The position numbers and the translations under genes were made by a program. From an uncultured virus (IMG/VR IMGVR_UViG_3300034110_000988) (taxonomy: Duplodnaviria > Heunggongvirae > Uroviricota > Caudoviricetes), in the IMG/VR virus record IMGVR_UViG_3300034110_000988: DNA of 57,257 nucleotides. One strand, 5' to 3'. This document shows, one piece after another, positions 1 to 57,257 of this stretch; the stretch's first letter is position 1, and each line of letters starts with the position of its first letter. Under the pieces are notes generated by a model that did no database searches, was not told where the DNA came from, and saw only the letters and a list, made by a program, of their open reading frames with translations.

Positions 1-116
1 TTTATAATAACCAATCACGTCATTCTTTATCAGAAGGAACGATTGTTGATATGGAAGACATTCTTAATATAAAAGATGTCAAAAAGAATAAACCTTTAAA
101 AATGAGAGTGGCATGA
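1..116 (+). CDS. 3' end of a gene truncated by the window edge; basic C-terminus (KDVKKNKPLKMRVA)
   Basis: Open frame from position 3 to TGA at 114-116, overlapping the next ATG (ATGA). Confidence 0.7.
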   Translation, partial: YNNQSRHSLSEGTIVDMEDILNIKDVKKNKPLKMRVA

Positions 117-1519
117 AGAAAGCAACCAGTAAAGAGTTCTTAGACTTATTAAACGATTTTAAAATAAAAAATAATATTGAAGGTAATACGTTTGATTATT
201 ATGCAACGTTTAAATTTTATAAATCGACATTTTTGAATGGGTTTTATGATATGTCGTTGGTCAAAACTGATCATATTGAACACCCGGTCATGATTAAACA
301 CTCAACGTCTAGTTTACTTGAATTGGGGGATGAAAGGTTCACAACATTAGGTGCTAACAATATAGACTATATACCTGTACTAAAAGATGAATATGTTGAC
401 CATATAAAATACATGTTTAATGCTTTACAAAATAGTAACAGTTTTAAAAGTTTTGTTAATGCCGCTATTGCTGATACCCATAATGTTCATTCTAGTTTCA
501 TTTCGAATAAAGACAACATTTATCCTCATCCTGATTTCAGAAATGAAAAAACAATTAAAATGGTAGATGCTTTTTTAGGGTTAAAGAATGCTGTAGAAGA
601 GGAATTGAAACGAGAAAAAAGTAATGAAACTGGACTTCTTTACTATCTTGACAATTTAATTGAAAAAATGCCCCGTGATAGTCTAAGAAAGTATCAAATT
701 GTCAGTGTTTTTAGAGGCCGCGAAACCAATGATCCAGATATTGTTATGGACAAACTTTATGAACAATTTGAGCCTCATTTTCAATTATTTAAAATTGAAA
801 AAATGTTGAACTATGGTCGATTGCTGAATGCAATCACTGAAAAAGCTACGATTGATACACCATTGCTTAACCATTTTATTGAAACAATAAAAGAAGCCCA
901 CCCAGAATGGTTTGTGACTTTTGATGAATCGTTAACTCATTGCATAACTGACGACAACGCTATTAGGGCTGCTGGCATACCTTTGGTTGATATGACGGCT
1001 GATTTTGATTTGATTGACCCCAAATCGTTTATGGCGACCGCCTATCCTAGCTATACTGATGGGTTTTCTCATATCTCTAACCGTTTTAAAGATGCTGAAA
1101 CAAACTTTGTTCATTTGTATGGTGATAATGTCTTTTTTAAGGCTTATTATCACAACCTTCATATCGAACAAGACAATGGCCTTACTTACTGTAAAAGTGT
1201 GGATTCGGATGTGGCGTTCTGTTTAAAAGATTCCAACAGAAAAGATTTCATTACACCTGTTTTAGATTACTTAGATAAAAACGAAATCGTTCTTAATCTT
1301 TCAAGAGACAGCACACTTTATCATCACATTAAAAAAGATGATTTAGCAGTATTAGTGAAAAGCGAATACCCTAATCTTGTTTTTATTAATGATGAACTTG
1401 GTTACAAGAAGTTAGGGGCTATTTTTGAGGCTAAAACTTATAAGGAAGCTCTTTCTATTTATCAAGGGACTGATGAGCAAGCGGTTGCTAAAAGAATAAA
1501 AAATAAAGCTGGTCTTTAA
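113..1519 (+). CDS. hypothetical protein, 468 aa, basic C-terminal tail
   Basis: Long ORF translationally coupled to upstream gene; no recognisable motif. Confidence 0.85.
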   Translation: MKKATSKEFLDLLNDFKIKNNIEGNTFDYYATFKFYKSTFLNGFYDMSLVKTDHIEHPVMIKHSTSSLLELGDERFTTLGANNIDYIPVLKDEYVDHIKYMFNALQNSNSFKSFVNAAIADTHNVHSSFISNKDNIYPHPDFRNEKTIKMVDAFLGLKNAVEEELKREKSNETGLLYYLDNLIEKMPRDSLRKYQIVSVFRGRETNDPDIVMDKLYEQFEPHFQLFKIEKMLNYGRLLNAITEKATIDTPLLNHFIETIKEAHPEWFVTFDESLTHCITDDNAIRAAGIPLVDMTADFDLIDPKSFMATAYPSYTDGFSHISNRFKDAETNFVHLYGDNVFFKAYYHNLHIEQDNGLTYCKSVDSDVAFCLKDSNRKDFITPVLDYLDKNEIVLNLSRDSTLYHHIKKDDLAVLVKSEYPNLVFINDELGYKKLGAIFEAKTYKEALSIYQGTDEQAVAKRIKNKAGL

Positions 1520-1581
1520 AATAGCATTGTTATTTTAATAATTTTTTGATATAATTCCTTTTCAAATGAAGAGGATTTTTT

Positions 1582-1983
1582 ATGAAGTTTAATCTTACAC
1601 CTGTTGGTAGTGATTCAACGCCACGCTTTGAAGTAACCATTCAATATCTACATGGTGCCACTGACTACACCGTGCGTCATGATATAGCTGTTATTCCTAG
1701 CGGAGATCTTGGCGATCTAGAAAAATATATCACTCGTTTTAATGAACTCAGCCATATGGTGGAAGCAAATAGAACAGATGGTGTTGAGTATCCAGTAGAG
1801 TACCGAGGCGACTTCGAAGACTACTTTGCAATTTTTGAGGTTGAAGGTTTGGATGTTGTTTCCATTGAGTTGGTTAATGACGAAACTGATGATGATTTTG
1901 ATTGTTTTGCTCGTATGTCGATTACTGAAATCTTCTATTACAACGAGCATGGTGCAAAATTCAAAGTCGAAATTTCAGAGTAA
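1582..1983 (+). CDS. acidic hypothetical protein
   Basis: ORF with GAGGA SD, upstream TATAAT, downstream terminator. Confidence 0.85.
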   Translation: MKFNLTPVGSDSTPRFEVTIQYLHGATDYTVRHDIAVIPSGDLGDLEKYITRFNELSHMVEANRTDGVEYPVEYRGDFEDYFAIFEVEGLDVVSIELVNDETDDDFDCFARMSITEIFYYNEHGAKFKVEISE

Positions 1984-1993
1984 TATTGTTTAC

Positions 1994-2016
1994 AGGTCAC
2001 TTCGGTGGCCTTTTTT
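1994..2016 (+). terminator. rho-independent terminator, UUCG loop
   Basis: AGGTCAC-TTCG-GTGGCC-T6; identical copy at 18006-18028. Confidence 0.9.
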
Positions 2017-2093
2017 GTATATTGTCGAATATAAGTTGACTAAATATAATAAATTTGATACTATCCAGCCAACTATTATTCAGAGGTGTCACT

Positions 2094-2861
2094 ATGGATT
2101 CCGACAATCGCGTTTCTTTTTATACAGATTTGACCAAGCATCATGAGTTTCTATCCCGTTTGAAAGAAATCATCAATCATCCAGAAAGCAACATTGTGGA
2201 TTGTTATTTCGCTCAATCTACTTCGAATCGCTTTTCTCTTTTTATTGATACGAAAAATCCACGTTATTCTTTCAAAAGCATTGTTTTCGATTTTTCGAAC
2301 CCATTTTGGCGAGACTCTTGGGGAGATTCAGATAGCACCTATTTAGAGGATGGTTTGTCTCAATTCGATATTGACAATCTCAAACCTTTCTTTGCTGATT
2401 TCACATTCAAGAATTCCTATGAAGGTCTTTTTTTTGCATCTGTCTTCTTTGGTGAAACATTCAACCCTAGTCGAGCATCTACGATTTATTTAAAATTCAC
2501 ACCTGATGCTGAAAAGAATAAGCACACCGTTGATGGTAAGCATTGTGAACTTCAATTGGCGGTCACTTCACGAGAAAATTTGGTTTATGAATTAGAACGT
2601 GAACGCAATAAAAAACATGCTGGCCTTTATATCTGCAGCACTTACAGCTTTCAGCATCATAAAGAAATGAAATACTGCATTGACCAGATTAATAAAGTCT
2701 CTGGATATGTCCCAAAAACAGACTGGTATGTTATTGAGTTTTACCACGACCTTGAACATCTTGGCAGCTATATCAAAACTGTTTACAAAGTGGTTGATGA
2801 ACAGTTAGTTGAAGTAGATATTGAAGAGTTTGTAACACACAATCAACTGGCTATTAATTAA
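2094..2861 (+). CDS. hypothetical protein
   Basis: ORF; start moved to ATG after GAGGTG SD. Confidence 0.85.
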   Translation: MDSDNRVSFYTDLTKHHEFLSRLKEIINHPESNIVDCYFAQSTSNRFSLFIDTKNPRYSFKSIVFDFSNPFWRDSWGDSDSTYLEDGLSQFDIDNLKPFFADFTFKNSYEGLFFASVFFGETFNPSRASTIYLKFTPDAEKNKHTVDGKHCELQLAVTSRENLVYELERERNKKHAGLYICSTYSFQHHKEMKYCIDQINKVSGYVPKTDWYVIEFYHDLEHLGSYIKTVYKVVDEQLVEVDIEEFVTHNQLAIN

Positions 2862-2891
2862 CTCAATAAATTATTAAATAGGACAAACCTT

Positions 2892-3233
2892 ATGAACCTG
2901 AAAAATGATTTTTACTACACCGTACTTAAAGATACAGAAAACGATTGTATTGTTCTTCATATGGTTACAAAGAACACATGGGACACTGAAGCTCTTATGG
3001 ACCATCCTGATTTCTTGGAAGAATATTCTAGACAATTTACATTGCCGGGATACATCTTTGAAGTGTCAGGTATGAATGGTGATGATTGTCTTGATATCGT
3101 TGACCGTGTAGATGGGAAGCCAGTCGATGGTCATCAATTGTTGAATGATTTGACATCGAATGGCTATACAGTCAATGATGATTTTGGTCAACATCTTGAA
3201 GATTCGTCTGATGGGTATTTTGTAAAGGTGTAA
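2892..3233 (+). CDS. acidic hypothetical protein
   Basis: ORF with AGGA SD. Confidence 0.8.
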   Translation: MNLKNDFYYTVLKDTENDCIVLHMVTKNTWDTEALMDHPDFLEEYSRQFTLPGYIFEVSGMNGDDCLDIVDRVDGKPVDGHQLLNDLTSNGYTVNDDFGQHLEDSSDGYFVKV

Positions 3234-3257
3234 AAAAGAGGCCGAAGCCTCTTTTTT
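3232..3257. terminator. bidirectional terminator between convergent genes
   Basis: A6-GAGGC-CGAA-GCCTC-T6. Confidence 0.9.
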
Positions 3258-3600
3258 AATGTCCACTTGTTTTTGAAAACAGATTGATGATGATAACGCC
3301 AGTGACAATGAAAACAATGCCTAACATCGCTGGCAGGTCTATTTTCTGGTTAAATACCACAACGCCTATAATCGCAGTGGCAACAATACCTACACCAGCC
3401 CATATCGCATAGGCAATGCCTAATGGAACCACTTTAAGCGATTGAGATAGGCAATAGAAGGACGCAACGAAGAACACCGCCATAAGTGCCGTAGGAATGA
3501 GTTTGCTGAATTGTTCACTCTTAGTGAGGAATGTGATTCCTATGAGTTCGCAGACGATTGCGGTTGTTAAATAAAGGTAAGCGGCATATATTGGGTTCAT
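3256..3600 (-). CDS. SMR family (EmrE/Qac-like) small multidrug transporter
   Basis: 114 aa, four hydrophobic segments, membrane Glu in AIVCELIG, KSEQFSK and AYAIWAGVG motifs. Confidence 0.93.
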   Translation of the reverse strand: MNPIYAAYLYLTTAIVCELIGITFLTKSEQFSKLIPTALMAVFFVASFYCLSQSLKVVPLGIAYAIWAGVGIVATAIIGVVVFNQKIDLPAMLGIVFIVTGVIIINLFSKTSGH

Positions 3601-3738
3601 GATGGTGTCTAAATGTTAATCATAATATTGTATATTTCGCAAGAAAATTGTCAAATATCTTATTTTTAAAAAAAAGTCTTTTTTTCGTTTTTAAATCTAT
3701 GCTATACTTGGCTCATCATTCATCAAAGAGATCTATCA

Positions 3739-4236
3739 ATGACTTCAAAGTCTGTTGCTTCAATTCTAAATAAACACGGAATTACACTCTATTCGAAAAA
3801 GCACACAATTAAAAAAACAACTATCCGAAATCCTATTAATATAGGTGGCAAGCACGGTGAAGACTTGGTAGAAAACGATCTTATTCGTTCGGGAATTTCA
3901 TTTCAACGTCAATCAAAAGTTGATGTGCCACAAGAATTTTTTGAAGAAAAACGTAAAACGTTTGATTTCTCTATTGTTCATAACTGTGAACCTATCTACA
4001 TTGAAGCCAAATACCAAGCAGTTGAAGGTTCAGTAAAAGATAAAATTGCTGGTCTTCTTTGGGGGCTTAGCTTTCTCGATGAAAAAGTAGTGGTGGTTTT
4101 AAATGGTAAAGCATTTAAAGATAAATTCGTTAAAGTTATGGTCAATCGCATTCAAAATGATGAAAAGTTGAGTGAACGAATTAAAATTATGAAAGGTGCT
4201 GATTTTTATCAATACATCTCAAAACTTAAAAATTGA
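3739..4236 (+). CDS. PD-(D/E)XK superfamily nuclease
   Basis: GKHGEDLVE...TFDF...IEAKYQAVEGSVKDKI pattern. Confidence 0.75.
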   Translation: MTSKSVASILNKHGITLYSKKHTIKKTTIRNPINIGGKHGEDLVENDLIRSGISFQRQSKVDVPQEFFEEKRKTFDFSIVHNCEPIYIEAKYQAVEGSVKDKIAGLLWGLSFLDEKVVVVLNGKAFKDKFVKVMVNRIQNDEKLSERIKIMKGADFYQYISKLKN

Positions 4237-4293
4237 CTTAAAATGACCCATTTGCTATAATTCAATCTTAAAAAACCTTATAGGATAAATAAC

Positions 4294-4677
4294 ATGCCAT
4301 CGACCAGTTACCCAGTCCACGAACCTGTGCAAGAACCAGTCGCTTTTCTCCGTAGTTCACTTGAGAGCGTGTATGTTGTCTCTCATGAAGGTGGTAAGCT
4401 CTTTCATCTCAAAGATCTGACCATGACCGAAGAAAAGCTTCCCGAAGAATGCGAACCGGGTTGGGTGGTCACTAAAAACGCGGCTGGCGTATTTGAAGAT
4501 TTTGAACTCGATGACAGTGTTAAAGAACAACTGACAGAAGATCCAGAACTTATTGCATTCCTTAACAAGATGATTGTTGATTCTTGCACCGGAAAAACAA
4601 ACTATGATGTTGCTTGGTGGGTAGGTGGTTTCAATAACTTCATGGCTGGTTTCTGTAATCGTCATTACAATTTCTAA
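4294..4677 (+). CDS. hypothetical protein
   Basis: ORF with AGGA SD, promoter and terminator. Confidence 0.8.
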   Translation: MPSTSYPVHEPVQEPVAFLRSSLESVYVVSHEGGKLFHLKDLTMTEEKLPEECEPGWVVTKNAAGVFEDFELDDSVKEQLTEDPELIAFLNKMIVDSCTGKTNYDVAWWVGGFNNFMAGFCNRHYNF

Positions 4678-4699
4678 ACTTAACAACCATGTTTAAAAT

Positions 4700-4721
4700 A
4701 AGAGGCTTCGGCCTCTTTTTT
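4700..4721 (+). terminator. rho-independent terminator
   Basis: AAGAGGC-TTCG-GCCTCTTTTTT; same core at 8548-8569 and inverted at 3232 and 6146. Confidence 0.9.
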
Positions 4722-4818
4722 GTTTTGGAAAATATAAGTTGCTTTATTTTTAGTTTTCGTTTATACTCCGGCCTTTTATAGTGAAAATGAAAAAAATTAT
4801 AATAGGAATGTATCATAA

Positions 4819-6120
4819 ATGAATCAAGAACTCTTTGTTGAAAAAATTATTAGAGATCCATTAATCTTATTGAACGATTTTTCTGAATTAGGATTTAAGC
4901 TGTATGACAATCGCTTAGGTCAGTCTCATTATGAATCAGGATTTAATCGTGTAAATTTTGAAAATCATAGAATTACTTCAGTTTTTGATTATAATAATGA
5001 CCTTATTATAGCTATGTTTGAAAAAATATTTCCCGAAAATGGTAAGTACACTGTTAAAAACTTATTTTCTCTTCTTAACTTTTATCAAATAATTTTTTCT
5101 AAAAATTGTTATTACAATGAAGAATGTCACATTGTATTTTTAAAGAATTATTTTAGCTTTAAAAGCCCCATATTCAGTTTTAGATTTATTGATGGTGTTT
5201 TTGAAGATATTAAATTGACGAATGAACTTTTTTTTAAATACAAGGATATTGAAAAAATAACAATAGACGCATTGTATGAATTAATTTTTAAAAACTTTAA
5301 ATCTGCATTTTACCAGTATTTTAAAGATGACAACATTATTATTGATAATAATATTGTACATAAAATTATTAATGGAACTACATGGGAATATTATGAAAAA
5401 AAATTTTCTAATAAATCTTTCAAAATAATGGCTGATTACACATTTAATGAAAGACTTCGTAATTACGCTCACCCAATTAAAATAAACCACACCTCTGTAA
5501 CATTAGAAAATATTCCATTAAAAACGTTGCTTATTGGTGCTTTTGATGAAGATTTTAAAGATGGTGAATGCATAAATAAATTGTGCTTTTTCAAGGATTT
5601 TGATTACTTTATAGAAGAAGGTTACTTTTCTGATATAAGTTTTAATTCAAATGATCATTTTTTTGTTAAATATATTTTAAAAGATGTCTTAGATGAAATA
5701 GAAATCTCTTATTTATCTTCTGTTTTTTCTTTGCTTCAATTTTATGATGAACTTTTTCTTAATAATTGTGCTACGAGAGATTTCAAAAGAAGATCAAATG
5801 CAAAATACCCTGATGATTTACAATACCTTGTTGGTAAAAAAATTTCCATGCATAGGCGTAGTTATTCAGATATTGATCGATCCCCTAGGGAAAATGACTA
5901 TGCATACCTGTTTATACTATCTAGTTTTGCTTTGTATCTAGGAGATAAAAATTTAGAATTAAGCCTTCCGGGTAATGAAAAAATAATTACGGATAGTTTT
6001 ATTGATATGTATGCCGAGTTATTAAAAATTGTCACTAAAAAAATAAAGGAAGCTCTCAATGTTGAATCTGATGTTGTCAACGTTAATGAGCTTCGATTAT
6101 TGGAAATAATTCTATACTGA
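4819..6120 (+). CDS. hypothetical protein, very AT-rich, internal duplication, C-terminal tag family
   Basis: LFSLLNFYQIIF and VFSLLQFYDELF repeats; ends NELRLLEIILY. Confidence 0.85.
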   Translation: MNQELFVEKIIRDPLILLNDFSELGFKLYDNRLGQSHYESGFNRVNFENHRITSVFDYNNDLIIAMFEKIFPENGKYTVKNLFSLLNFYQIIFSKNCYYNEECHIVFLKNYFSFKSPIFSFRFIDGVFEDIKLTNELFFKYKDIEKITIDALYELIFKNFKSAFYQYFKDDNIIIDNNIVHKIINGTTWEYYEKKFSNKSFKIMADYTFNERLRNYAHPIKINHTSVTLENIPLKTLLIGAFDEDFKDGECINKLCFFKDFDYFIEEGYFSDISFNSNDHFFVKYILKDVLDEIEISYLSSVFSLLQFYDELFLNNCATRDFKRRSNAKYPDDLQYLVGKKISMHRRSYSDIDRSPRENDYAYLFILSSFALYLGDKNLELSLPGNEKIITDSFIDMYAELLKIVTKKIKEALNVESDVVNVNELRLLEIILY

Positions 6121-6145
6121 TCTAAATATCAGATCTCTACATGAT

Positions 6146-6170
6146 AAAAAAGAGGCCGAAGCCTCTTTTT
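6146..6170. terminator. bidirectional terminator
   Basis: A6-GAGGC-CGAA-GCCTC-T5. Confidence 0.85.
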
Positions 6171-6456
6171 CTTTGACTTATAAAGGGTTAAACCAAAATC
6201 ATATTGACCATTCCAGTCTGCTTTTGAAATCATACGCAGAATCAATAGCTATTTCTGGTATGGCTTCTTTCAATAACGGATGGTCTTTATTAATTTTCTA
6301 TCAAAAAAGCTAGCACTTTGCTTCATTGTTTTAAACATGAACATTTCCCGTTATTTTTTAGGAAAGTATATTATCATACTCTGTAAAAACATCAATATTT
6401 TTTGACTATTTGATACTTCTGTTGTATGCTTGCTGTATTCAATAGGAGTAATGTTT

Positions 6457-7077
6457 ATGGATTTTTTTGATGTTTTATTCAAAACGCTTGATATTGCAAC
6501 AAGACCAATAGGCTGGGTAAAATATTCAGTTAATTCGCTTGGTTCACTTAAAAAAGAAGTTTGCTCATTTTTGAATAGCTATTATCAAGTTGATACGTTT
6601 AATTACAAAGACTATGCAGTTCGTGTGCATGCTTTTGGTGGCTTTTACATTTACCACAAGAAAACTGGTAAAGCTATTACACGCAGTACTAGAACAAACA
6701 CAAAGTATATCGAAATAGACTTAGACAATATGATGTCTAGAGAATTCCCAGAAAAACAATTGAGCGAACTTAATAAATTTTGCAAAGTTAAAGAACGTAT
6801 TTACCTTTCCTATGAAGATAGCAAGATTACTCAAGTGCAAAACACAATTACCTTAGTGCCACACCATGTTGCAGATATTATTCTGGATGATGAAGAAGTT
6901 TATGTCGATATTTGCGTCATTAAGGATAGTAACAATAAAGTAATCAAATTGTATAAAGAACTCTATAATTTTGTTTTTATGCATGGTAATCGTCTTAGTT
7001 TAGTTAATTATTCTAACAATTACAATATTGAAGATATTTTTAACGACATTATTAAGGAAAAGAACGCAGTCATTTAA
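6457..7077 (+). CDS. hypothetical protein
   Basis: ORF; start set after AGGAG SD. Confidence 0.8.
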   Translation: MDFFDVLFKTLDIATRPIGWVKYSVNSLGSLKKEVCSFLNSYYQVDTFNYKDYAVRVHAFGGFYIYHKKTGKAITRSTRTNTKYIEIDLDNMMSREFPEKQLSELNKFCKVKERIYLSYEDSKITQVQNTITLVPHHVADIILDDEEVYVDICVIKDSNNKVIKLYKELYNFVFMHGNRLSLVNYSNNYNIEDIFNDIIKEKNAVI

Positions 7078-7176
7078 TCTGCGTTTCCAATAGTCAGTTG
7101 TTGATTTTCGAAATTATGACTTGCTAACATACCTTTAAAATGATAAAATAAGGCTCAATTTAAAGAGATCTCTTTC

Positions 7177-7518
7177 ATGAGTATTCATATTAATTATTGG
7201 GAATGGAAATCAGCCGAAGAATGCCTTCAATGGCTCTTTGAAAACCATTCCGACATGAAATCTTACGGTGGCCTGCATGTGTGGCAAGAGTCATTTGCTA
7301 CATTGGGTGGTGGCATGTTGGCAGGGAGCTTTGATCATCTTCGTCCAGAAATGTTGGAAGGGCGTGTCTATTCTGTTCGATTCTCCGACCATTCAGTAGC
7401 GGTTTGCTATCACGATCAAGTGTTCATTCGTGAAATCTTTAATCGTAGTTATCCACAGCAGACACGGCTGGTTAGGGCACGACTTCCTACAACTGCAGCC
7501 TTGAAAGCTGGTCATTGA
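7177..7518 (+). CDS. hypothetical protein
   Basis: ORF downstream of TTGCTA/TAAAAT promoter. Confidence 0.75.
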   Translation: MSIHINYWEWKSAEECLQWLFENHSDMKSYGGLHVWQESFATLGGGMLAGSFDHLRPEMLEGRVYSVRFSDHSVAVCYHDQVFIREIFNRSYPQQTRLVRARLPTTAALKAGH

Positions 7519-7627
7519 TTTTTTAGGTATTGTTTGATATACTGTTCATAACACGGCCATCATTTGCAGGAGTTTTTAACTTTTTCAACTTGATGGTTTT
7601 TTATTTCTATCGCATAGGAATTATTCC

Positions 7628-7945
7628 ATGTCTAATAACGTTATTCTCGCCATCGGCCATAAATGCCCAATCAACAGCAACCTCGCTCAATATGCTCCTG
7701 AATGCGTCAACGTATGGCACCAGAATGGTTCCGCTTTTGTCGGTATGCTGGTTAATGACAATTTCAAAGATATCTTTGACGTGATGACCATCGACAAAGA
7801 AAAAATCGAATCCCAATTCAAGGATTATTCCAAGCTGGTTCAAACCGTTGCTGTTGATAGCGAATGGAAAAGTCTTGATGACCGCCACGATTGGTTTGAA
7901 ATCTTTAATGCTGGTAATCCCGAGTTGGTTCTTTTGGTCGTTTAA
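7628..7945 (+). CDS. hypothetical protein
   Basis: ORF with AGGA SD. Confidence 0.8.
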   Translation: MSNNVILAIGHKCPINSNLAQYAPECVNVWHQNGSAFVGMLVNDNFKDIFDVMTIDKEKIESQFKDYSKLVQTVAVDSEWKSLDDRHDWFEIFNAGNPELVLLVV

Positions 7946-7991
7946 CTTACTTTTAAAAACTATACACTCAATTAATTGATGGAGATACTTT

Positions 7992-8528
7992 ATGTTTGAA
8001 TTGGTTGTTGTTCCTAAACTTGATAAGGTTACTGTTCAACGTGTGTTGGCTGGTGAATTCACGATGAAAGAATTTGATGCTATTAAACCGCAACTTGAAG
8101 ATCGAATGAATTATATCGTTCGTAAAATTGTAGAGTTGAGCAATCTCAACTTGGAATGGTGGGATTTTGATAATTTGGGTGAGGGCCAAGAAGATCGTGG
8201 ATTCTTTAACCCTCTCGCTTACGATGAATTTGTAGGTATTGTTCGTGAATGCACAGGTAAGTCTTACAAAAATATCTGTTTTGAAAAATACGAAGAAAAA
8301 ATTCCAGTTCGTTTCCTTTGGATGGACTTTGAGGAACAAGTTGCCCAAGAGTTTGAAGATTTTAAAACGAATATTGATGTTAACTTCATCAATGCTGCGA
8401 ACAAAGCAGTGGAACATAAACAAAAACTCGATGCTATTATTGCTTCGGTTAAATCCAAATTGACACCAGAAGAAATGGCTTATATCCAATTCAAGGTGCC
8501 GACTGGATCTAAAAGCCATCGTAAATAA
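7992..8528 (+). CDS. hypothetical protein
   Basis: ORF with GGAG SD, terminator follows. Confidence 0.85.
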   Translation: MFELVVVPKLDKVTVQRVLAGEFTMKEFDAIKPQLEDRMNYIVRKIVELSNLNLEWWDFDNLGEGQEDRGFFNPLAYDEFVGIVRECTGKSYKNICFEKYEEKIPVRFLWMDFEEQVAQEFEDFKTNIDVNFINAANKAVEHKQKLDAIIASVKSKLTPEEMAYIQFKVPTGSKSHRK

Positions 8529-8623
8529 GTAATATCGTGGTCAATAGAAGAGGCTTCGGCCTCTTTTTTGTTTTATATTTATTTATGTTAGAATATAACT
8601 AATAATTTAAATGTTGGTCTATT

Positions 8624-9139
8624 ATGAGTCTTGTCGTTGCTGCTGTTGTAGGTGATTTTGCTTTAATTGCATCTTCTCGTAAACAATCCTTTGTTTTTAA
8701 TATCATTGAAAACATAGAAAAAATTGTTCTTCATGATATAAGTGATACCAATCTCATTTTCTCAAATAATTATGCTATCGCTCGCTGTAATGATCTTTCA
8801 CCTGAGTTTTTCACTTTGGTATTAGATGGTTCATTTGCATCAGGATTTGATTTATCTTTTCATACTTTTGACCATTTAACTAAAACAGAAAGCAAACAAC
8901 CATTGATTTCTGGTGAACCTTTATTTATCGCAGTTAATGAGTTGAAGAAAAATGAACTAAGAAATGGATTTAATTACTATATTAATAATATGAAGATAAA
9001 TAATCAAAAAGAAATCATTCACGCATTGAAAAACTTTTATAAAGTGTGTAGTCGATTAAATAATTCAGTTAATGCTGGGTTCCATCTATTGTTGGTGCAT
9101 AAATCAAAATCTTATATTTTTAAATTTATTGATAATTAG
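8624..9139 (+). CDS. hypothetical protein (N-terminus weakly Ntn-hydrolase-like)
   Basis: ORF; MSLVVAAV...ALIASS start resembles Ntn-fold first strands, weak. Confidence 0.7.
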   Translation: MSLVVAAVVGDFALIASSRKQSFVFNIIENIEKIVLHDISDTNLIFSNNYAIARCNDLSPEFFTLVLDGSFASGFDLSFHTFDHLTKTESKQPLISGEPLFIAVNELKKNELRNGFNYYINNMKINNQKEIIHALKNFYKVCSRLNNSVNAGFHLLLVHKSKSYIFKFIDN

Positions 9140-9229
9140 CTTATATTTTAATCAATATTTTCATAAGCTTATTGCTATTTTCAATTTCCTTTGTTACCAT
9201 TGTGAAACTATTTAGGAGATAAGTCATAC

Positions 9230-10630
9230 ATGCGTAAACATCAATTCAAATTTTCAGAAGTCACTGCTGTTCGTGAAATTCCAAAAGCTGTTGAAGTTAT
9301 TGTCAGAACTTATAAATCCACCGAAGATGGCCCTATTGTTCATGAGTCCATTCCTGTTGCTATCCATCCTTTCCTTAATGATGAAAATTTCAGTGCTCAA
9401 CATGAGTCTGTTCTCTATGTTATGCTGCATATTAAAGAAAATGACAAAACCATTGCTAAAAAAGTAACTGCAGCTATCGCTAGCCTTCCAAAGCATATCA
9501 CCAAAGTTTCGGTACTGGCTGATGTGGGTTGCTTGAAACAGTTCACCGCTGGGTTGCTGGTGGCTACTGCTAATCAATGGTCTGCTAAATCTGAACAGAA
9601 ATCGAAAGAACCCAAAGATGTCACTGTCATTTACGAAGGTGATGAACCACTAGGTGAACTGAATGACCAGATTGCGTTGGGTAAAGCTCTGGCTTTTGCT
9701 CAGGCTACCAAAATTCGACTTATCGAAATGCCTTCCAATTATCTCACTCCATCAGCTTTGCTTGAAGAAGCCAGAACCATCAGGGATTCCAGCCAAAAGG
9801 TCACGCTTTCCTATGTCAGTGGCAAAGACTTGAAAGAAGAAGGTTACGGCTCTCTTTACGCTGTCTCCAAAGGTTCTGTTGAAGAAGGCCATTTGATCAC
9901 GCTTGAATACAATGGTGGTGAGAAAGGCGAAGCCCCTATTGTGCTGGTTGGTAAAGGTTTGACTTTCGACTCAGGTGGTATTTCTATTAAGCCTTCCCGT
10001 GGCATGGGCCGCATGAAAGGTGACATGGGTGGTGCGGCTACGGTTTTGGCTTCATTGATTTACGCGATTGAAACCGATGTGAAGAAAAATATTGTGGCGA
10101 TCATAGCTACGTGTGAAAACATGCCAGACGCTGCTGCTCTCAAACCGGGTGATGTGATTACTGCCAAGAATGGCAAAACCATTGAAGTGGAAGACACTGA
10201 CGCCGAAGGTCGTTTGGTACTGGCTGACGCTCTTTGTCATGCTCAAACTTTCAATGGTGCAGTTACCATTGATTTTGCTACCCTAACAGGTGCTGTTATT
10301 GCGGCTATCGGTCATGTCCACACTGGCTTGTTCACTGAAAACGATGAGTTGGCTGAAACCATCCTTACGGCTGGTAAAGCTTCTGGTGATACGGCGTGGC
10401 GTTTGCCTTTGGGTGATGAGTATAATCACTTCCTAGAAAGCTCAGTGGCTGACCTCAACAACCTTTGCTTGGGTCAAGGTGCGGGTGCAACCAACGGTGC
10501 TATCTTCTTGCGTGAGTTCGCTCCCAAAGAAAACTGGATTCACCTTGATATCGCAGGCACCAGTGATCATAACGGTGGTACCGGACGCCCAGTTGGTTTG
10601 ATGTCGCATTTCTTGGACAGTTTCCGCTAA
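9230..10630 (+). CDS. pepA: M17 family leucyl aminopeptidase (PepA/PepB-like)
   Basis: LVGKGLTFDSGGISIKP, MKGDMGG, DTDAEGRLVLAD, ATLTGA, WIHLDIAG motifs. Confidence 0.95.
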   Translation: MRKHQFKFSEVTAVREIPKAVEVIVRTYKSTEDGPIVHESIPVAIHPFLNDENFSAQHESVLYVMLHIKENDKTIAKKVTAAIASLPKHITKVSVLADVGCLKQFTAGLLVATANQWSAKSEQKSKEPKDVTVIYEGDEPLGELNDQIALGKALAFAQATKIRLIEMPSNYLTPSALLEEARTIRDSSQKVTLSYVSGKDLKEEGYGSLYAVSKGSVEEGHLITLEYNGGEKGEAPIVLVGKGLTFDSGGISIKPSRGMGRMKGDMGGAATVLASLIYAIETDVKKNIVAIIATCENMPDAAALKPGDVITAKNGKTIEVEDTDAEGRLVLADALCHAQTFNGAVTIDFATLTGAVIAAIGHVHTGLFTENDELAETILTAGKASGDTAWRLPLGDEYNHFLESSVADLNNLCLGQGAGATNGAIFLREFAPKENWIHLDIAGTSDHNGGTGRPVGLMSHFLDSFR

Positions 10631-10658
10631 CTTTTATTGATGTCATAAAAAAGAGCCT

Positions 10659-11072
10659 TCACAGGCTCTTTTTGTTTTTTGGTTGAAATATTTGTGTGTC
10701 ATTTGATGTGTTTGTCACTCTTGTTAAGACTAGTGCATCAGGATTACTGTCATCTTCAATCACCCAATCAAAGAATAACAATATCGCTAAACTTTCTCTG
10801 TCTTCTTTTTCATAAGATAAGTTAGGCTTATGTTTGTCTAAATAATCATAAACAGCTTGATAGTCTTTATATTTCCATTCAGCTTTTATCTGTTCTGGTG
10901 TTTTTTCTTTTATTGGTTTAATCAATGCTAAGAATAAAAGTGTAAAAAATATAAATCCGGCAAAAGCACGCCAGTTAAATTCATTTAAGTGATACGGCTC
11001 TATAATAATGGCGGCAAGCGATCCAATAGCTCCTATGAATGAACCTACTATCATCAAAAATTCTAACATCAT
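10659..11072 (-). CDS. membrane protein with two N-terminal TM segments
   Basis: Hydrophobic N-terminus; convergent with pepA across a shared terminator. Confidence 0.75.
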   Translation of the reverse strand: MMLEFLMIVGSFIGAIGSLAAIIIEPYHLNEFNWRAFAGFIFFTLLFLALIKPIKEKTPEQIKAEWKYKDYQAVYDYLDKHKPNLSYEKEDRESLAILLFFDWVIEDDSNPDALVLTRVTNTSNDTQIFQPKNKKSL

Positions 11073-11194
11073 TGTTATTTTCTCTTAATTATCTTTAATA
11101 CAATTTACATCAATAAAAAATAAAAACAATTTAACAATTTGATATTTTTCTCTATTTATGGTATCATCGAAGCCTTTCATTTGAGGCAAGAACC

Positions 11195-11902
11195 ATGTTT
11201 AGAGCTAATAACTTGATGGTAGCTGGTGAGCGAGAACTTGACTATCTTTGTCGTCTAGACGTGGCCGATCTGCCGTCTGCAAAACCATCGAAAGCTGTTA
11301 GTAAGCTGCTGGTTGATTTTATCCTTCGAAATAAGCTGGATCTTAATGGTCAAAAAGGCCCAAAATATGTAGCGTTCCGAGAACATGATCAAGATGTTCC
11401 GTTTATTGGCGGTTTTGGTTCTCGCCATCAAATTGCCCACATTATTATTGATCAAGATTTCAATGTAAAAAAACATGCAGAAGACTTATTAAAATATTTG
11501 GTGACACTCTATAATAATCTTGATTTTGATGTCCATTTGAATGAAAGTTGTGTCATATTTTCATTGAAAGAAGGTTATACCAAGTTAGAAGATGTCGAAT
11601 ACGTTGAATTTGTCTACAATGCCAACCTTGCTACGGATAAAGGGTTTTATCCCGATTCAGAAATCAGTGTTCGTCATTACTTGAATGGTGAGGAACCTAC
11701 CCCAGTATTTTCAATGGTTGATCGAGAAGATATTGATATGGACCTTGTTATCACATTGACCACATCGTTAACGAATTTTAATGAAATTCTCCCTGTCTTT
11801 ATTGAATGGCACAAAGAGTCTTTTGGTCGGAAACTAGGTGTCGATGTTTCTAATTTTACGCCTGATACCAATCTTCTTATTCAAATGATGCTGATGGCTT
11901 AA
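11195..11902 (+). CDS. hypothetical protein, C-terminal tag family
   Basis: ORF with GAGG SD; ends KLGVDVSNFTPDTNLLIQMMLMA. Confidence 0.85.
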   Translation: MFRANNLMVAGERELDYLCRLDVADLPSAKPSKAVSKLLVDFILRNKLDLNGQKGPKYVAFREHDQDVPFIGGFGSRHQIAHIIIDQDFNVKKHAEDLLKYLVTLYNNLDFDVHLNESCVIFSLKEGYTKLEDVEYVEFVYNANLATDKGFYPDSEISVRHYLNGEEPTPVFSMVDREDIDMDLVITLTTSLTNFNEILPVFIEWHKESFGRKLGVDVSNFTPDTNLLIQMMLMA

Positions 11903-11966
11903 CATTAGACTATTGTTGTTTTGTGATTTTTTTGTTATAATACTCACTATTTAAGGAGATCTATCT

Positions 11967-12200
11967 ATGTTGAATTCTGTTGCAGATGTGGCCGCTTTTG
12001 CGGAATCAATGGGCGATAAACGCTTTTGTTACAATGGTGTCTTGGCGATGATGGAACGGGATAATATTCTCCCTTTCTACGAACGTAAAACGCTTGAAGT
12101 TTACAAGGGGGTTGGTAACTCCTATGGCTGGTCTGACGAGTTGTGTGAAATCTTTGATGCCTATGTCGATAAACATGGTGCCCAAGAACTAACCGATTAA
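11967..12200 (+). CDS. hypothetical protein
   Basis: AAGGAG SD, TGTTATAAT promoter. Confidence 0.85.
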   Translation: MLNSVADVAAFAESMGDKRFCYNGVLAMMERDNILPFYERKTLEVYKGVGNSYGWSDELCEIFDAYVDKHGAQELTD

Positions 12201-12212
12201 TTGGAGTGCATT

Positions 12213-12416
12213 ATGATTATTAGTGTAAAACTCAAGAAATTTAGTGATGAAGAACCGGCTGAAAATGAGGCATGTCTCTTTGTGCCAGAAGAAGCTCCAA
12301 ATACCTTGCTTGCTGGTGTTTACGACCATTATTCTTGCACGTTTTATGCTAATGGCTATTCTTATGATGCGGATAAGATTGTTGGGTGGTGTTCAAATAA
12401 TGTTGTTGTTGTCTAG
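12213..12416 (+). CDS. hypothetical protein
   Basis: GGAG SD before ATG 12213. Confidence 0.75.
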   Translation: MIISVKLKKFSDEEPAENEACLFVPEEAPNTLLAGVYDHYSCTFYANGYSYDADKIVGWCSNNVVVV

Positions 12417-12426
12417 GAGTTGAATC

Positions 12427-12687
12427 ATGCCAAATCCTTTTGTTGAATTGTTTAATCTCCATATGTCATTAATCGGTAAAAAAGTCAGTGTTATCTCAAA
12501 AGATACGTTGTCTTCTGGTGTGTTGAAAAGTGTTAATCAGGTTGTCTATGGTGTAAAGCCTACTTATAACCTTATTCTAGACGACCAATCAATGTTGAGT
12601 GTATCAGGAATTCTTGTGCCTTATCATGGTAATGCGATTGATGAGCAAGTGGTTGAACGCTATCTGTTTGAACCTTACACACGATAA
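12427..12687 (+). CDS. hypothetical protein
   Basis: AGGAG SD. Confidence 0.8.
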   Translation: MPNPFVELFNLHMSLIGKKVSVISKDTLSSGVLKSVNQVVYGVKPTYNLILDDQSMLSVSGILVPYHGNAIDEQVVERYLFEPYTR

Positions 12688-12784
12688 ACATTCCAGAAAA
12701 GGAGGCTTCTGCCTCTTTTTTGTTGCTTCATTTCTTTGTTTTTGTTATAATATCATCCAGATTAATTATTTAGCAAGGATGTTT

Positions 12785-13378
12785 ATGTTTAAGAATATTA
12801 TCGCTATTGCATTGTTAACGCTGACCGCTATGTTGTCGGGTTGCTCGACTGTTGATCGACATGAACAATATGGCCCACTCACTTATATCCATCAAGACAA
12901 GTCTGTTGACATTGGTTCGTATGTCCAGTGGAATGAAGAATATGCCGTGACTGCTAAACATGTTCTCAATGTTAAAAATGTGGAGTATGTTTCCACTGAC
13001 TATGATTTGGTTTTCTTCAGGCATAAATCGACGGCTCCTTTGAAATGGACGGAAACAAAAAAGAATGAACCATTGGTATCAAAAGGCTTTCCATTCTTCC
13101 CGAGCCGTGAAAAAGAAAAAGTAATTGAAGCCAATAGTGTGGATATCAACCTTACAATGGACGATATGCCTGATTACTACTTGCTGAGTGCTCAGTTGGT
13201 TCATGGTATGTCTGGTGGCCCTGTATTTAACCAGTTTAATGAAGTTGTTGGTATTAATATCGGTTATACCAAACGACTTTACAACATTGATAATAAGACA
13301 CAAATCTATTCTATTTACCTTTCTTATCAAGGTATTCTAAAAGAATGGAATAAGTTTCAAAAAGTCAAACAACATTAA
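12785..13378 (+). CDS. trypsin-like serine protease, lipoprotein
   Basis: Lipobox LSGC; VTAKHV, DLVF, GMSGGPV catalytic triad motifs. Confidence 0.9.
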   Translation: MFKNIIAIALLTLTAMLSGCSTVDRHEQYGPLTYIHQDKSVDIGSYVQWNEEYAVTAKHVLNVKNVEYVSTDYDLVFFRHKSTAPLKWTETKKNEPLVSKGFPFFPSREKEKVIEANSVDINLTMDDMPDYYLLSAQLVHGMSGGPVFNQFNEVVGINIGYTKRLYNIDNKTQIYSIYLSYQGILKEWNKFQKVKQH

Positions 13379-13480
13379 TAGTGTTCAAGAATCCTCTTCT
13401 GAGGATTTTTGCTTTAGTTTAAATATTTGATTTATTTTAAACAACGAGTATACTTGTTTTATTATTTCATGGAGCAAGTT

Positions 13481-13759
13481 ATGACAGATAAAAATCGAAT
13501 AGGATTTACAGATTATTTAAGAAAGCCCGGTGATAACCGTCCTGATCATGAACGTTTTACCAATGTTAATCCACCACCAACACAAGCACAAATTGATCGT
13601 CTTAGGTCTATGCCTGTGCCGAAATCACCACCACCACCTCCACAATATGCCACTAAATCACCTTCGTTTTTGACATTGAAAAACATCATTATGGACGATG
13701 ACAGTTTGTCGGCTGAACAAAAGCTTGGCTTGATTGATAAAATAAGCAATCTCTATTAA
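13481..13759 (+). CDS. Pro-rich hypothetical protein
   Basis: GGAG SD; SPPPPPQ tract. Confidence 0.75.
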   Translation: MTDKNRIGFTDYLRKPGDNRPDHERFTNVNPPPTQAQIDRLRSMPVPKSPPPPPQYATKSPSFLTLKNIIMDDDSLSAEQKLGLIDKISNLY

Positions 13760-13820
13760 TGATTGCTTAAAAAAGATGAATACGCTATACTATCATCTAC
13801 TTAATCATTGAGGTTTTGGC

Positions 13821-14312
13821 ATGAAAGAGTTAGCTTATTTCAAAAAAAGCATCCTTATTTTTTCAACGCTCTTGGTGTTGTGTGGCTTGGGAATTTGGGG
13901 ATCTTATGAATTGCGTCAATTTGGTGAATACCGAACGCATAAAGAAACTCGACATGCTCGTATGATTGATGTCTTTGATCGGCATAGCCATGTCAAAGGT
14001 CATGATTATTATCACACCTATGGTTATTTTGTGGATCGTGAGACAGGCAACCATTTTACTGACAGCATCACTGAAATTACGTTTAATCAGTTCAAGCGTG
14101 ATGGCAACAAAGCGATTGAAACTAGTTGGCCTTACAGTATCGACAAAACGGAACAAACGTCTATCGGAGACTTTGCCTTAATGGGATCTTTCCTTGGCTT
14201 TTTCTTCTGTATGTTTTTCGGTATCTTCAATCTCTCACAAATTATTCTGGCCTTCTCAAAATACCGAGAGCACAAAGAACAACAATTTCATCTCAACAAA
14301 AAAAGCCCTTAG
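13821..14312 (+). CDS. two-TM membrane protein, paralog of next gene
   Basis: N- and C-terminal hydrophobic helices; GYFVDRETGNHFTDSI core. Confidence 0.85.
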   Translation: MKELAYFKKSILIFSTLLVLCGLGIWGSYELRQFGEYRTHKETRHARMIDVFDRHSHVKGHDYYHTYGYFVDRETGNHFTDSITEITFNQFKRDGNKAIETSWPYSIDKTEQTSIGDFALMGSFLGFFFCMFFGIFNLSQIILAFSKYREHKEQQFHLNKKSP

Positions 14313-14430
14313 TGGGCTTTTTTGTTTTCTATACATATTATGGTGAAACACACTTCAATCCATCCTGAATCTTTGTTGAATTTCTTGTGTTTCTTTGGTA
14401 TAATCGACCAATACTTTTTAGGTGAAATTT

Positions 14431-14886
14431 ATGAAAATTAATAAAATTGTTGTTTTATTGCTAACAGGTGTCATTATTTCGGCATTACTGTCCAGTTACC
14501 TAATGTTTCAGGAATCTTCGGTCAGAACCGCGAAGACGTTGCGTGATGTCACCTTGTATGACACGTCCGTCACTTCGTATAAAGCAAAAAGCAACACCGT
14601 TGTTAATACCAAAGGTTATTTTTTGGACAAAGCCACCAATCTCAAATTTACAGCTTCTATTCAAGATAAGCTCTATCGTGAGTTTCAAGAAGGTAAAAAT
14701 AAGCCTATTGATATTCAGCGAGAATTTAGCCTTGATGATATTGAAAATAAATCAGATGGTCCAGTGATGAAGCTTTGTGCAACCCTGTTACTTGTTATGC
14801 TGGTGGGTGGTCTAGGTTGTGTGGTTATTATCAATCTGCAAGCAAAAAAAACCAGATCAATAATAAAAAATGATGATTCTACATAA
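14431..14886 (+). CDS. two-TM membrane protein, paralog of previous gene
   Basis: GYFLDKATNLKFTASI core, same topology. Confidence 0.85.
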   Translation: MKINKIVVLLLTGVIISALLSSYLMFQESSVRTAKTLRDVTLYDTSVTSYKAKSNTVVNTKGYFLDKATNLKFTASIQDKLYREFQEGKNKPIDIQREFSLDDIENKSDGPVMKLCATLLLVMLVGGLGCVVIINLQAKKTRSIIKNDDST

Positions 14887-14951
14887 TTCTTTACTCTAAA
14901 CCTTATTTTTGCTATAATCATTCCATACAAATGACTTCGTGAGTAATTGAC

Positions 14952-15140
14952 ATGACTAAGAAAGTAATCACCGAAACCGCTAAGCTTAACCTCATCAATG
15001 CCATCAAAAGTGATTTGGCAAACGATTCGTGCGAGCAGCATGATACAGCAGCTTATGGTCGTGTAGGTGTCTACAAAATGACCCAAGAACAGCTTCTGGC
15101 TGAGTTTGAAAATTTTGGTCTTGATCCTTACGAGGTTTAA
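14952..15140 (+). CDS. hypothetical protein
   Basis: ORF after TGCTATAAT promoter. Confidence 0.75.
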   Translation: MTKKVITETAKLNLINAIKSDLANDSCEQHDTAAYGRVGVYKMTQEQLLAEFENFGLDPYEV

Positions 15141-15143
15141 CCG

Positions 15144-15422
15144 ATGATTACGCATGTTACACTTCGTGATTCCAATGGCCGTATTAAAACCTTTTCTAAA
15201 AATCAGGACTTTTCGGCTTATGAGAAACAGCTTTGGAAAGTAGGTGTGGGTGCTGATGGCCGTGCCGTAACGTATATGGAAGTTACCACCAATTCCTATA
15301 TCACATTAGGATTTGGTCTTAACCAGAATAGCTTTATGGTTATCCATGTCTTTGCTGGGGACTTCTTTACTTTGGAAGACGAGTATGCTCCTATGATCAA
15401 TCCAGTGACACCTATGGCCTAA
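15144..15422 (+). CDS. hypothetical protein
   Basis: GAGG SD, operon position. Confidence 0.75.
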   Translation: MITHVTLRDSNGRIKTFSKNQDFSAYEKQLWKVGVGADGRAVTYMEVTTNSYITLGFGLNQNSFMVIHVFAGDFFTLEDEYAPMINPVTPMA

Positions 15423-15437
15423 TTGGGAGATCTTATT

Positions 15438-15584
15438 ATGAGTACGAATTCAGTAATCGTTCCCAATCATTCGGCTCAATCAGAATGGGCTTTCATGATG
15501 AACTTATCGTTTAGTGAGTGCATGATAGTTGCTGCTAAGGTAGCTCTTTACCATCAATTGTGTCAACAATACAATATTCGGTAA
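15438..15584 (+). CDS. small hypothetical protein, 48 aa (not in ORF track)
   Basis: GGGAG SD, ATG 15438 to TAA 15584, terminator at 15602-15626. Confidence 0.55.
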   Translation: MSTNSVIVPNHSAQSEWAFMMNLSFSECMIVAAKVALYHQLCQQYNIR

Positions 15585-15702
15585 AAAAGGTCGTTTTAAA
15601 TAGGTCAACTTCGGTTGGCCTTTTTTCATTAAAACTCTTGTTTTTGTTGTCTTTTAACCTAGATTTTGCTATAATTTCTGCAATTAAACAGAGATCATTA
15701 TC

Positions 15703-16137
15703 ATGAATTCCAAATATCTGCTCAGCTATCTTGAAAGTTATCAAACTTATCAAGGACTCAAAAAAGACATGGAAGACATTTTCACTCAGGTCACATTTGA
15801 TCCAGTGAAAGATAAAGCAGATATTGAGCAGATTAATTCAATCATCAAAGATCACGCTCAGTCGATGAGTTTCGAGCAAGAAGCTTTTGATCGAGAGTGT
15901 GAATTTCATATTGACCTTGCCGTAGTTGATCATCATGATCTCTATGACGCTTTGAAAGAGCTGACAGAAGAATCAAATTACCTCAGTGGTATGTCCGAAG
16001 CATGGGAATCAGAAGACCCCTATGCTATGGCAGAAAATGACCCCGGCTTGCAGTTTGAGCAAGGCAACAAGGTTGAAAGTCTTTGGGATGACTTTAACAA
16101 TAAATTTAACCAAACCAACAAACCAAATAATTTATGA
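15703..16137 (+). CDS. acidic hypothetical protein
   Basis: ORF after TGCTATAAT. Confidence 0.8.
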   Translation: MNSKYLLSYLESYQTYQGLKKDMEDIFTQVTFDPVKDKADIEQINSIIKDHAQSMSFEQEAFDRECEFHIDLAVVDHHDLYDALKELTEESNYLSGMSEAWESEDPYAMAENDPGLQFEQGNKVESLWDDFNNKFNQTNKPNNL

Positions 16138-16225
16138 TGGCACAATAAAAAGGGGATTTGGCCTCTTTTTTTTTGCTTTGAAATCTTATTTCTGTTATAC
16201 TACTGCAAATATAGGAGAATCCTAA

Positions 16226-16483
16226 ATGCCACCGATTAAATATTGGGTAAATGACAAATCGCGTATGTGTTCTATGACGATGGGCGAGAAAGAATCTGCT
16301 GATAATATCAAGGCTGGTTTTCGTGAGGTGACAGCAGAAGAACAAGACGCTTTTCGTGCTGAAACCAAGGCATTGAAGGCCGCTAAAACTTCCAAGAAAG
16401 GCAAGGGTAAAGAACCGTCTGGTTTGGTTGTTAATGCGACAGCAGCAGAACTAGCCAAACTCGTTGAAGATTTCAACAAATAA
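16226..16483 (+). CDS. hypothetical protein
   Basis: AGGAG SD. Confidence 0.8.
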   Translation: MPPIKYWVNDKSRMCSMTMGEKESADNIKAGFREVTAEEQDAFRAETKALKAAKTSKKGKGKEPSGLVVNATAAELAKLVEDFNK

Positions 16484-16514
16484 CATTCATATTTAATAAT
16501 TAAAGGAGTTCATT

Positions 16515-16724
16515 ATGTCTGAATACCATGAAGACGGTCTTACTAAGCCTGAGCGTTACAATATTGATAAACATCAAGTCAACCAAGAATTTGATAAAAA
16601 ACTTGAAAATAAATCATTTTTTACATCTAGAAAATCTATTCAAGAAGAGCGTGAAGCCGCTTTAAAAAAGGTTCATGATGATCATTGGGGTAGTCGTGGT
16701 GTTGGCGGTGGTTTTTGCGATTAA
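16515..16724 (+). CDS. small helical protein, paralog family with 16838 and 17105
   Basis: AAGGAG SD; VNQEFDKKL...RKSIQEERE...GGGF. Confidence 0.8.
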   Translation: MSEYHEDGLTKPERYNIDKHQVNQEFDKKLENKSFFTSRKSIQEEREAALKKVHDDHWGSRGVGGGFCD

Positions 16725-16837
16725 ACAGAATCACATTCAAAAAAAAGACACTTCGGTGTCTTTTTTGTTTAAAATTATTGTCTATTAACGTTATTTTTGA
16801 TATAATTCCATTACATTAACTTAGTCGAGTATTGATT

Positions 16838-17032
16838 ATGGCATTTTTTGAAGGTGGTGGTAGTTCTCGTATTCATCAGGATGTTGCTGATGTTCATAAA
16901 CGTTTTGACGCTGCAGTTAAATCGGCTACTACCGATAGCCAAAAACGTCATCTTGAATCGGAGCGTTCTGAAGCTGTCCGTGCCGTTTGCAAGCGTTATG
17001 GTCAAACGGGTAATGGTGGCTTTCTCGAATAA
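16838..17032 (+). CDS. small helical protein, paralog of 16515
   Basis: VHKRFDAAV...KRHLESERS...NGGF. Confidence 0.75.
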   Translation: MAFFEGGGSSRIHQDVADVHKRFDAAVKSATTDSQKRHLESERSEAVRAVCKRYGQTGNGGFLE

Positions 17033-17104
17033 GTCTTCATTTTTTGTTGGTTGACTAACTCCTTATTTGTGCTAATTTTAAAAGTTACACAAACAGGAGT
17101 TTAC

Positions 17105-17494
17105 ATGTCGAAACAACAGGAAGAAAAAATAAATATTCAAGATGTATTTTATAATAATGCCGTTTTATTGATTAATCGTCATTATGACAATGAATTGTTG
17201 ACGAAATCTTTTCTGACATCAAAAAAATCAATTGAACGATCTCGTTTATTGGATTTAAAAAAGCTTCAACAAGATCGAGACAATCTCAAAAAGAAAAACA
17301 GCCCAACCCTTTTAAGCGATGTTGCTGATGAACGAGAAGATATCTATCAAAAATCGGTTAAGCTTATTAATGAGTTTTTTGACAAAAAAATGTTGCAGAA
17401 AAGCCTGTTTTCGTCTATAATAGCTATTCAAATGGCTCGTAACGTAGAGCTAGATAAACTAGACCAGAAATTCTTTGTTAAAAAATTTCGTTAA
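17105..17494 (+). CDS. hypothetical protein with two copies of the same helical unit
   Basis: LINRHYDNELL and LINEFFDKKML; AGGAG SD. Confidence 0.8.
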   Translation: MSKQQEEKINIQDVFYNNAVLLINRHYDNELLTKSFLTSKKSIERSRLLDLKKLQQDRDNLKKKNSPTLLSDVADEREDIYQKSVKLINEFFDKKMLQKSLFSSIIAIQMARNVELDKLDQKFFVKKFR

Positions 17495-17520
17495 CTATCA
17501 CTTCATTTAGGTGCCTTTTT

Positions 17521-17985
17521 ATGAAAAGCTATATCATCTCTCAGCATGAGTCGTATGATTACGAAGGCACTAATAGCAGTCCAGTGGCTATTCGTCATTG
17601 TGATGAGGCTGCTGTGATTGCAGAAGTGGATCTTCTTAATGCTAACGTGACCACCAAACATCGTGATTTGGTTGAGCATTATTACACCTATACTGAATTG
17701 CCGTCGTCTGGTTTTGGTAAGACGTTTGATTTGCCTTCCAACAAGGCTGAATACAACTTGATTTCCTTTCGGAATGTCATGGAGCAGGATATCGAACGTG
17801 ACCATGTTTTTTATAATCATGGCAAAGACAACACGTTTTGCAATCGTCATGATAACTTCAAAGACTACGTTCTTCAGCAAACTCGCTGCAGGCATCACAT
17901 GAAAGGTTTGACCGAAGAACAAATCGAAGTCACTTTTGATGAAGTATTTGGTAACTATGTGAAAAATGGAATTCGGCTGGAATAA
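17521..17985 (+). CDS. hypothetical protein
   Basis: AGGTG SD, terminator follows. Confidence 0.8.
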   Translation: MKSYIISQHESYDYEGTNSSPVAIRHCDEAAVIAEVDLLNANVTTKHRDLVEHYYTYTELPSSGFGKTFDLPSNKAEYNLISFRNVMEQDIERDHVFYNHGKDNTFCNRHDNFKDYVLQQTRCRHHMKGLTEEQIEVTFDEVFGNYVKNGIRLE

Positions 17986-18090
17986 TCTTAATTTTGTTTT
18001 CAAAAAGGTCACTTCGGTGGCCTTTTTTGTTGATTGTTTTATCAATTTTTGATAGAATAGCGGCACATATACTAGAACGGATTAATTACC

Positions 18091-18453
18091 ATGAGTAAGA
18101 ATTCAAAAGCAGGTAAAGGCCATTCAATTCCAAGTAGGGTGGTTTTTGCTGTCACCATTGATACAGATGATGATTTTACCGTAGATGGAAGCACTCAGGT
18201 TCAACGAAGCGTGACCGTTTCGAGAAAAGGTGATGTGGTTACCAACTTTGTTCAATACCTGTTGGATCTGCATTATGAGTCGAGTGCTCGAAATACGTTC
18301 AAAGTGGACGATTTCAAAAAAATGATTGGCAGCTTGGACTTCAAGTCAGCTATTCAAAAACTGCTGTTGCCAGAAGATAACTTTGATTTCGGTTCTAGGG
18401 TGACTGCTGGCGGTAATCATACGATTGTTGTTACTTTGGAAGAAATTGTTTAA
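18091..18453 (+). CDS. hypothetical protein
   Basis: ORF after TAGAAT promoter. Confidence 0.8.
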   Translation: MSKNSKAGKGHSIPSRVVFAVTIDTDDDFTVDGSTQVQRSVTVSRKGDVVTNFVQYLLDLHYESSARNTFKVDDFKKMIGSLDFKSAIQKLLLPEDNFDFGSRVTAGGNHTIVVTLEEIV

Positions 18454-18459
18454 AAAGAG

Positions 18460-18488
18460 TTGACGATTTAGGTGTTTTCATCTATAAT
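18460..18488 (+). promoter_or_regulatory. sigma70-type promoter driving a non-coding tRNA-like unit
   Basis: TTGACG-17 nt-TATAAT. Confidence 0.85.
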
Positions 18489-18497
18489 GGTCATCAC

Positions 18498-18600
18498 AAG
18501 TTAGGGGATACCTTAACTTAATGGCGGTAAAAAGATGTGGATTATTTTAAGCTTCTCATAATCTGTATCGAGGGGCGTAGGAGAAATTTTACGCTTTGTC
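18498..18600 (+). ncRNA. structured leader of the tRNA-like transcript
   Basis: Hairpins AAGTTAGGG/CCTTAACTT, GATGTGGATTAT/ATAATCTGTATC, GCGTAGG/TTTACGC. Confidence 0.5.
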
Positions 18601-18608
18601 TGTTCCAC

Positions 18609-18681
18609 AGATGTGTATATCAGTCGGTAGATAATCTCTCTAACAGAGAGAAGGTCGCAGGTTCAATTCCTGTCACTGATG
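18609..18681 (+). tRNA. aberrant tRNA-like gene, anticodon AAC (Val-like), mismatched acceptor stem, no CCA
   Basis: TATC/GATA D stem, TCTCT-CTAACAG-AGAGA anticodon arm, GCAGG-TTCAATT-CCTGT T arm. Confidence 0.7.
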
Positions 18682-18709
18682 TGGATTTAGGCCGAGAGGT
18701 CAGGACGTA

Positions 18710-18783
18710 TACGGTGTATATCAGCGGCCTAGATAATTTCTCTAATCGAGAAAAGGACGTAGGTTCAAATCCTACCACTGTAT
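18710..18783 (+). tRNA. aberrant tRNA-like gene, anticodon AAT (Ile-like), C37, no CCA
   Basis: TACGGTG/CACTGTA acceptor, TATC/GATA D stem, TTTCT-CTAATCG-AGAAA, GTAGG-TTCAAAT-CCTAC. Confidence 0.75.
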
Positions 18784-18793
18784 TGCAAGAACC

Positions 18794-18822
18794 AAAAAGA
18801 CTTCTTCGGAAGTCTTTTTTTT
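18794..18822 (+). terminator. terminator of tRNA-like unit
   Basis: AAAAAGACTTC-TTCG-GAAGTCTTTTTTTT. Confidence 0.9.
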
Positions 18823-18890
18823 GCTTTATTTTAAATATTGATGTATAATTATGTTGAAATTTATCCCTTAAATATCGTGGAGTTTTACTC

Positions 18891-19058
18891 ATGAATTCAA
18901 ATCTTCGGTTGGTGTTCGTCATTATTTTACTGGTCGCTTTCACGGCCTATTTTTCTATTAAAGGAACTTTCCATGTCGTTAGTATTAATTGCGACAAAAA
19001 TGGCACTATCTTTATTGATGATGTTGAATACAAATGCGTAGCCGTTAAAAAAGAATAA
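18891..19058 (+). CDS. small membrane-anchored protein, 55 aa, two Cys (not in ORF track)
   Basis: GGAG SD; MNSNLRLVFVIILLVAFTAYF...CDKNG...YKCVAVKKE. Confidence 0.75.
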   Translation: MNSNLRLVFVIILLVAFTAYFSIKGTFHVVSINCDKNGTIFIDDVEYKCVAVKKE

Positions 19059-19127
19059 TTAATTCTTTAGTAATCAGCTTGGATAGTGTATAATCTATTT
19101 TTTATTAATTTAAAATTGGAGATTCCC

Positions 19128-19400
19128 ATGTTTACTGCCGATAATGCACGATCTTTGAACAAGCCTTCATCCGAAGAACAAGCCCGCCTTCTGGATGAAC
19201 GTATTAAACGAGAAGTTGAAGAGTCGGTTCGTTCAGGCTTAACCCACGGGCATCTTCGTGTTTACAGTGATGACTGGTTTTTTGATTCTATTGAATATGA
19301 ACTCAATCAACGTGGGTTCCACAGTGTAGATGTTCCTAAAATCATCTTGAAAGGTGATGTATATTTCAGTTGGGCCGCTGAAGAAAATCAAGATGATTAA
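19128..19400 (+). CDS. hypothetical protein
   Basis: GGAG SD before ATG 19128. Confidence 0.8.
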   Translation: MFTADNARSLNKPSSEEQARLLDERIKREVEESVRSGLTHGHLRVYSDDWFFDSIEYELNQRGFHSVDVPKIILKGDVYFSWAAEENQDD

Positions 19401-19471
19401 TCTGTTTTTTGATTGTCTTGGCTGTAAAAATCTGCTATAATTCTGTCATTATTCAATGAAAGAGAAGGCCA

Positions 19472-20056
19472 ATGAGCAAAAAATTGAAATACTTCATGCA
19501 TGATATGCTCAATGTTAAGCATGATCAGTCTATTCAAATCATCGGCAAGCTTCAACCCATCGATTTGGCTCAAATGCACAGCTACTTTCCAGTGTGCGAA
19601 GCCATCGGTTGGGATTTTACTGAACGGCTTCAAAATGTGGGCGTTTCGAAAGCTGCTGGCATTGATGAAAATGTCTTTGCTCATGAAGAATTTTTGTCGT
19701 TTTATGTCGATGAGGAATGTTCCGAATTTGAAAATTTCTTGAAGGAAAAATATCCACGGCTGGCTGATGTTAGTAGCACCTATATGTTTTGCGATGCGTC
19801 TTATGCACAGATGCATGACGACTCCAATTTGGAATCTCGTGGACAGCTCATGTTCATTTCCAGTAACCCTTCTAAGCACACCTTTGTATCGGTTGATGTA
19901 TACGGTGTAACGCATGAAGTCATTCCAGAAGCAGGTGACATCCTGTTCTTGGATATTGCTTGCCGACATGCGTTGTTTCCAAAGCAGGTTGATATTAACG
20001 ACTTGACCTCTATTCAACCAATGAAAATAGCAATGGTTTCAATCAATGGGTTTTAA
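19472..20056 (+). CDS. putative 2OG-Fe(II) oxygenase / cupin-like protein
   Basis: QMHDD (HxD) ... GDILFLDIACRHAL distal His. Confidence 0.6.
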   Translation: MSKKLKYFMHDMLNVKHDQSIQIIGKLQPIDLAQMHSYFPVCEAIGWDFTERLQNVGVSKAAGIDENVFAHEEFLSFYVDEECSEFENFLKEKYPRLADVSSTYMFCDASYAQMHDDSNLESRGQLMFISSNPSKHTFVSVDVYGVTHEVIPEAGDILFLDIACRHALFPKQVDINDLTSIQPMKIAMVSINGF

Positions 20057-20172
20057 GAAGTAACAAAAAAGCAATCATTAAAAATAGAGCAGCTTGCTTT
20101 CTTTTACTTGATTGCTTTTATTCTTTTTGATATAATAGTGCTAATTAAAACCCTTGATGAAGGAATTTTACC

Positions 20173-20658
20173 ATGAGCGAAAATTTCTGGTCTAACCTAT
20201 GCACGTTGACTACAATTATCAATAAAAATTTTGATGAAAGCCACGCACTCATTAGAAACTATATTTTGACTCGAACTAAAACAGAACCTTCTCTTGTTGA
20301 TGGTGAACTCAAATTGATGTTTAACACAAACAAGGCTCTTAAAGCAGATTTTGAATCCATCGTTAGAAAGTATCATTCTCAAATGACCGAACTAACTGTT
20401 GATAATGTTAAAGTTAGCGAAAGCGAAATGGCTGCATTTAATAAAGCTTGCGACGTTCAGCAGGAAAAACTTAAAGCTCAAAAACAACAGCTTATTTTTT
20501 TGGGGGCTTCTGAAAAAACGCTTCAACTTTTTGACAATGACGTTAATGAATGGTTAGTTTTCCAATCAGAATTTCATGACTATATCAAAAATCTTAAATT
20601 CTCATCTATACGAATTCAAGGTGAACAAATTACAAAACGGTGGATGGTTTGTGTTTAA
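20173..20658 (+). CDS. helical hypothetical protein
   Basis: AAGGA SD, TATAAT promoter. Confidence 0.8.
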   Translation: MSENFWSNLCTLTTIINKNFDESHALIRNYILTRTKTEPSLVDGELKLMFNTNKALKADFESIVRKYHSQMTELTVDNVKVSESEMAAFNKACDVQQEKLKAQKQQLIFLGASEKTLQLFDNDVNEWLVFQSEFHDYIKNLKFSSIRIQGEQITKRWMVCV

Positions 20659-21052
20659 CCAAGCTCTTGATTACAGCTTAAAAAAATCAGGCAAGGGTGG
20701 CTTGCATGCCATCTTTTCTGATTCGGCATTTGAATATGAAGTTTATGTTCAAGATGATTCTGTTGATCAACGTTTCTTGACTGTATCTATTATTGCTGGA
20801 TCTAATGGGCTTGAAAAGAATGATGACTTAACTGGATTTGGAAAGCCAATTCCAGTATTATCAACCACAATTAAGATCCTGTTAGAACACTTGAAAATTC
20901 ATGGAACTCGACCAGTTAGGCTACTGGCTGTTGATGAACCCCGCTGTCAATTGTATTACAATATCTCTCGAAAAATCTTTTCTGACTGGCATATATGTGT
21001 AGCTGGAAATAATGTAATTTGTTTACCGTTGTCTTATTTTGAAAAAGAATAG
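20651..21052 (+). CDS. hypothetical protein
   Basis: Probable GTG start overlapping the upstream stop; start uncertain. Confidence 0.65.
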   Translation: MFNQALDYSLKKSGKGGLHAIFSDSAFEYEVYVQDDSVDQRFLTVSIIAGSNGLEKNDDLTGFGKPIPVLSTTIKILLEHLKIHGTRPVRLLAVDEPRCQLYYNISRKIFSDWHICVAGNNVICLPLSYFEKE

Positions 21053-21151
21053 AATAAAATCACGTATTTTTTAATGTTTGATGGATTTTCTTTTCTTTTA
21101 CCTTTTGTTGTGGTATACTTACTTTGTCAAACAGATAAAGGAAACTCTATT

Positions 21152-21337
21152 ATGCACGCTTATGGTCACTCCCGTCATGACAAAATCCAATGCAAATATG
21201 GTTGCTGCACCCTGAAATCCGGCAAAGCTAAAAATTGCCGTAGCCTCGTAGACCGAGCCAACCGCAAAACTGCTCGCCAGTCCGGTGTCAAAGAAATCAC
21301 CGTTCGTATCCGTGAATCCTTGGTGGTTGAGGATTAA
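21152..21337 (+). CDS. small basic Cys-containing protein
   Basis: AAGGA SD; CKYGCC, RANRKTARQ. Confidence 0.8.
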   Translation: MHAYGHSRHDKIQCKYGCCTLKSGKAKNCRSLVDRANRKTARQSGVKEITVRIRESLVVED

Positions 21338-21339
21338 TC

Positions 21340-21711
21340 TTGGATATTGACTTCATCGTTAGTCATATACATCAAACTCTGACCGATGATCTGTTGAAGC
21401 CTGTTTATCGCCAGATGACAGACAGGCATTTGACCACTGGGCATTGCTATGCCGCTTCTGAAGCAGCGTTTCATCTTCTTGGTGGTAGTCAACACTGGAT
21501 GTCGTTTTGTGGCCGTGATGACACTGGTGGCACACATTGGTGGCTGAAAAACAAATCGTCTGGTGAGTTACTTGATGTTACGTCTCAACAATTTACTCAT
21601 TTTGGTAAAACACCACCCTATTCCAATGGCCGTCCGGTTGGATTCCTTACTAAACTCCCTAGTAAACGTGCGGTTGTGATTATCGAACGATTAAAGGCGT
21701 TGAAAATTTAA
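21340..21711 (+). CDS. putative papain/transglutaminase-like fold protein
   Basis: GHCYAASE...THWWL...LDVT gives a Cys-His-Asp order. Confidence 0.55.
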   Translation: MDIDFIVSHIHQTLTDDLLKPVYRQMTDRHLTTGHCYAASEAAFHLLGGSQHWMSFCGRDDTGGTHWWLKNKSSGELLDVTSQQFTHFGKTPPYSNGRPVGFLTKLPSKRAVVIIERLKALKI

Positions 21712-21757
21712 TTTCATCATGGTATAATTATGGCATACTCAGCAGAGATTTGATGCC

Positions 21758-22036
21758 ATGAAAATTATTAAACGCATTCAACAAGCCATTCATGATTACA
21801 AAAACCCTTCGGACTCAAAACTGTTTGCAAAAGCAGCCAAGCTGTATGATTTTTATGCAAGCTACTATACTTTGCAACACACTCGACGTGGTTTTCTTGA
21901 GGCGGCTGAACGAAAACAAGCAATGTTTGCTCGCCTTGAAGCTATCCGTAATATGGCCGCGAATGAGGCTCGAACCCAAGAACTTAAAGCGACGATTGTC
22001 GATTTCAAAAAAATCAACAAAATTGGATTTCGTTAA
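21758..22036 (+). CDS. basic hypothetical protein, tandem paralog 1
   Basis: KNPSDSKLFAKAAKLYD. Confidence 0.85.
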   Translation: MKIIKRIQQAIHDYKNPSDSKLFAKAAKLYDFYASYYTLQHTRRGFLEAAERKQAMFARLEAIRNMAANEARTQELKATIVDFKKINKIGFR

Positions 22037-22057
22037 TTCATACAGAGAGAATTTGAT

Positions 22058-22354
22058 ATGAATGTGTTTAAATGGTTTGAACAAGTGATGCATAACCACA
22101 AGAATCCATCAGATTCAAAATTGTTTGCATATGCGAAAAAGCTCTATGATGTTTATGTTCAAGATCATGTGCGTTATCACAACCATTACAAAAATAAAGT
22201 ATTTGGCTACGATAAAGCCATTGCTACTCGTGATGAAATGTATGCGACACTTTGTTCTATTGGGATTATCCCTGTTGGATCTGAACGCACTCAAAAACTG
22301 AAAGATACCGTCAAACGGTTTAAAGAAATCAACCGTAATGGTTTAAACAATTAA
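22058..22354 (+). CDS. basic hypothetical protein, tandem paralog 2
   Basis: KNPSDSKLFAYAKKLYD. Confidence 0.85.
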   Translation: MNVFKWFEQVMHNHKNPSDSKLFAYAKKLYDVYVQDHVRYHNHYKNKVFGYDKAIATRDEMYATLCSIGIIPVGSERTQKLKDTVKRFKEINRNGLNN

Positions 22355-22371
22355 TTAATAAAGGATAAAAA

Positions 22372-22638
22372 ATGAAACTACTTAACGTTCTCAATAGAAT
22401 TGGGAAAAACAACGAAAAACGTTTGCTGTCGAAAGCTAATGGTCTTTGCAATCGTTATTGCAACAACATTCATCTTCGCAAGCCGCTGGTATCGTATGAC
22501 CTTGCTGAAACCACCAGCCAAATCATGAACGACATTCTGGGGTCTGTTGCTGCTATGCCATCTGGCCCAGCAAAAGTTTCTGAACTCAAAGACTTGATCG
22601 GAATTGCTCAGAGAACCATCAAAAAAGATCTAAAGTAG
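22372..22638 (+). CDS. basic hypothetical protein, probable distant paralog 3
   Basis: AAGGA SD; NEKRLLSKANGL. Confidence 0.75.
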   Translation: MKLLNVLNRIGKNNEKRLLSKANGLCNRYCNNIHLRKPLVSYDLAETTSQIMNDILGSVAAMPSGPAKVSELKDLIGIAQRTIKKDLK

Positions 22639-22698
22639 TGGTCATTTCTTAGTTTTTTTGGTATAATGGGTTCACTTAATCAATAGGAAGAACCCAAA

Positions 22699-23124
22699 AT
22701 GACGACCCATGCAGAAATCCTGAAAGCCTTGGCTACCAACGCAATCGAACGCATCGAATCGACAAAACGCACGCTTTGCAGCATGCCCGGTGTTGTGGAC
22801 ACTTCGCTTATTGAACCGTTTTATGACACAAAAATCGAAGCCATTCAAAAATTCATTAAAGCTCTTTCTTTTTCCAACGAAATTGATGTTGAGCTTTGTG
22901 AAATTCTGGACAAGGCCGATTATGTGTTGACTGCAGAAGCTCTGGATAACGAAGTCAAAGAGTTCTCGGCGGCTATCACCAAACTGCACCACTTCAACAT
23001 CAGCACACCTGTTGACCCAGCAAAACCAGAAGAAGACAAAGTAAAAGTGTTCTTTGACCAACAATGGGCGATGATCGAAGCCAAAGTGGCTTTCTACGAC
23101 CTTTACAACAAGGTTCGTTTCTAA
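22699..23124 (+). CDS. hypothetical protein
   Basis: TGGTATAAT promoter, AGGA SD. Confidence 0.85.
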   Translation: MTTHAEILKALATNAIERIESTKRTLCSMPGVVDTSLIEPFYDTKIEAIQKFIKALSFSNEIDVELCEILDKADYVLTAEALDNEVKEFSAAITKLHHFNISTPVDPAKPEEDKVKVFFDQQWAMIEAKVAFYDLYNKVRF

Positions 23125-23199
23125 TCTATATTCCTTGAATAAAGATAAAAAAGACCACCTCACGGTGGTTTTTTATTGTCTTCATTATGTTGATGTTGA

Positions 23200-24018
23200 T
23201 TAAATCTCCATCATATCATGAACGATTCGAAGATCTTTAACATCAGTGTAATCAGTCTCATAAATATGATTATAAATTCTTAAAAAGCTTTGTTCTACGT
23301 CATCATATTTAAACCTCTCTTTGGCATTAAAGACGGTTCGATACATTATTTCTTCTTCTTTTGTTTTAGATGATCGAATTAATATACCCATATCGGTTAC
23401 AGCTATATAAATCCAGCCCAAAGATACAGTAACCATTGCCCCTTCAGACGTGGATTTAATGATGGCAGTTATATTACCCATTGTGTGTTTCTTAATGGGA
23501 TCTTCATAGATTGTTTTTAGGTAAGAAAACTTCTTGACTAGTGTTTTTTCATCAAATAAGAGTTTGTCTATATAGTCTAGATATTTGTAGAACTTCTGCT
23601 TTTTCGAAACATCACTAAAGTTCTTTTCATAGAACCAGCTATTGGATGTTTCTTCAAATTTATGTCTAATTTGATTATCAATAGTTTGATGAATATCTTT
23701 ATCGTTTGTATATTCATACAGTGAAAAATTATAAGTAATATAACTGACTGGCACGTTGCCTTGTTCACAGATAAAGGGATAACTTTTTTCTAACTCAATA
23801 TCAAGACTTCGATCATCCAAGGCAAAAGAGATGCCTGTTTCATAATCACCACCATTGATGTTGATTAAGTCATCTGCCAATAAATCCAGTAACCGAACGA
23901 GATAGGTTTTATAGGATTTATTTAAAAATCGACCAACACATTCGACATCAACATTTTTTAGTCTGCTGATGGCGTAAGTGTCTCTCAATCTTGTTTGCAG
24001 AACCAATGGTTCATTCAT
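23200..24018 (-). CDS. hypothetical protein, C-terminal tag family
   Basis: 272-aa ORF with AGGTGG SD; ends DVKDLRIVHDMMEI. Confidence 0.85.
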   Translation of the reverse strand: MNEPLVLQTRLRDTYAISRLKNVDVECVGRFLNKSYKTYLVRLLDLLADDLININGGDYETGISFALDDRSLDIELEKSYPFICEQGNVPVSYITYNFSLYEYTNDKDIHQTIDNQIRHKFEETSNSWFYEKNFSDVSKKQKFYKYLDYIDKLLFDEKTLVKKFSYLKTIYEDPIKKHTMGNITAIIKSTSEGAMVTVSLGWIYIAVTDMGILIRSSKTKEEEIMYRTVFNAKERFKYDDVEQSFLRIYNHIYETDYTDVKDLRIVHDMMEI

Positions 24019-24166
24019 TATCTTTTTACCACCTATAAAAAAAAACGGTTAGACATTTGTTCAGATTATATCATTTATTCACTGTTTTGACCATCTGTTT
24101 TTTAGCTTTCGTTTCTACTGCTGTTGTGCTATAATGAAGCTTCAAAACATAACATTTAGGTGATTT

Positions 24167-24559
24167 ATGCTTAAAACAATGCGAATGATAGCCATCCATA
24201 TTGCAATGGTTTCAATTATTTTGTCTATTGTGTCTTTCGTCAACTATTACCTTCTGGATAATGGCATGGGAGAAGGTGTATATTCCGCTACTCTGGCCGC
24301 TTCTCTTTTTCTTCAATCGGTTTTAGCTGTTAATATGTTTTGCATGCTGGATAATGTGGATATGCCTCTAAATGAATTGGTCGATCTCAATGCGGCTAAT
24401 ATGTATCTGATTGGCTTCATTCTGGTGAGTATGATAACCCTTGCTATCACGTTTAATGCTAATTTTCTGGTGATGTTGCTTTGTATGTCGGGGAATGGCC
24501 TATTGAGTCACCTTATTTGTAAAAAAGCTAAGTCATCTGCACATGGTAAGACGAAATAG
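24167..24559 (+). CDS. four-TM membrane protein
   Basis: Hydrophobic segments; AGGTG SD. Confidence 0.8.
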   Translation: MLKTMRMIAIHIAMVSIILSIVSFVNYYLLDNGMGEGVYSATLAASLFLQSVLAVNMFCMLDNVDMPLNELVDLNAANMYLIGFILVSMITLAITFNANFLVMLLCMSGNGLLSHLICKKAKSSAHGKTK

Positions 24560-24638
24560 CAGCATTAAAATATTAAATTTGTTTACAAAAGCCTTGATTT
24601 TTGGTATAATTAGACCATCTTAAAAGGGTATTATCGTT

Positions 24639-25364
24639 ATGTCTAAAATCAATAGTAGCAAAAGTAATGGCACCTTGTTCGAGCAGATAGGCTTGGCGTT
24701 CATCGCAGCAGCCGGTCAGCCTTACTTTGCCAATAACGGCTACATCGCCACTTCCGACGCAGACATTGCTCGTTGGGTGGAGAATGATTATGACTTGTTC
24801 ACCAAATACCTCAAACCAGATGGTTTTTATCGCGGTTGGGGTGTTCAAGGTAAAATCCACATAGGTAACATCCGCATTGATCCAGACTTCTTTGATATGG
24901 CGACTGGCAGCATTTTCGAGTTCAAATATCAGGAAAGCAATGGTTCGATGGTTGAAAAACTCTACAAAAATTTCTTGACCTATCAAGCCCTGAAAGATCC
25001 TTCTTTCATTGTTCATCATGGTGTTGGTTTCAGCGAGCGTTTTTTCGCTTGCCTGAATGAACATCGCCAGTTCATGAAACACCCTGATTTGACCCAGTTC
25101 ATTACGTTTAACCAGTTCATCCAAGAAAAACTTAGTTTGAATATTGATGTTAGCAATTCGCACATGTCCATTGCCACTGATAAAACAGCTACTTCTGCTG
25201 TTCGTCGCAAGCATGTTAAGTTAAAGGATTACGTTGAACGTGTTGTTTATGACACGAAAAGCAACAAGGAAATTGCTCGTTTCAAAACACTGCAACTTCT
25301 TGAAGACGCATCCAACGATGGCTTCAAGGATGACAATTTCTTTAAAAAATGCTCTTTCAACTAA
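24639..25364 (+). CDS. PD-(D/E)XK superfamily nuclease, related to 3739
   Basis: GTLFEQ...IDPDF...FEFKYQESNGSMVEKL. Confidence 0.7.
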   Translation: MSKINSSKSNGTLFEQIGLAFIAAAGQPYFANNGYIATSDADIARWVENDYDLFTKYLKPDGFYRGWGVQGKIHIGNIRIDPDFFDMATGSIFEFKYQESNGSMVEKLYKNFLTYQALKDPSFIVHHGVGFSERFFACLNEHRQFMKHPDLTQFITFNQFIQEKLSLNIDVSNSHMSIATDKTATSAVRRKHVKLKDYVERVVYDTKSNKEIARFKTLQLLEDASNDGFKDDNFFKKCSFN

Positions 25365-25376
25365 TTAGGAACCCTT

Positions 25377-25667
25377 ATGACCGATTTGCAAACTACTGAC
25401 CTCATTCAAAACCCTTTCATGAAAGTCAATAAAGGGCTTGAAATTGTAGGGAACTGGCCCAAACACATTCGTGCTCTGGCCGAAGGGACTGTTCAAGAAG
25501 AACTTCGTTGTGCATGCTTCTATTACATTCACAAGAAAACCCCAAAACTGCAGTCTGAAATCATGACCGATGATATTACAGCCGGTATTATCAATGTTAT
25601 TCATATCATTCAAGAACTGGTCAATGAAATTACTGGTACCACTCAACATCCAGTTGTGGTAGAATAA
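25377..25667 (+). CDS. hypothetical protein
   Basis: AGGA SD, operon position. Confidence 0.75.
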   Translation: MTDLQTTDLIQNPFMKVNKGLEIVGNWPKHIRALAEGTVQEELRCACFYYIHKKTPKLQSEIMTDDITAGIINVIHIIQELVNEITGTTQHPVVVE

Positions 25668-25698
25668 CTCAACTTAAACAACACAGCGAGAATTTAAA

Positions 25699-26076
25699 AT
25701 GGAATTGACTCAAAAAGCAATTCGAATTTCTAACGAAGCTCAAGAATCTGTCCTTGCTGCTCAAAAGACATATCAACGGACGAAAGAACTGATTCGTGAA
25801 GCTCTGGCAGTAGAATATCCACTCAGTTCGTTGGTAGGTAAAGACTATATTTATACGCGGGCTATGTGGGGCGAACCGAACAAGGGCGTAACCGACGAAA
25901 ACTACCTGAAACAACATGAACATATGCAAGCCTACCAGCTTGAATTTGGCTCCAATCCTGATAGTTATCTGGGTTTTGAGCCGGGTGCTGTTTATGCGTG
26001 TTACGTGGTGCTGGAAGAAGATACGACTTGGGAAAATGAAGAATTTTGGGAATTGCTGTTCATCAAAATCAATTAA
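25699..26076 (+). CDS. hypothetical protein
   Basis: ORF, terminator follows. Confidence 0.8.
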   Translation: MELTQKAIRISNEAQESVLAAQKTYQRTKELIREALAVEYPLSSLVGKDYIYTRAMWGEPNKGVTDENYLKQHEHMQAYQLEFGSNPDSYLGFEPGAVYACYVVLEEDTTWENEEFWELLFIKIN

Positions 26077-26174
26077 AAGCAACATTACTGAAAAAGCATC
26101 CTTCCGGGTGCTTTTTTGCTGTTTATTTTCGACATTTATGCTAAAATAGCTTATCTTTATTTAAGGAGTTTTTT

Positions 26175-26669
26175 ATGGCTGAGCATCCGATTCTTTCGCT
26201 TGTCGTTTTTTTGTTGATTTTGTTGGCAGTCGTTACTTATCTACCGACAAAGAAAGAGCAGTTAGAAACAGGTCGTTGGGTTGACTTTACTGATGCCTAC
26301 AAAGACATGATGTCCAGACTGACGCAATCGGCTTTGCAATATGCTGATCCTATGGGTGGGCGTCATCTGATTTATCGTCATCTTGATCGGAACGCCATTG
26401 TTAATGGCAAGCGTATTGATGGTGAGACAGTTAGCATCAAGTTTATGTTGAAAGCCTTTGGTGATGGGCGACAAGAAATCCATGCGTATACTCAGTGCCA
26501 TTATGGTAAACCAGAATTTAGTGGTGGTGAAGTTTTTCAAAACTACAATATCACTGAACATCAGTTTGAAGCGAATGCCTACGAATTTGAAAAACTATGG
26601 AAACAAATTCTAGAGTTTCATTTTTCGGTTAAACTTGATGGAATCACTGATAAAATCAAGTTAGTTTAA
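26175..26669 (+). CDS. N-terminally anchored membrane protein
   Basis: AAGGAG SD; ILSLVVFLLILLAVVTYL. Confidence 0.85.
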   Translation: MAEHPILSLVVFLLILLAVVTYLPTKKEQLETGRWVDFTDAYKDMMSRLTQSALQYADPMGGRHLIYRHLDRNAIVNGKRIDGETVSIKFMLKAFGDGRQEIHAYTQCHYGKPEFSGGEVFQNYNITEHQFEANAYEFEKLWKQILEFHFSVKLDGITDKIKLV

Positions 26670-26756
26670 TTTTTCGCTTAAAAAACATCCTACGGGGTGT
26701 TTTTTTTGCTTATTTTAAACTTATATGTTATTATCAAACATTATTGGAGAAAACTC

Positions 26757-26966
26757 ATGTCAGGCATAATATTACGAGTGGTTAAAAATGGTTCCTTTGG
26801 TTCGGTTGATACCTTTAAAATTCAAGAACGCAAGTTTTTTTTCTGGTTTGATTATAAAGAATCGGGTGTTGTTCGAACGTTTGATAGTATCGTAATGGCA
26901 AATATGTATGCACAGCTCAAAGCTCGTGCAATGAAGGGATCTTTTGTCTTTCAAGGTAAAAAGTAA
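26757..26966 (+). CDS. small hypothetical protein
   Basis: GGAG SD; FKIQERKFFFWF. Confidence 0.75.
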   Translation: MSGIILRVVKNGSFGSVDTFKIQERKFFFWFDYKESGVVRTFDSIVMANMYAQLKARAMKGSFVFQGKK

Positions 26967-27000
26967 TGTGCTATAATTAATCATCATTACGGAGCTAGCT

Positions 27001-27501
27001 ATGAAGTACATTAAAATTCAAGATACTGTTGTTGTGTTTGATGAACTGACCAATCATGGTTTCATGGCCCGTTTGCTTAGCGAACATGGTGAAGTTCAAA
27101 CAGCCGGTTTCGTTAAACTGTTCCCAACGGCTGACAACACCATTCGTCACAGTGTCAGTGGTCGTAGTAGCACATTGAAAATCGACTCCAATCCATCTAT
27201 TGATAAGGTTATTGTTCAAGAACATTTTAACATGTCGCCGGATAGTCCAGTGAACTTTATCGCCTATGAAGACACTCTTATCCTGTTTCCTATGAATTGT
27301 GCCTTTGATATTGTGGCCGAAATGAAAGCTATCTGGCCGGGAGCGGATTTTGTTCATGGTCAAGTGTCTTTCACTACGGTTGAAACTGATGATTTCCGTT
27401 TCGAGTCAGGTTACAGAGCTATTCCAGCATTCTCTAATCTTGTTGGCACGGTTACTGAAGCAACGAAGTTCACATTTGACTTCAATATTCGGGCGAATTA
27501 A
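27001..27501 (+). CDS. hypothetical protein with internal two-fold repeat
   Basis: YIKIQDTVVVF vs FIAYEDTLILF; GGAG SD. Confidence 0.8.
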   Translation: MKYIKIQDTVVVFDELTNHGFMARLLSEHGEVQTAGFVKLFPTADNTIRHSVSGRSSTLKIDSNPSIDKVIVQEHFNMSPDSPVNFIAYEDTLILFPMNCAFDIVAEMKAIWPGADFVHGQVSFTTVETDDFRFESGYRAIPAFSNLVGTVTEATKFTFDFNIRAN

Positions 27502-27574
27502 TTCACCTTTTGTATTTCAATAATCTTAGTTTTGTGATATAATTAATTCATATTAAATAGACAGGTATCTTGAT

Positions 27575-27850
27575 ATGCCACTTTTCAACATGATTCAGCA
27601 AATTGAAATCAAAACGGTTCAAGATTTTATTAAATCCTCTCCTTTCCTTGTCCGTCCTAAATGTGAACACAATGAGATTGTGCTTGTTCTCTACTTTGAA
27701 GATGCTTATAAAGACCTCATCGAAATTGGTCGTGTTAACAAGCCAACTGAATTCTTTGCAGTCGAAAATATTGGCAATCAAGCCATTGATGAATGGATCG
27801 AAGCCAACCCAGATCAAGTAGCTCCATCAGGTATTTTCAAAAATACTTAA
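27575..27850 (+). CDS. hypothetical protein
   Basis: ORF after TGATATAAT. Confidence 0.75.
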   Translation: MPLFNMIQQIEIKTVQDFIKSSPFLVRPKCEHNEIVLVLYFEDAYKDLIEIGRVNKPTEFFAVENIGNQAIDEWIEANPDQVAPSGIFKNT

Positions 27851-28052
27851 AAAAAAAAATAAGTTTCCACCTTAATCAAACCAGCTTCGGCTGGTTTTTT
27901 GCTGGTTAAAGAAAAAGTTTTGGTTTTACCTATCACTTTAAATACAAATAATTTTCATTTTTTTACTAACAGCGTCTAGTTAAGAATGATTGTTATTCTT
28001 GACAAATACAATTATTATGATAAAGTATGTCCAACAAACAGAGGGTATGTAT

Positions 28053-28406
28053 ATGAAAAATAACAATTTATTAATCGCTGCAGTTTTACCAATTGTTTAT
28101 GGTGCTTACAAATTTTACACCGATAAAACTTTTAAAGAAAAAGTAACTAGCAATTTAGATAAAATCTATCAGTCGGTTGATAACGGAGCACAAAAATTAA
28201 AAAGACGTGCTGGTCACGCAGAAATAGAGCTTAAATCATTTTTTAATGAAGCCTATGATGAACTAAAGCTGACCGATGAGCAAATCGAAGACATTCACGA
28301 TATTTTGACTAATAAAACGTCCGGTGTTGTGAATAGGGTCAAGAAGCTTCTTAACGAAGAACAGAGAAAAATTTATGAATCTTCATTACATACATTGAAA
28401 AAATGA
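28053..28406 (+). CDS. membrane-anchored protein with LTxxQ-like motifs
   Basis: LTDEQ and LNEEQ; N-terminal hydrophobic stretch. Confidence 0.7.
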   Translation: MKNNNLLIAAVLPIVYGAYKFYTDKTFKEKVTSNLDKIYQSVDNGAQKLKRRAGHAEIELKSFFNEAYDELKLTDEQIEDIHDILTNKTSGVVNRVKKLLNEEQRKIYESSLHTLKK

Positions 28407-28515
28407 ATGTTCATATCTAACAAGGTCGTAATACCCTTTTGAACGGCTGTTCATAAACAATTGTATCCATCTACAATTGATTACACACAATAAACTTTCC
28501 TTTGGAGGCAATTCT

Positions 28516-28659
28516 ATGAATACACAACAGAATCAATCTCAACATAAAAATGAACAAGGTAAGCAGAATCTGAAACAACCACAAGGTGGTACTGGCACTA
28601 AACAAACACAGGCAAAACCTGCCGAGAAGGCACAAAGTCCTACTCAAAAACAAAAGTAG
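28516..28659 (+). CDS. Gln/Lys-rich disordered micro-protein, 47 aa
   Basis: GGAGG SD before ATG 28516. Confidence 0.7.
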   Translation: MNTQQNQSQHKNEQGKQNLKQPQGGTGTKQTQAKPAEKAQSPTQKQK

Positions 28660-28805
28660 GACATAAAGCAGCTTTAACCCAATGGCCTTCGGGCCACATT
28701 AACAGCCTAACACTGATTAGGCACCGCAACAAAAATACTATTTGAAATTTCAAATACACAAAAACCCATTAAATTGGGTTTTTTTGTTTTCTGTTCAAAA
28801 AAAGC

Positions 28806-28834
28806 TTTACACATTTGCTACTTTTCGCTATACT
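28806..28834 (+). promoter_or_regulatory. sigma70-type promoter of repeated cassette copy 1
   Basis: TTTACA-17 nt-TATACT. Confidence 0.85.
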
Positions 28835-28869
28835 TCTTCTACACAAACAGAAGGTAACGGAGAAACACA

Positions 28870-29010
28870 ATGTCACAAGTAGCACTCACCAAAGAGCAAG
28901 AAATCGATGCAGCTTACGCCCAAATGAAGGCTCAGGAACAAAAGGATAAAGATTCGGCTTGGAAGCAAGCTGACAAAGAACTGGGTCATCAGCAGAAGTC
29001 CTCGGTTTAA
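28870..29010 (+). CDS. micro-protein copy 1, 46 aa (not in ORF track)
   Basis: MSQVALTKEQEIDAAYAQMKAQEQKDKDSAWKQADKELGHQQKSSV; GGAG SD. Confidence 0.9.
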   Translation: MSQVALTKEQEIDAAYAQMKAQEQKDKDSAWKQADKELGHQQKSSV

Positions 29011-29103
29011 TACTGATCACAAAGAAAGCGGCCTTCAGGTCGCTTTTTTCTTGCCTAAAATCTATGTTTTTGGTATAATAGTCCTCTAATTCAGGAGTTT
29101 TCT

Positions 29104-29838
29104 ATGACCATTGACCCGATTTACAAGAGTGAATACTCAGACAGTCTGTTGAAGATGTCGTATACCTTTGCAATGGAAGGTCATGCTTCTGTTATCTCTT
29201 TGCGTGAGGGTGATTTAGTCGCCTTCATGAAGCAATATACACCCGAAATTGATGTGGATGCTTATCAAGATGCATCGCTGAAAAAGATGGTTAACGATCA
29301 GCGTTATCATCTTCAGGTGAAAGTTCGCTACAATCTAGACAAGGTTATTGAACCTGTGTTCTGTGTTGGGCTTTACGACATGTCCTTTTCGGATGATGAT
29401 TTTTATGCCGTTGACGGATTTAAAGATTTTGTAGCAGGTGACAATTTTCCTGCATTCTTTGACGTAGCTGAAAAGATTGTTGAAAATTTGTATACAGATG
29501 GAGCTTTGTATATCACTCGTAAGATTGATTTCAAAGACCGCTTCTGGTCATTTGAGCAAGGGGCTGTTTGTGAAACCAGTTTTCATTCACTGGTGTTGAA
29601 GGATGCTGCAATCCAAGCCATTGCCCAACATATTCGTCAGGATGTTGAACTCAATGGGGCTGGCACATTGGCGAAAGCTGAAAAATCGGCTAACACGTAT
29701 TATATGCCTATGTCGTTTGAGAGCTTCAAAGAACAATGGCCGGTTGATTTAGAGCTTTTAAAATCCAGCGATTTGAGTTATAATACGTTCAGAAACTTCC
29801 TTCAAAAATACAACCTTAACACGATAAAAGAGGTCTAA
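29104..29838 (+). CDS. hypothetical protein, paralog of next gene
   Basis: DLVAFMKQYTPEIDVDAY...VRYNLD...YDMSFSDDD. Confidence 0.85.
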   Translation: MTIDPIYKSEYSDSLLKMSYTFAMEGHASVISLREGDLVAFMKQYTPEIDVDAYQDASLKKMVNDQRYHLQVKVRYNLDKVIEPVFCVGLYDMSFSDDDFYAVDGFKDFVAGDNFPAFFDVAEKIVENLYTDGALYITRKIDFKDRFWSFEQGAVCETSFHSLVLKDAAIQAIAQHIRQDVELNGAGTLAKAEKSANTYYMPMSFESFKEQWPVDLELLKSSDLSYNTFRNFLQKYNLNTIKEV

Positions 29839-29839
29839 A

Positions 29840-30580
29840 ATGCATATTGGAAAACAACTTCAAGTTCCTTATGTGGTTGAAATTGCAGAACTCAGCTATT
29901 CGATTTCGTTGAAGAATGGTTGTTCTGTTAAAATCAGCGGGCCTGATCTCATTAATTTCATGGAGCGTTATGTCCCTGATATTGATATGACGCCTTACGC
30001 CGATTTTGCCACTCAGTATCGGAAACGCAGTCAGGCGATTGATTTGCTTTACGCTATTCGGTATGTACTTGACCCTATCACTCAGCCATATCTCTATTCT
30101 CAGATGTATGAGCAGTCTTTTGACATGGATGATGATAGCAGTGACCGTCCACGTTATGAAGAACTGAAAGCCACTGACATGGATAACCTGTTGGGGTCGC
30201 TTGCGGCTTTCTACAATAGCGTGAAAACGGGTGAGAAAGAAAAGTTTCTTCCCATTGCTCAACTCTCTGGTGATGGGGCTTGCAAATGGTCGTTTAATGG
30301 TGATGTAATGACCTTGGCCGATGATGATTCGGTGATTACGTTGACTGAAAGTTCAGTTGCCTACTTGATCAACCATTTTCGCAATGACTTCATTGTTAAT
30401 GGTCAAGAAAACCTGCAAGCCAGCAGCAATGGCAAAATAGACTTTGACAAATATGTTTCACTGGACTATTTCCTTGAAAACTTTGAACGTGACATTGCGA
30501 AGTTCAAAGCAGATGGTATGACCTATGAAGGTTTTGTTGACTTCCTTTTGGCCTACAAAATCTGCGAAAAATACGAATAA
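29840..30580 (+). CDS. hypothetical protein, paralog of previous gene
   Basis: DLINFMERYVPDIDMTPY...IRYVLD...YEQSFDMDD. Confidence 0.85.
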   Translation: MHIGKQLQVPYVVEIAELSYSISLKNGCSVKISGPDLINFMERYVPDIDMTPYADFATQYRKRSQAIDLLYAIRYVLDPITQPYLYSQMYEQSFDMDDDSSDRPRYEELKATDMDNLLGSLAAFYNSVKTGEKEKFLPIAQLSGDGACKWSFNGDVMTLADDDSVITLTESSVAYLINHFRNDFIVNGQENLQASSNGKIDFDKYVSLDYFLENFERDIAKFKADGMTYEGFVDFLLAYKICEKYE

Positions 30581-30585
30581 AAAGC

Positions 30586-30614
30586 TTTACATAAAATCAG
30601 TTTTTAGCTATACT
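30586..30614 (+). promoter_or_regulatory. sigma70-type promoter of repeated cassette copy 2
   Basis: TTTACA-17 nt-TATACT. Confidence 0.85.
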
Positions 30615-30648
30615 AACCTCACACAAATAGAAGCAATGGAGAAAAACC

Positions 30649-30783
30649 ATGACCCAAGTAGCACTGACCAAAGAGCAAGAAATTGACGCAGCTTACGCCC
30701 AGATGAAGGCTCAGGAACAAAAAGACAAGAACGCCGCGTGGGAACGTGCGGAAGCCGAACAGAATAAAGGCAAAGATCTTTAA
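30649..30783 (+). CDS. micro-protein copy 2, 44 aa (not in ORF track)
   Basis: MTQVALTKEQEIDAAYAQMKAQEQKDKNAAWERAEAEQNKGKDL. Confidence 0.9.
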   Translation: MTQVALTKEQEIDAAYAQMKAQEQKDKNAAWERAEAEQNKGKDL

Positions 30784-30914
30784 CTAGATTGAGCCAATAA
30801 AATAAGAAAAAAGCCCTTTACCGGGCTTTTTTTATTTCAACAGTTTATTAAAACTACCTTTTTTTGGTGGTTTGTGGTATAATCAACTTTCAATTTTAAT
30901 GGAGTATTTAAACA

Positions 30915-31562
30915 ATGCCGACAAAAACTACATTTATTGTTGTGGACAATGAAGCTCACTTAGATGATTTCGATGCTCATTCTCTCAATTTTAACCATGA
31001 ACGTGATGTGGATAAAATTGCCGGTGTTATTTTGCGTGATACTCGTAAAGCATTGGGTTATCTTCCTGTTTTCTATTATGACCGTGAAGGCTACATTACA
31101 GGCTTTGAAGGTTGGGGCGGTGATGAAATTGAAGTTACTGTTGTTCCATCAGGGTTGGATTTGTCCACTACTCTGGTTGATGTTGAACCACCAAAATCGA
31201 AGTTGCCGTATTATCGTTACAGTGCGAGAGCAAGCCAAGAAGGTGGTCAAGGTGGTCTTGAAGTCAAGATTTACACCAAGCAATCTAATCTGCAGCCTGT
31301 CATTGTGATTAAAGCCATTGTCACACAACTGCTTAAAAAAGATGTTTCACCTATTTTGGATCTAAAGTTTGCTGTTTACCAAGATTTCAAAGATGGACGG
31401 CTAAGCCAGCCTAATGACCCTTATTATTCAGTGATGGAAGAAGAAGCTGTTTCGCTGGGTAAGGCCATTGACCAGAAGTTTCAAGATGGTGATCATAATC
31501 CAACCTCGCTGATTATGTTGGTTCATCATTTCTTGGTGAGTGGTATTGCTGGTGCGGCTTAA
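30915..31562 (+). CDS. hypothetical protein
   Basis: GGAG SD, TGGTATAAT promoter, UUCG terminator. Confidence 0.85.
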   Translation: MPTKTTFIVVDNEAHLDDFDAHSLNFNHERDVDKIAGVILRDTRKALGYLPVFYYDREGYITGFEGWGGDEIEVTVVPSGLDLSTTLVDVEPPKSKLPYYRYSARASQEGGQGGLEVKIYTKQSNLQPVIVIKAIVTQLLKKDVSPILDLKFAVYQDFKDGRLSQPNDPYYSVMEEEAVSLGKAIDQKFQDGDHNPTSLIMLVHHFLVSGIAGAA

Positions 31563-31659
31563 CACGATTCTTTTTTAAATGGGCCTTCGGGCCTTTTTTT
31601 GCTTGTTGCAATTATATTTTTTGTTGATAGACTAACGATAATAAACATTTAATTTAATT

Positions 31660-31842
31660 ATGAAAACAGAGAATATAAAAACAGACAAAACCACAATTAT
31701 AGCTATCATCGGACTTATTCTTTTTGTATTAGGTTTTATAGCTTTCTTTATTTTTAGTGACTTTAATCACACTGGTGTTTTGGATAACTGTAAGCGTAAT
31801 AATGATAACTATTCTATGAACTGTAAACAATTTGATTGGTAA
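31660..31842 (+). CDS. small single-TM protein with two Cys
   Basis: Hydrophobic helix then GVLDNC...NC. Confidence 0.75.
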   Translation: MKTENIKTDKTTIIAIIGLILFVLGFIAFFIFSDFNHTGVLDNCKRNNDNYSMNCKQFDW

Positions 31843-31915
31843 ACAAATATTTCACCTTTTTTGCAATTACATTTTTGTTTGTTATGCTTGAATATGACTA
31901 ACCTTTAATTTTATT

Positions 31916-32098
31916 ATGAAACAAAAAACGGCTATCATTATTATTTCAACCAGTCTTTTTGCTTTTGCTATTGTCTATGGGGCGTTATATTTTTCTGGGG
32001 CGTATGACCAGATTGGTGATTATGATGATTGTCGATATCCTAGTTATTCAAGATATTCACACAATTCAGAGACTTCTTTTTGTCCACAAAAATATTGA
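31916..32098 (+). CDS. small single-TM protein with two Cys, paralog of previous
   Basis: Hydrophobic helix then GDYDDC...FC. Confidence 0.75.
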   Translation: MKQKTAIIIISTSLFAFAIVYGALYFSGAYDQIGDYDDCRYPSYSRYSHNSETSFCPQKY

Positions 32099-32160
32099 AT
32101 TTAATTGCATTTTTTATCATTTCTTGCTATAATCCCTTATCTTATTAAAGGTAAATACCT

Positions 32161-33063
32161 ATGCCGATCTCAGAATTACGCTTTACTGGATTTAAAGACG
32201 CCAATGGTCTGGATATCCATGAGGGTGACTATCTTATTCTCAAACTCAGTGATCTACCCGTAGATGAAATCAAACAACGCACGTTAAATGTCATGATGGA
32301 CGCTTATGATATTCAATACATGCAAGCCTATATCAAGCCTACTGGTCAACTTCGCTATGACCTCGACGTTATTTATGTTGATGGCAGTAACCATGCGTTA
32401 ACGGAAGTCGAATATGCGTTCATTTATGAACAGCATGACATGAGCAAAGAAGAATTTTGGGCGGAATTTGCAACGCATTCCAAACTTGATGCAATTGAAA
32501 CCTGCCCAAGCTTTCATTATTTTTCCATGTTAAACGGTATTGCGAAAACTCGACTGTGGAGGAAATCACAACCACTGGTTAATCGTGACCACATTACAGC
32601 AATGGATTTGCAATTGTTTGACAATCAACAAAATCCAATTACTCAGGGCCAGCATTTCTTGTTTACTATCCCTGATGATGTTTTCAATGCGGAACATGAC
32701 ATTTTCTACGGTGGCAATCTTGGTAAAGACATGCGAAAAACCGCCTGTCGTCATTTTTTAATTTATGTTATTCCCACTGACTTTTTGGCTGTTCGTTTGA
32801 TGACGTGTTTTCTTAAAGATGACATGACACCTTTTACTATTGCCGAAGATGAAGCAATCTTTGGACATGATGCTGAATATTTTTCTCATGATGGCATTGA
32901 CCTGAATACTGTTGATAAGCAAGAAGTATCCTTATCTTATGTAGAAGACGCCTTTACATTTGTTCGGTATCTGATCAGTAAGCGTTGGTTGGCTCACGAA
33001 CCTAATCCAGCGATTGATTTGTCAAAACTGAAAATCGGATATAAACACTTTTACTCAGCGTAA
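32161..33063 (+). CDS. YopX-like N-terminal motif protein, apparent internal duplication
   Basis: FTGFKDANGLDIHEGD; degenerate second copy LFDNQQNPITQGQ. Confidence 0.65.
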   Translation: MPISELRFTGFKDANGLDIHEGDYLILKLSDLPVDEIKQRTLNVMMDAYDIQYMQAYIKPTGQLRYDLDVIYVDGSNHALTEVEYAFIYEQHDMSKEEFWAEFATHSKLDAIETCPSFHYFSMLNGIAKTRLWRKSQPLVNRDHITAMDLQLFDNQQNPITQGQHFLFTIPDDVFNAEHDIFYGGNLGKDMRKTACRHFLIYVIPTDFLAVRLMTCFLKDDMTPFTIAEDEAIFGHDAEYFSHDGIDLNTVDKQEVSLSYVEDAFTFVRYLISKRWLAHEPNPAIDLSKLKIGYKHFYSA

Positions 33064-33077
33064 TAGGAGATTATTAA

Positions 33078-33341
33078 ATGAAACTGCCATTTCTACAAAC
33101 TTATTCTAAAAGCCTTACCAGAATTGACAATGTGTTAGTTGCACTGCATCAGATTACTCATACGGAACCTGTTTTTACCGACCATGTTAATGTTTCTGTC
33201 AATAGACCATTAGAGATTAAAGCGTTAAGACAAGTCACTCTTATCAACGGTTCAAAGCACTATGTTTCAGCCAAATTACTTAATAGTTTGATCGATGTTG
33301 AAACGCCTTACGGACTTCAAGCAGATGATAATGGGGCATAA
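33078..33341 (+). CDS. hypothetical protein
   Basis: AGGAG SD. Confidence 0.8.
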   Translation: MKLPFLQTYSKSLTRIDNVLVALHQITHTEPVFTDHVNVSVNRPLEIKALRQVTLINGSKHYVSAKLLNSLIDVETPYGLQADDNGA

Positions 33342-33381
33342 AAAAACCACCTGAAAAGGTGGTTTTCTATTTCTGGTGTGT

Positions 33382-33567
33382 TTACTCTCGACCCGAAAAA
33401 TCAGTTTGGAGATACGCATCTTCGGAACGAGCATCTTGCATTTTCTTTTCAATAATGTATTTCAACTCATTCAGCAAACCAGCCGCCTTGAACTTTTCAA
33501 ATACTTCGTTACATTTTTCTACATCTTCAACCTTGTCTTGCCAATGATACAATTCTTCTCTTTCCAT
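33382..33567 (-). CDS. small hypothetical protein
   Basis: AGGTGGAG SD on minus strand; convergent terminator at 33340-33367. Confidence 0.7.
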   Translation of the reverse strand: MEREELYHWQDKVEDVEKCNEVFEKFKAAGLLNELKYIIEKKMQDARSEDAYLQTDFSGRE

Positions 33568-33727
33568 TTTAAACACTCCACCTATGAAATTTCTTGTCTG
33601 TATTATACTTTATTTTAAATTTTTATTCAATTAAAAAATACATTTATTGCGTTTACGTTGAAATAGGTTGTCTTGAAACCTGCTTTTTGCTATAATGGCT
33701 TCATTAAACAGCTATGGAATCTTGATC

Positions 33728-34156
33728 ATGACAACTGCACAAGAACACGTTTGGACGAATGCAGATATTGAAACCCTTTTGAGTGGTTTTAAAGCATCTT
33801 TGGAAATGATGGATGGCTATTACAGCACTAGCGAGGCTGGTCAAGATCTTCGTGATCTTTATAATAGCTTTAAACAACGCCGTGAAGACTTGAAACCTGT
33901 TGTAGTGTCCACTTTGCACAATGCCAAATGCAAAATTTGCGAGAAAGAGTTTGTTCGTTCTGGTCATGGTAAATTACTGAATGCGACCGAACAAAATTCA
34001 GCCGTGATGAGCCATATCATGAATGTTCATAAAATCCATGATTACGACGCTCGTAAGAAGAACTTGCAAAAAGCCAGTGTAACCCGTGTAACCTATGCTA
34101 ATCGCAATGATTGCAATCGTGGTATTGTCCAAAGCCAACGCAAAGACAAAAAATAA
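33728..34156 (+). CDS. C2H2-type zinc-finger-like protein
   Basis: CKIC...HIMNVH. Confidence 0.7.
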   Translation: MTTAQEHVWTNADIETLLSGFKASLEMMDGYYSTSEAGQDLRDLYNSFKQRREDLKPVVVSTLHNAKCKICEKEFVRSGHGKLLNATEQNSAVMSHIMNVHKIHDYDARKKNLQKASVTRVTYANRNDCNRGIVQSQRKDKK

Positions 34157-34188
34157 TCCACGTTTTAAATTAAAAAAGGTGACAGACA

Positions 34189-34614
34189 ATGGAAGTTAGA
34201 CTTCAAGAAAATATCGAATTCAACACGGCTGATGACTTTCAAAAGGTTATCACTAACTTTGAAACCTTGGCTGGTATGCTGGGTAAGCGTATGGCTCCCA
34301 CCACGACGCTATTCATGATACCTTTCTATGCCATTAACGATGAAATAATCTTCGCTACCACTATCATGGGAGAGCGTGAGTATATTCGCCATCAACGTGG
34401 TAATCGCAACTTCAAAAACAAAGAAGTCGTAGACTGCTTTGACATGGTGAATGGTTTGCTGAAAAATGAACTTGATACCATTATCAAGAATCTTTCAAAG
34501 CCTGATCTGGTGGCTTACGCCTTGGATATTAGCACTGACATGATTACTTCCGTGGTCAAATTGCACCGTGATGGACAACCGTATGTTACTGTAAAAAATA
34601 CCTCAAATAAATAA
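34189..34614 (+). CDS. hypothetical protein
   Basis: AAGGTG SD. Confidence 0.8.
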   Translation: MEVRLQENIEFNTADDFQKVITNFETLAGMLGKRMAPTTTLFMIPFYAINDEIIFATTIMGEREYIRHQRGNRNFKNKEVVDCFDMVNGLLKNELDTIIKNLSKPDLVAYALDISTDMITSVVKLHRDGQPYVTVKNTSNK

Positions 34615-34620
34615 AAACGC

Positions 34621-34649
34621 TTTACACAAAAACACGATTTTGTTATAAT
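34621..34649 (+). promoter_or_regulatory. sigma70-type promoter of repeated cassette copy 3
   Basis: TTTACA-17 nt-TATAAT. Confidence 0.85.
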
Positions 34650-34686
34650 TAACCTACACAAACAAATGAAGTAACGGAGAAATACC

Positions 34687-34821
34687 ATGACCCAAGTAAC
34701 TCTGACCAAAGAACAAGAAATCGAAGCAGCCTACGCACAGATGAAGGCTCAGGAACAAAAAGACAAGAATGCTGCATGGGAACGAGCAGAAGCTGACCAG
34801 AACAAAGGCAAGGCTGAATAA
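34687..34821 (+). CDS. micro-protein copy 3, 44 aa (not in ORF track)
   Basis: MTQVTLTKEQEIEAAYAQMKAQEQKDKNAAWERAEADQNKGKAE. Confidence 0.9.
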   Translation: MTQVTLTKEQEIEAAYAQMKAQEQKDKNAAWERAEADQNKGKAE

Positions 34822-34841
34822 CATTTTGTAGGAGTTTTGCA

Positions 34842-35021
34842 ATGATTTTACACTGGGTTGGTTTTGCACTCTTACTGGTTATCGGATTTACCTTGTTCAT
34901 AGGTGGTCTTTTAAACTTGTTGGGAAGTGGTGATCGAACTGGCCCAGAATTTAAAGTCAGCAACATTGTTCAAGTTTTAATCGGCTTAGCTCTCTTTATC
35001 GGTGCATTTTTCTTAAAATAA
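34842..35021 (+). CDS. two-TM micro-protein, 59 aa (not in ORF track)
   Basis: AGGAG SD; MILHWVGFALLLVIGFTLFIGG...VLIGLALFIGAFFLK. Confidence 0.8.
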   Translation: MILHWVGFALLLVIGFTLFIGGLLNLLGSGDRTGPEFKVSNIVQVLIGLALFIGAFFLK

Positions 35022-35159
35022 TCCGTTGACACTCAACATAAAGAAGCCCTTCACGGGGCTTTTTTTATATCTTTATTTTTTCTATTTTTTTTACAATTTT
35101 GTGTTTAAAAAAAATTCATTTTCTGTTAAAACCATGTTTCTATCAGAGGTATATAAATC

Positions 35160-35360
35160 ATGAGTATTAAACAATTGCTTGAAGACAATCCAGAACTGGC
35201 GAAGTCGTTTGATCAGATTGCCCAAGAATACATGAGCATTGACACGCTAGAAACTCGCAACAGCGATTCGCTTGATTTTTACGATTGCTCAGTGTGGAGC
35301 ATCCGTAACGCTTTGGCAAAGGCTTATGAATTGGGTAAAGCGGCAAAAGAATCTAAGTAA
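35160..35360 (+). CDS. conserved mobile-element small protein (DUF6900-like)
   Basis: IDTLETRNSDSLDFYDCSVWSIRNALAKAYELG motif. Confidence 0.75.
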   Translation: MSIKQLLEDNPELAKSFDQIAQEYMSIDTLETRNSDSLDFYDCSVWSIRNALAKAYELGKAAKESK

Positions 35361-35452
35361 TCGTTACAAAAAGGTTGAATGTTGGGTTGTTTTTTGCTAT
35401 AATAGCCTCATTGAAAAGCAGTATCCATGCTTGTTAAATAGAGGTTTCGCTT

Positions 35453-35680
35453 ATGTGCAGCAGAACTGACGCTGATGGGTTTCTTCCTTGTCCTTTTTGT
35501 GGTGGCACTGTCATCCATATGGAAACGTGGAGCCGCCAACGGGGGGAATGGCAAGGAAAAGTAACCAATGAGTGCTGTGGCTATACGTTTATTGTCTTGA
35601 ATGTGTATAGCTCGACCAAGAAAGAAGTCATCGAGTTCTACAAAAAAATGTGGAACAAAAGGCCAGAAAAAGCTTGCTAA
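35453..35680 (+). CDS. Lar (restriction alleviation)-like zinc-ribbon protein
   Basis: LPCPFCGG...CCG...WNKR pattern. Confidence 0.65.
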   Translation: MCSRTDADGFLPCPFCGGTVIHMETWSRQRGEWQGKVTNECCGYTFIVLNVYSSTKKEVIEFYKKMWNKRPEKAC

Positions 35681-35702
35681 GCGGTTCGAAATTTGATAGA
35701 AT
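35674..35702 (+). promoter_or_regulatory. sigma70-type promoter of ncRNA/tRNA unit
   Basis: TTGCTA-17 nt-TAGAAT. Confidence 0.7.
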
Positions 35703-35708
35703 GGCGAC

Positions 35709-35885
35709 ATTGAAACAGAGCAGCAAACAGAATTCGGAGCCTGCGTAAAAGTGGGTTGGGTGGCAGCGGTGTCGCGGGCAAGCCATCAATGAGACATGAG
35801 AGCAATTTCTGTCTCGCGGTAGAATGGGAATTATAGCCCAAGCGGTTATGATTAAAACGGCTGGGTGAGTCGGCCCTTTCTACCA
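35709..35885 (+). ncRNA. GC-rich structured RNA of unknown class, ending in a cloverleaf-like domain
   Basis: No credible ORF; GAGACA/TGTCTC hairpin; GGTAGAA(35818)/TTCTACC(35884) closing three small arms. Confidence 0.55.
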
Positions 35886-35904
35886 CACCTAATTTAAAGT
35901 TTAT

Positions 35905-36060
35905 ACAGTAGTAGCTCAATGGATGTTTAAAGGAAGCCGCGACTTGCAAGGAGATTCTAGACTCTTTTCTTGACGGTTTGGCCTATGTTAAACTAGCTTT
36001 CGACAGCAGAGTGTGCCCTGATAAGGCAAGGCGTTGGTTCGATTCCAGCCTACTGTACCA
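35905..36060 (+). tRNA. tRNA-Ile(GAT)-like gene with ~84-nt insertion in the D-loop; encoded CCA
   Basis: ACAGTAG/CTACTGT acceptor, GCTC/GAGT D stem, TGCC-CTGATAA-GGCA, GTTGG-TTCGATT-CCAGC, ACCA end. Confidence 0.8.
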
Positions 36061-36067
36061 ACAACGG

Positions 36068-36102
36068 AAAACAACTTGTTGAAAGACAGGTTGTTTTTTT
36101 TT
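36068..36102 (+). terminator. terminator of tRNA unit
   Basis: AAACAACTTGTT-GAAA-GACAGGTTGTTT-T run. Confidence 0.85.
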
Positions 36103-36193
36103 ACCTGCAAATTATTAAATATAATCAAAAAACACTTTCTTTGCCTGCCGATGTTTGGTATAATAAACCTTCAATATTTGGAGATACTACGAA

Positions 36194-36391
36194 ATGATGA
36201 CCAACACGACTTCCCAAATCAAAGTTGTCAAAAACGAAGGCGACTTCAAGCGTGCAATGGAAGCTGGCTTCGCTGTCAACCTTTTTGAATGTTCCGAAAC
36301 CGAAATGTGGTTGGTTCTACCGATGAAAGATGCGGACATGAAGCGTTATGCTGAACACTATCATTTTGAACCCGTCGCTATCACTCAGTAA
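36194..36391 (+). CDS. hypothetical protein
   Basis: GGAG SD, TGGTATAAT. Confidence 0.8.
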   Translation: MMTNTTSQIKVVKNEGDFKRAMEAGFAVNLFECSETEMWLVLPMKDADMKRYAEHYHFEPVAITQ

Positions 36392-36407
36392 GGTAAGGAA
36401 ATCTATC

Positions 36408-36617
36408 ATGGTTGATATTGTTAGCTTGGCAGAAAAAAGAATGTGTGTTTGTGTTAAATGCAAATCCGTATTATCTTTTTCGCCAAAGGATGTAACTGAG
36501 TTTGTTGAGCGAAAGTATATCGGTCAGGCTCAGAAACGATACTCCTTGATTTGTCCAGAATGCGATTACAAGCTGGTTTCTTCGTTGTCTTGGTTTCCAG
36601 TAGGTCATTGCGAATAA
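36408..36617 (+). CDS. zinc-ribbon protein
   Basis: CVKC...CPEC; AAGGA SD. Confidence 0.8.
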   Translation: MVDIVSLAEKRMCVCVKCKSVLSFSPKDVTEFVERKYIGQAQKRYSLICPECDYKLVSSLSWFPVGHCE

Positions 36618-36719
36618 CTCAGCGGAAACAACATTTTTGAATTTAATGGTCAATGAATGTTGTTTTCAACCTTAAAATTTGCTATAATCCATTCACTTAA
36701 TCAAATAGAGAACTCAATC

Positions 36720-37148
36720 ATGAATCCAGTTATCATTTCTTTGCCATTGAACTCTTACGATGTTGGCCCATTGGATGCGTCCATTGCTGTCATTCACACC
36801 ACCTTGTCGGCTCCTGAGTTTGATGCGGTGTTCCGTGATGCACTTCATACCTATATTGAAGGCTGGATGGAGTTTGAACCCGCTGTTCAACGCCTGCTGG
36901 CTGAAACTGAAAAGTTTGAGTATGAAACGCCTGAACACAACGAAGCTCTTGAAGTGTTCAACGTTGAATTCGTTAAACAGCGAGAGTTTGGTGAAGCCAA
37001 CCAAGTGTTTGAGCATGAAGGTCAGAAACTGCTGCTGACTCGCTTCATCGAAAACCAGCAAGCCCCAGCAGAGTTTTCTGTCATGAGTTTGGCAGAATGG
37101 CTTCAAATGAAGAACACCGAAACGACTACAGGATTTACTATCGAGTAA
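36720..37148 (+). CDS. acidic hypothetical protein
   Basis: ORF after TGCTATAAT. Confidence 0.8.
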   Translation: MNPVIISLPLNSYDVGPLDASIAVIHTTLSAPEFDAVFRDALHTYIEGWMEFEPAVQRLLAETEKFEYETPEHNEALEVFNVEFVKQREFGEANQVFEHEGQKLLLTRFIENQQAPAEFSVMSLAEWLQMKNTETTTGFTIE

Positions 37149-37273
37149 CTGCAGTTCGTTTTCAGACGACCCTAGATCAGATGATTTAGGGTTTTTTTAT
37201 GCGTAAAATTTATTGACCTCATCATGAAAAACCTGTAAAATAGTTCCATTAAACACATTAGGGTGCATTTAAA

Positions 37274-37945
37274 ATGATCAACATGATCGAATTAGTTAAA
37301 GAAAAGTTTGAAAATGCTCGACTTTTCGACAATACCAATAACGATGCGATTGTTCCCATTAATTTCAACATTGATACCACTTCCAAAATTCTGTTTGTGG
37401 TAGGATCGAATGCCAGTGGCAAAAGCCTTGTGGGCCGTATCGTAGAACTTGTTTCTAAAGAAGCGGGTGTTCCTAAACGTTCCTGTTCGATGCGAAATCG
37501 CACGTCTGGCGAGTTGGGCCAACGTATGGTCTTTGGCACCGAGGATGATGACAGCACCGGCAACAATAGCGTTCACACTACCGTCATCGGTTTGAAATCG
37601 ACCGTAGAAGCTGACAACGCTGTTTTGATTTTGGACGAACCTGATATCGGCCTTGCTGATGAGTATTCGGCGGCTTTGGGGCAATACATCGCTCAAAATG
37701 TGAATCAACACCATGAAAAACTCGGCCTCATTGTCCTTATAACTCACTCTCACAAGCTGATTGATATGGCTATCAATGAACTCACAGTGCCGTTCTCTAC
37801 CGTGTTTGTAGGTGACGATAAAACGTCTTTTGAAGAATGGCGTGAACGTCCATTCAAAGCGGCCAGCATTGAAGAGTTGTTGGATCTCAAAAACAAAAGC
37901 CATGAAACTTGGGGACGGGTGCAAAAACTTCTCAATGGAAAATGA
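37274..37945 (+). CDS. stand-alone ABC-type ATPase
   Basis: Walker A GSNASGKS, STG signature-like, Walker B LILDEPD, H-loop LITHS. Confidence 0.85.
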   Translation: MINMIELVKEKFENARLFDNTNNDAIVPINFNIDTTSKILFVVGSNASGKSLVGRIVELVSKEAGVPKRSCSMRNRTSGELGQRMVFGTEDDDSTGNNSVHTTVIGLKSTVEADNAVLILDEPDIGLADEYSAALGQYIAQNVNQHHEKLGLIVLITHSHKLIDMAINELTVPFSTVFVGDDKTSFEEWRERPFKAASIEELLDLKNKSHETWGRVQKLLNGK

Positions 37946-38028
37946 GTGTTGAAAAACATCATTTTTGACTTGCACTCATAACCTTTTTTAGCTATAATCC
38001 CCCTACTACTTAATGCGGAGTTGATCTT

Positions 38029-38322
38029 ATGATTACCAAACACAATGGCTTCATCATTCTTGGTTCTACTGGTTGCTCTTGCTGCCGTTGCGATAACTTC
38101 GTTCAGGGTATTTTTGATAACGAAGAAGACGCCAAAGCCACGGTTGAACATCATCGCCGCAATAAAACAGTTGCTTCGCAATACTCGGCAACTGGCAATT
38201 ACACCATCAAGCCTGTTGAATACGAACTCATCAATGATGGTCGTGTTATTTTGGAAGACCGTGTGCTGGATAGCACTTCTTTCACGCTGACTGGTGAAGA
38301 CAGTTACTACGCTTTTTCATAA
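38029..38322 (+). CDS. Cys-rich hypothetical protein
   Basis: GCSCCRC; GGAG SD. Confidence 0.8.
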   Translation: MITKHNGFIILGSTGCSCCRCDNFVQGIFDNEEDAKATVEHHRRNKTVASQYSATGNYTIKPVEYELINDGRVILEDRVLDSTSFTLTGEDSYYAFS

Positions 38323-38340
38323 CCATAATCGAGGTTGCTA

Positions 38341-38520
38341 ATGATAGTCCGAACAGATGACCTTAAAAGACACCATCGTATCAGTTGGTATCTTTGGATC
38401 GCACAAGCAGTTTGTCTTTTTATCACCTTTGTCATGGGGGTTGCACCAGCCCTTTTCGGCTGTTTGATTCTGGCTCTGGTGATGGGTTTGCGTGGTGATA
38501 AATACAGTGATGAGTATTAA
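38341..38520 (+). CDS. small two-TM membrane protein
   Basis: GAGG SD; hydrophobic segments. Confidence 0.7.
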   Translation: MIVRTDDLKRHHRISWYLWIAQAVCLFITFVMGVAPALFGCLILALVMGLRGDKYSDEY

Positions 38521-38561
38521 AAATCGTTGACAACAGCTCTCATTTAAGCTAATATAGTCTC

Positions 38562-38658
38562 AACAGCGTTACATCCTCTCATGATTTTAGATCATTGACG
38601 ATGTAGCCATTATGCTTCAAACACCTAAACCCTTATTGGACGCTCTAAGGGTTTTTTT
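38562..38658 (+). ncRNA. putative sRNA cassette 1
   Basis: TTGACA-17-TAATAT promoter (38527-38555), GTTACATC/GATGTAGC hairpin, terminator AAACCCTTA...TAAGGGTTT. Confidence 0.6.
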
Positions 38659-38717
38659 GTATCCAAAATTCAACAAAATTTCTTGCTATTTTTTATCCGT
38701 TGGTCTATACTAGTCTT

Positions 38718-38816
38718 AATCGAGCCAGCTCCCATGTTGTTAACTAGATTTTCAATACGTGTTGGCCTTCTGCAACAGCAAATCAAACCCTTCTAGGACG
38801 CTTTAAGGGTTTTTTT
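38718..38816 (+). ncRNA. putative sRNA cassette 2, paralogous architecture
   Basis: TTGCTA-17-TATACT promoter (38683-38711), GCCAGC/GTTGGC hairpin, terminator AAACCCTT...AAGGGTTT. Confidence 0.6.
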
Positions 38817-38904
38817 GTGCCTGAAATTTGATAAATTTATTGTAATAGATAACTAATTCCGCTATAATCAATCCAAGAAAACTTATCTTATTGAGGATTT
38901 ACCC

Positions 38905-39312
38905 ATGCCATTTGCTTACTCTGCTGCTTACCTGTCTTATGGTTCCGAGCGTATGTTTAAAGAGCTTGGAGTGAACAAAGACAAACTCCACATGACTACT
39001 TGTTTTGACACTACGGCTACCATTAAGCCTGAAAACAATATTGATATTGTTCACAAAACGGCTGTCATTGCTAACATTACTGAATGGGAAACTCCAAGTG
39101 GTTTGTATGTGGTGGCTGAACTGACTGATTGTGGTTGGAGTGCTGTCATGAATGCTCATTACAAGGCTCTTGGTGCCATTGAAGACCTTCCACACAATCC
39201 TCATATCACGCTCATGAAATCGTCGTCGCCAGAGCTGGTTGAGAAACTTAAAGTTCTGGTTGGTCGTGAAGTTGTCTTTAATGACCACGCCATTAAGGTG
39301 AAAGGTCTTTAA
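38905..39312 (+). CDS. acb1: 2H phosphoesterase, Acb1 / T4 gp57B-like anti-CBASS nuclease
   Basis: Two HxT motifs (KLHMTTCF, HNPHITL) with EWETPSG and YKALGA segments matching the T4 gp57B pattern. Confidence 0.8.
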   Translation: MPFAYSAAYLSYGSERMFKELGVNKDKLHMTTCFDTTATIKPENNIDIVHKTAVIANITEWETPSGLYVVAELTDCGWSAVMNAHYKALGAIEDLPHNPHITLMKSSSPELVEKLKVLVGREVVFNDHAIKVKGL

Positions 39313-39362
39313 ACTTTTGGTTGATTGTGGTATAATGCCTTATTATATTTGGGACGCTTACC

Positions 39363-39902
39363 ATGACCGATAAAATTGTTCGCTTCGCTAATATCTACCA
39401 TCCGGCTCATTTGGGTGGTTCGGCGTATGCCATTACTCAGCAAAGCCTTTACGAAACCAGTGAAAAAGCACTACAAATCGCAGGAAATGGGATTCAAGAA
39501 GGGCGACTGTTGCATGATTGCGTCAAGATTGAATTCACGCCTGAATGCGATGAGCATGCTTATGAAGTGCCAGAAGGCCACATTGTGCGGTTTGTTAATG
39601 TCCAGCGTCCAGACAATGTAAGAGCTGATAACTATGCAACCGGCCAAGTGGCTTTATATCCAACTGCAGAAGCTGCAAGGGCACAAGCCAAGCATCTTAG
39701 TAAAGGCTACTGGATGATCTCTTATTACGTGGCTATGGCGGTTCCTGTTATTTTCAAGGGGTTGCCGATGGCAGATGGTTGGATTGAGCAGGAAGGCATT
39801 AATTATAAAGCGGTTCATCGAGAAGAATTGCTAGTGATTGATATGACTCCAACCGACTACGCACCAGAAGTCATTGAAAAATACAAGTGGGCGATTGATT
39901 AA
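39363..39902 (+). CDS. hypothetical protein with tandem domain repeat
   Basis: IVRFANIY...LYETSEKA and IVRFVNVQ...LYPTAEAA. Confidence 0.85.
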   Translation: MTDKIVRFANIYHPAHLGGSAYAITQQSLYETSEKALQIAGNGIQEGRLLHDCVKIEFTPECDEHAYEVPEGHIVRFVNVQRPDNVRADNYATGQVALYPTAEAARAQAKHLSKGYWMISYYVAMAVPVIFKGLPMADGWIEQEGINYKAVHREELLVIDMTPTDYAPEVIEKYKWAID

Positions 39903-40017
39903 AACAAAAACAATACAGAAATAGAAAAGTAGATTAAGCAGCTTCGGCTGCTTTTTTCTTTACATTTTTGGCATTATTTGGTATAATAGATCTCACAAAC
40001 CAATGATGAGGTGTCAC

Positions 40018-40134
40018 ATGAAAAATATCAACGCAACGATTGCACAAATTGTGAAAACTTGCAAATCGGTTAAAAAAGCACTGACCCCTGTTCATGACAC
40101 CAGCTACAAATTCAGCCATAATTATTTCGAGTAA
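40018..40134 (+). CDS. basic micro-protein, 38 aa (not in ORF track)
   Basis: TGGTATAAT promoter, GAGGTG SD; MKNINATIAQIVKTCKSVKK... Confidence 0.7.
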   Translation: MKNINATIAQIVKTCKSVKKALTPVHDTSYKFSHNYFE

Positions 40135-40143
40135 ACTATCCGT

Positions 40144-40350
40144 ATGAAACTAAAACCAAACTTTATACGAACTATCGACTATAAGACGTTTGAAAATGCA
40201 CATTTTGATGTGAACGTGATGTTTATTTCAAGTCGTAAACCCGTCGATGGACAAGTTTCGATTATTGTTGTTGACGGTATTGAGCATCATGTATTTACTT
40301 CCGAATTGAAGGAATTTGTAAGCCTTCCAAATTCAAGGTTGTTATCATGA
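40144..40350 (+). CDS. small hypothetical protein
   Basis: ORF coupled to next gene (ATGA). Confidence 0.7.
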   Translation: MKLKPNFIRTIDYKTFENAHFDVNVMFISSRKPVDGQVSIIVVDGIEHHVFTSELKEFVSLPNSRLLS

Positions 40351-41162
40351 TTTCTTCATCGAAATCACTCACTAATGCTTATCGACAGCATGGCGAAGAC
40401 CTCAATAGCTCTGCAGAACTTGTAGAGCTTCGTCATATGCGGAACATTCAGGCTGACTGTCTGTTCTATAACTCCATCCGTGCTAGCCTTCCATCGTCTG
40501 CTAATAATTTTGAATCCACAACGCCTGTCGCGTTTTTGAACAGAAATGAACTGTACTTGCCTGCCATCCAACTGTTCAGTGACATTCAAAAAACAGATTT
40601 TTCTAATATTCAAAACATTCTGGATGTGTTGGTTACCTCGGGTGTTGAGTGTTGTATTTTCGCAGAAGGTGATAAACAGCTTAAAAGTTACTTGGACATG
40701 AAACATGTGATCTTTAACAACATGAAGTCAGTCTATGATGTTGCTATTCGGCATGATGGCTTAATTCGCATGGACAGCCACGAAAAAAGAAAACGAATGC
40801 TCAATTTGCATTTAAGTTTTGAGCTGGGTGTTTGTGCAGAAGGTGCTTTTGTTCAAACCAAGTTTACTGTTCCAACGTTTTATAAATCGTTTCCTATTTC
40901 TATTTATGAACTCAATGGAAAGTTTTACGTTTCGGTACCGAAAGAGTCTACCGAAGTTGGTCACCCTGAGAATGAAACCTTTATTTTTGAAAGTGCATCA
41001 CCACAAGCTGATATTGCTACTTTGGTACGGCATCGGTATCGACATCGTATTTTTTATTCAACATTTAAGCGGCATTTTGATAAATACTATGAAGATGATA
41101 TTCAATTTGAAGGTATTGACATTTGGTCTACTGTTCAGCTAATGGACGCCATGAAAATCTAG
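40347..41162 (+). CDS. hypothetical protein, C-terminal tag family
   Basis: Ends DIWSTVQLMDAMKI. Confidence 0.8.
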   Translation: MISSSKSLTNAYRQHGEDLNSSAELVELRHMRNIQADCLFYNSIRASLPSSANNFESTTPVAFLNRNELYLPAIQLFSDIQKTDFSNIQNILDVLVTSGVECCIFAEGDKQLKSYLDMKHVIFNNMKSVYDVAIRHDGLIRMDSHEKRKRMLNLHLSFELGVCAEGAFVQTKFTVPTFYKSFPISIYELNGKFYVSVPKESTEVGHPENETFIFESASPQADIATLVRHRYRHRIFYSTFKRHFDKYYEDDIQFEGIDIWSTVQLMDAMKI

Positions 41163-41222
41163 TCAGCCTTGACTAAAACCTTAATTTCATGTAGAATTGT
41201 CAGACACATCAGGAGTATATCA

Positions 41223-41705
41223 ATGCAAGAATTGGCTTCAGCTATTAAAGAATTCATGTTGAAACAAGGCGAAACCATTTCGGTGGCGGAAAGCTTGACC
41301 AGTGGTTATCTGCAGGCTCATATGTCTGCTATCGCAGGATCTTCAAAGTATTTTGTAGGTGGTATCACTGCCTACAATATCGACATCAAAGTCAAGTTTT
41401 TGAACGTTGATCGAGCCAACGCCGAAACATGCGATTGTGTCAGCGAACAAACGGTTGTTGAAATGGCAAAAGGTGTCGTTGAACTGTTTGATACAGATTA
41501 TGGCATTGCAACCACTGGTTATGTGGATAGTGATAATACAAAAGGCATGCCACACGCCCATTTGGCGATTTACTCTCGTAAAAAACAAAAGCTTCATAGC
41601 TTTTTCATGACGTGCAATCACTTGACCGAAAGACCAGCAATTCAGGCATATTTTGCTAGACTTGCGACCGAAAAATTGGTAAAATTCTTAACAGTTGACA
41701 TCTAA
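41223..41705 (+). CDS. pncC: CinA C-terminal / PncC (NMN deamidase)-like protein
   Basis: VAESLTSG, GSSKYFVGGITAY, K, VSEQTVVEMAKG, IATTG motifs. Confidence 0.88.
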   Translation: MQELASAIKEFMLKQGETISVAESLTSGYLQAHMSAIAGSSKYFVGGITAYNIDIKVKFLNVDRANAETCDCVSEQTVVEMAKGVVELFDTDYGIATTGYVDSDNTKGMPHAHLAIYSRKKQKLHSFFMTCNHLTERPAIQAYFARLATEKLVKFLTVDI

Positions 41706-41729
41706 TCACTTTTAAAAAGGTTCTCTTCA

Positions 41730-42176
41730 ATGCAAACTATCAAAGCCGCAACTAATCAAGAACTCGTTTTGGTTCGTGGTCACTCGGGCAGTGGAAAATC
41801 AACCTTTGCCAGTTCGTTTGTTCCATTTGGTTACAAGCACTTCGAAAACGACAGTTTCTTTGTCGATGAAGATGGCGTTTATAAATTCGATTTCGCTTTC
41901 CATCAGGTAGCCAAAGATGAATGCGTCAAAAAAGCTGTTCAAGCTTTGCTGGATGGTGAATCAGTGGTTGTGAGTAATACTTTTACCAAAATCATCGAAA
42001 TGGATTCGCTTGTCGCTTTTGCGAAAGAACTGGGTATCGACATCCGGGTTTTTGAGATGGAAAACGATTATGAGAACACACACAACGTGCCAGAAGCTGT
42101 AATTGTTGAAAAGAAGGCTGCTTTTGAACCGATTGAGACGGCTTTCAAGGTTAAAGGTGATTATGTAGTCGTTTGA
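41730..42176 (+). CDS. P-loop nucleotide kinase (AAA_33-like)
   Basis: LVRGHSGSGKSTFA, VVVSNTFT, HNVPE. Confidence 0.85.
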   Translation: MQTIKAATNQELVLVRGHSGSGKSTFASSFVPFGYKHFENDSFFVDEDGVYKFDFAFHQVAKDECVKKAVQALLDGESVVVSNTFTKIIEMDSLVAFAKELGIDIRVFEMENDYENTHNVPEAVIVEKKAAFEPIETAFKVKGDYVVV

Positions 42177-42313
42177 CCAGAAACGCTCTAAAAAAGCCTC
42201 ACAGATGTGGGGCTTTTTATTTTCTTCATTTTTGTTACTCGGTGAAAAATGATTGCTAAAAAACTTATTTTTCTGTATAATCACAACATAATCAAACAGA
42301 AGGAAAACCTATC

Positions 42314-42568
42314 ATGATCCGTTTTGCTCAAATCTATCGCAACAATGAAGGTAAATGGTTTCTGCAGATTGCTAAAAAATATGATCTTACCGTAGTCGAT
42401 ACTGCTTGGCAAGATTGTGACAAACTGGGGGCTTCTTGCTCTACGCCTTCGGTGGATATTGAAGACAGCTTGATTCCTTGTGATGATGAAGAACATGCTA
42501 TGATCAAACTGGCTATCCACTATGCCAATGAATACCACAATCATGCAGCCATCAAGTCACCTTACTAA
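42314..42568 (+). CDS. hypothetical protein
   Basis: AAGGA SD, TATAAT promoter. Confidence 0.8.
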   Translation: MIRFAQIYRNNEGKWFLQIAKKYDLTVVDTAWQDCDKLGASCSTPSVDIEDSLIPCDDEEHAMIKLAIHYANEYHNHAAIKSPY

Positions 42569-42594
42569 AAACACATCAACAGTGATTATCAAAC

Positions 42595-43044
42595 ATGGCT
42601 AAGAAGACTAAACCAAAGTTTACCCTTCCAGAACCTCAAAGCGTTGAAGTCTTTCGCTTGGAAACGGTTGATGGTTGTGGTATCTACAAGAGTAAGCCCA
42701 ATACTACTGGCTTTGCTTGGGGATCTGTGACGACGACTGAGGAATCTCTTTGGTGCCAAGTTACCAACAATTTTCAAGACAGCACATTACATCCTAATCC
42801 TTGCCAAGAATTTGGCCTTGAAATGGATTATTGGCCTGAACTTTTTTGCGGTTTTTCAAACTTGGATCAATACCGTAACTGGTTGTTCAATCCTTACTGG
42901 CGTCGAGCTTTTCATGAAAAAGGCGTTAAACTTGTCACCTATAAAGTGCCACGGGATGAAGTTCGATTTGGCCGCAAACAAATCCTTTTCAACAAAAGTA
43001 TGGCGACGAAAGTCAAAGAAGAATCATTGTCGAATTATTTTTAA
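42595..43044 (+). CDS. conserved phage-type protein, possible ADP-ribosyltransferase-like fold
   Basis: VFRLE...GIY...HPNP...CGFSNLDQYRNWL...KQILF; fold call is weak. Confidence 0.6.
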   Translation: MAKKTKPKFTLPEPQSVEVFRLETVDGCGIYKSKPNTTGFAWGSVTTTEESLWCQVTNNFQDSTLHPNPCQEFGLEMDYWPELFCGFSNLDQYRNWLFNPYWRRAFHEKGVKLVTYKVPRDEVRFGRKQILFNKSMATKVKEESLSNYF

Positions 43045-43113
43045 TTATCAGTAAAAAAATGCATAAAGAGCATTTTTATGGTATAATTATTCAAATTATT
43101 GAAGGGGATTCAA

Positions 43114-43602
43114 ATGCCAAATTTTGAAGTCGGTGATGTGGTTATCAACCTGAATCAACTCCACCTTTGGAATAACACCTATCATTCCAAGCGTTTTATT
43201 GAGTCGATGAGGGAGATCGTGACCGCAGTAAATGGCGAACTGTTCACGACTGATCCCCAGCAATCTTTGGATGAACATGTCTCCGATAAAAGCATGTCAG
43301 CCCAACGAATCTTTCGTCAAGAAGATGGCCGTTGTATCGCTGATCCTAGCAGCTTTCGTTACAACCTGACAAAGCACCCAGAAAGCATTCTTTACCGTGT
43401 AAATACTTGCTTTGACGCGGGCTATCAAAAACTCAAAGCAGGTGACAAAGAAGCTATTGATGACCTTGAAGATCAAATTGCAACACTTCAACAAAAATTG
43501 AATGACCTCTATGCTGGTAAACGCCCATTGACTATGAACAAAACCGTTCGTGAACACCATGACGACTGTGTGAAAGCTGTTATGGAAAAATTGAAGGTCT
43601 GA
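43114..43602 (+). CDS. hypothetical protein with coiled-coil C-terminus
   Basis: AAGGGG SD; heptad IDDLEDQIATLQQKLNDL. Confidence 0.8.
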   Translation: MPNFEVGDVVINLNQLHLWNNTYHSKRFIESMREIVTAVNGELFTTDPQQSLDEHVSDKSMSAQRIFRQEDGRCIADPSSFRYNLTKHPESILYRVNTCFDAGYQKLKAGDKEAIDDLEDQIATLQQKLNDLYAGKRPLTMNKTVREHHDDCVKAVMEKLKV

Positions 43603-43662
43603 TTTTTTCAAACAATCATCTATTTTTAAGGAGCTTCGGCTCATTTTTTGTTCAATAAATGT

Positions 43663-43691
43663 TTGACATGAATCTCTACTTGTCGTATAAT
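43663..43691 (+). promoter_or_regulatory. perfect consensus sigma70 promoter
   Basis: TTGACA-17 nt-TATAAT. Confidence 0.92.
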
Positions 43692-43697
43692 TGCTGC

Positions 43698-43980
43698 ATC
43701 CGATACGAGATCTATTCTGTTGTCGTATGGCACATTCTGTTGTCAGTTTTTTTGACATTGGGAGCATTGGGAGGTCTAATGTGCAGACACTCATTCCGCT
43801 GGGCTGGGCCTCGACCAGTGGCGACCGTGAAGGGGAAAACGTCGTTAACTTTCTTAGCGAGAAAGGATCGAAAGACTTCGGCAATTGAGCTAGGTAGCGA
43901 CTGCTCTGCAATCTGACTTGCTCAGATTGTAATATAGAGAAAATTCGCTCACTTATGAGTTTTTTGTATATTACAATCAG
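43698..43980 (+). ncRNA. large multi-hairpin RNA of unknown class
   Basis: GC-richer than flanks, no SD-led ORF, many stems, terminator at ~43990-44029. Confidence 0.7.
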
Positions 43981-44223
43981 CTATCATTTAAAAAAGCCTT
44001 TTTGGTGAAAGCCATTAAGGCTTTTTTTTGTCATTTTTTCTTTGAATTGTCTAAAAGTCTATTCTGGTGGATTTACAAACTTTTGATTTAATGATATTAT
44101 ATACGATCAAAATTCAATCATGACTGCATCTAAAAAACTTAAAAATGATTGAAAAAAAGTGTTGTTCTCTTTGTATATCCTTGCTATAATTCTCCCACAC
44201 CAACCGAAACGGAGTTATACCAG

Positions 44224-44574
44224 ATGACCACTTCCCAAGTAGCTGTTGCCATTGCCGACCGCACTACCGAAGAACTGACCGAAGGGCTTGAAAAACTTCG
44301 TCAACTCATGATTGAAGATTATAATCGGGCAGGTTTCAATCTTGGCTATGATATCGAGTTTGATTTTGGTGCAAAATATATTCGTGTCATCCACACCAAT
44401 GGTAGCGGTAGCCGTAGTTGTGCAGGTTTTGTTTGCTGCGACCGCAAGCATAAACAGTTTCAATTTGGCGATTTGTTGAAATGTGCTTCGTGGAAAGCAC
44501 CCGCAATGAACAAGGCTCGTGGTAGTGTTTTTGAGCTGGAAGGCAAACGCATTGCTTGGACGGGTATTCAGTAA
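44224..44574 (+). CDS. conserved phage protein, tandem paralog 1
   Basis: GAKYIRV...GFV...GDLLKCASWKAPAMNKARG. Confidence 0.85.
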   Translation: MTTSQVAVAIADRTTEELTEGLEKLRQLMIEDYNRAGFNLGYDIEFDFGAKYIRVIHTNGSGSRSCAGFVCCDRKHKQFQFGDLLKCASWKAPAMNKARGSVFELEGKRIAWTGIQ

Positions 44575-44785
44575 GGCTTATCAACTTTACAAACAAAGGG
44601 CTTCGGCCCTTTTTTGATCTTGTCTTTTTTAATTAATAAATCTTTTTTTTGGTGAATTATTGTGGTAAGATAGAGGATCTTTATTTAAAAACTCAAAAAT
44701 GCTTAAAATAAACCATTAAAAATGTTGTTTTTGATGAGTTATCTTGATATAATGGCTCCACACAAACAGAGATGGAGTTACAGCG

Positions 44786-45151
44786 ATGACCACTTCACAA
44801 CCAGTTCAAGCAGTTGTTACTCACGCTGACACCGAAAACAAAACAACTTCTGAACTTCTAGCAGCAATGGAAAAACTTCGCCAGATGATGGTCGAAAACT
44901 ACGGCGAACAATCAGGTCGAATTCAATATGATGTTTATTTTGAGGCTGGTAGCAAATATACTCGGCTCTACTACAAAACCAGTTGCCAAAGTATCTGCCT
45001 TGGTTTTTTTGTAAACACGAAGACTCACAAGAAGTTCCCTTTTGGCACGCTTTTGATGTCAGCCGGTTGGAAAGCACCAGCAGTTAACAAAGCTCGTGGG
45101 AACATCTTTAACCTTGACGCTAAGCCTGTCACTTGGACAGGAATACAATAA
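44786..45151 (+). CDS. conserved phage protein, tandem paralog 2
   Basis: GSKYTRL...GFFV...GTLLMSAGWKAPAVNKARG; both end WTGIQ. Confidence 0.85.
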   Translation: MTTSQPVQAVVTHADTENKTTSELLAAMEKLRQMMVENYGEQSGRIQYDVYFEAGSKYTRLYYKTSCQSICLGFFVNTKTHKKFPFGTLLMSAGWKAPAVNKARGNIFNLDAKPVTWTGIQ

Positions 45152-45272
45152 CAGACAGCAAACAGATAAAATAGAAAGGGCTTCGGCCCTTTTTTCGTTT
45201 ATGTTTAAATTATAGGTAGCATTCTTAATTAATTTATGATATTATTTCCCCAAACATTTCGAGGATTTTTTA

Positions 45273-46493
45273 TTGGACATTTCTAAAATCGCAGAAGACT
45301 TGAAAAAGGTCATGAAAGAGTCTGTTGATCGTCTTAATCTAAAATCTATTGATACCTTTGTAAATAGAGATTATAACATTGATGATGACAATCAATTTTC
45401 TTTTATGACAATCGGACCAATTGAAACTTATTTAATTGCTCACAAAGATGTGAGTGTTATCTATGATTTCTTACAGCTTTCGCCATCGACTATTCAAAAT
45501 ATTGAAAGAACCCGCCAATTTATAACCAACCTTATTCCAGAAACTTTTTATATTCCGACTATCTTTAACAAGATCAAAATTAGATCTGATGAACAAATTG
45601 AATTAACTATTACTGGATATGGCTTGACTGGGTTTAATATTGTTTTTACTGATGGTGTTGTCTCAGTAACGACTCCACATACCAAGAGTCATTCTTACCA
45701 TGTTGAATGTTATGAAGCTCTTGATTTTATTATTAACACTGCAGCCAATCAAATGATACCTTCATTTTTAAAGGGAATTGGCTTCGATTCAGAAGATGAG
45801 CACTCACCAGAAGTGGTTAGGTTTATCAAAAAAACACCAGAAGAACTCTTTCTTGAAAAGAAAACTCATCCTCTTTTTAATTATGTTAAACCTGATGATC
45901 TTATGCGTTTGGTGTGTGATGATTTAAAATTAAACTCAAATGATGTCATGAATTCTTTAAATTATATGGAAGCTGATTCTTTTTTGAATCTTTATATCCC
46001 TAACAATTTAACTTCAATGATGTCTTTGATGGCTCATCACGTCATTAAGATTGATGGAATTAAGCCTAAACTAGATCAATTATTTAGTTTGGTTGTTCTT
46101 TATAATGCCATATTCAATAAAACAACAAAATGCTCTGTGTCATTTACACCTATTCAAAAAAGAGATTTTTTTAAAGGTGGTGATTCTGATAGGTCTTTTT
46201 ATTCCCTTCATGTGGGCGATACATTAGCCATTAAAATTGGTCATAATCTTCTAAAAAAAGACAAAGATAAACATGCTTATGTTGATGATAATAATGATAC
46301 TAAATTTTTAAACTTTGTTTATTTTAAAGATCTCAAAACCTATGATTATAAAGAATACTTCACCAATGATATTGATTTCGTTTATAATGACATATTGAAG
46401 GAATTTCAAAACATGATTAAACAGGTTATCCATAAAGATGACAATTTAATTAGTTTCAAAGATTTGGAAGTCTATAAAATGGCTGTTGTTTAA
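45273..46493 (+). CDS. hypothetical protein related to 4819, C-terminal tag family
   Basis: GAGGA SD with TTG start; LFSLVVLYNAIF; ends KDLEVYKMAVV. Confidence 0.85.
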   Translation: MDISKIAEDLKKVMKESVDRLNLKSIDTFVNRDYNIDDDNQFSFMTIGPIETYLIAHKDVSVIYDFLQLSPSTIQNIERTRQFITNLIPETFYIPTIFNKIKIRSDEQIELTITGYGLTGFNIVFTDGVVSVTTPHTKSHSYHVECYEALDFIINTAANQMIPSFLKGIGFDSEDEHSPEVVRFIKKTPEELFLEKKTHPLFNYVKPDDLMRLVCDDLKLNSNDVMNSLNYMEADSFLNLYIPNNLTSMMSLMAHHVIKIDGIKPKLDQLFSLVVLYNAIFNKTTKCSVSFTPIQKRDFFKGGDSDRSFYSLHVGDTLAIKIGHNLLKKDKDKHAYVDDNNDTKFLNFVYFKDLKTYDYKEYFTNDIDFVYNDILKEFQNMIKQVIHKDDNLISFKDLEVYKMAVV

Positions 46494-46497
46494 TTAA

Positions 46498-46632
46498 CTG
46501 GTTTCTGAACCTTTTATTTCAATAACTTATTTTTGTTGTAAAATTAGAAACAAAATTCAGTCAGATCTCTTGAAGAGTGATGACCCAATTACAGAAAGAC
46601 AACTTGAAGTGTATAAGATGATTATTTTTTGA
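46498..46632 (+). pseudogene. start-less remnant encoding only the C-terminal tag module
   Basis: Open frame ...KIQSDLLKSDDPITERQLEVYKMIIF-stop, similar to the end of 45273. Confidence 0.7.
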
Positions 46633-46657
46633 CTTTTATTGTTTTTCTGTAATACTT

Positions 46658-46757
46658 TAATCATCTACAATTCATGTAGTCTAAAATTCGGCTAACGATA
46701 TGGAATTCCGACACCATAATAATTTCTACACCATATGTAGTCTAAATAGTCGGCAAA
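46658..46757. repeat. two imperfect direct repeats, 61-nt period, each with a CTACA-N5-TGTAG hairpin
   Basis: TCTACAATTCATGTAGTCTAAAATTCGGC and TCTACACCATATGTAGTCTAAATAGTCGGC. Confidence 0.75.
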
Positions 46758-46824
46758 ATAACAGGTAGACATTTTGTGCTTTTTTTTGTATAATACCTAA
46801 CATTCAAAAAAATGGAGTATAAAA

Positions 46825-47142
46825 ATGTCTCAGTTGGCTGAAATCGCAAATCTGAAAGACAAGTCTGATCTCGCAGCATTGCTCAAACAGCCCGGTGTTC
46901 TTATCGATATTGATCGATCTGGTCTTATTACTGCCGAAGAAATGGCGTATTTTCTTAATGAGTTGGCTTCTATCACTGTCGCACAGGAAAAGAAAGAACG
47001 TTTTCTTCATTTCAATCACAAAATTCGCAATAAAGGTTGTGAACTTAAACCACGTCTTTTCAATAAAAAAAGCATTTCTCGTTTTAAGTTGAGCAAAATT
47101 CAACGAAAATATGGGTTTGTTCTGACTGATGGCGAAGGTTGA
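46825..47142 (+). CDS. basic hypothetical protein
   Basis: GGAG SD, TATAAT. Confidence 0.8.
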   Translation: MSQLAEIANLKDKSDLAALLKQPGVLIDIDRSGLITAEEMAYFLNELASITVAQEKKERFLHFNHKIRNKGCELKPRLFNKKSISRFKLSKIQRKYGFVLTDGEG

Positions 47143-47162
47143 TTTTAATTAGGGGATTGATC

Positions 47163-47396
47163 ATGCGTGATTCTATTAAAAAATTGTTTGATTGGAAAAC
47201 CAACCCAGCCAGTGTTTTTTACGTGGCTGTTCCACTGGTCATTATTGCTGTGGGATTGTTGTTTACACAAGCCTATCTGCAGTATAAACTCAATGATGAT
47301 ATTGGCTACTTAGTCATTTTTGGAGTCTTTACAGTGTTGTGTGCTATTGCTGGCTTTCAAATGCGGCGTATTTGGAAAAAAACGTTTAGACGATAA
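47163..47396 (+). CDS. two-TM membrane protein
   Basis: AGGGG SD; two hydrophobic helices. Confidence 0.8.
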   Translation: MRDSIKKLFDWKTNPASVFYVAVPLVIIAVGLLFTQAYLQYKLNDDIGYLVIFGVFTVLCAIAGFQMRRIWKKTFRR

Positions 47397-47450
47397 CCGT
47401 TTAATGTAAAAAAACCAGCTTCTGCTGGTTTTTTATTGTCTATCAAATTG

Positions 47451-48479
47451 TTAGTTTTTTGACTTTACATATATTTCTTTTAAGCTGCTCACATCAAAGT
47501 GTGGAGCGGTTGCATAAGAGAAGCTTGGGCAAATTCTATTTGAACCCGCAATTCCTGCACCACCACAAGGGCCACCATTACCCGCTACAGGCCATAATCC
47601 GAACGTATCTGTCATGTCTGTTGGTCTTTGTCCCGGCCATCCACCTGCTTCAGAGTAAAGCTTAGATGTTCCGTTAGGGGTGTTTACAGAGAACCCGCCT
47701 CCAATGTTTTGACCTTTTGCAAACGTACCGAATGTTTGCCATGCTCCAAACATACTTGTCCATGTTGGGTTAGCATTTTTAACCATCATTGCAGAACTTA
47801 AGTTTACAGAACCACTTGGTAAGACTGGGAATTTTGAGGTATCGTTTGAATAGCTGAGTATTTTTCCGCCTCTCATTGCAACATCTTGGAAGTTACGTTT
47901 TGTTGAACCAGCCGGAAGTTGTACCCAACGACCTACTAATATCCAATTACCACCTGCAGTTGCCATATCAACATAAGCTTTGGCTGTATTTCCCTGACCA
48001 TCAGAAATATCGTATATTCCACTTTGACCAGCGACTGGGTTAACAATCATTAAGTAGCTTGTTGATGTCCCAACGGCTTCTTGTGTATTGGTCAACCCTG
48101 TTGCAATTTTACTATCATTCTCATCGTTATACGCAGAACCTACAGTACGAATTTCACCCGTTGTTTGGTTTTTTTCCTGTTTTATATAACTTTGGTATTG
48201 AATACCTTTACAGTTTGTGGCTGTTTGTGTAAATGTGACATTAATCATTTCGTCTGCTGGCAATGGTGCCCAGTTTGTACAATCATAACGATATTGGGGA
48301 TTTGTCTTTGCTGCATCTGCCCAACCTAATGATTTTGGTTCAATTGACAACCATTCTACTTGTTTAAACTTAACTTCCACTGTTCCCATTATAACTTCAT
48401 ACTTTGCATATGATAGTCCACAAAAAAGAGCAAGAGATGCCATTGATATTAGTTTTATCTTTTTATTGTTCATAATCAT
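47451..48479 (-). CDS. secreted protein: Cys-pair module plus fibrinogen-related C-terminal domain
   Basis: Signal peptide ending SYA; DCTNWAP...FTQTATNCK; SGIYDI...AYVDMATAGGNWILVGR. Confidence 0.8.
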   Translation of the reverse strand: MIMNNKKIKLISMASLALFCGLSYAKYEVIMGTVEVKFKQVEWLSIEPKSLGWADAAKTNPQYRYDCTNWAPLPADEMINVTFTQTATNCKGIQYQSYIKQEKNQTTGEIRTVGSAYNDENDSKIATGLTNTQEAVGTSTSYLMIVNPVAGQSGIYDISDGQGNTAKAYVDMATAGGNWILVGRWVQLPAGSTKRNFQDVAMRGGKILSYSNDTSKFPVLPSGSVNLSSAMMVKNANPTWTSMFGAWQTFGTFAKGQNIGGGFSVNTPNGTSKLYSEAGGWPGQRPTDMTDTFGLWPVAGNGGPCGGAGIAGSNRICPSFSYATAPHFDVSSLKEIYVKSKN

Positions 48480-48659
48480 GATAGTGTTTTTTTGTTATTC
48501 TTTATATCTATCTTAATATTTTAAAGTTGTTATTTCAAGCATTATAGTATATTTATTTATTTTTTCTTTAATTTAGAGGATTATTCGTGTTATTTTTCTT
48601 TACTTAAAATCTATTTTTTGCTATCATGGCCTAACTTAAAAAGCACAGGATACAAGAAA

Positions 48660-48926
48660 ATGACCCGAACATCAGAAGATGCTGCACAGAATTCACAACA
48701 GTACACCATTACAGACCATTCAGGCTTCATTGAAGCTTCTGGTTCTTTCATTTACCGTGGATACTTGATTTCTTTTTCTACAATGGGGTATAATCGTATG
48801 ATTACACGAACCCCCGTGTTGGTGATCAGTAATAATGGTAATGGTGGCATTGAAAAAGATTTTGATACCATTGAATCCGCCATCGTCAACATCAATAGCT
48901 GGTTGGATAACAATCAACTTAACTAA
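48660..48926 (+). CDS. hypothetical protein
   Basis: AGGA SD. Confidence 0.75.
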   Translation: MTRTSEDAAQNSQQYTITDHSGFIEASGSFIYRGYLISFSTMGYNRMITRTPVLVISNNGNGGIEKDFDTIESAIVNINSWLDNNQLN

Positions 48927-48946
48927 TCAATTTCAGGAGATTGACT

Positions 48947-49705
48947 ATGCTTCGTAACGTGACTATTCAAGGTCGATACATTGAAGGCACTTGGCTCTTG
49001 CTGGAAAACTTCAATGAGTTGACCGAGTATATGGAATTCACATCTGGTCGTGTGATGGCACAAATTACTCGACTTCTGAAAAGTAAAGTTGGCCCTGAGC
49101 GGTGGGATCATATGATTACTCGCACCCCAGAAGGTGGCATTCTGGCAGCAGCTATCATGTATTGCCAAACTCACGGTAAAAGCCCGTTGCTTGAAATGGA
49201 TGGCATTATCCAGAAAAAATATTTGAACATGGTCGATAAAATTGCCAAAGGTCAAAAGCTTCTGGTAAATCCTTTGGGTGGTTATTGCACGATGGGTGAC
49301 GATGTTGTTATTCTGTCTGAAACAACCTTTGAAACGGCTTTCCAGTTAACCTATACCATTAACAAGAATACCAAATACATTAACTTGGAAAATGATCCAG
49401 AACTGGAAGAACGCACACGTCAGTATTTGGGAGAACGAGATCCGAATTACTCGCATATCCTGAACCTTCATAAATTCAGTAAAGATGACTTGATTAAAGT
49501 GTTTACTGAATTCAAAGAAAATGGTGGTTCCATTGTTCATGTCTACACCACTGGCACCAACGTGCCACAGATGTATGAATACTTTGAAGCGGCTAAAGAG
49601 GCTGGTTTGAATGACTTCGTGTTTGAATTCAATGCAGGTACAGGTAACGGCATTGAAAAATTCATCAAAGACATTGAAAATCAGTGTAATTTAGAACTCA
49701 TTTGA
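48947..49705 (+). CDS. hypothetical protein
   Basis: AGGAG SD. Confidence 0.85.
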   Translation: MLRNVTIQGRYIEGTWLLLENFNELTEYMEFTSGRVMAQITRLLKSKVGPERWDHMITRTPEGGILAAAIMYCQTHGKSPLLEMDGIIQKKYLNMVDKIAKGQKLLVNPLGGYCTMGDDVVILSETTFETAFQLTYTINKNTKYINLENDPELEERTRQYLGERDPNYSHILNLHKFSKDDLIKVFTEFKENGGSIVHVYTTGTNVPQMYEYFEAAKEAGLNDFVFEFNAGTGNGIEKFIKDIENQCNLELI

Positions 49706-49786
49706 TTTTTTTATTGCATAAATTGTAAAAAAAGGCTAAAATACAGAACTAACCTACCTAATGTTTTTTTGACAGGAGTTTCATTT

Positions 49787-50320
49787 ATGACTACAATTTC
49801 AGCGATTAAAGATGACATCGTAATCAAAAACCTATTTTTGAATTCGAACAACATGGCTATTTGGTCAAAAAATCCGTCGCTCCTTATTTCTCCTTTGGTT
49901 GAAAGTGCAGAAGATGCAGGTTTTTGTGTTATTACTGTGAATGATATGGCTGATATTGAAGTCAAAACTGTGGCTGAAGATCTTATCAATGATTCATTTG
50001 ATTCAATTCCAGCAATCAGTCTTAATAAGGTAAAATCTGAATCTGAACAACTTGCAGGCACCACATGTAAGTCTCTTGTTGAGGCTGCTATTGCAAAAGA
50101 AAATGGTCAAAAAGTAGCTTATTTGTTTCCTAACAGTCAATCTCTCAATCCAGTGGCTTTAAAGGGTTTTTATAAGCTCGTTACTGAAAAGCGATTTGGC
50201 TCAATTTCGATTGATGAGGATGATATTATTTTGATTAATGGTGATTTGACTGCCGTAGAAAATAATAAAAGCACAATCCCTCCATTTTTGCTAAATAGTT
50301 TTGTAAATATTCAAAAATAA
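49787..50320 (+). CDS. hypothetical protein, possibly degenerate AAA+ fold without Walker A
   Basis: AGGAG SD; IPPFLLNSFVNI resembles AAA+ arginine-finger region but lacks the Arg. Confidence 0.65.
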   Translation: MTTISAIKDDIVIKNLFLNSNNMAIWSKNPSLLISPLVESAEDAGFCVITVNDMADIEVKTVAEDLINDSFDSIPAISLNKVKSESEQLAGTTCKSLVEAAIAKENGQKVAYLFPNSQSLNPVALKGFYKLVTEKRFGSISIDEDDIILINGDLTAVENNKSTIPPFLLNSFVNIQK

Positions 50321-50409
50321 GATGAAGTAAATAGAAGTAAAAAACCAGCTACTTGGGTTTTTATTGTTAAAAAATGATGACTCTATTTTTATTATTTGGA
50401 GATTTTACA

Positions 50410-50994
50410 ATGACCATGCACGCTATCGAACTTCGTAAAGACCTACTGATTTGGGTGGACTTGGAAACGACTGGCTTGGATATCGCTGACAAACTGTCCG
50501 GTGCTCAATACCACAAAATTCTGGAAGTGGGGATTCACATTACCGATTCTAAATTCAACATCATTGATGAGGGCTTTGAAGTCGTTATTCACCATGACGT
50601 TGAAGAAGCCAAAGCCCTGACCAACGATTATGTCCGAGACATGCACATTACCAGTGGCTTGTGGGATCGTGTTGACCAATCGACTGTTTCACTGGAGCAA
50701 GCAGAAGAAATGATGTTGGCCTACATTGCCAAGTTCAACATTTCTCCAAAGTCCAGCCCAATTTGTGGTAATAGCGTCTCGCTGGATCGTAACTTCATCA
50801 TGGCTCAAATGCCAAAGTTTGCTGACGTGCTGCATTACCGTATCATTGATGTCAGCACAATCAAAGAAATCGTGTGGCGGGTTAAACCAGAAGTCGGAGC
50901 GATGGTGAAGAAGCAAGAAAAACATCGTGGCCTTGAAGACATTAAAGAGTCGATTGCCGAATACAAGATTTACGAAGAGTTCTTTTTTCGTTAA
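50410..50994 (+). CDS. orn: oligoribonuclease (DEDDh exonuclease)
   Basis: LIWVDLETTGL, MHITSGL, ICGNSVSLDRNF, LHYRIIDVSTIKE, HRGLEDIKESI. Confidence 0.95.
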   Translation: MTMHAIELRKDLLIWVDLETTGLDIADKLSGAQYHKILEVGIHITDSKFNIIDEGFEVVIHHDVEEAKALTNDYVRDMHITSGLWDRVDQSTVSLEQAEEMMLAYIAKFNISPKSSPICGNSVSLDRNFIMAQMPKFADVLHYRIIDVSTIKEIVWRVKPEVGAMVKKQEKHRGLEDIKESIAEYKIYEEFFFR

Positions 50995-51125
50995 GTCTTT
51001 CAAAGTTTAACTAAGAGCCTCTTCGGAGGCTTTTTTGTTATTTATCTTAGTGTGTTTTTCATTAAAGCTTTGTTTTTAAATGCTTTTATGCTATAATGGC
51101 TTCATTATTTAAAGAGGCTTTACTC

Positions 51126-51578
51126 ATGAAAGAACATCAAAACCTGACCACTGCTACCAACATCTATGCTTGCATGGTCAACATCAACAAACTGAAACGT
51201 TCACTGGAAACAAGTCCAGAAGGGTTTATTGAACGCCTGACTTCATTGCTGCCAGACAGTGCGGAAGATCTTGTAAAAGCGGATCTGGAAGAAGTCGCAG
51301 AAGCTTACATTTCTGATCCTTGCAACGAACACCTGCAGAACTTGATTGAATTCATCATGGAATTGGATCATGTCATTGTTTTTGATAAAGTAGCTCTTGA
51401 AACTAGCGAAATTGAAAAGCTGGCTGACCATGCTGTTAGCACCTTTTTAGACGATGAATGCCCGCGTGATGTAGCGTTGAGCGTATCTCGGGTAGAACAT
51501 CAATTTAAAGGTAATGAAGCTGCCATTAAAGCCGCCACTGCTGCTTTTGAAGCTTCACTCCGTCAAAAGTTTATGTAA
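51126..51578 (+). CDS. acidic hypothetical protein
   Basis: GAGG SD, TGCTATAAT. Confidence 0.8.
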   Translation: MKEHQNLTTATNIYACMVNINKLKRSLETSPEGFIERLTSLLPDSAEDLVKADLEEVAEAYISDPCNEHLQNLIEFIMELDHVIVFDKVALETSEIEKLADHAVSTFLDDECPRDVALSVSRVEHQFKGNEAAIKAATAAFEASLRQKFM

Positions 51579-51694
51579 TAAAGTAACAAAAGACTTTTTA
51601 CTAACGCCACTTCGATGGCTTTTTTATTTATAGTAAATGTTGTTTTTAAGAGTATTTTTTGGTATAATGTGTCATCAAAACACATAGGTGACTT

Positions 51695-51985
51695 ATGAGC
51701 GAATCTTTCGAATTTCCAATGTTGACAGAAGCTGAATACGAAGGCATGAGCTTGTTGCGTACTCAATTGTCGATTTCGATTGATCGAATCGAGGCTAAAA
51801 CTTATGTAGACTTCATGCGAAATGTTATTCCCGGTCGTGCGATTTTCAATAAGCTGATCAAAAAAGATTTGTGCTATGAAACCATTGAAGATCCAATGGA
51901 AGATGGCACCGAATTTACACCCACCATTGACTTGACTGATAAAGGTGTGGCGATGTGCCATGTGCTTGAAAAATATGTAAAATAA
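51695..51985 (+). CDS. small protein, winged-helix-like C-terminus
   Basis: FNKLIKKDLC...IDLTDKG. Confidence 0.7.
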   Translation: MSESFEFPMLTEAEYEGMSLLRTQLSISIDRIEAKTYVDFMRNVIPGRAIFNKLIKKDLCYETIEDPMEDGTEFTPTIDLTDKGVAMCHVLEKYVK

Positions 51986-52097
51986 TGGAAAAATAATTCC
52001 ATTTAAAAAAAATGTTGAAAAATATCATTTTTGCTATTTACTTAATGTGTTTTTTATTGTATAATAAAAGCTAATTAAACAAAGGTGCAATATAATT

Positions 52098-52229
52098 ATG
52101 CAAGGTTCATTTGGTGATGCGGTAGAACGTTTCCGTGGTGGAAAGAAAAAAGACAACGAGCAAGCGAAGTATCATAAAAAAGATCAAGATTTCCGCAAGA
52201 AACGCCGCAATCGACATGAAAAAGAATAA
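52098..52229 (+). CDS. very basic micro-protein, 43 aa (not in ORF track)
   Basis: AAGGTG SD; MQGSFGDAVERFRGGKKKD...FRKKRRNRHEKE. Confidence 0.7.
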   Translation: MQGSFGDAVERFRGGKKKDNEQAKYHKKDQDFRKKRRNRHEKE

Positions 52230-52245
52230 TTAAATGTTTTTATGA

Positions 52246-52315
52246 CTGTTTGTAGTTCAGTTGGTAGAATCCCGTCTAAAAACGGTGGTCGTGGGTTCAA
52301 GTCCCATCATACAGT
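52246..52315 (+). tRNA. aberrant tRNA-like gene, shortened anticodon arm (AAA after CT), no CCA
   Basis: CTGTTTG/CATACAG acceptor, GTTC-AGTTGGTA-GAAT D arm, CCGT-CTAAAA-ACGG, GTGGG-TTCAAGT-CCCAT. Confidence 0.7.
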
Positions 52316-52506
52316 CGCTTACATATAAAAACCACTTTCTAGTGGTTTTTTTATTCTCTTTTTTTATTATTTAATGATAATTATTCTCATATTTTTTGAC
52401 ATCTTGTGTCAATGTGATAATCTATTCATACTTTAACTCATTAAATGAAACAACTAAGACAATCTAGATTGTGTTATAAACAACTAAACATTAGGAGAAT
52501 TAAATA

Positions 52507-52818
52507 ATGAAAAAGCTTATGTTTGCAAGTCTACTTGCTATCCCATTGACGGCTGCTGTTGTACTGGCTAATACAACAAATGTTATCCAAACGCGAAATG
52601 AACAATTAGCGGAAATTGTCAAAGAATCCTTTTATGCTGACGTACATCGCTTAAACTTGACGCCTGAGCAATATGCTATCATCGTTAAGAAAATCAGAAC
52701 CAACCATGACAGTTTGACAACTGAAATCAAAGAAGTCCTCAATGATGACCAAAAAGATACGTTCTCTACCATTATGGAAGAAAAGAAATCAGCTATGGGC
52801 GATCAAGTGAGTTTTTGA
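52507..52818 (+). CDS. secreted LTxxQ-motif (Spy/CpxP-like) protein
   Basis: Signal peptide; LTPEQ and LNDDQK. Confidence 0.7.
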   Translation: MKKLMFASLLAIPLTAAVVLANTTNVIQTRNEQLAEIVKESFYADVHRLNLTPEQYAIIVKKIRTNHDSLTTEIKEVLNDDQKDTFSTIMEEKKSAMGDQVSF

Positions 52819-52982
52819 ACGTCAATAAATTGTCATTATATTTTTTTTGATTTTTTTTTAAATAACAAACATTTATAACAATATCTTTTTTTAGATTATT
52901 TTTATATTTTTAAGCCACTCTTGCCTTTTGTCTTTTATACGATTTAATTAAAAATAAACAGTTCATTATTTTTGAGGTAAAA

Positions 52983-53726
52983 ATGACAAAAAAATGTATT
53001 TTAGCGTTAGTTGCTTTGTCCACTTTAAGCAATCTAACATATGCCGATTATCAAATTAGAATTCCTATTCAACATGCTATAAATTTCAATTCTGCCACTT
53101 CAGGTGGTGGGACAGGTGGTGGCAATAACAGTGGAACACCTTCTGCCCCGCCATTTTCATTTACCGATCCCACCGTAGCTGCAGATTATGAAGCCGCTTG
53201 CTCAGGTTTTGCTGGTTACACTAACCCTATTACGAATCCATACAGAAATGAAAACCTAAATTGTGGTAATTATGCTGGCATGGATCTTTCCGGGATCGAG
53301 TTAGATCTTACTGGCTTACGCTTTTCAAATCTCGACGGTGCAAAATTAGATGGCACTAACTTAGGACAAGTCGATCTTCGAAACAGCACGTTAAAAGGGG
53401 CTTCTCTTATTGGTGCCAATCTTAACCCATCATCGTTGGCAGGTTCTGATTTAACAGGGGCTAAATTAAATAATGCTGTCATGACCACGACTGACTTAAA
53501 TGGTACCAATCTCACTAACGCCAACCTTTCTGGTGCTATTTTAACAAATGCTGGTTTTGTTAACACTAATTTAACTAATGCTAATCTTATTGGTGCTGAT
53601 TTGAGCAATACAAGTTTTACCAATGTAGATTTCACTAATATCTTATATGATGCCACCACAAAATGGCCTTCATGGTACACACCACCGCAATCAAGTAACG
53701 GGTATCAGTTCACACCACAGTGGTAA
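52983..53726 (+). CDS. secreted pentapeptide-repeat protein
   Basis: Signal peptide ending TYA, Gly/Ser linker, A(D/N)LXX repeats. Confidence 0.9.
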   Translation: MTKKCILALVALSTLSNLTYADYQIRIPIQHAINFNSATSGGGTGGGNNSGTPSAPPFSFTDPTVAADYEAACSGFAGYTNPITNPYRNENLNCGNYAGMDLSGIELDLTGLRFSNLDGAKLDGTNLGQVDLRNSTLKGASLIGANLNPSSLAGSDLTGAKLNNAVMTTTDLNGTNLTNANLSGAILTNAGFVNTNLTNANLIGADLSNTSFTNVDFTNILYDATTKWPSWYTPPQSSNGYQFTPQW

Positions 53727-53904
53727 CAAAAAATCTTGACAAAACCGAAAAAAGATGATCGAAAACAACAATCAAAATGGTTTAATTTCTGATTTTCAAC
53801 CATATTAGATAAGGCATTTTAACCAAATGTCTTATTTTTTGTCTGGATTTGCTTTGATTCTATTTTTCGGCTAAAATATTTTTAAATTAACTTGAGGATT
53901 CCTA

Positions 53905-54360
53905 ATGATTTTAACTATCGAACTTGTACCTAAAACTTGTTGGTTTTCAAATTTAAGGGATCACCTCACAGAAGCACAATGGAAAGAAGTGAAGCAGTCA
54001 ACATTCAAAGCGGCTGACAATCGTTGTGAAATTTGTAATGGGGTTGGCGATAAATGGCCGGTAGAATGTCATGAAGTGTGGGAGTATGATGATACCAAGA
54101 AGATCCAAAGGCTAGCTAGAACGGTGGCTCTTTGTCCGTCTTGTCACCAAGTCAAGCATATTGGCATGGCAATGGTCACTGGTCGCTATGATCATGCTAA
54201 ATCCCACTTCTCAGCCATCAATAAAATTCCTATGAAGCAAACTGAACGTTATATTGAGAAAGCTTTCAACTTGTTTAATGACCGCTCAAAACATCAATGG
54301 ACATTAGATATAACTTGGATTAATGACCGCTATGGTTTTAAAATAAAAGAAAAACGATGA
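53905..54360 (+). CDS. HNH endonuclease-family protein
   Basis: CEIC...ECHEVWEY...LCPSCHQVKH. Confidence 0.85.
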   Translation: MILTIELVPKTCWFSNLRDHLTEAQWKEVKQSTFKAADNRCEICNGVGDKWPVECHEVWEYDDTKKIQRLARTVALCPSCHQVKHIGMAMVTGRYDHAKSHFSAINKIPMKQTERYIEKAFNLFNDRSKHQWTLDITWINDRYGFKIKEKR

Positions 54361-54424
54361 ATAAAACACTTGTCAGAAATCTTCTTTTTTGATAAACTAC
54401 ATTCATCAATCAATAGGTGATTTT

Positions 54425-54658
54425 ATGACTATACGCTCTCGTTCCGAAATGGCTCGAAAAATTCAAATCGATCTTAAAGGCCCAGAAGGAAATGCCTTTG
54501 ATCTGATTGCGACGGCTGAAAGTATTGGTAAACAGTTAAAAGTCCCGAAAGAAGAACGTGAAGCCATTCGAAAAGACATGATGTCGAGCGATTATGACCA
54601 TCTGGTGGCTACATTGGAAAAGCATTATGGTGATTTCATTGACATTTACGAAGCCTAA
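54425..54658 (+). CDS. conserved small phage protein
   Basis: IDLKGPEGNAFDLI...MSSDYDHLV. Confidence 0.8.
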   Translation: MTIRSRSEMARKIQIDLKGPEGNAFDLIATAESIGKQLKVPKEEREAIRKDMMSSDYDHLVATLEKHYGDFIDIYEA

Positions 54659-54756
54659 TCAAGTTTTGTGGTTGGTTTTCATGATAAATTGATAGCCACC
54701 TCCATAAAACTCTGTTATAATACGTCTACACAAACAGAACCAGCAAGGGTTTAATC

Positions 54757-55080
54757 ATGTTTCCTACCACAATCATTACTGCCGATGTCATTAACGTTGA
54801 TTACGACTCAGCTAAGTTCGTGGTTGATGGTAAAAATGGTCAAGAAGAAGTGGCTACTCGCTTTTTCTGCACTATCCTTGTCCGTGGTGGTTTCATCTTC
54901 CGTCATACCAGTCAACTGCTGGATGAAGCTACGGCGTCTAACGTCACAGAAAAAATTTACAACCATATCTTCAAAGACAAAGCTGATGTCAACATGAAAT
55001 TTTGGCAAGAATACCAATCAACACCCAGCACACCACTTCTTGAAAAAATGCAGCTTGAAGCTCACCTCGAAACTGTGTAA
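54757..55080 (+). CDS. hypothetical protein
   Basis: TATAAT promoter with ACACAAAC leader, AAGGG SD. Confidence 0.8.
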   Translation: MFPTTIITADVINVDYDSAKFVVDGKNGQEEVATRFFCTILVRGGFIFRHTSQLLDEATASNVTEKIYNHIFKDKADVNMKFWQEYQSTPSTPLLEKMQLEAHLETV

Positions 55081-55132
55081 ACTACCATTTCTTTGGGAGT
55101 ATCCCACTTCCTACTCTTTTTTAAGGATTTAA

Positions 55133-55531
55133 ATGACACAAATTACTCAACTTGAACGCGAAGTTATTTCCAGCATTGCTAAACTGGGATATCGTTCGGT
55201 TAAGGCTTCCGAAATCCATACCATTTCGGATATTATCAAAAAAGCACAAGTCAATGCTGTCCTTTTGAATCTGAAACGAAAAGGCATGGTTACAGTGCTG
55301 GCTGATGGCGTCACTTCGTTGACTGTTCATGGTATGAATTCGTTCAACACTCAGCATGGTGATGTGGTTTATTCGTCTGTTCAAAAAGAACACAATGCTA
55401 AAATGCTCTTTGGACGACCGATGAGCAGTTCTGAACTTACATTTGTGAACAATTGCATTGAATTGCGTAACCAATCAGTTAATACTGGCCGCACTATCGT
55501 AAAAATTAAGAATTGGCTGAAATGCCGTTGA
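55133..55531 (+). CDS. winged-helix-like protein
   Basis: VNAVLLNLKRKGMV...SLTVHG; AAGGA SD. Confidence 0.7.
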   Translation: MTQITQLEREVISSIAKLGYRSVKASEIHTISDIIKKAQVNAVLLNLKRKGMVTVLADGVTSLTVHGMNSFNTQHGDVVYSSVQKEHNAKMLFGRPMSSSELTFVNNCIELRNQSVNTGRTIVKIKNWLKCR

Positions 55532-55660
55532 TTTAATAAATATGTATAAAAAATAGAAGCTTCGGCTTCTTTTTTTTTATCTTTTTAAAAGTGTTTTTTA
55601 ATTGACAGTATATAAAATTACTTGTATTATAATATTAAAAACAATAATAATAAATTAATC

Positions 55661-56605
55661 ATGAACGTCAAAAAAATAATCTTGCTTCCTATTCTTTCAT
55701 TGGTAGGTGTTTGCTCTTTCGCAGAATACCAAATTCAGTATCCCAATGTGCCTGTTGTATTTAAAGATTTAGGTAAGTGGGTTTCAACTGATCCCGTTGT
55801 TACAAACTGGGTGAATGTGGGGAATCCAAATGATTGTACCAGTGCTAGCCCACTCGAAAATACACAACAACTTGGTGTTACTTATGTAAAGACGTTCTCA
55901 GGTTGTAAGCAATCACAAGAAAGAACTGTTACCACCTCTCAGAAACATACCGTTTCAGGAGCTGTTCGTAATGTCGTCAACACGAAAGAAACTCAGATCT
56001 TGTCAAATGCTTCGTATACTGTTAATGCTGTAGGCACCACTGATTTTGGTCAGTGGATTCAAACTGCACCTGTTTACAGTGGTTGGAGAAACTTAGAAGC
56101 ACCACATGATTGCACCAGTGCTGCACCTTTGGAAAACACACAAACGGCTGGCAGTTCATATCAAAAAGTCTTTGCGGGATGTAAGCAAAATCAAGAACGT
56201 GATGTGACGACATCTGAGAAAAACTCTATTACTGGCGTTGTTCGTAACACTCAAACCACGAAAGAAACTCAGACACTAACCGATGTTACTTATACTGTTA
56301 CTGCCATAGGTACAAAAGTTGTGAAAGAGTGTGGTTATTCTGCCGCCAGTGGAGCTTTCGCTAGATGGTATGATATTGCTACATATGATGGTTATACCAA
56401 TACTTATGGTATGGGATTACAATGGGCTGGTGCTACGCTTGTTAACACTGCAAACAGTAGTAAAACTTATCCAAAAGCAGCAAACGTTGTTAATGGTGGG
56501 TATATTTATACACGCGGTGCCTTTAAAGAAAAAGGAACTCATAATGATAATATCCGCACCTATTACTACTATTATGAAGTATGTAGAGAACCAGTAACAC
56601 CATAA
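55661..56605 (+). CDS. secreted protein with two tandem ~92-aa Cys-pair modules
   Basis: Signal peptide ending SFA; DCTSASPLENTQ...GCKQSQER and DCTSAAPLENTQ...GCKQNQER. Confidence 0.88.
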   Translation: MNVKKIILLPILSLVGVCSFAEYQIQYPNVPVVFKDLGKWVSTDPVVTNWVNVGNPNDCTSASPLENTQQLGVTYVKTFSGCKQSQERTVTTSQKHTVSGAVRNVVNTKETQILSNASYTVNAVGTTDFGQWIQTAPVYSGWRNLEAPHDCTSAAPLENTQTAGSSYQKVFAGCKQNQERDVTTSEKNSITGVVRNTQTTKETQTLTDVTYTVTAIGTKVVKECGYSAASGAFARWYDIATYDGYTNTYGMGLQWAGATLVNTANSSKTYPKAANVVNGGYIYTRGAFKEKGTHNDNIRTYYYYYEVCREPVTP

Positions 56606-56732
56606 TCAAAAAACAAAAAGAGGCTTAGGCTTCTTTTTTGTTGCCTAAAATATGGTTTTTGTGTATAATATCTTAACGAAAACGATTATAGACACTTCCT
56701 AAAAAGCACACTTTTAAAACGGGATATTGACC

Positions 56733-57233
56733 ATGAACCAGCCGACCGAAGAATACAGCAACATCCAGCAGAATGTGCTTAGTCACCTTCGTCGCAAAGG
56801 GTACTATACCCAGCCTTCTGTTCGTGCTTATCCTGTTACCATTCAAGTCCTCAAAGATTTGATTGCCAAAGGCTTGGTTACAGAAAGTGAACAATATACA
56901 GGTAGCACTCGCTTGTTCAAGTCTACTGACAGCATGTTGTCCACAGTGGTTGTTCGTAAGCAGTTTGCTCAAAACCTCAAAGTAGGTAATCATTTTGGTC
57001 ACTCTGGCAAATTCGTTGCCGAAGTGAATGAACGCTTTGATGAAGTCAACAACAACAGTTTTGTAAAAGTCGGTGTTGTGTCGTTGGTTGAAGTCAAATA
57101 CATTCCTAAAAACTTCTGGGAAAAACTGCGTGGGCATAAAACTGAGCAAGCCGTATTTATCACTTTGACTGATGGTCGCGTCATTAAGACCTTTTACAAC
57201 AACATCTATCAAGTCATTCGCACGCATCCTTAA
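56733..57233 (+). CDS. hypothetical protein, winged-helix-like N-terminus
   Basis: VLKDLIAKGLV; promoter upstream. Confidence 0.75.
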   Translation: MNQPTEEYSNIQQNVLSHLRRKGYYTQPSVRAYPVTIQVLKDLIAKGLVTESEQYTGSTRLFKSTDSMLSTVVVRKQFAQNLKVGNHFGHSGKFVAEVNERFDEVNNNSFVKVGVVSLVEVKYIPKNFWEKLRGHKTEQAVFITLTDGRVIKTFYNNIYQVIRTHP

Positions 57234-57257
57234 CAAAAAGCTTGTCCAATAATCAGT

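What the first reader, a model, noticed from the sequence alone, without database searches (positions are those of the whole stretch)
35905..36060. tRNA-Ile(GAU) with an ~84-nt structured insertion in its D-loop
Seen: a perfect 7-bp acceptor stem (35905-35911/36050-36056), D stem GCTC/GAGT, the Ile loop CTGATAA, a canonical T arm and an encoded ACCA. The D-loop is split by 35923-36006. The insert folds on itself (TGTTTAAAG/CTTTCGACA closing stem, AAGCCG/CGGTTT, CAAGGAGA/TTTTCTTG) and is followed by a terminator. Known: bacterial tRNA introns are mostly group I introns in the anticodon loop, far larger than this; short non-canonical D-loop introns are an archaeal feature. Inference: this is an enzymatically excised mini-intron, or a tRNA mimic carrying an extra domain (decoy for anticodon nucleases, or a scaffold). 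Standard tRNA finders would probably miss it.
Basis: partly seen in the sequence, partly recalled or inferred. Interest (0 to 1): 0.82.

Follow-up and report, generated by a model that had tools for sequence, protein, structure and literature searches.

The report
Phage isoleucine tRNA split in D-loop
A bacterial virus carries an isoleucine tRNA gene whose D-loop is interrupted by a conserved 84-base insert, a position not reported for bacterial viruses in the papers searched, and how the RNA copes with the insert is unknown.

Summary
35905-36060 contains all parts of a tRNA-Ile: a 7-bp acceptor stem, U8-A9, a D stem, the loop CTGATAA, a canonical T arm and an encoded ACCA. About 84 nt sit in the D-loop just after G18-G19. 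ARAGORN and the Rfam tRNA model miss the intact gene. After in-silico removal of the insert, ARAGORN calls tRNA-Ile(gat). Of 56,952 possible 84-nt deletions in the window, new junction-spanning tRNA calls appear only here, apart from artefacts at the three known tRNA genes.

All four relatives that span the locus keep the insert with no indel: one metagenome contig and contigs from three sequencing runs, about 90-95% identical. Against the fetched relative the insert has 2 of 84 differences where the 3-kb background is 9.6% (p about 0.01). All three stem substitutions keep pairing. Relatives carry anticodon AAT.

I found no group I intron, no known ribozyme, no archaeal bulge-helix-bulge motif and no second copy. 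The insert's fold is no more stable than shuffled sequence.

Best reading (about 0.4): a working phage tRNA gene whose insert is cut out and the ends rejoined by unknown machinery. A retained extra arm is nearly as likely. No RNA data decide between them. This scan earlier noted hairpin-interrupted phage tRNAs on other DNA, all in the anticodon loop.

The parts
35674..35702 (+). Sigma-70-type promoter TTGCTA-17-TAGAAT with TG before the -10. The predicted transcription start is about 35709.
   Evidence: Promoter scan. Both hexamers are identical in relative L002. It overlaps the end of the Lar-like ORF 35453-35680.
35709..35904 (+). Structured leader RNA of about 190 nt, co-transcribed ahead of the tRNA. 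It is a multi-branched fold closed by a stem at 35730-35736/35888-35895. One hairpin, about 35789-35826, is variable.
   Evidence: Fold z-score is -2.69, with 1 of 200 shuffles as stable. All 6 predicted pairs that changed between window and L002 stay paired. No Rfam match. A second copy in relatives has 38 nt replaced by 119 nt (table 5).
35905..35922 (+). 5' exon: acceptor 5' strand, U8-A9, D-stem 5' strand, and D-loop A14...G18-G19.
   Evidence: In L002, 35910 A>G turns A-U into G.U, and 35919 A>G gives G15.
35923..36006 (+). Insert of about 84 nt in the variable part of the D-loop, after G19. It is predicted to form one long imperfect hairpin, 35925-35993, followed by a tail of about 13 unpaired nt. 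The boundaries are approximate.
   Evidence: 2 of 84 differences from L002 against a 9.65% background, binomial p = 0.0099. No indel in 4 of 4 relatives. No other copy in the window, and single-contig cover in the runs.
36007..36060 (+). 3' exon: A21, D-stem 3' strand, anticodon arm (GAT at 36020-22, AAT in relatives), a short variable loop, the T arm, acceptor 3' strand and ACCA.
   Evidence: 36012 T>C turns G.U into G-C. 36053 C>T turns G-C into G.U, 36020 is G>A, and a C is added after 36035 in two runs.
36066..36102 (+). Intrinsic terminator: a 15-bp hairpin with a GAAA loop, running into a T-run.
   Evidence: Sequence and the fold of the full transcript. The consensus scan did not list it because the stem has too few G-C pairs.

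Best explanation
This is a working isoleucine tRNA gene of a large, undescribed bacterial virus. It is transcribed from its own promoter as an RNA of about 400 nt: a structured leader, the interrupted tRNA, then a terminator. The 84-nt insert sits in the variable part of the D-loop, right after G18-G19. It is removed after transcription by cutting at both junctions and rejoining the exons, which yields a tRNA-Ile of about 72 nt. That tRNA reads AUU and AUC in this genome, and mainly AUU in relatives with anticodon AAU.

Shown:
- The gene's parts are present.
- The insert is conserved.
- Substitutions keep the stems paired.
- The promoter and terminator are present.
- The anticodon matches the virus's preferred codon.

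Inferred:
- That the RNA is made.
- That the insert is removed.
- That removal is done by a nuclease plus a ligase, from phage or host (for example an RtcB-type ligase), and not by a known ribozyme.
For: - The cloverleaf is complete once the insert is removed: ARAGORN calls tRNA-Ile in the window (115 of 196 boundary pairs) and in the relative L002.
- The result is not chance.
- 4 of 4 relatives that span the locus keep an insert of the same length: L002, X2 record 3, X9 record 14 and X13 record 1.
- tRNA plus insert has 6 of 156 differences against a 9.65% background (p = 0.0055).
- 3 of 3 substitutions in stems keep pairing, at 35910, 36012 and 36053. These include the D-stem pair that spans the insert.
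- The 35919 change creates a standard G15:C48 pair in L002.
- The anticodon varies only between two isoleucine anticodons: GAT here, AAT in 4 of 4 relatives.
- ATT is the window's commonest Ile codon (479 ATT, 215 ATC, 69 ATA). The three other tRNA genes (AAC, AAT, AAA) likewise match GTT, ATT and TTT. This points to a decoding role.
- From general tRNA knowledge, not tested here: an arm of about 70 nt emerging beside the G19:C56 elbow should hinder ribosome and RNase P contacts, so a decoder would need the insert removed.
- Precedent: conserved, unexplained short introns in Lak megaphage tRNAs (PMC6784885, passages read).
Against: - There is no RNA evidence of a spliced form. The one RNA-library contig that covers the site (X22 record 10, 35738-35941) runs unbroken from the leader through the 5' exon into the insert. 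That is the unprocessed form, or DNA carried in the library.
- No machinery for such splicing is known in bacteria.
- None turned up among the 71 ORFs of the window scanned against Pfam: no EndA, RtcB or Rnl.
- There is no bulge-helix-bulge motif at the junctions.
- The insert is more conserved than the exons (2 of 84 against 4 of 72). That is not expected of a passive intron.
- The mature form has blemishes: a 4-bp anticodon stem and a 3-nt variable loop.
- All comparators are close relatives (90-95% identity), and the conservation statistics rest on one pairwise alignment.
Confidence: 0.4

Rival explanations
1. The insert is retained. The mature RNA is a tRNA-shaped molecule of about 156 nt with an extra long arm projecting from the D-loop. 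It works in something other than ordinary decoding: as a decoy or nuclease-resistant stand-in against host tRNA-cutting defences, as a protein-binding scaffold, or as a carrier that stabilises the inserted RNA.
For: - The insert is the most conserved segment of the locus (2 of 84, p = 0.0099). This suggests that its own sequence matters.
- It sits at the D-loop's length-variable region, where extra bases point outward in known tRNA structures (general knowledge).
- The cloverleaf-constrained fold costs only 2.4 kcal/mol more than the free minimum: -38.1 against -40.5.
- The RNA-library contig crosses the exon/insert junction unspliced.
- No splicing signals or enzymes were found.
- All four tRNA-like genes of the window are somewhat irregular.
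Against: - The anticodon changes only within isoleucine and tracks the preferred codon. That fits a decoder.
- I know of no natural precedent for a large D-loop arm in a mature tRNA, and found none.
- The insert fold is no more stable than shuffles.
- It shows no covariation.
Confidence: 0.3
2. The insert is an intervening sequence of the kind known in bacterial 23S rRNA. A host double-strand RNase trims the hairpin out and the ends are not rejoined. This leaves a two-piece tRNA held together by the acceptor and D stems.
For: - The insert is essentially one long hairpin, 35925-35993.
- The two pieces would stay joined by 7 + 4 base pairs, all conserved.
- Bacteria have this route for rRNA (recalled, not from a call).
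- It needs no unknown ligase.
Against: - The hairpin is imperfect, with short helices of 6, 4, 4 and 8 bp and internal loops, so it is not an obvious RNase III substrate.
- About 13 nt of unpaired insert would remain.
- I know of no split tRNA that works unjoined in bacterial translation.
- High sequence conservation of the whole insert is not required by this model.
Confidence: 0.1
3. The gene is a disrupted, non-functional relic. It looks conserved only because the relatives are close, or because the DNA has another role.
For: - Relatives are only 5-10% diverged.
- The anticodon arm and variable loop are substandard.
- There is no expression proof.
- A second tRNA-Ile(AAT) gene exists at 18709-18784.
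Against: - 6 of 156 differences against about 15 expected (p = 0.0055).
- 3 of 3 stem substitutions are pair-preserving.
- There is no indel in 4 of 4 relatives. A further, more diverged contig end (X2 record 5) still carries the insert's 3' end.
- The promoter and terminator are intact and conserved.
Confidence: 0.12
4. The 3' part alone is the product: a D-armless mini-tRNA of about 58 nt (36003-36060). Its 5' strand ACAGCAG pairs with the same 3' strand. It is made either by RNase P cutting at 36002/36003 or from an extended -10-like element TGTTAAACT (35986-35994) inside the insert.
For: - The Rfam tRNA model and ARAGORN's mitochondrial mode both align exactly this form (23.9 bits).
- The -10-like element lies 7-8 nt upstream of 36002-36003 (read).
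- ACAGCAG is unchanged in L002.
Against: - The score is below the Rfam cut-off.
- The alternative acceptor has a C.A mismatch.
- A 7-mer with at most one mismatch in about 100 nt is expected by chance roughly once in 8 (my estimate).
- Bacterial translation is not known to use D-armless tRNAs.
- It ignores the perfect upstream 5' half and the conserved D stem.
- The promoter scan did not list the internal site.
Confidence: 0.05

Closest known systems
'Enigmatic' conserved tRNA introns of Lak megaphages (Devoto et al. 2019, PMC6784885; passages read)
   Same: Both are tRNA genes of large bacterial viruses interrupted by short sequences that are not recognisable introns. The sequences are nearly identical between related phages, the splicing route is unknown, and bacterial-mode tRNA finders miss the genes.
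   Different: The Lak introns were found with tRNAscan's eukaryote settings. Those settings look in the anticodon loop (my understanding of the tool, not stated in the passages I read). Here the insert is in the D-loop. The Lak introns are present or absent between phages, whereas here 4 of 4 relatives have the insert. The phage lineage and habitat also differ.
Archaeal non-canonical tRNA introns at D-loop and other positions, cut at bulge-helix-bulge motifs by EndA and rejoined by RtcB (PMC4090602 and PMC3241643; search listings and abstract starts only)
   Same: The position (D-loop) and the size range are alike. The exons are complete and the insert is hairpin-rich.
   Different: There is no bulge-helix-bulge motif at the junctions. 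The context is bacterial: sigma-70 promoter, intrinsic terminator, encoded CCA. No EndA or RtcB was found in the window.
Group I introns in bacterial and phage tRNA genes (10.1101/2020.01.27.920355 and PMC3984707; listings and abstract starts only)
   Same: They are the only established intron type in bacterial tRNA genes.
   Different: They lie in the anticodon loop and need a catalytic core that is, as I recall, over about 200 nt. Here the insert is 84 nt in the D-loop, and no Rfam intron family matches even at E up to 5-10.
Small hairpin elements that land in tRNA genes and leave dead stubs beside an intact copy
   Same: A structured insert of about 50-100 nt sits in a tRNA D-loop.
   Different: Those interrupt truncated duplicate fragments next to an intact gene, and they are multi-copy. 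Here the two halves make one complete gene, no intact twin lies beside it, and the insert is single-copy in the window and in each run laid.

Membership tests
Bacterial-type tRNA (Rfam RF00005 / ARAGORN cloverleaf) | The intact gene is recognised at or above threshold. | tested here: not met
   ARAGORN finds no gene. Rfam gives 23.9 bits against a cut-off of 29, and only as a D-armless alignment.
Bacterial-type tRNA (Rfam RF00005 / ARAGORN cloverleaf) | A complete cloverleaf with conserved U8, A14, G18-G19, A21, T-loop TTCGATT, discriminator and CCA once the insert is taken out. | tested here: met
   tRNA-Ile(gat) is called in 115 of 196 deletion variants, with the drawing. L002 gives tRNA-Ile(aat). 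Blemishes: a 4-bp anticodon stem or a G.A pair, and a 3-nt variable loop.
Group I intron | A match to the catalytic core model, and a size of about 200 nt or more. | tested here: not met
   No intron family appears among the Rfam matches at gathering score or at E up to 5-10. The insert is 84 nt.
Archaeal/eukaryal protein-spliced tRNA intron | A bulge-helix-bulge motif (two 3-nt bulges separated by 4 bp) placing both junctions in the bulges. | tested here: not met
   My own scan found one full motif, at an internal position and not at the junctions. Random places in the window give a mean of 1.4.
Archaeal/eukaryal protein-spliced tRNA intron | The splicing endonuclease (EndA) and an RNA ligase are encoded by the genome or host. 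| tested here: inconclusive
   None was found among the 71 ORFs of this 57-kb window scanned with Pfam. The rest of the phage genome and the host are not available.
Known small self-cleaving ribozymes (hammerhead, twister, pistol, hatchet, hairpin, HDV-like) | A match to an Rfam model. | tested here: not met
   No such family appears among the 9 weak matches at E up to 10 in 35600-36300.
Miniature mobile element (MITE-like) inserted in a tRNA gene | Several copies in the genome, and presence/absence between relatives. | tested here: not met
   The window has no other copy. In X2 and X13 only one full-length contig per run covers 35933-36014. No match to insert or gene patterns was found in IMG/VR. 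4 of 4 relatives have the insert.
tRNA pseudogene | Relaxed constraint: indels, pair-breaking substitutions, and loss of promoter or terminator. | tested here: not met
   6 of 156 differences against a 9.65% background (p = 0.0055). 3 of 3 stem changes keep pairing. There is no indel in the insert. The promoter is conserved.

The most novel reading that the evidence does not exclude
The 84-nt insert is itself a new small catalytic RNA, possibly helped by the conserved leader. It cuts itself out of the D-loop, leaving ends that it or a host RtcB-type ligase rejoins. That would explain why the insert is more conserved than the tRNA exons. It would be the first ribozyme-based mini-intron, and the first D-loop tRNA splicing, in the bacterial world.
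Probability: 0.08. Interest if true: 0.95.

Novelty: new variant of a known kind. Interest (0 to 1): 0.62.

Why it matters
Bacteria and their viruses are thought to interrupt tRNA genes only with self-splicing group I introns in the anticodon loop.

A conserved 84-nt D-loop insert in an otherwise intact phage tRNA points to one of two things. Either an unrecognised way of cutting and rejoining tRNA operates in bacterial cells, or there is a new type of tRNA-derived RNA with an extra arm.

Both readings connect to the unexplained tRNA introns of megaphages and to the arms race over tRNA-cutting defences.

There is also a practical consequence. Standard tRNA finders miss such genes, so phage tRNA repertoires are under-counted.

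The locus gives a short, easily synthesised RNA on which the question can be tested directly.

Tried and rejected
More relatives:
- IMG/VR pattern scans for the 3' exon, the exon/insert junction, the insert end, the leader core, a tolerant 3' exon and the insert core all gave 0 hits.
- My first gapped pattern had too short a gap (95 nt are needed) and returned only a false positive, L001, which is two neighbouring tRNAs.
- The GTDB genome scans gave 0 hits and 4 hits that are coding-sequence false positives, L003-L006.
- blastn against phage and plasmid records found nothing.
- A scan for loci related to the ATPase gene in IMG/VR found no relative.
- No whole genome is held for the window, and the record behind L002 is not held.
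- Covariation therefore rests on one fetched relative.

Insert structure:
- The fold is not better than shuffles, for the insert (z -0.09) or for the whole 156 nt (z 0.18).

Leader-insert pairing:
- Duplex energy is -49.0 against a shuffle mean of -48.3, so there is no signal.

Nearby RNA-repair genes:
- The 271-aa protein at 40347-41162 has no Pfam match, no PDB match and no usable Atlas match.
- The Acb1-like 2H phosphoesterase (38905-39312) and the AAA_33 kinase (41730-42176) could heal RNA ends, but they are equally explained as anti-defence or repair genes. I draw nothing from them.

Micro-ORF:
- ATG 35923 to TGA 35973 is 16 codons with no ribosome-binding site. One of the two substitutions in L002 is non-synonymous. 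I take it as chance.

RNA-library contig X22 record 10 (35738-35941):
- It covers the leader, the 5' exon and 19 nt of the insert. Contigs cannot show ends or strand, and DNA may be in the library, so it is not evidence for or against splicing.

X2 record 5:
- This is a 171-nt, low-depth contig. Its loose end keeps the insert's 3' end with two 1-nt insertions, but it would give a 5-nt anticodon loop. It is too unreliable to use beyond showing that the insert is present.

Literature searches found no paper describing a D-loop insert in a bacterial or phage tRNA gene. Subscription journals are not covered. I did not open the supplementary tables of PMC6784885, which list the Lak intron positions.

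Full report
WHAT IS THERE

The sequence at 35905-36060 contains every part of a tRNA:
- a perfect 7-bp acceptor stem, ACAGTAG 35905-11 with CTACTGT 36050-56;
- TA at positions 8-9;
- a D stem, GCTC 35914-17 with GAGT 36009-12;
- a D-loop that starts AATGG (A14, G18, G19) and ends CA (A21);
- the loop CTGATAA, with GAT at 36020-22;
- a T arm, GTTGG / TTCGATT / CCAGC;
- A73 and an encoded CCA.

About 84 nt (35923-36006) lie between G19 and the end of the D-loop.

ARAGORN does not find the intact gene, with or without intron options. The Rfam tRNA model scores only 23.9 bits (cut-off 29), by skipping the D arm and using ACAGCAG at 36003-09 as the acceptor strand.

When the insert is deleted in silico, ARAGORN calls tRNA-Ile(gat) from 35905 in 115 of 196 boundary combinations. 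The junctions therefore cannot be placed to the base.

As a chance control I deleted every possible 84-nt segment of the window, 56,952 in all. Junction-spanning tRNA calls arose at 16 neighbouring positions here and 15 times as artefacts at the three known tRNA genes. None arose elsewhere.

The mature form has blemishes: an effectively 4-bp anticodon stem and a 3-nt variable loop.

CONTEXT

The window looks like an accessory-gene region of a large, undescribed bacterial virus.
- 84 of 105 ORFs lie on one strand.
- Most have no family.
- The Pfam hits include Lar, Acb1-like, DUF6900, CinA, RNase T and PD-(D/E)XK nucleases.
- One ATPase is about 30% identical to proteins of Caulobacter jumbo phages.

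The locus is a transcription unit of its own:
- a promoter TTGCTA-17-TAGAAT at 35674-35702;
- a leader of about 190 nt;
- the interrupted tRNA;
- a 15-bp hairpin with a T-run at 36066-36102.

The signals are bacterial. An archaeal origin, where D-loop introns are known, is therefore not an explanation.

RELATIVES

Public phage and plasmid records and IMG/VR hold nothing similar. GTDB genomes gave only false positives.

One JGI metagenome contig (L002) is 90.4% identical over 3,026 aligned columns. Contigs of three sequencing runs also span the locus: X2 record 3, X9 record 14 and X13 record 1.

All four keep the insert with no indel. The only indel in the gene is one added C after 36035, in X9 and X13.

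Against L002:
- the insert has 2 differences in 84 (binomial p = 0.0099 against the 9.65% background);
- the exons have 4 in 72;
- the whole gene has 6 in 156 (p = 0.0055).

The three substitutions that fall in stems all keep pairing:
- 35910, A-U to G.U;
- 36012, G.U to G-C, in the D stem that spans the insert;
- 36053, G-C to G.U.

35919 A>G gives L002 a standard G15:C48 pair. With the insert deleted, L002 is called tRNA-Ile(aat).

All four relatives have A at 36020. The lineage's usual anticodon is therefore AAT, and this window's GAT is the exception.

This argues against a dead gene. The caveat is that all comparators are close and the statistics rest on one alignment.

IS IT A DECODER?

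The window's other three tRNA genes also begin their anticodons with A: AAC, AAT and AAA. The matching codons GTT, ATT and TTT are the commonest for Val, Ile and Phe in 62 ORFs of the window. For Ile the counts are 479 ATT, 215 ATC and 69 ATA.

Earlier notes of this scan describe AAU isoleucine tRNAs in other phages (e1-131012, e1-141319).

An anticodon that moves only between two isoleucine anticodons, towards the preferred codon, suggests selection for decoding. It is one substitution, so the evidence is weak.

WHAT THE INSERT IS NOT

- It is not a group I intron or a known ribozyme. No such Rfam match appears at E up to 5-10.
- It is not an archaeal-type intron. No bulge-helix-bulge motif lies at the junctions: one internal motif was found, against a mean of 1.4 at random places.
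- It is not a multi-copy mobile element. The window has no second copy, a single full-length contig covers it in each of runs X2 and X13, and nothing matches in IMG/VR.

It is predicted to form one long imperfect hairpin, 35925-35993, with a 13-nt tail. That fold is no more stable than shuffles (z -0.09). The two substitutions in L002 lie at unpaired positions, so nothing confirms the structure.

No splicing endonuclease or RNA ligase was found among the 71 ORFs scanned. The rest of the genome is not available.

HOW IT MOST LIKELY WORKS

I put about 0.4 on a working tRNA gene whose insert is cut out and whose exons are rejoined by enzymes not yet known in bacteria or phages. A decoder should not tolerate a 70-nt arm beside the elbow. 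This is general tRNA knowledge, not tested here. There is also a precedent in the conserved, unexplained tRNA introns of Lak megaphages (PMC6784885, passages read).

About 0.3 goes to a retained arm with a non-decoding role. The insert is the best-conserved part, and no splicing signal exists.

Smaller shares go to:
- excision without rejoining, as for rRNA intervening sequences (0.1);
- a relic (0.12);
- a D-armless mini-tRNA from 36003 (0.05).

The only RNA-library contig over the site is unspliced. It cannot be trusted as RNA evidence.

COMPARISON AND NOVELTY

Interrupted phage tRNA genes with short unexplained inserts are in print for Lak phages. This scan has noted them before in the anticodon loop (e1-6086262, e1-5941971).

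My six literature searches found no report of a D-loop insert in a tRNA gene of a bacterium or phage. The library lacks most subscription journals, and I did not open the Lak supplementary tables.

I rate the finding a new variant of a known kind. It has real interest for tRNA biology, but the evidence so far is only genomic.

Noticed in passing
window 35709-35904: A structured, conserved leader RNA lies directly upstream of the tRNA. It matches no Rfam family. Its fold z-score is -2.69. All 6 predicted pairs that changed against L002 stay paired. Relatives carry a second copy elsewhere, behind its own TATAAT box, in which the hairpin at about 35789-35826 (38 nt) is replaced by 119 nt. Both copies appear in contigs of an RNA library.
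   Followed up: partly
window 18611-18681, 18709-18784, 52246-52316: The three other tRNA genes all have A at the first anticodon position (AAC, AAT, AAA or a 6-nt loop). They also show irregularities: mismatched acceptor stems and an 8-bp acceptor. Their anticodons match the window's most used codons GTT, ATT and TTT.
   Followed up: partly
L002 (contig Ga0308158_10000001, range 841533-844557): The only fetched relative lies on a metagenome contig of 1,859,102 bases. That is far larger than any described phage genome. It could be a prophage in a host chromosome, a concatemer or a misassembly, but the record is not held, so this could not be looked into.
   Followed up: no
window 35994-36013 and 22419-22438: The unpaired 3' tail of the insert plus the D-stem strand is complementary to the mRNA of the small ORF 22372-22638. 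The match is 15 exact pairs (blastn E 0.023 within the window), extendable to 20 with G.U pairs. It could be chance, and it could not be tested in relatives.
   Followed up: partly
window 38905-39312, 41169-41705, 41730-42176: A small 2H phosphoesterase (Acb1-like, with two H-x-T motifs), a CinA-type protein and an AAA_33 kinase lie 3-6 kb downstream. They may be anti-defence genes or RNA-end-healing enzymes. No ligase was recognised between them.
   Followed up: partly
window 35400-36600 in public runs: Parts of this stretch are held by 24 listed runs from 17 studies, including freshwater, plant and fermentation metagenomes and runs labelled as single organisms. In one of those a 68-kb contig reaches depth 284. 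Only four runs were laid, so I draw no conclusion about habitat or host.
   Followed up: partly

Follow-up and report, generated by a model that had tools for sequence, protein, structure and literature searches.

The intergenic element at about 43698-44033 of the window (the whole 57,257-nt stretch of uncultured viral DNA analyzed here) is a real orphan noncoding RNA gene in phage-like lake-water DNA, and its ~335-nt product is probably a new viral RNA. The chance that the element encodes a truly functional noncoding RNA from a family not yet described is put at roughly 0.8; on three copies and the present fold and host evidence, the element is a good candidate and not a discovery. The central proposal of the first-pass annotation, an expressed, undescribed, and fairly large noncoding RNA, holds, given the lack of an Rfam family, a broken reading frame, the conservation of the core, and contigs from RNA libraries. 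The length of ~290 nt proposed there was too short. That the RNA is "highly expressed" agrees with the consensus promoter and the assembled contigs, but such contigs cannot give levels.

Transcription unit, relatives, and coding potential

The element is framed by a promoter and an intrinsic terminator, and its main parts are as follows.

43663-43691, + strand: sigma-70-type promoter (-35 box TTGACA 43663-43668, 17-nt spacer, -10 box TATAAT 43686-43691)
43698-43777, + strand: variable 5' leader with two hairpins, a direct repeat, a tandem repeat, and a second promoter-like site
43752-43780, + strand: second promoter-like site, TTGACA-17-TCTAAT (promoter scan)
43779-43916, + strand: non-conserved 45-codon frame (GGGAGG-N4-ATG), judged no gene
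43782-43910, + strand: GC-rich core (~130 nt, ~52% GC), helix P1 closing P2-P6 (RNAalifold, three sequences)
43994-44033, + strand: intrinsic terminator (hairpin 44007-44025 plus T-run), stem AAAGCCUUUUUGG...CCAUUAAGGCUUU, then U8
44072-44223, + strand: the downstream gene's own promoters, outside the RNA (TTTACA-17-TATTAT at 44072-44100, and TGCTATAAT upstream of the SD ACGGAG)

The perfect TTGACA-17-TATAAT promoter reported earlier matches the consensus at 12 of 12 positions. It is the sole such match in 42500-45500. Of the 12 near-consensus sites in the window, 11 of them on the + strand, no other is perfect. From its sequence we infer a transcription start near 43698. The upstream gene stops at 43602, and a hairpin with T-run of its own comes after it. 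Other short promoter-terminator units are present in the same window. A metagenome scan anchored on the upstream protein recovered two relatives, L004 and L005, on contigs of 0.68 and 1.86 Mb, so that the genomic copies total three and belong to one lineage. The terminator is conserved in both relatives, and so are the two promoter-like sites of the downstream gene, which lie 40-190 nt behind it. Since the downstream gene has promoters of its own, the RNA forms a separate transcription unit.

The window, L004, and L005 have ~255 nt (43778-44033) in common. In the core region 43778-43985, the window is 97.6% identical to L004 (203/208) and 85.2% to L005 (178/209). The corresponding values are 76-82% and 55-62% for the third codon positions of the flanking genes, and 0.87 and 0.75-0.76 for the flanking intergenic DNA. 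Judged by these identities, the core is far better conserved than the neutral sites of the neighboring genes, and the element, with conservation above neutral at both divergence levels, is under purifying selection. The selected part comprises the ~130-nt core (43782-43910), then the 21-bp AU-rich hairpin (43925-43978) and the terminator. L004 matches the promoter and leader (43663-43777) at 88.7% identity, whereas L005 lacks this stretch; the 80-nt leader is dispensable in at least one lineage. The promoter at 43663-43691 is kept in L004; in L005 its -10 box is absent and no + strand sigma-70-like promoter was found upstream of the core, so that this copy would either be expressed by read-through of a good terminator or be decaying. 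Minus-strand promoter-like sites are present in L005 and absent from the window. An antisense minus-strand gene was dropped as a candidate; its ORF (43297-43911) is not kept in L004.

The earlier view that the stretch contains no SD-led ORF was wrong, as GGGAGG (43769-43774) is followed after four nucleotides by ATG at 43779 and a frame of 45 codons. This frame is open in L004, where two changes alter two adjacent residues. In L005 it has no SD and two 1-nt deletions, and it stops after 22 codons; neither the frame nor its start signals are conserved among the relatives. Because the frame is broken in L005, the element is regarded as noncoding on the sequence evidence. Consistently, no similar protein of 24-79 aa was found among 5.8 billion protein clusters, Pfam and PHROGs gave no match for the + strand ORFs 43659-43916 (the same frame) and 43691-43888, and L004 has no ORF of at least 80 aa over the element on either strand.

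Contigs from the metatranscriptomes of two studies lie wholly inside the element. In X16, record 5 (212 nt) maps to 43722-43933, and in X18, record 9 (181 nt) maps to 43719-43899, both over their full length and with 0 differences. These contigs, from a comparison that covered 4 of 24 listed sequencing runs, are assembled at a depth of ~6 and carry no information on strand, ends, or level; DNA can also be present in such libraries. Neither X16 nor X18 covers the flanking genes, and X17 covers part of the upstream gene along with short low-identity pieces; missing cover in contigs is uninformative, and the contrast between RNA and flanks is not evidence of abundance. The two contigs start 3 nt apart (43719 and 43722) with no loose end, while the record from X15 continues. 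These neighboring starts hint, weakly at best, at a 5' end or a strain breakpoint.

Beyond these copies, searches were negative. No match came from blastn with 43600-44100 and 40000-47900 in 50,697 phage records, from tblastn with the upstream protein in phages, or from blastn in 72,556 plasmids. No copy of the element was found in IMG/VR, where three core DNA patterns gave 0 hits, one of them being a 26-mer that spans a variable loop and is blind even to L004. With the upstream protein as query, IMG/VR yielded two tblastn relatives but 0 loci, and a further scan none. The phrog_1106 neighbor gave 17-residue matches only, and DUF7717 a 10-residue match in one scan and seven loci in another. 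In these seven loci and in L001-L003, the RNA is absent by blastn or nhmmer. A covariance model of the element (R1) retrieved only the three known copies from 171,458 bases of 19 sources. In GTDB genomes a strict core pattern gave 0 hits. A relaxed pattern gave 35 loci, in none of which blastn or nhmmer extended the alignment past the two seed words; they were treated as chance matches, and the best score among the six searched with R1 was 12.1 bits (E 0.68). Full-text literature searches and a term search of the review PMC13282480 recovered no description of this RNA or of DUF7717.

The genome is large and phage-like, and the element lies in its early, accessory region. Its neighbors are a 162-aa ORF without family and, downstream on the same strand, two paralogous DUF7717 genes. 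Nearby genes with matches to Acb1 (below the Pfam cut-off), CinA, an AAA_33 kinase, an RNase_T/Orn-like exonuclease, and pentapeptide repeats sit among many family-less ORFs, nearly all on one strand. By sequence these genes resemble counter-defense functions, a context for a possible role in host interaction.

Modeled fold of the RNA

Every motif listed in the first-pass annotation was found where it had been placed. The stems and repeats, together with the helices of the RNAalifold model, are:

43703-43728, + strand: leader hairpin ATACGA (43703)/TCGTAT (43723)
43714 and 43734, + strand: direct repeat ATTCTGTTGTC (motif check)
43741-43757, + strand: leader hairpin TGTCA (43741)/TGACA (43753)
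43756-43773, + strand: tandem CATTGGGAG, two copies (leader sequence)
43764 and 43776, + strand: stem GCATTGG/CTAATGT (motif check)
43782-43792 with 43899-43910, + strand: P1, closing helix (RNAalifold model)
43782 and 43905, + strand: long-range TGCAGA/TCTGCA (motif check)
43796-43802/43815-43821, + strand: P2 (RNAalifold), CCGCTGG 43796, CCAGTGG 43815
43821 and 43841, + strand: stem GCGAC/GTCGT (motif check)
43822-43828/43839-43844, + strand: P3 (RNAalifold model)
43849-43855/43859-43865, + strand: P4 (RNAalifold), CTTTCT 43849, AGAAAG 43860
43869-43872/43877-43880, + strand: P5 (RNAalifold model)
43881-43886/43893-43898, + strand: P6 (RNAalifold model)
43908-43930, + strand: alternative hairpin GCAAUCUGA/UCAGAUUGU, overlapping the P1 3' end and the base of the long hairpin
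43908 and 43922, + strand: GCAATCTGA/TCAGATTGT (motif check)
43925-43978, + strand: P7, long AU-rich hairpin of ~21 pairs with one mismatch

The stretch is GC-richer, as had been remarked, with a GC content of 0.495 for 43700-43899 compared with 0.37 for the window. At full length the transcript is more stably folded than shuffled sequences (z -4.43, 0/100 shuffles as good), and its minimum free energy (MFE) is -111.3 kcal/mol on the + strand and -81.9 kcal/mol on the - strand. This asymmetry of 29 kcal/mol and the G-U pairs of the model, in P2, P4, P6, and P7, favor an RNA of the + strand. All the stems of the proposed multi-hairpin RNA are present, but excess folding energy was found in the 3' module only. 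This module (43905-44033, P7 plus terminator) has a z of -6.40 and is the sole thermodynamically exceptional part. The leader (z -0.72) folds no better than shuffled sequence and the core (z +0.23 in the window, -0.15 in L005) is likewise similar to shuffles, so that most of the listed short stems lie within chance on energy. The ATTCTGTTGTC repeat exists in both copies in the window, but the duplication is lost in L004, where the first copy has diverged, and L005 lacks it altogether. By our own arithmetic, 57 kb should contain about one nearby 11-mer repeat of this kind by chance.

The multi-hairpin core model is compatible with the three sequences. In the model 97.4% of cells are paired, compared with 35-57% when partners are slid, and the consensus structure lies 3-10 kcal/mol above the MFE of each of the three sequences. 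Covariation among three sequences is not significant: the core has one double-sided change, and an equally good result was obtained with 162 of 500 shuffles; double changes number two among 78 pairs, where ~0.6 would be expected by chance (own estimate). In L005, 10 changed pairs still pair (two of them changed on both sides) and five break, and a G>A change finds equally good compensation in either of two competing helices. MFE folds contain P1 and P2 in L004 and L005, and P1 with an altered P2 in the window; P1 pair probabilities are 0.74-0.93. P3-P6 are ambiguous across the MFE folds, and P3 has a rival in a GUCGU/CGGC helix. One relative in X15 carries a C>A change at 43799 that would break a P2 pair unless compensated by a change outside those displayed; 18 differences of the run comparison were not displayed. 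The loop segments UCGA and GAUC are conserved and self-complementary.

The 12-bp stem described as perfect, GATTGTAATATA (43925) with TATATTACAATC (43967), is correct and belongs to P7, whose pair probabilities are 0.95-0.99. The 22-nt inverted repeat of P7 is among only three of at least 18 nt in the whole 57 kb. Its stem has three changes, all still pairing (UA>UG, GU>AU, CG>UG), and its loop is rewritten with an indel; the G-U pairs again favor a + strand RNA. P7 is a possible site for a double-strand-specific RNase or a 3' stabilizer. The hairpin GCAATCTGA/TCAGATTGT, earlier read as a switch-like competitor of this stem, is real in sequence, but its pair probabilities are 0.01-0.06. Alone it has -9.6 kcal/mol; its stem is invariant in the three sequences and a loop C is A in L005. 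Overlapping complementarity is what the modeled fold offers for a switch, an idea that has no further support.

Possible modes of action

The preferred explanation, held at slightly better than even odds, is a stand-alone noncoding RNA gene whose stable folded product acts in trans. Transcription would start near 43698 from a host-type sigma-70 promoter and end near 44033 at the intrinsic terminator. The RNA would then bind a host or phage protein as a decoy or scaffold, and would be neither a riboswitch, an mRNA, nor an antisense regulator, while the long hairpin and the terminator may protect its 3' end or offer a processing site. Protein binding as the trans-acting mode is less likely than not, because it follows from the exclusion of other modes and from analogy. 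A more far-reaching version, which seems rather unlikely, would make the core the founder of a new class of compact multi-helix viral RNA. It would either neutralize an immune or RNA-surveillance protein of the host, as a counter-defense made of RNA amid counter-defense genes for proteins, or multimerize via its UCGA/GAUC loops in the manner of ROOL and GOLLD. The carrier would then be an uncultivated phage-like entity and the product an early RNA made by the host polymerase. Large uncultivated phages are rich in unexplained early genes, and the stand-alone structured RNAs of phages with a known job are few, examples being pRNA, tRNAs, RNA anti-CRISPRs, and ToxI mimics.

It is also unlikely that the RNA acts as a base-pairing sRNA with an Hfq-type 3' end, in which conserved single-stranded segments, for instance GAAGGGGAAA or GGAUCGAAAGA, would base-pair with mRNAs of the host or the phage. 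The stand-alone unit, the rho-independent terminator with its U8 tail, and the conserved stretches left unpaired in the model would suit such a function, and further short promoter-terminator units in the window would be expected of an sRNA-using phage. However, base-pairing sRNAs usually conserve a short seed, and a ~335-nt RNA with a conserved block of ~130 nt is far above that. A crude search for duplexes with the 97 translation-initiation regions scanned in the window returned implausible long-range duplexes and no interpretable outlier; as these duplexes are artifacts, the scan is uninformative.

The element might instead be a cis-acting leader, riboswitch, or attenuator, in which sensing of a ligand or protein sets read-through into the DUF7717 pair. 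It lies directly 5' of these two paralogous same-strand genes, and a closed aptamer-like core is followed by mutually exclusive helices (P1 3' strand, 43908-43930, P7 base). The best upstream partner of the terminator 5' arm, around the AGAAAGG segment, reaches -13.3 kcal/mol against -14.7 for the terminator itself. Nevertheless, the alternative hairpin lies away from the terminator and has an occupancy of 0.01-0.06, P7 has no U-tract, and the downstream gene has its own pair of conserved promoters, as far as sequence can tell. Moreover, no Rfam riboswitch family matches 43550-44250 even at E 10, and a DUF7717 relative (53% identical) on the 290-kb viral contig L041 lacks the element within 2.5 kb. 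Such a cis function is thus judged quite unlikely.

That the conservation reflects DNA is improbable, be it a replication or packaging signal, a protein-binding palindrome, or a recent mosaic segment with incidental transcription. In favor of this reading, the core folds no more stably than expected by chance, L005 retains the core but no promoter, the 22-nt inverted repeat is rare (three in the window), and mosaic exchange is common among phages. These points are outweighed by the G-U pairs and the 29 kcal/mol asymmetry in favor of + strand RNA, by wobble changes in P7 that would mismatch in the other strand of a DNA cruciform, by the exact framing by promoter and terminator together with contigs in two RNA libraries, and by conservation that is raised against both relatives at two levels of divergence. 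Finally, a small-protein gene for a 45-aa basic peptide (43779-43916) with long untranslated regions is highly improbable, for although an ATG follows the SD-like GGGAGG after 4 nt, both the window and L004 keep the frame open, and the GC-rich block roughly coincides with it, both L004 substitutions change a residue, L005 lacks the SD and meets a stop after 22 codons following one of its deletions, and no similar predicted protein exists in the clusters searched.

As a noncoding element under purifying selection that is present in RNA libraries of two studies, the RNA is worth testing at the bench. Should it turn out to be a decoy for proteins or an RNA that assembles, phage-host conflict would gain an RNA-based mechanism; if not, it would still be a clean new family for RNA databases.

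Comparison with known RNA families

The earlier failure to match the element to tmRNA, RNase P, SRP, or 6S RNA was borne out by a scan with the 4227 models of Rfam 15, which also cover GOLLD, ROOL, pRNA, riboswitches, and self-cleaving ribozymes, and by ARAGORN. With gathering thresholds, Rfam detected two tRNAs elsewhere in the window and nothing on the element, nor was there a match on the element in L004 or L005. A permissive scan of 43550-44250 gave 12 hits far below gathering, mostly to the hairpin or terminator (best E 0.066), and in neither the window nor the two relatives did a family attain E 0.05 on the element; these are miscellaneous, the best scoring 24.8 bits against a threshold of 59. 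ARAGORN placed tRNAs at 18709-18784 and 52246-52316 and no tRNA or tmRNA at 43663-44033, and a tRNA-like or tmRNA-like similarity of the 5' part was dropped on this result. Likewise discarded were an RNase P-like GAGAAAGGAUC (no Rfam match), a hammerhead (CUGAUGAG occurs in L004 only), and a CsrA sponge (only four GGA motifs, counted by eye). Among the 101 window ORFs, Pfam detected no reverse transcriptase, TnpB/IscB, IS110 recombinase, or Cas protein, the partner enzymes by which a retron ncRNA, omega-RNA, bridge RNA, or tracrRNA would be recognized.

The element shares with terminating riboswitches a closing helix, a multi-helix domain, overlapping alternative helices, and a terminator. In contrast to these, the overlapping helices do not involve the terminator, separate promoters serve the downstream gene, and no Rfam riboswitch model matches. 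The T4 species 1 and 2 RNAs (rnaC/rnaD) are small, stable early RNAs of a large lytic phage, of unknown function, made by the host polymerase and processed from a tRNA cluster. An early host-polymerase RNA of a large phage would resemble them; however, the element has its own promoter and terminator, is ~25 kb away from the tRNA cluster (18.6 kb), and is dissimilar to all 50,697 phage records. GOLLD and ROOL came to light in metagenomes of lake water and in phage genomes, and tRNA genes frequently lie close by. Both are structured, assemble into multimeric particles, and have no known biochemical function. They are two to three times longer than the element or more, whereas the element has no Rfam match, a core that is not demonstrably ornate, and three copies only.

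The pRNA of phi29 (RF00044) is a stand-alone multi-helix phage RNA of 120-174 nt that is transcribed from a strong host-type early promoter and bound by protein. The element is similar in being a stand-alone, phage-encoded, multi-helix RNA, but it does not match RF00044, and its genome is large and full of ORFs without family, whereas phi29-like phages are small. 6S RNA, the bacterial Y RNAs (YrlA), and adenovirus VA RNA are abundant protein-binding decoys or scaffolds that act in trans. No match to 6S RNA was found in Rfam, Pfam detected no Ro60/Rsr-like gene among the 101 window ORFs, and the element would have a multi-branch core instead of a long bulged hairpin. These RNAs nevertheless provide the functional analogy for the preferred mechanism, in which the RNA would act in trans.

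A putative RNA gene as a separate transcription unit

The element lies downstream of TTGACA (43663)-17 nt-TATAAT (43686), the only 12-of-12 match in a promoter scan of 42500-45500 and the sole perfect one among the 12 sites across the 57-kb window that have at most one mismatch to TTGACA-N16-18-TATAAT; the perfect consensus promoter proposed in the first-pass annotation is thus unique in the window. Eleven of these sites are on the plus strand, all 11 with 17-nt spacers, a bias and uniformity that fit a single long gene block transcribed early by the host polymerase. Assuming a start about 7 nt 3' of the -10 box, the primary transcript would span approximately 43698-44033, so that the annotation rightly expected a sizeable RNA, with a predicted length of about 335 nt instead of its approximate 290 nt. 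The motifs it had quoted were all recovered where it had placed them, as was the GC-richer stretch (49.5% G+C in 43700-43899 vs 37% in the window). The unit is bordered by the following features; L004 and L005 are two metagenomic loci carrying relatives of the element.

43114-43602: upstream neighbour, a 162-aa ORF with no family
44007-44025, plus strand: stem of the intrinsic terminator, followed by T8, ending the unit
44072-44100: promoter-like site of the downstream gene, TTTACA-17-TATTAT, conserved in L004 and L005
Directly 5' of the downstream SD: promoter-like site of the downstream gene, TGCTATAAT, conserved in L004 and L005
44224-44574 and 44786-45151: downstream neighbours, two paralogous DUF7717 genes

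Since promoter-like sites belonging to the downstream gene are conserved in both relatives, the element RNA is predicted to form a separate unit. The DUF7717 paralogues are 47% identical to each other, each is followed by a UUCG-loop terminator, and the pair is retained in both L004 and L005; a 290-kb IMG/VR contig (L041) carries a 53% identical relative.

Gene content gives the window the appearance of a large phage's early or accessory section. Greedy calling yielded 104 ORFs (82 on the plus strand), and searches of 101 ORFs against Pfam and 71 against PHROGs returned family matches for a minority only, most ORFs having no family. The matches include an HNH endonuclease (PHROG, E 2.6e-50), CinA (E 6e-31), an AAA_33 kinase, an RNase_T/oligoribonuclease (Orn)-like exonuclease (E 5e-20), a pentapeptide-repeat protein (E 3e-26), a trypsin-like protease, two PD-(D/E)XK proteins, and a 2H-type protein matching the PHROG 'RNA ligase' (E 1.2e-10) and, below cut-off, Pfam Acb1 (E 2.6e-5). 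Two cell-like genes sit within the phage-like block.

38905-39312, 41169-42176, 50374-50994 and 52983-53726: candidate host-interaction or counter-defence genes, from family matches, the set comprising the 2H-type protein, CinA, the AAA_33 kinase, the RNase_T/oligoribonuclease-like exonuclease and the pentapeptide-repeat protein
3256-3600, minus strand: SMR (small multidrug resistance) transporter, E 2e-26, cell-like
9230-10630, plus strand: M17 leucyl aminopeptidase, E 9e-107, cell-like

Other stretches of the window also have RNA-like features. At 38526-38820, directly 5' of the Acb1-like gene, two units in tandem, each roughly 100 nt long, are candidate small RNAs with promoter-like TTGACA-17-TAATAT (38528) and TTGCTA-17-TATACT (38683) and near-identical terminators (AAACCCTT..AAGGGTTTTTTTG); the gap holding them has a plus-strand folding z of -4.29. 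A tRNA-like gene cluster at 18460-18830, with a near-consensus promoter (18460) ahead, comprises an Rfam call at 18613-18676 and an ARAGORN call at 18709-18784 (tRNA-Ile, unusual anticodon AAT), in a gap (18454-19085) with a plus-strand z of -4.9. To a third tRNA, at 52246-52316, ARAGORN could assign no anticodon. The intergenic stretch 28660-29103 folds in a strongly strand-specific manner (z -5.28 on plus vs -1.05 on minus), with hairpins and a terminator ahead of a short ORF that has an SD and begins at 28871.

Relatives, selection and presence in RNA libraries

Searches of 50,697 phage records (blastn/tblastn) found nothing similar to the element region or the upstream protein, 72,556 plasmids held no similar sequence, IMG/VR searches with protein anchors and core DNA patterns gave no element relative, and a strict pattern returned 0 loci from GTDB genomes. 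A relaxed pattern returned 35 GTDB loci, which were dismissed as chance, 0/35 aligning past the seed words. L004 and L005 were the two loci returned by one metagenome scan that used the upstream protein as its anchor (94% and 81% identical, respectively), on contigs of 1,859,102 and 677,834 bases. Phage genomes are not known to exceed about 0.7 Mb, and the contigs were judged far longer than any of them; what carries the region could be a cellular prophage or island, an assembly error, or a more unusual entity. The entire element is present in L004. L005 keeps the first TTGACA and continues directly with ATGTGCAGAC (window 43779); the roughly 110 nt missing include the -10 box, both ATTCTGTTGTC copies, the TGTCA hairpin and the GGGAGG repeats, and no plus-strand promoter-like site precedes its core. 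When the window and loci (171 kb) were searched with R1, a covariance model built from the core, only the three copies already known came up.

Identity of each relative to the window as reference
Segment: L004; L005
Core, 43778-43985: 203/208 (97.6%); 178/209 (85.2%)
Terminator segment: 95.8%; 78%
Promoter and 5' leader, 43663-43777: 88.7%; absent
Intergenic DNA, either side: 86.7-86.9%; 75-75.9%
Flanking genes, third codon positions: 76-82%; 55-62%
Flanking genes, first and second codon positions: 96-100%; 75-92%

Measured against flanking codon positions at two divergence depths, the core is conserved about as strongly as amino-acid-determining positions.

Part of a 1.5-kb stretch occurs in 20 of the 24 listed public runs (17 studies). 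Four runs were mapped, and two metatranscriptome runs from different studies gave contigs wholly inside the element with 0 differences: 43722-43933 (212 nt, X16) and 43719-43899 (181 nt, X18). A third run, X15, whose kind was guessed, gave a diverged relative over 43100-43918. Its listed differences in the element are 43670 G>A, 43797 C>T (G-U pair kept), a 1-nt deletion at 43828 and 43799 C>A, which breaks a pair of helix P2 unless compensated; 18 further differences lie beyond those listed. The contigs show presence in RNA libraries, which may contain DNA, and not abundance; they carry no strand, ends or levels.

Folding and a structure model

On the plus strand, 43697-44030 has an MFE of -111.3 kcal/mol (z -4.43; 0/100 shuffles as good), and on the minus strand -81.9 kcal/mol (z -3.18). 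The lowest value, z -6.40, belongs to the 3' module (43905-44033), which comprises the terminator and an AU-rich hairpin of 21 bp; the 5' leader (43698-43781) has -0.72 and the multi-hairpin core (43778-43915) +0.23, with 118/200 shuffles folding equally well as the core. Since excess folding is confined to the 3' module, most of the short stems listed for the proposed multi-hairpin RNA are true complementarities that lie energetically within chance. Only three inverted repeats in the window reach 18 nt with no more than 80 nt between their arms, the long hairpin being one of them. From the three sequences, RNAalifold predicted helices P1-P7:

43782-43792 with 43899-43910: P1, closing helix, enclosing hairpins P2-P6
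43925-43978: P7, long hairpin, 3' of P1-P6 and 5' of the terminator

L005 alters 15/78 predicted pairs, of which 10 still pair and 5 break. Two of the 10 have both partners changed (C-G to U-A in P3; C-G to A-U beside P7), against about 0.6 double changes per 78 pairs expected by chance in our estimate. All three stem changes in P7 preserve pairing, its loop being rewritten with an indel, and the G-U pairs in P2, P4, P6 and P7 would turn into A-C mismatches on the opposite strand. In the core, 97.4% of cells are paired vs 35-57% with slid partners; its covariation score is matched by 162/500 column shuffles. Each sequence's own optimal fold beats the consensus structure by 3-10 kcal/mol; P1 is common to the three optima, and P2 is restricted to the L004 and L005 ones. 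The L005 G-to-A at 43844 is compensated equally well whether P3 or a competing GUCGU/CGGC helix forms. The hairpin at 43908-43930, earlier read as a switch, does overlap P1 and P7, and its predicted occupancy in context is just 0.01-0.06, vs pair probabilities of 0.74-0.99 for the others.

Possible roles and comparison with known RNAs

We regard the element as a real RNA gene that is transcribed on its own, is noncoding and under selection, and belongs to an undescribed family (probability about 0.8). In the reading we tentatively prefer, the folded RNA would act in trans, binding a host or phage protein as decoy or scaffold, and P7 and the terminator might serve 3'-end stability or processing; the element region is early and rich in candidate host-interaction genes, a context that we cite for this possibility. 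A base-pairing small RNA is a less probable alternative, since the size and evenness of conservation of the element exceed what seed-type antisense RNAs typically show. Slightly less probable still is a leader acting in cis on the DUF7717 genes; against a riboswitch leader, the element seems to have neither terminator competition nor promoter dependence. An element acting at the DNA level, or hitch-hiking, is unlikely. As to RNAs that work with a partner enzyme, no reverse transcriptase, TnpB/IscB, recombinase or Cas gene lies beside the element. A small-protein gene is very improbable: GGGAGG (43769-43774), 4 nt and ATG (43779) do begin a 45-codon frame, overlooked when the first-pass annotation saw no SD-led ORF, and this frame is open in L004, where its two nucleotide substitutions are both nonsynonymous (AG to DW), and in L005 has lost its SD and stops after 22 codons, with two 1-nt deletions 55 alignment columns apart. 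The L004 element has no covering ORF of at least 80 aa on either strand, and a 5.8-billion-cluster collection holds no 24-79-aa protein resembling the 45-mer. Judged from these sequences, the element is noncoding.

ARAGORN placed no tRNA or tmRNA at the element, and Rfam 15 gave no match to it at gathering thresholds, the whole-window scan yielding only two tRNAs elsewhere; its novelty thus withstands the Infernal search that the annotation had proposed as a check. A permissive scan of 43550-44250 gave 12 matches, all far under thresholds (best 24.8 bits vs 59; best E 0.066), a mixture of leaders, snoRNAs and miRNAs mostly over the hairpin and terminator; permissive scans of L004 and L005 gave none on the element. 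At the level of abstracts, the literature searched, including a jumbo-phage review (PMC13282480), does not describe this RNA, and a description elsewhere is possible. With no Rfam match, a selected core and contigs in RNA libraries, the undescribed large RNA that had been proposed is borne out as a well-supported orphan noncoding RNA, its fold a model, known from three copies in one lineage.
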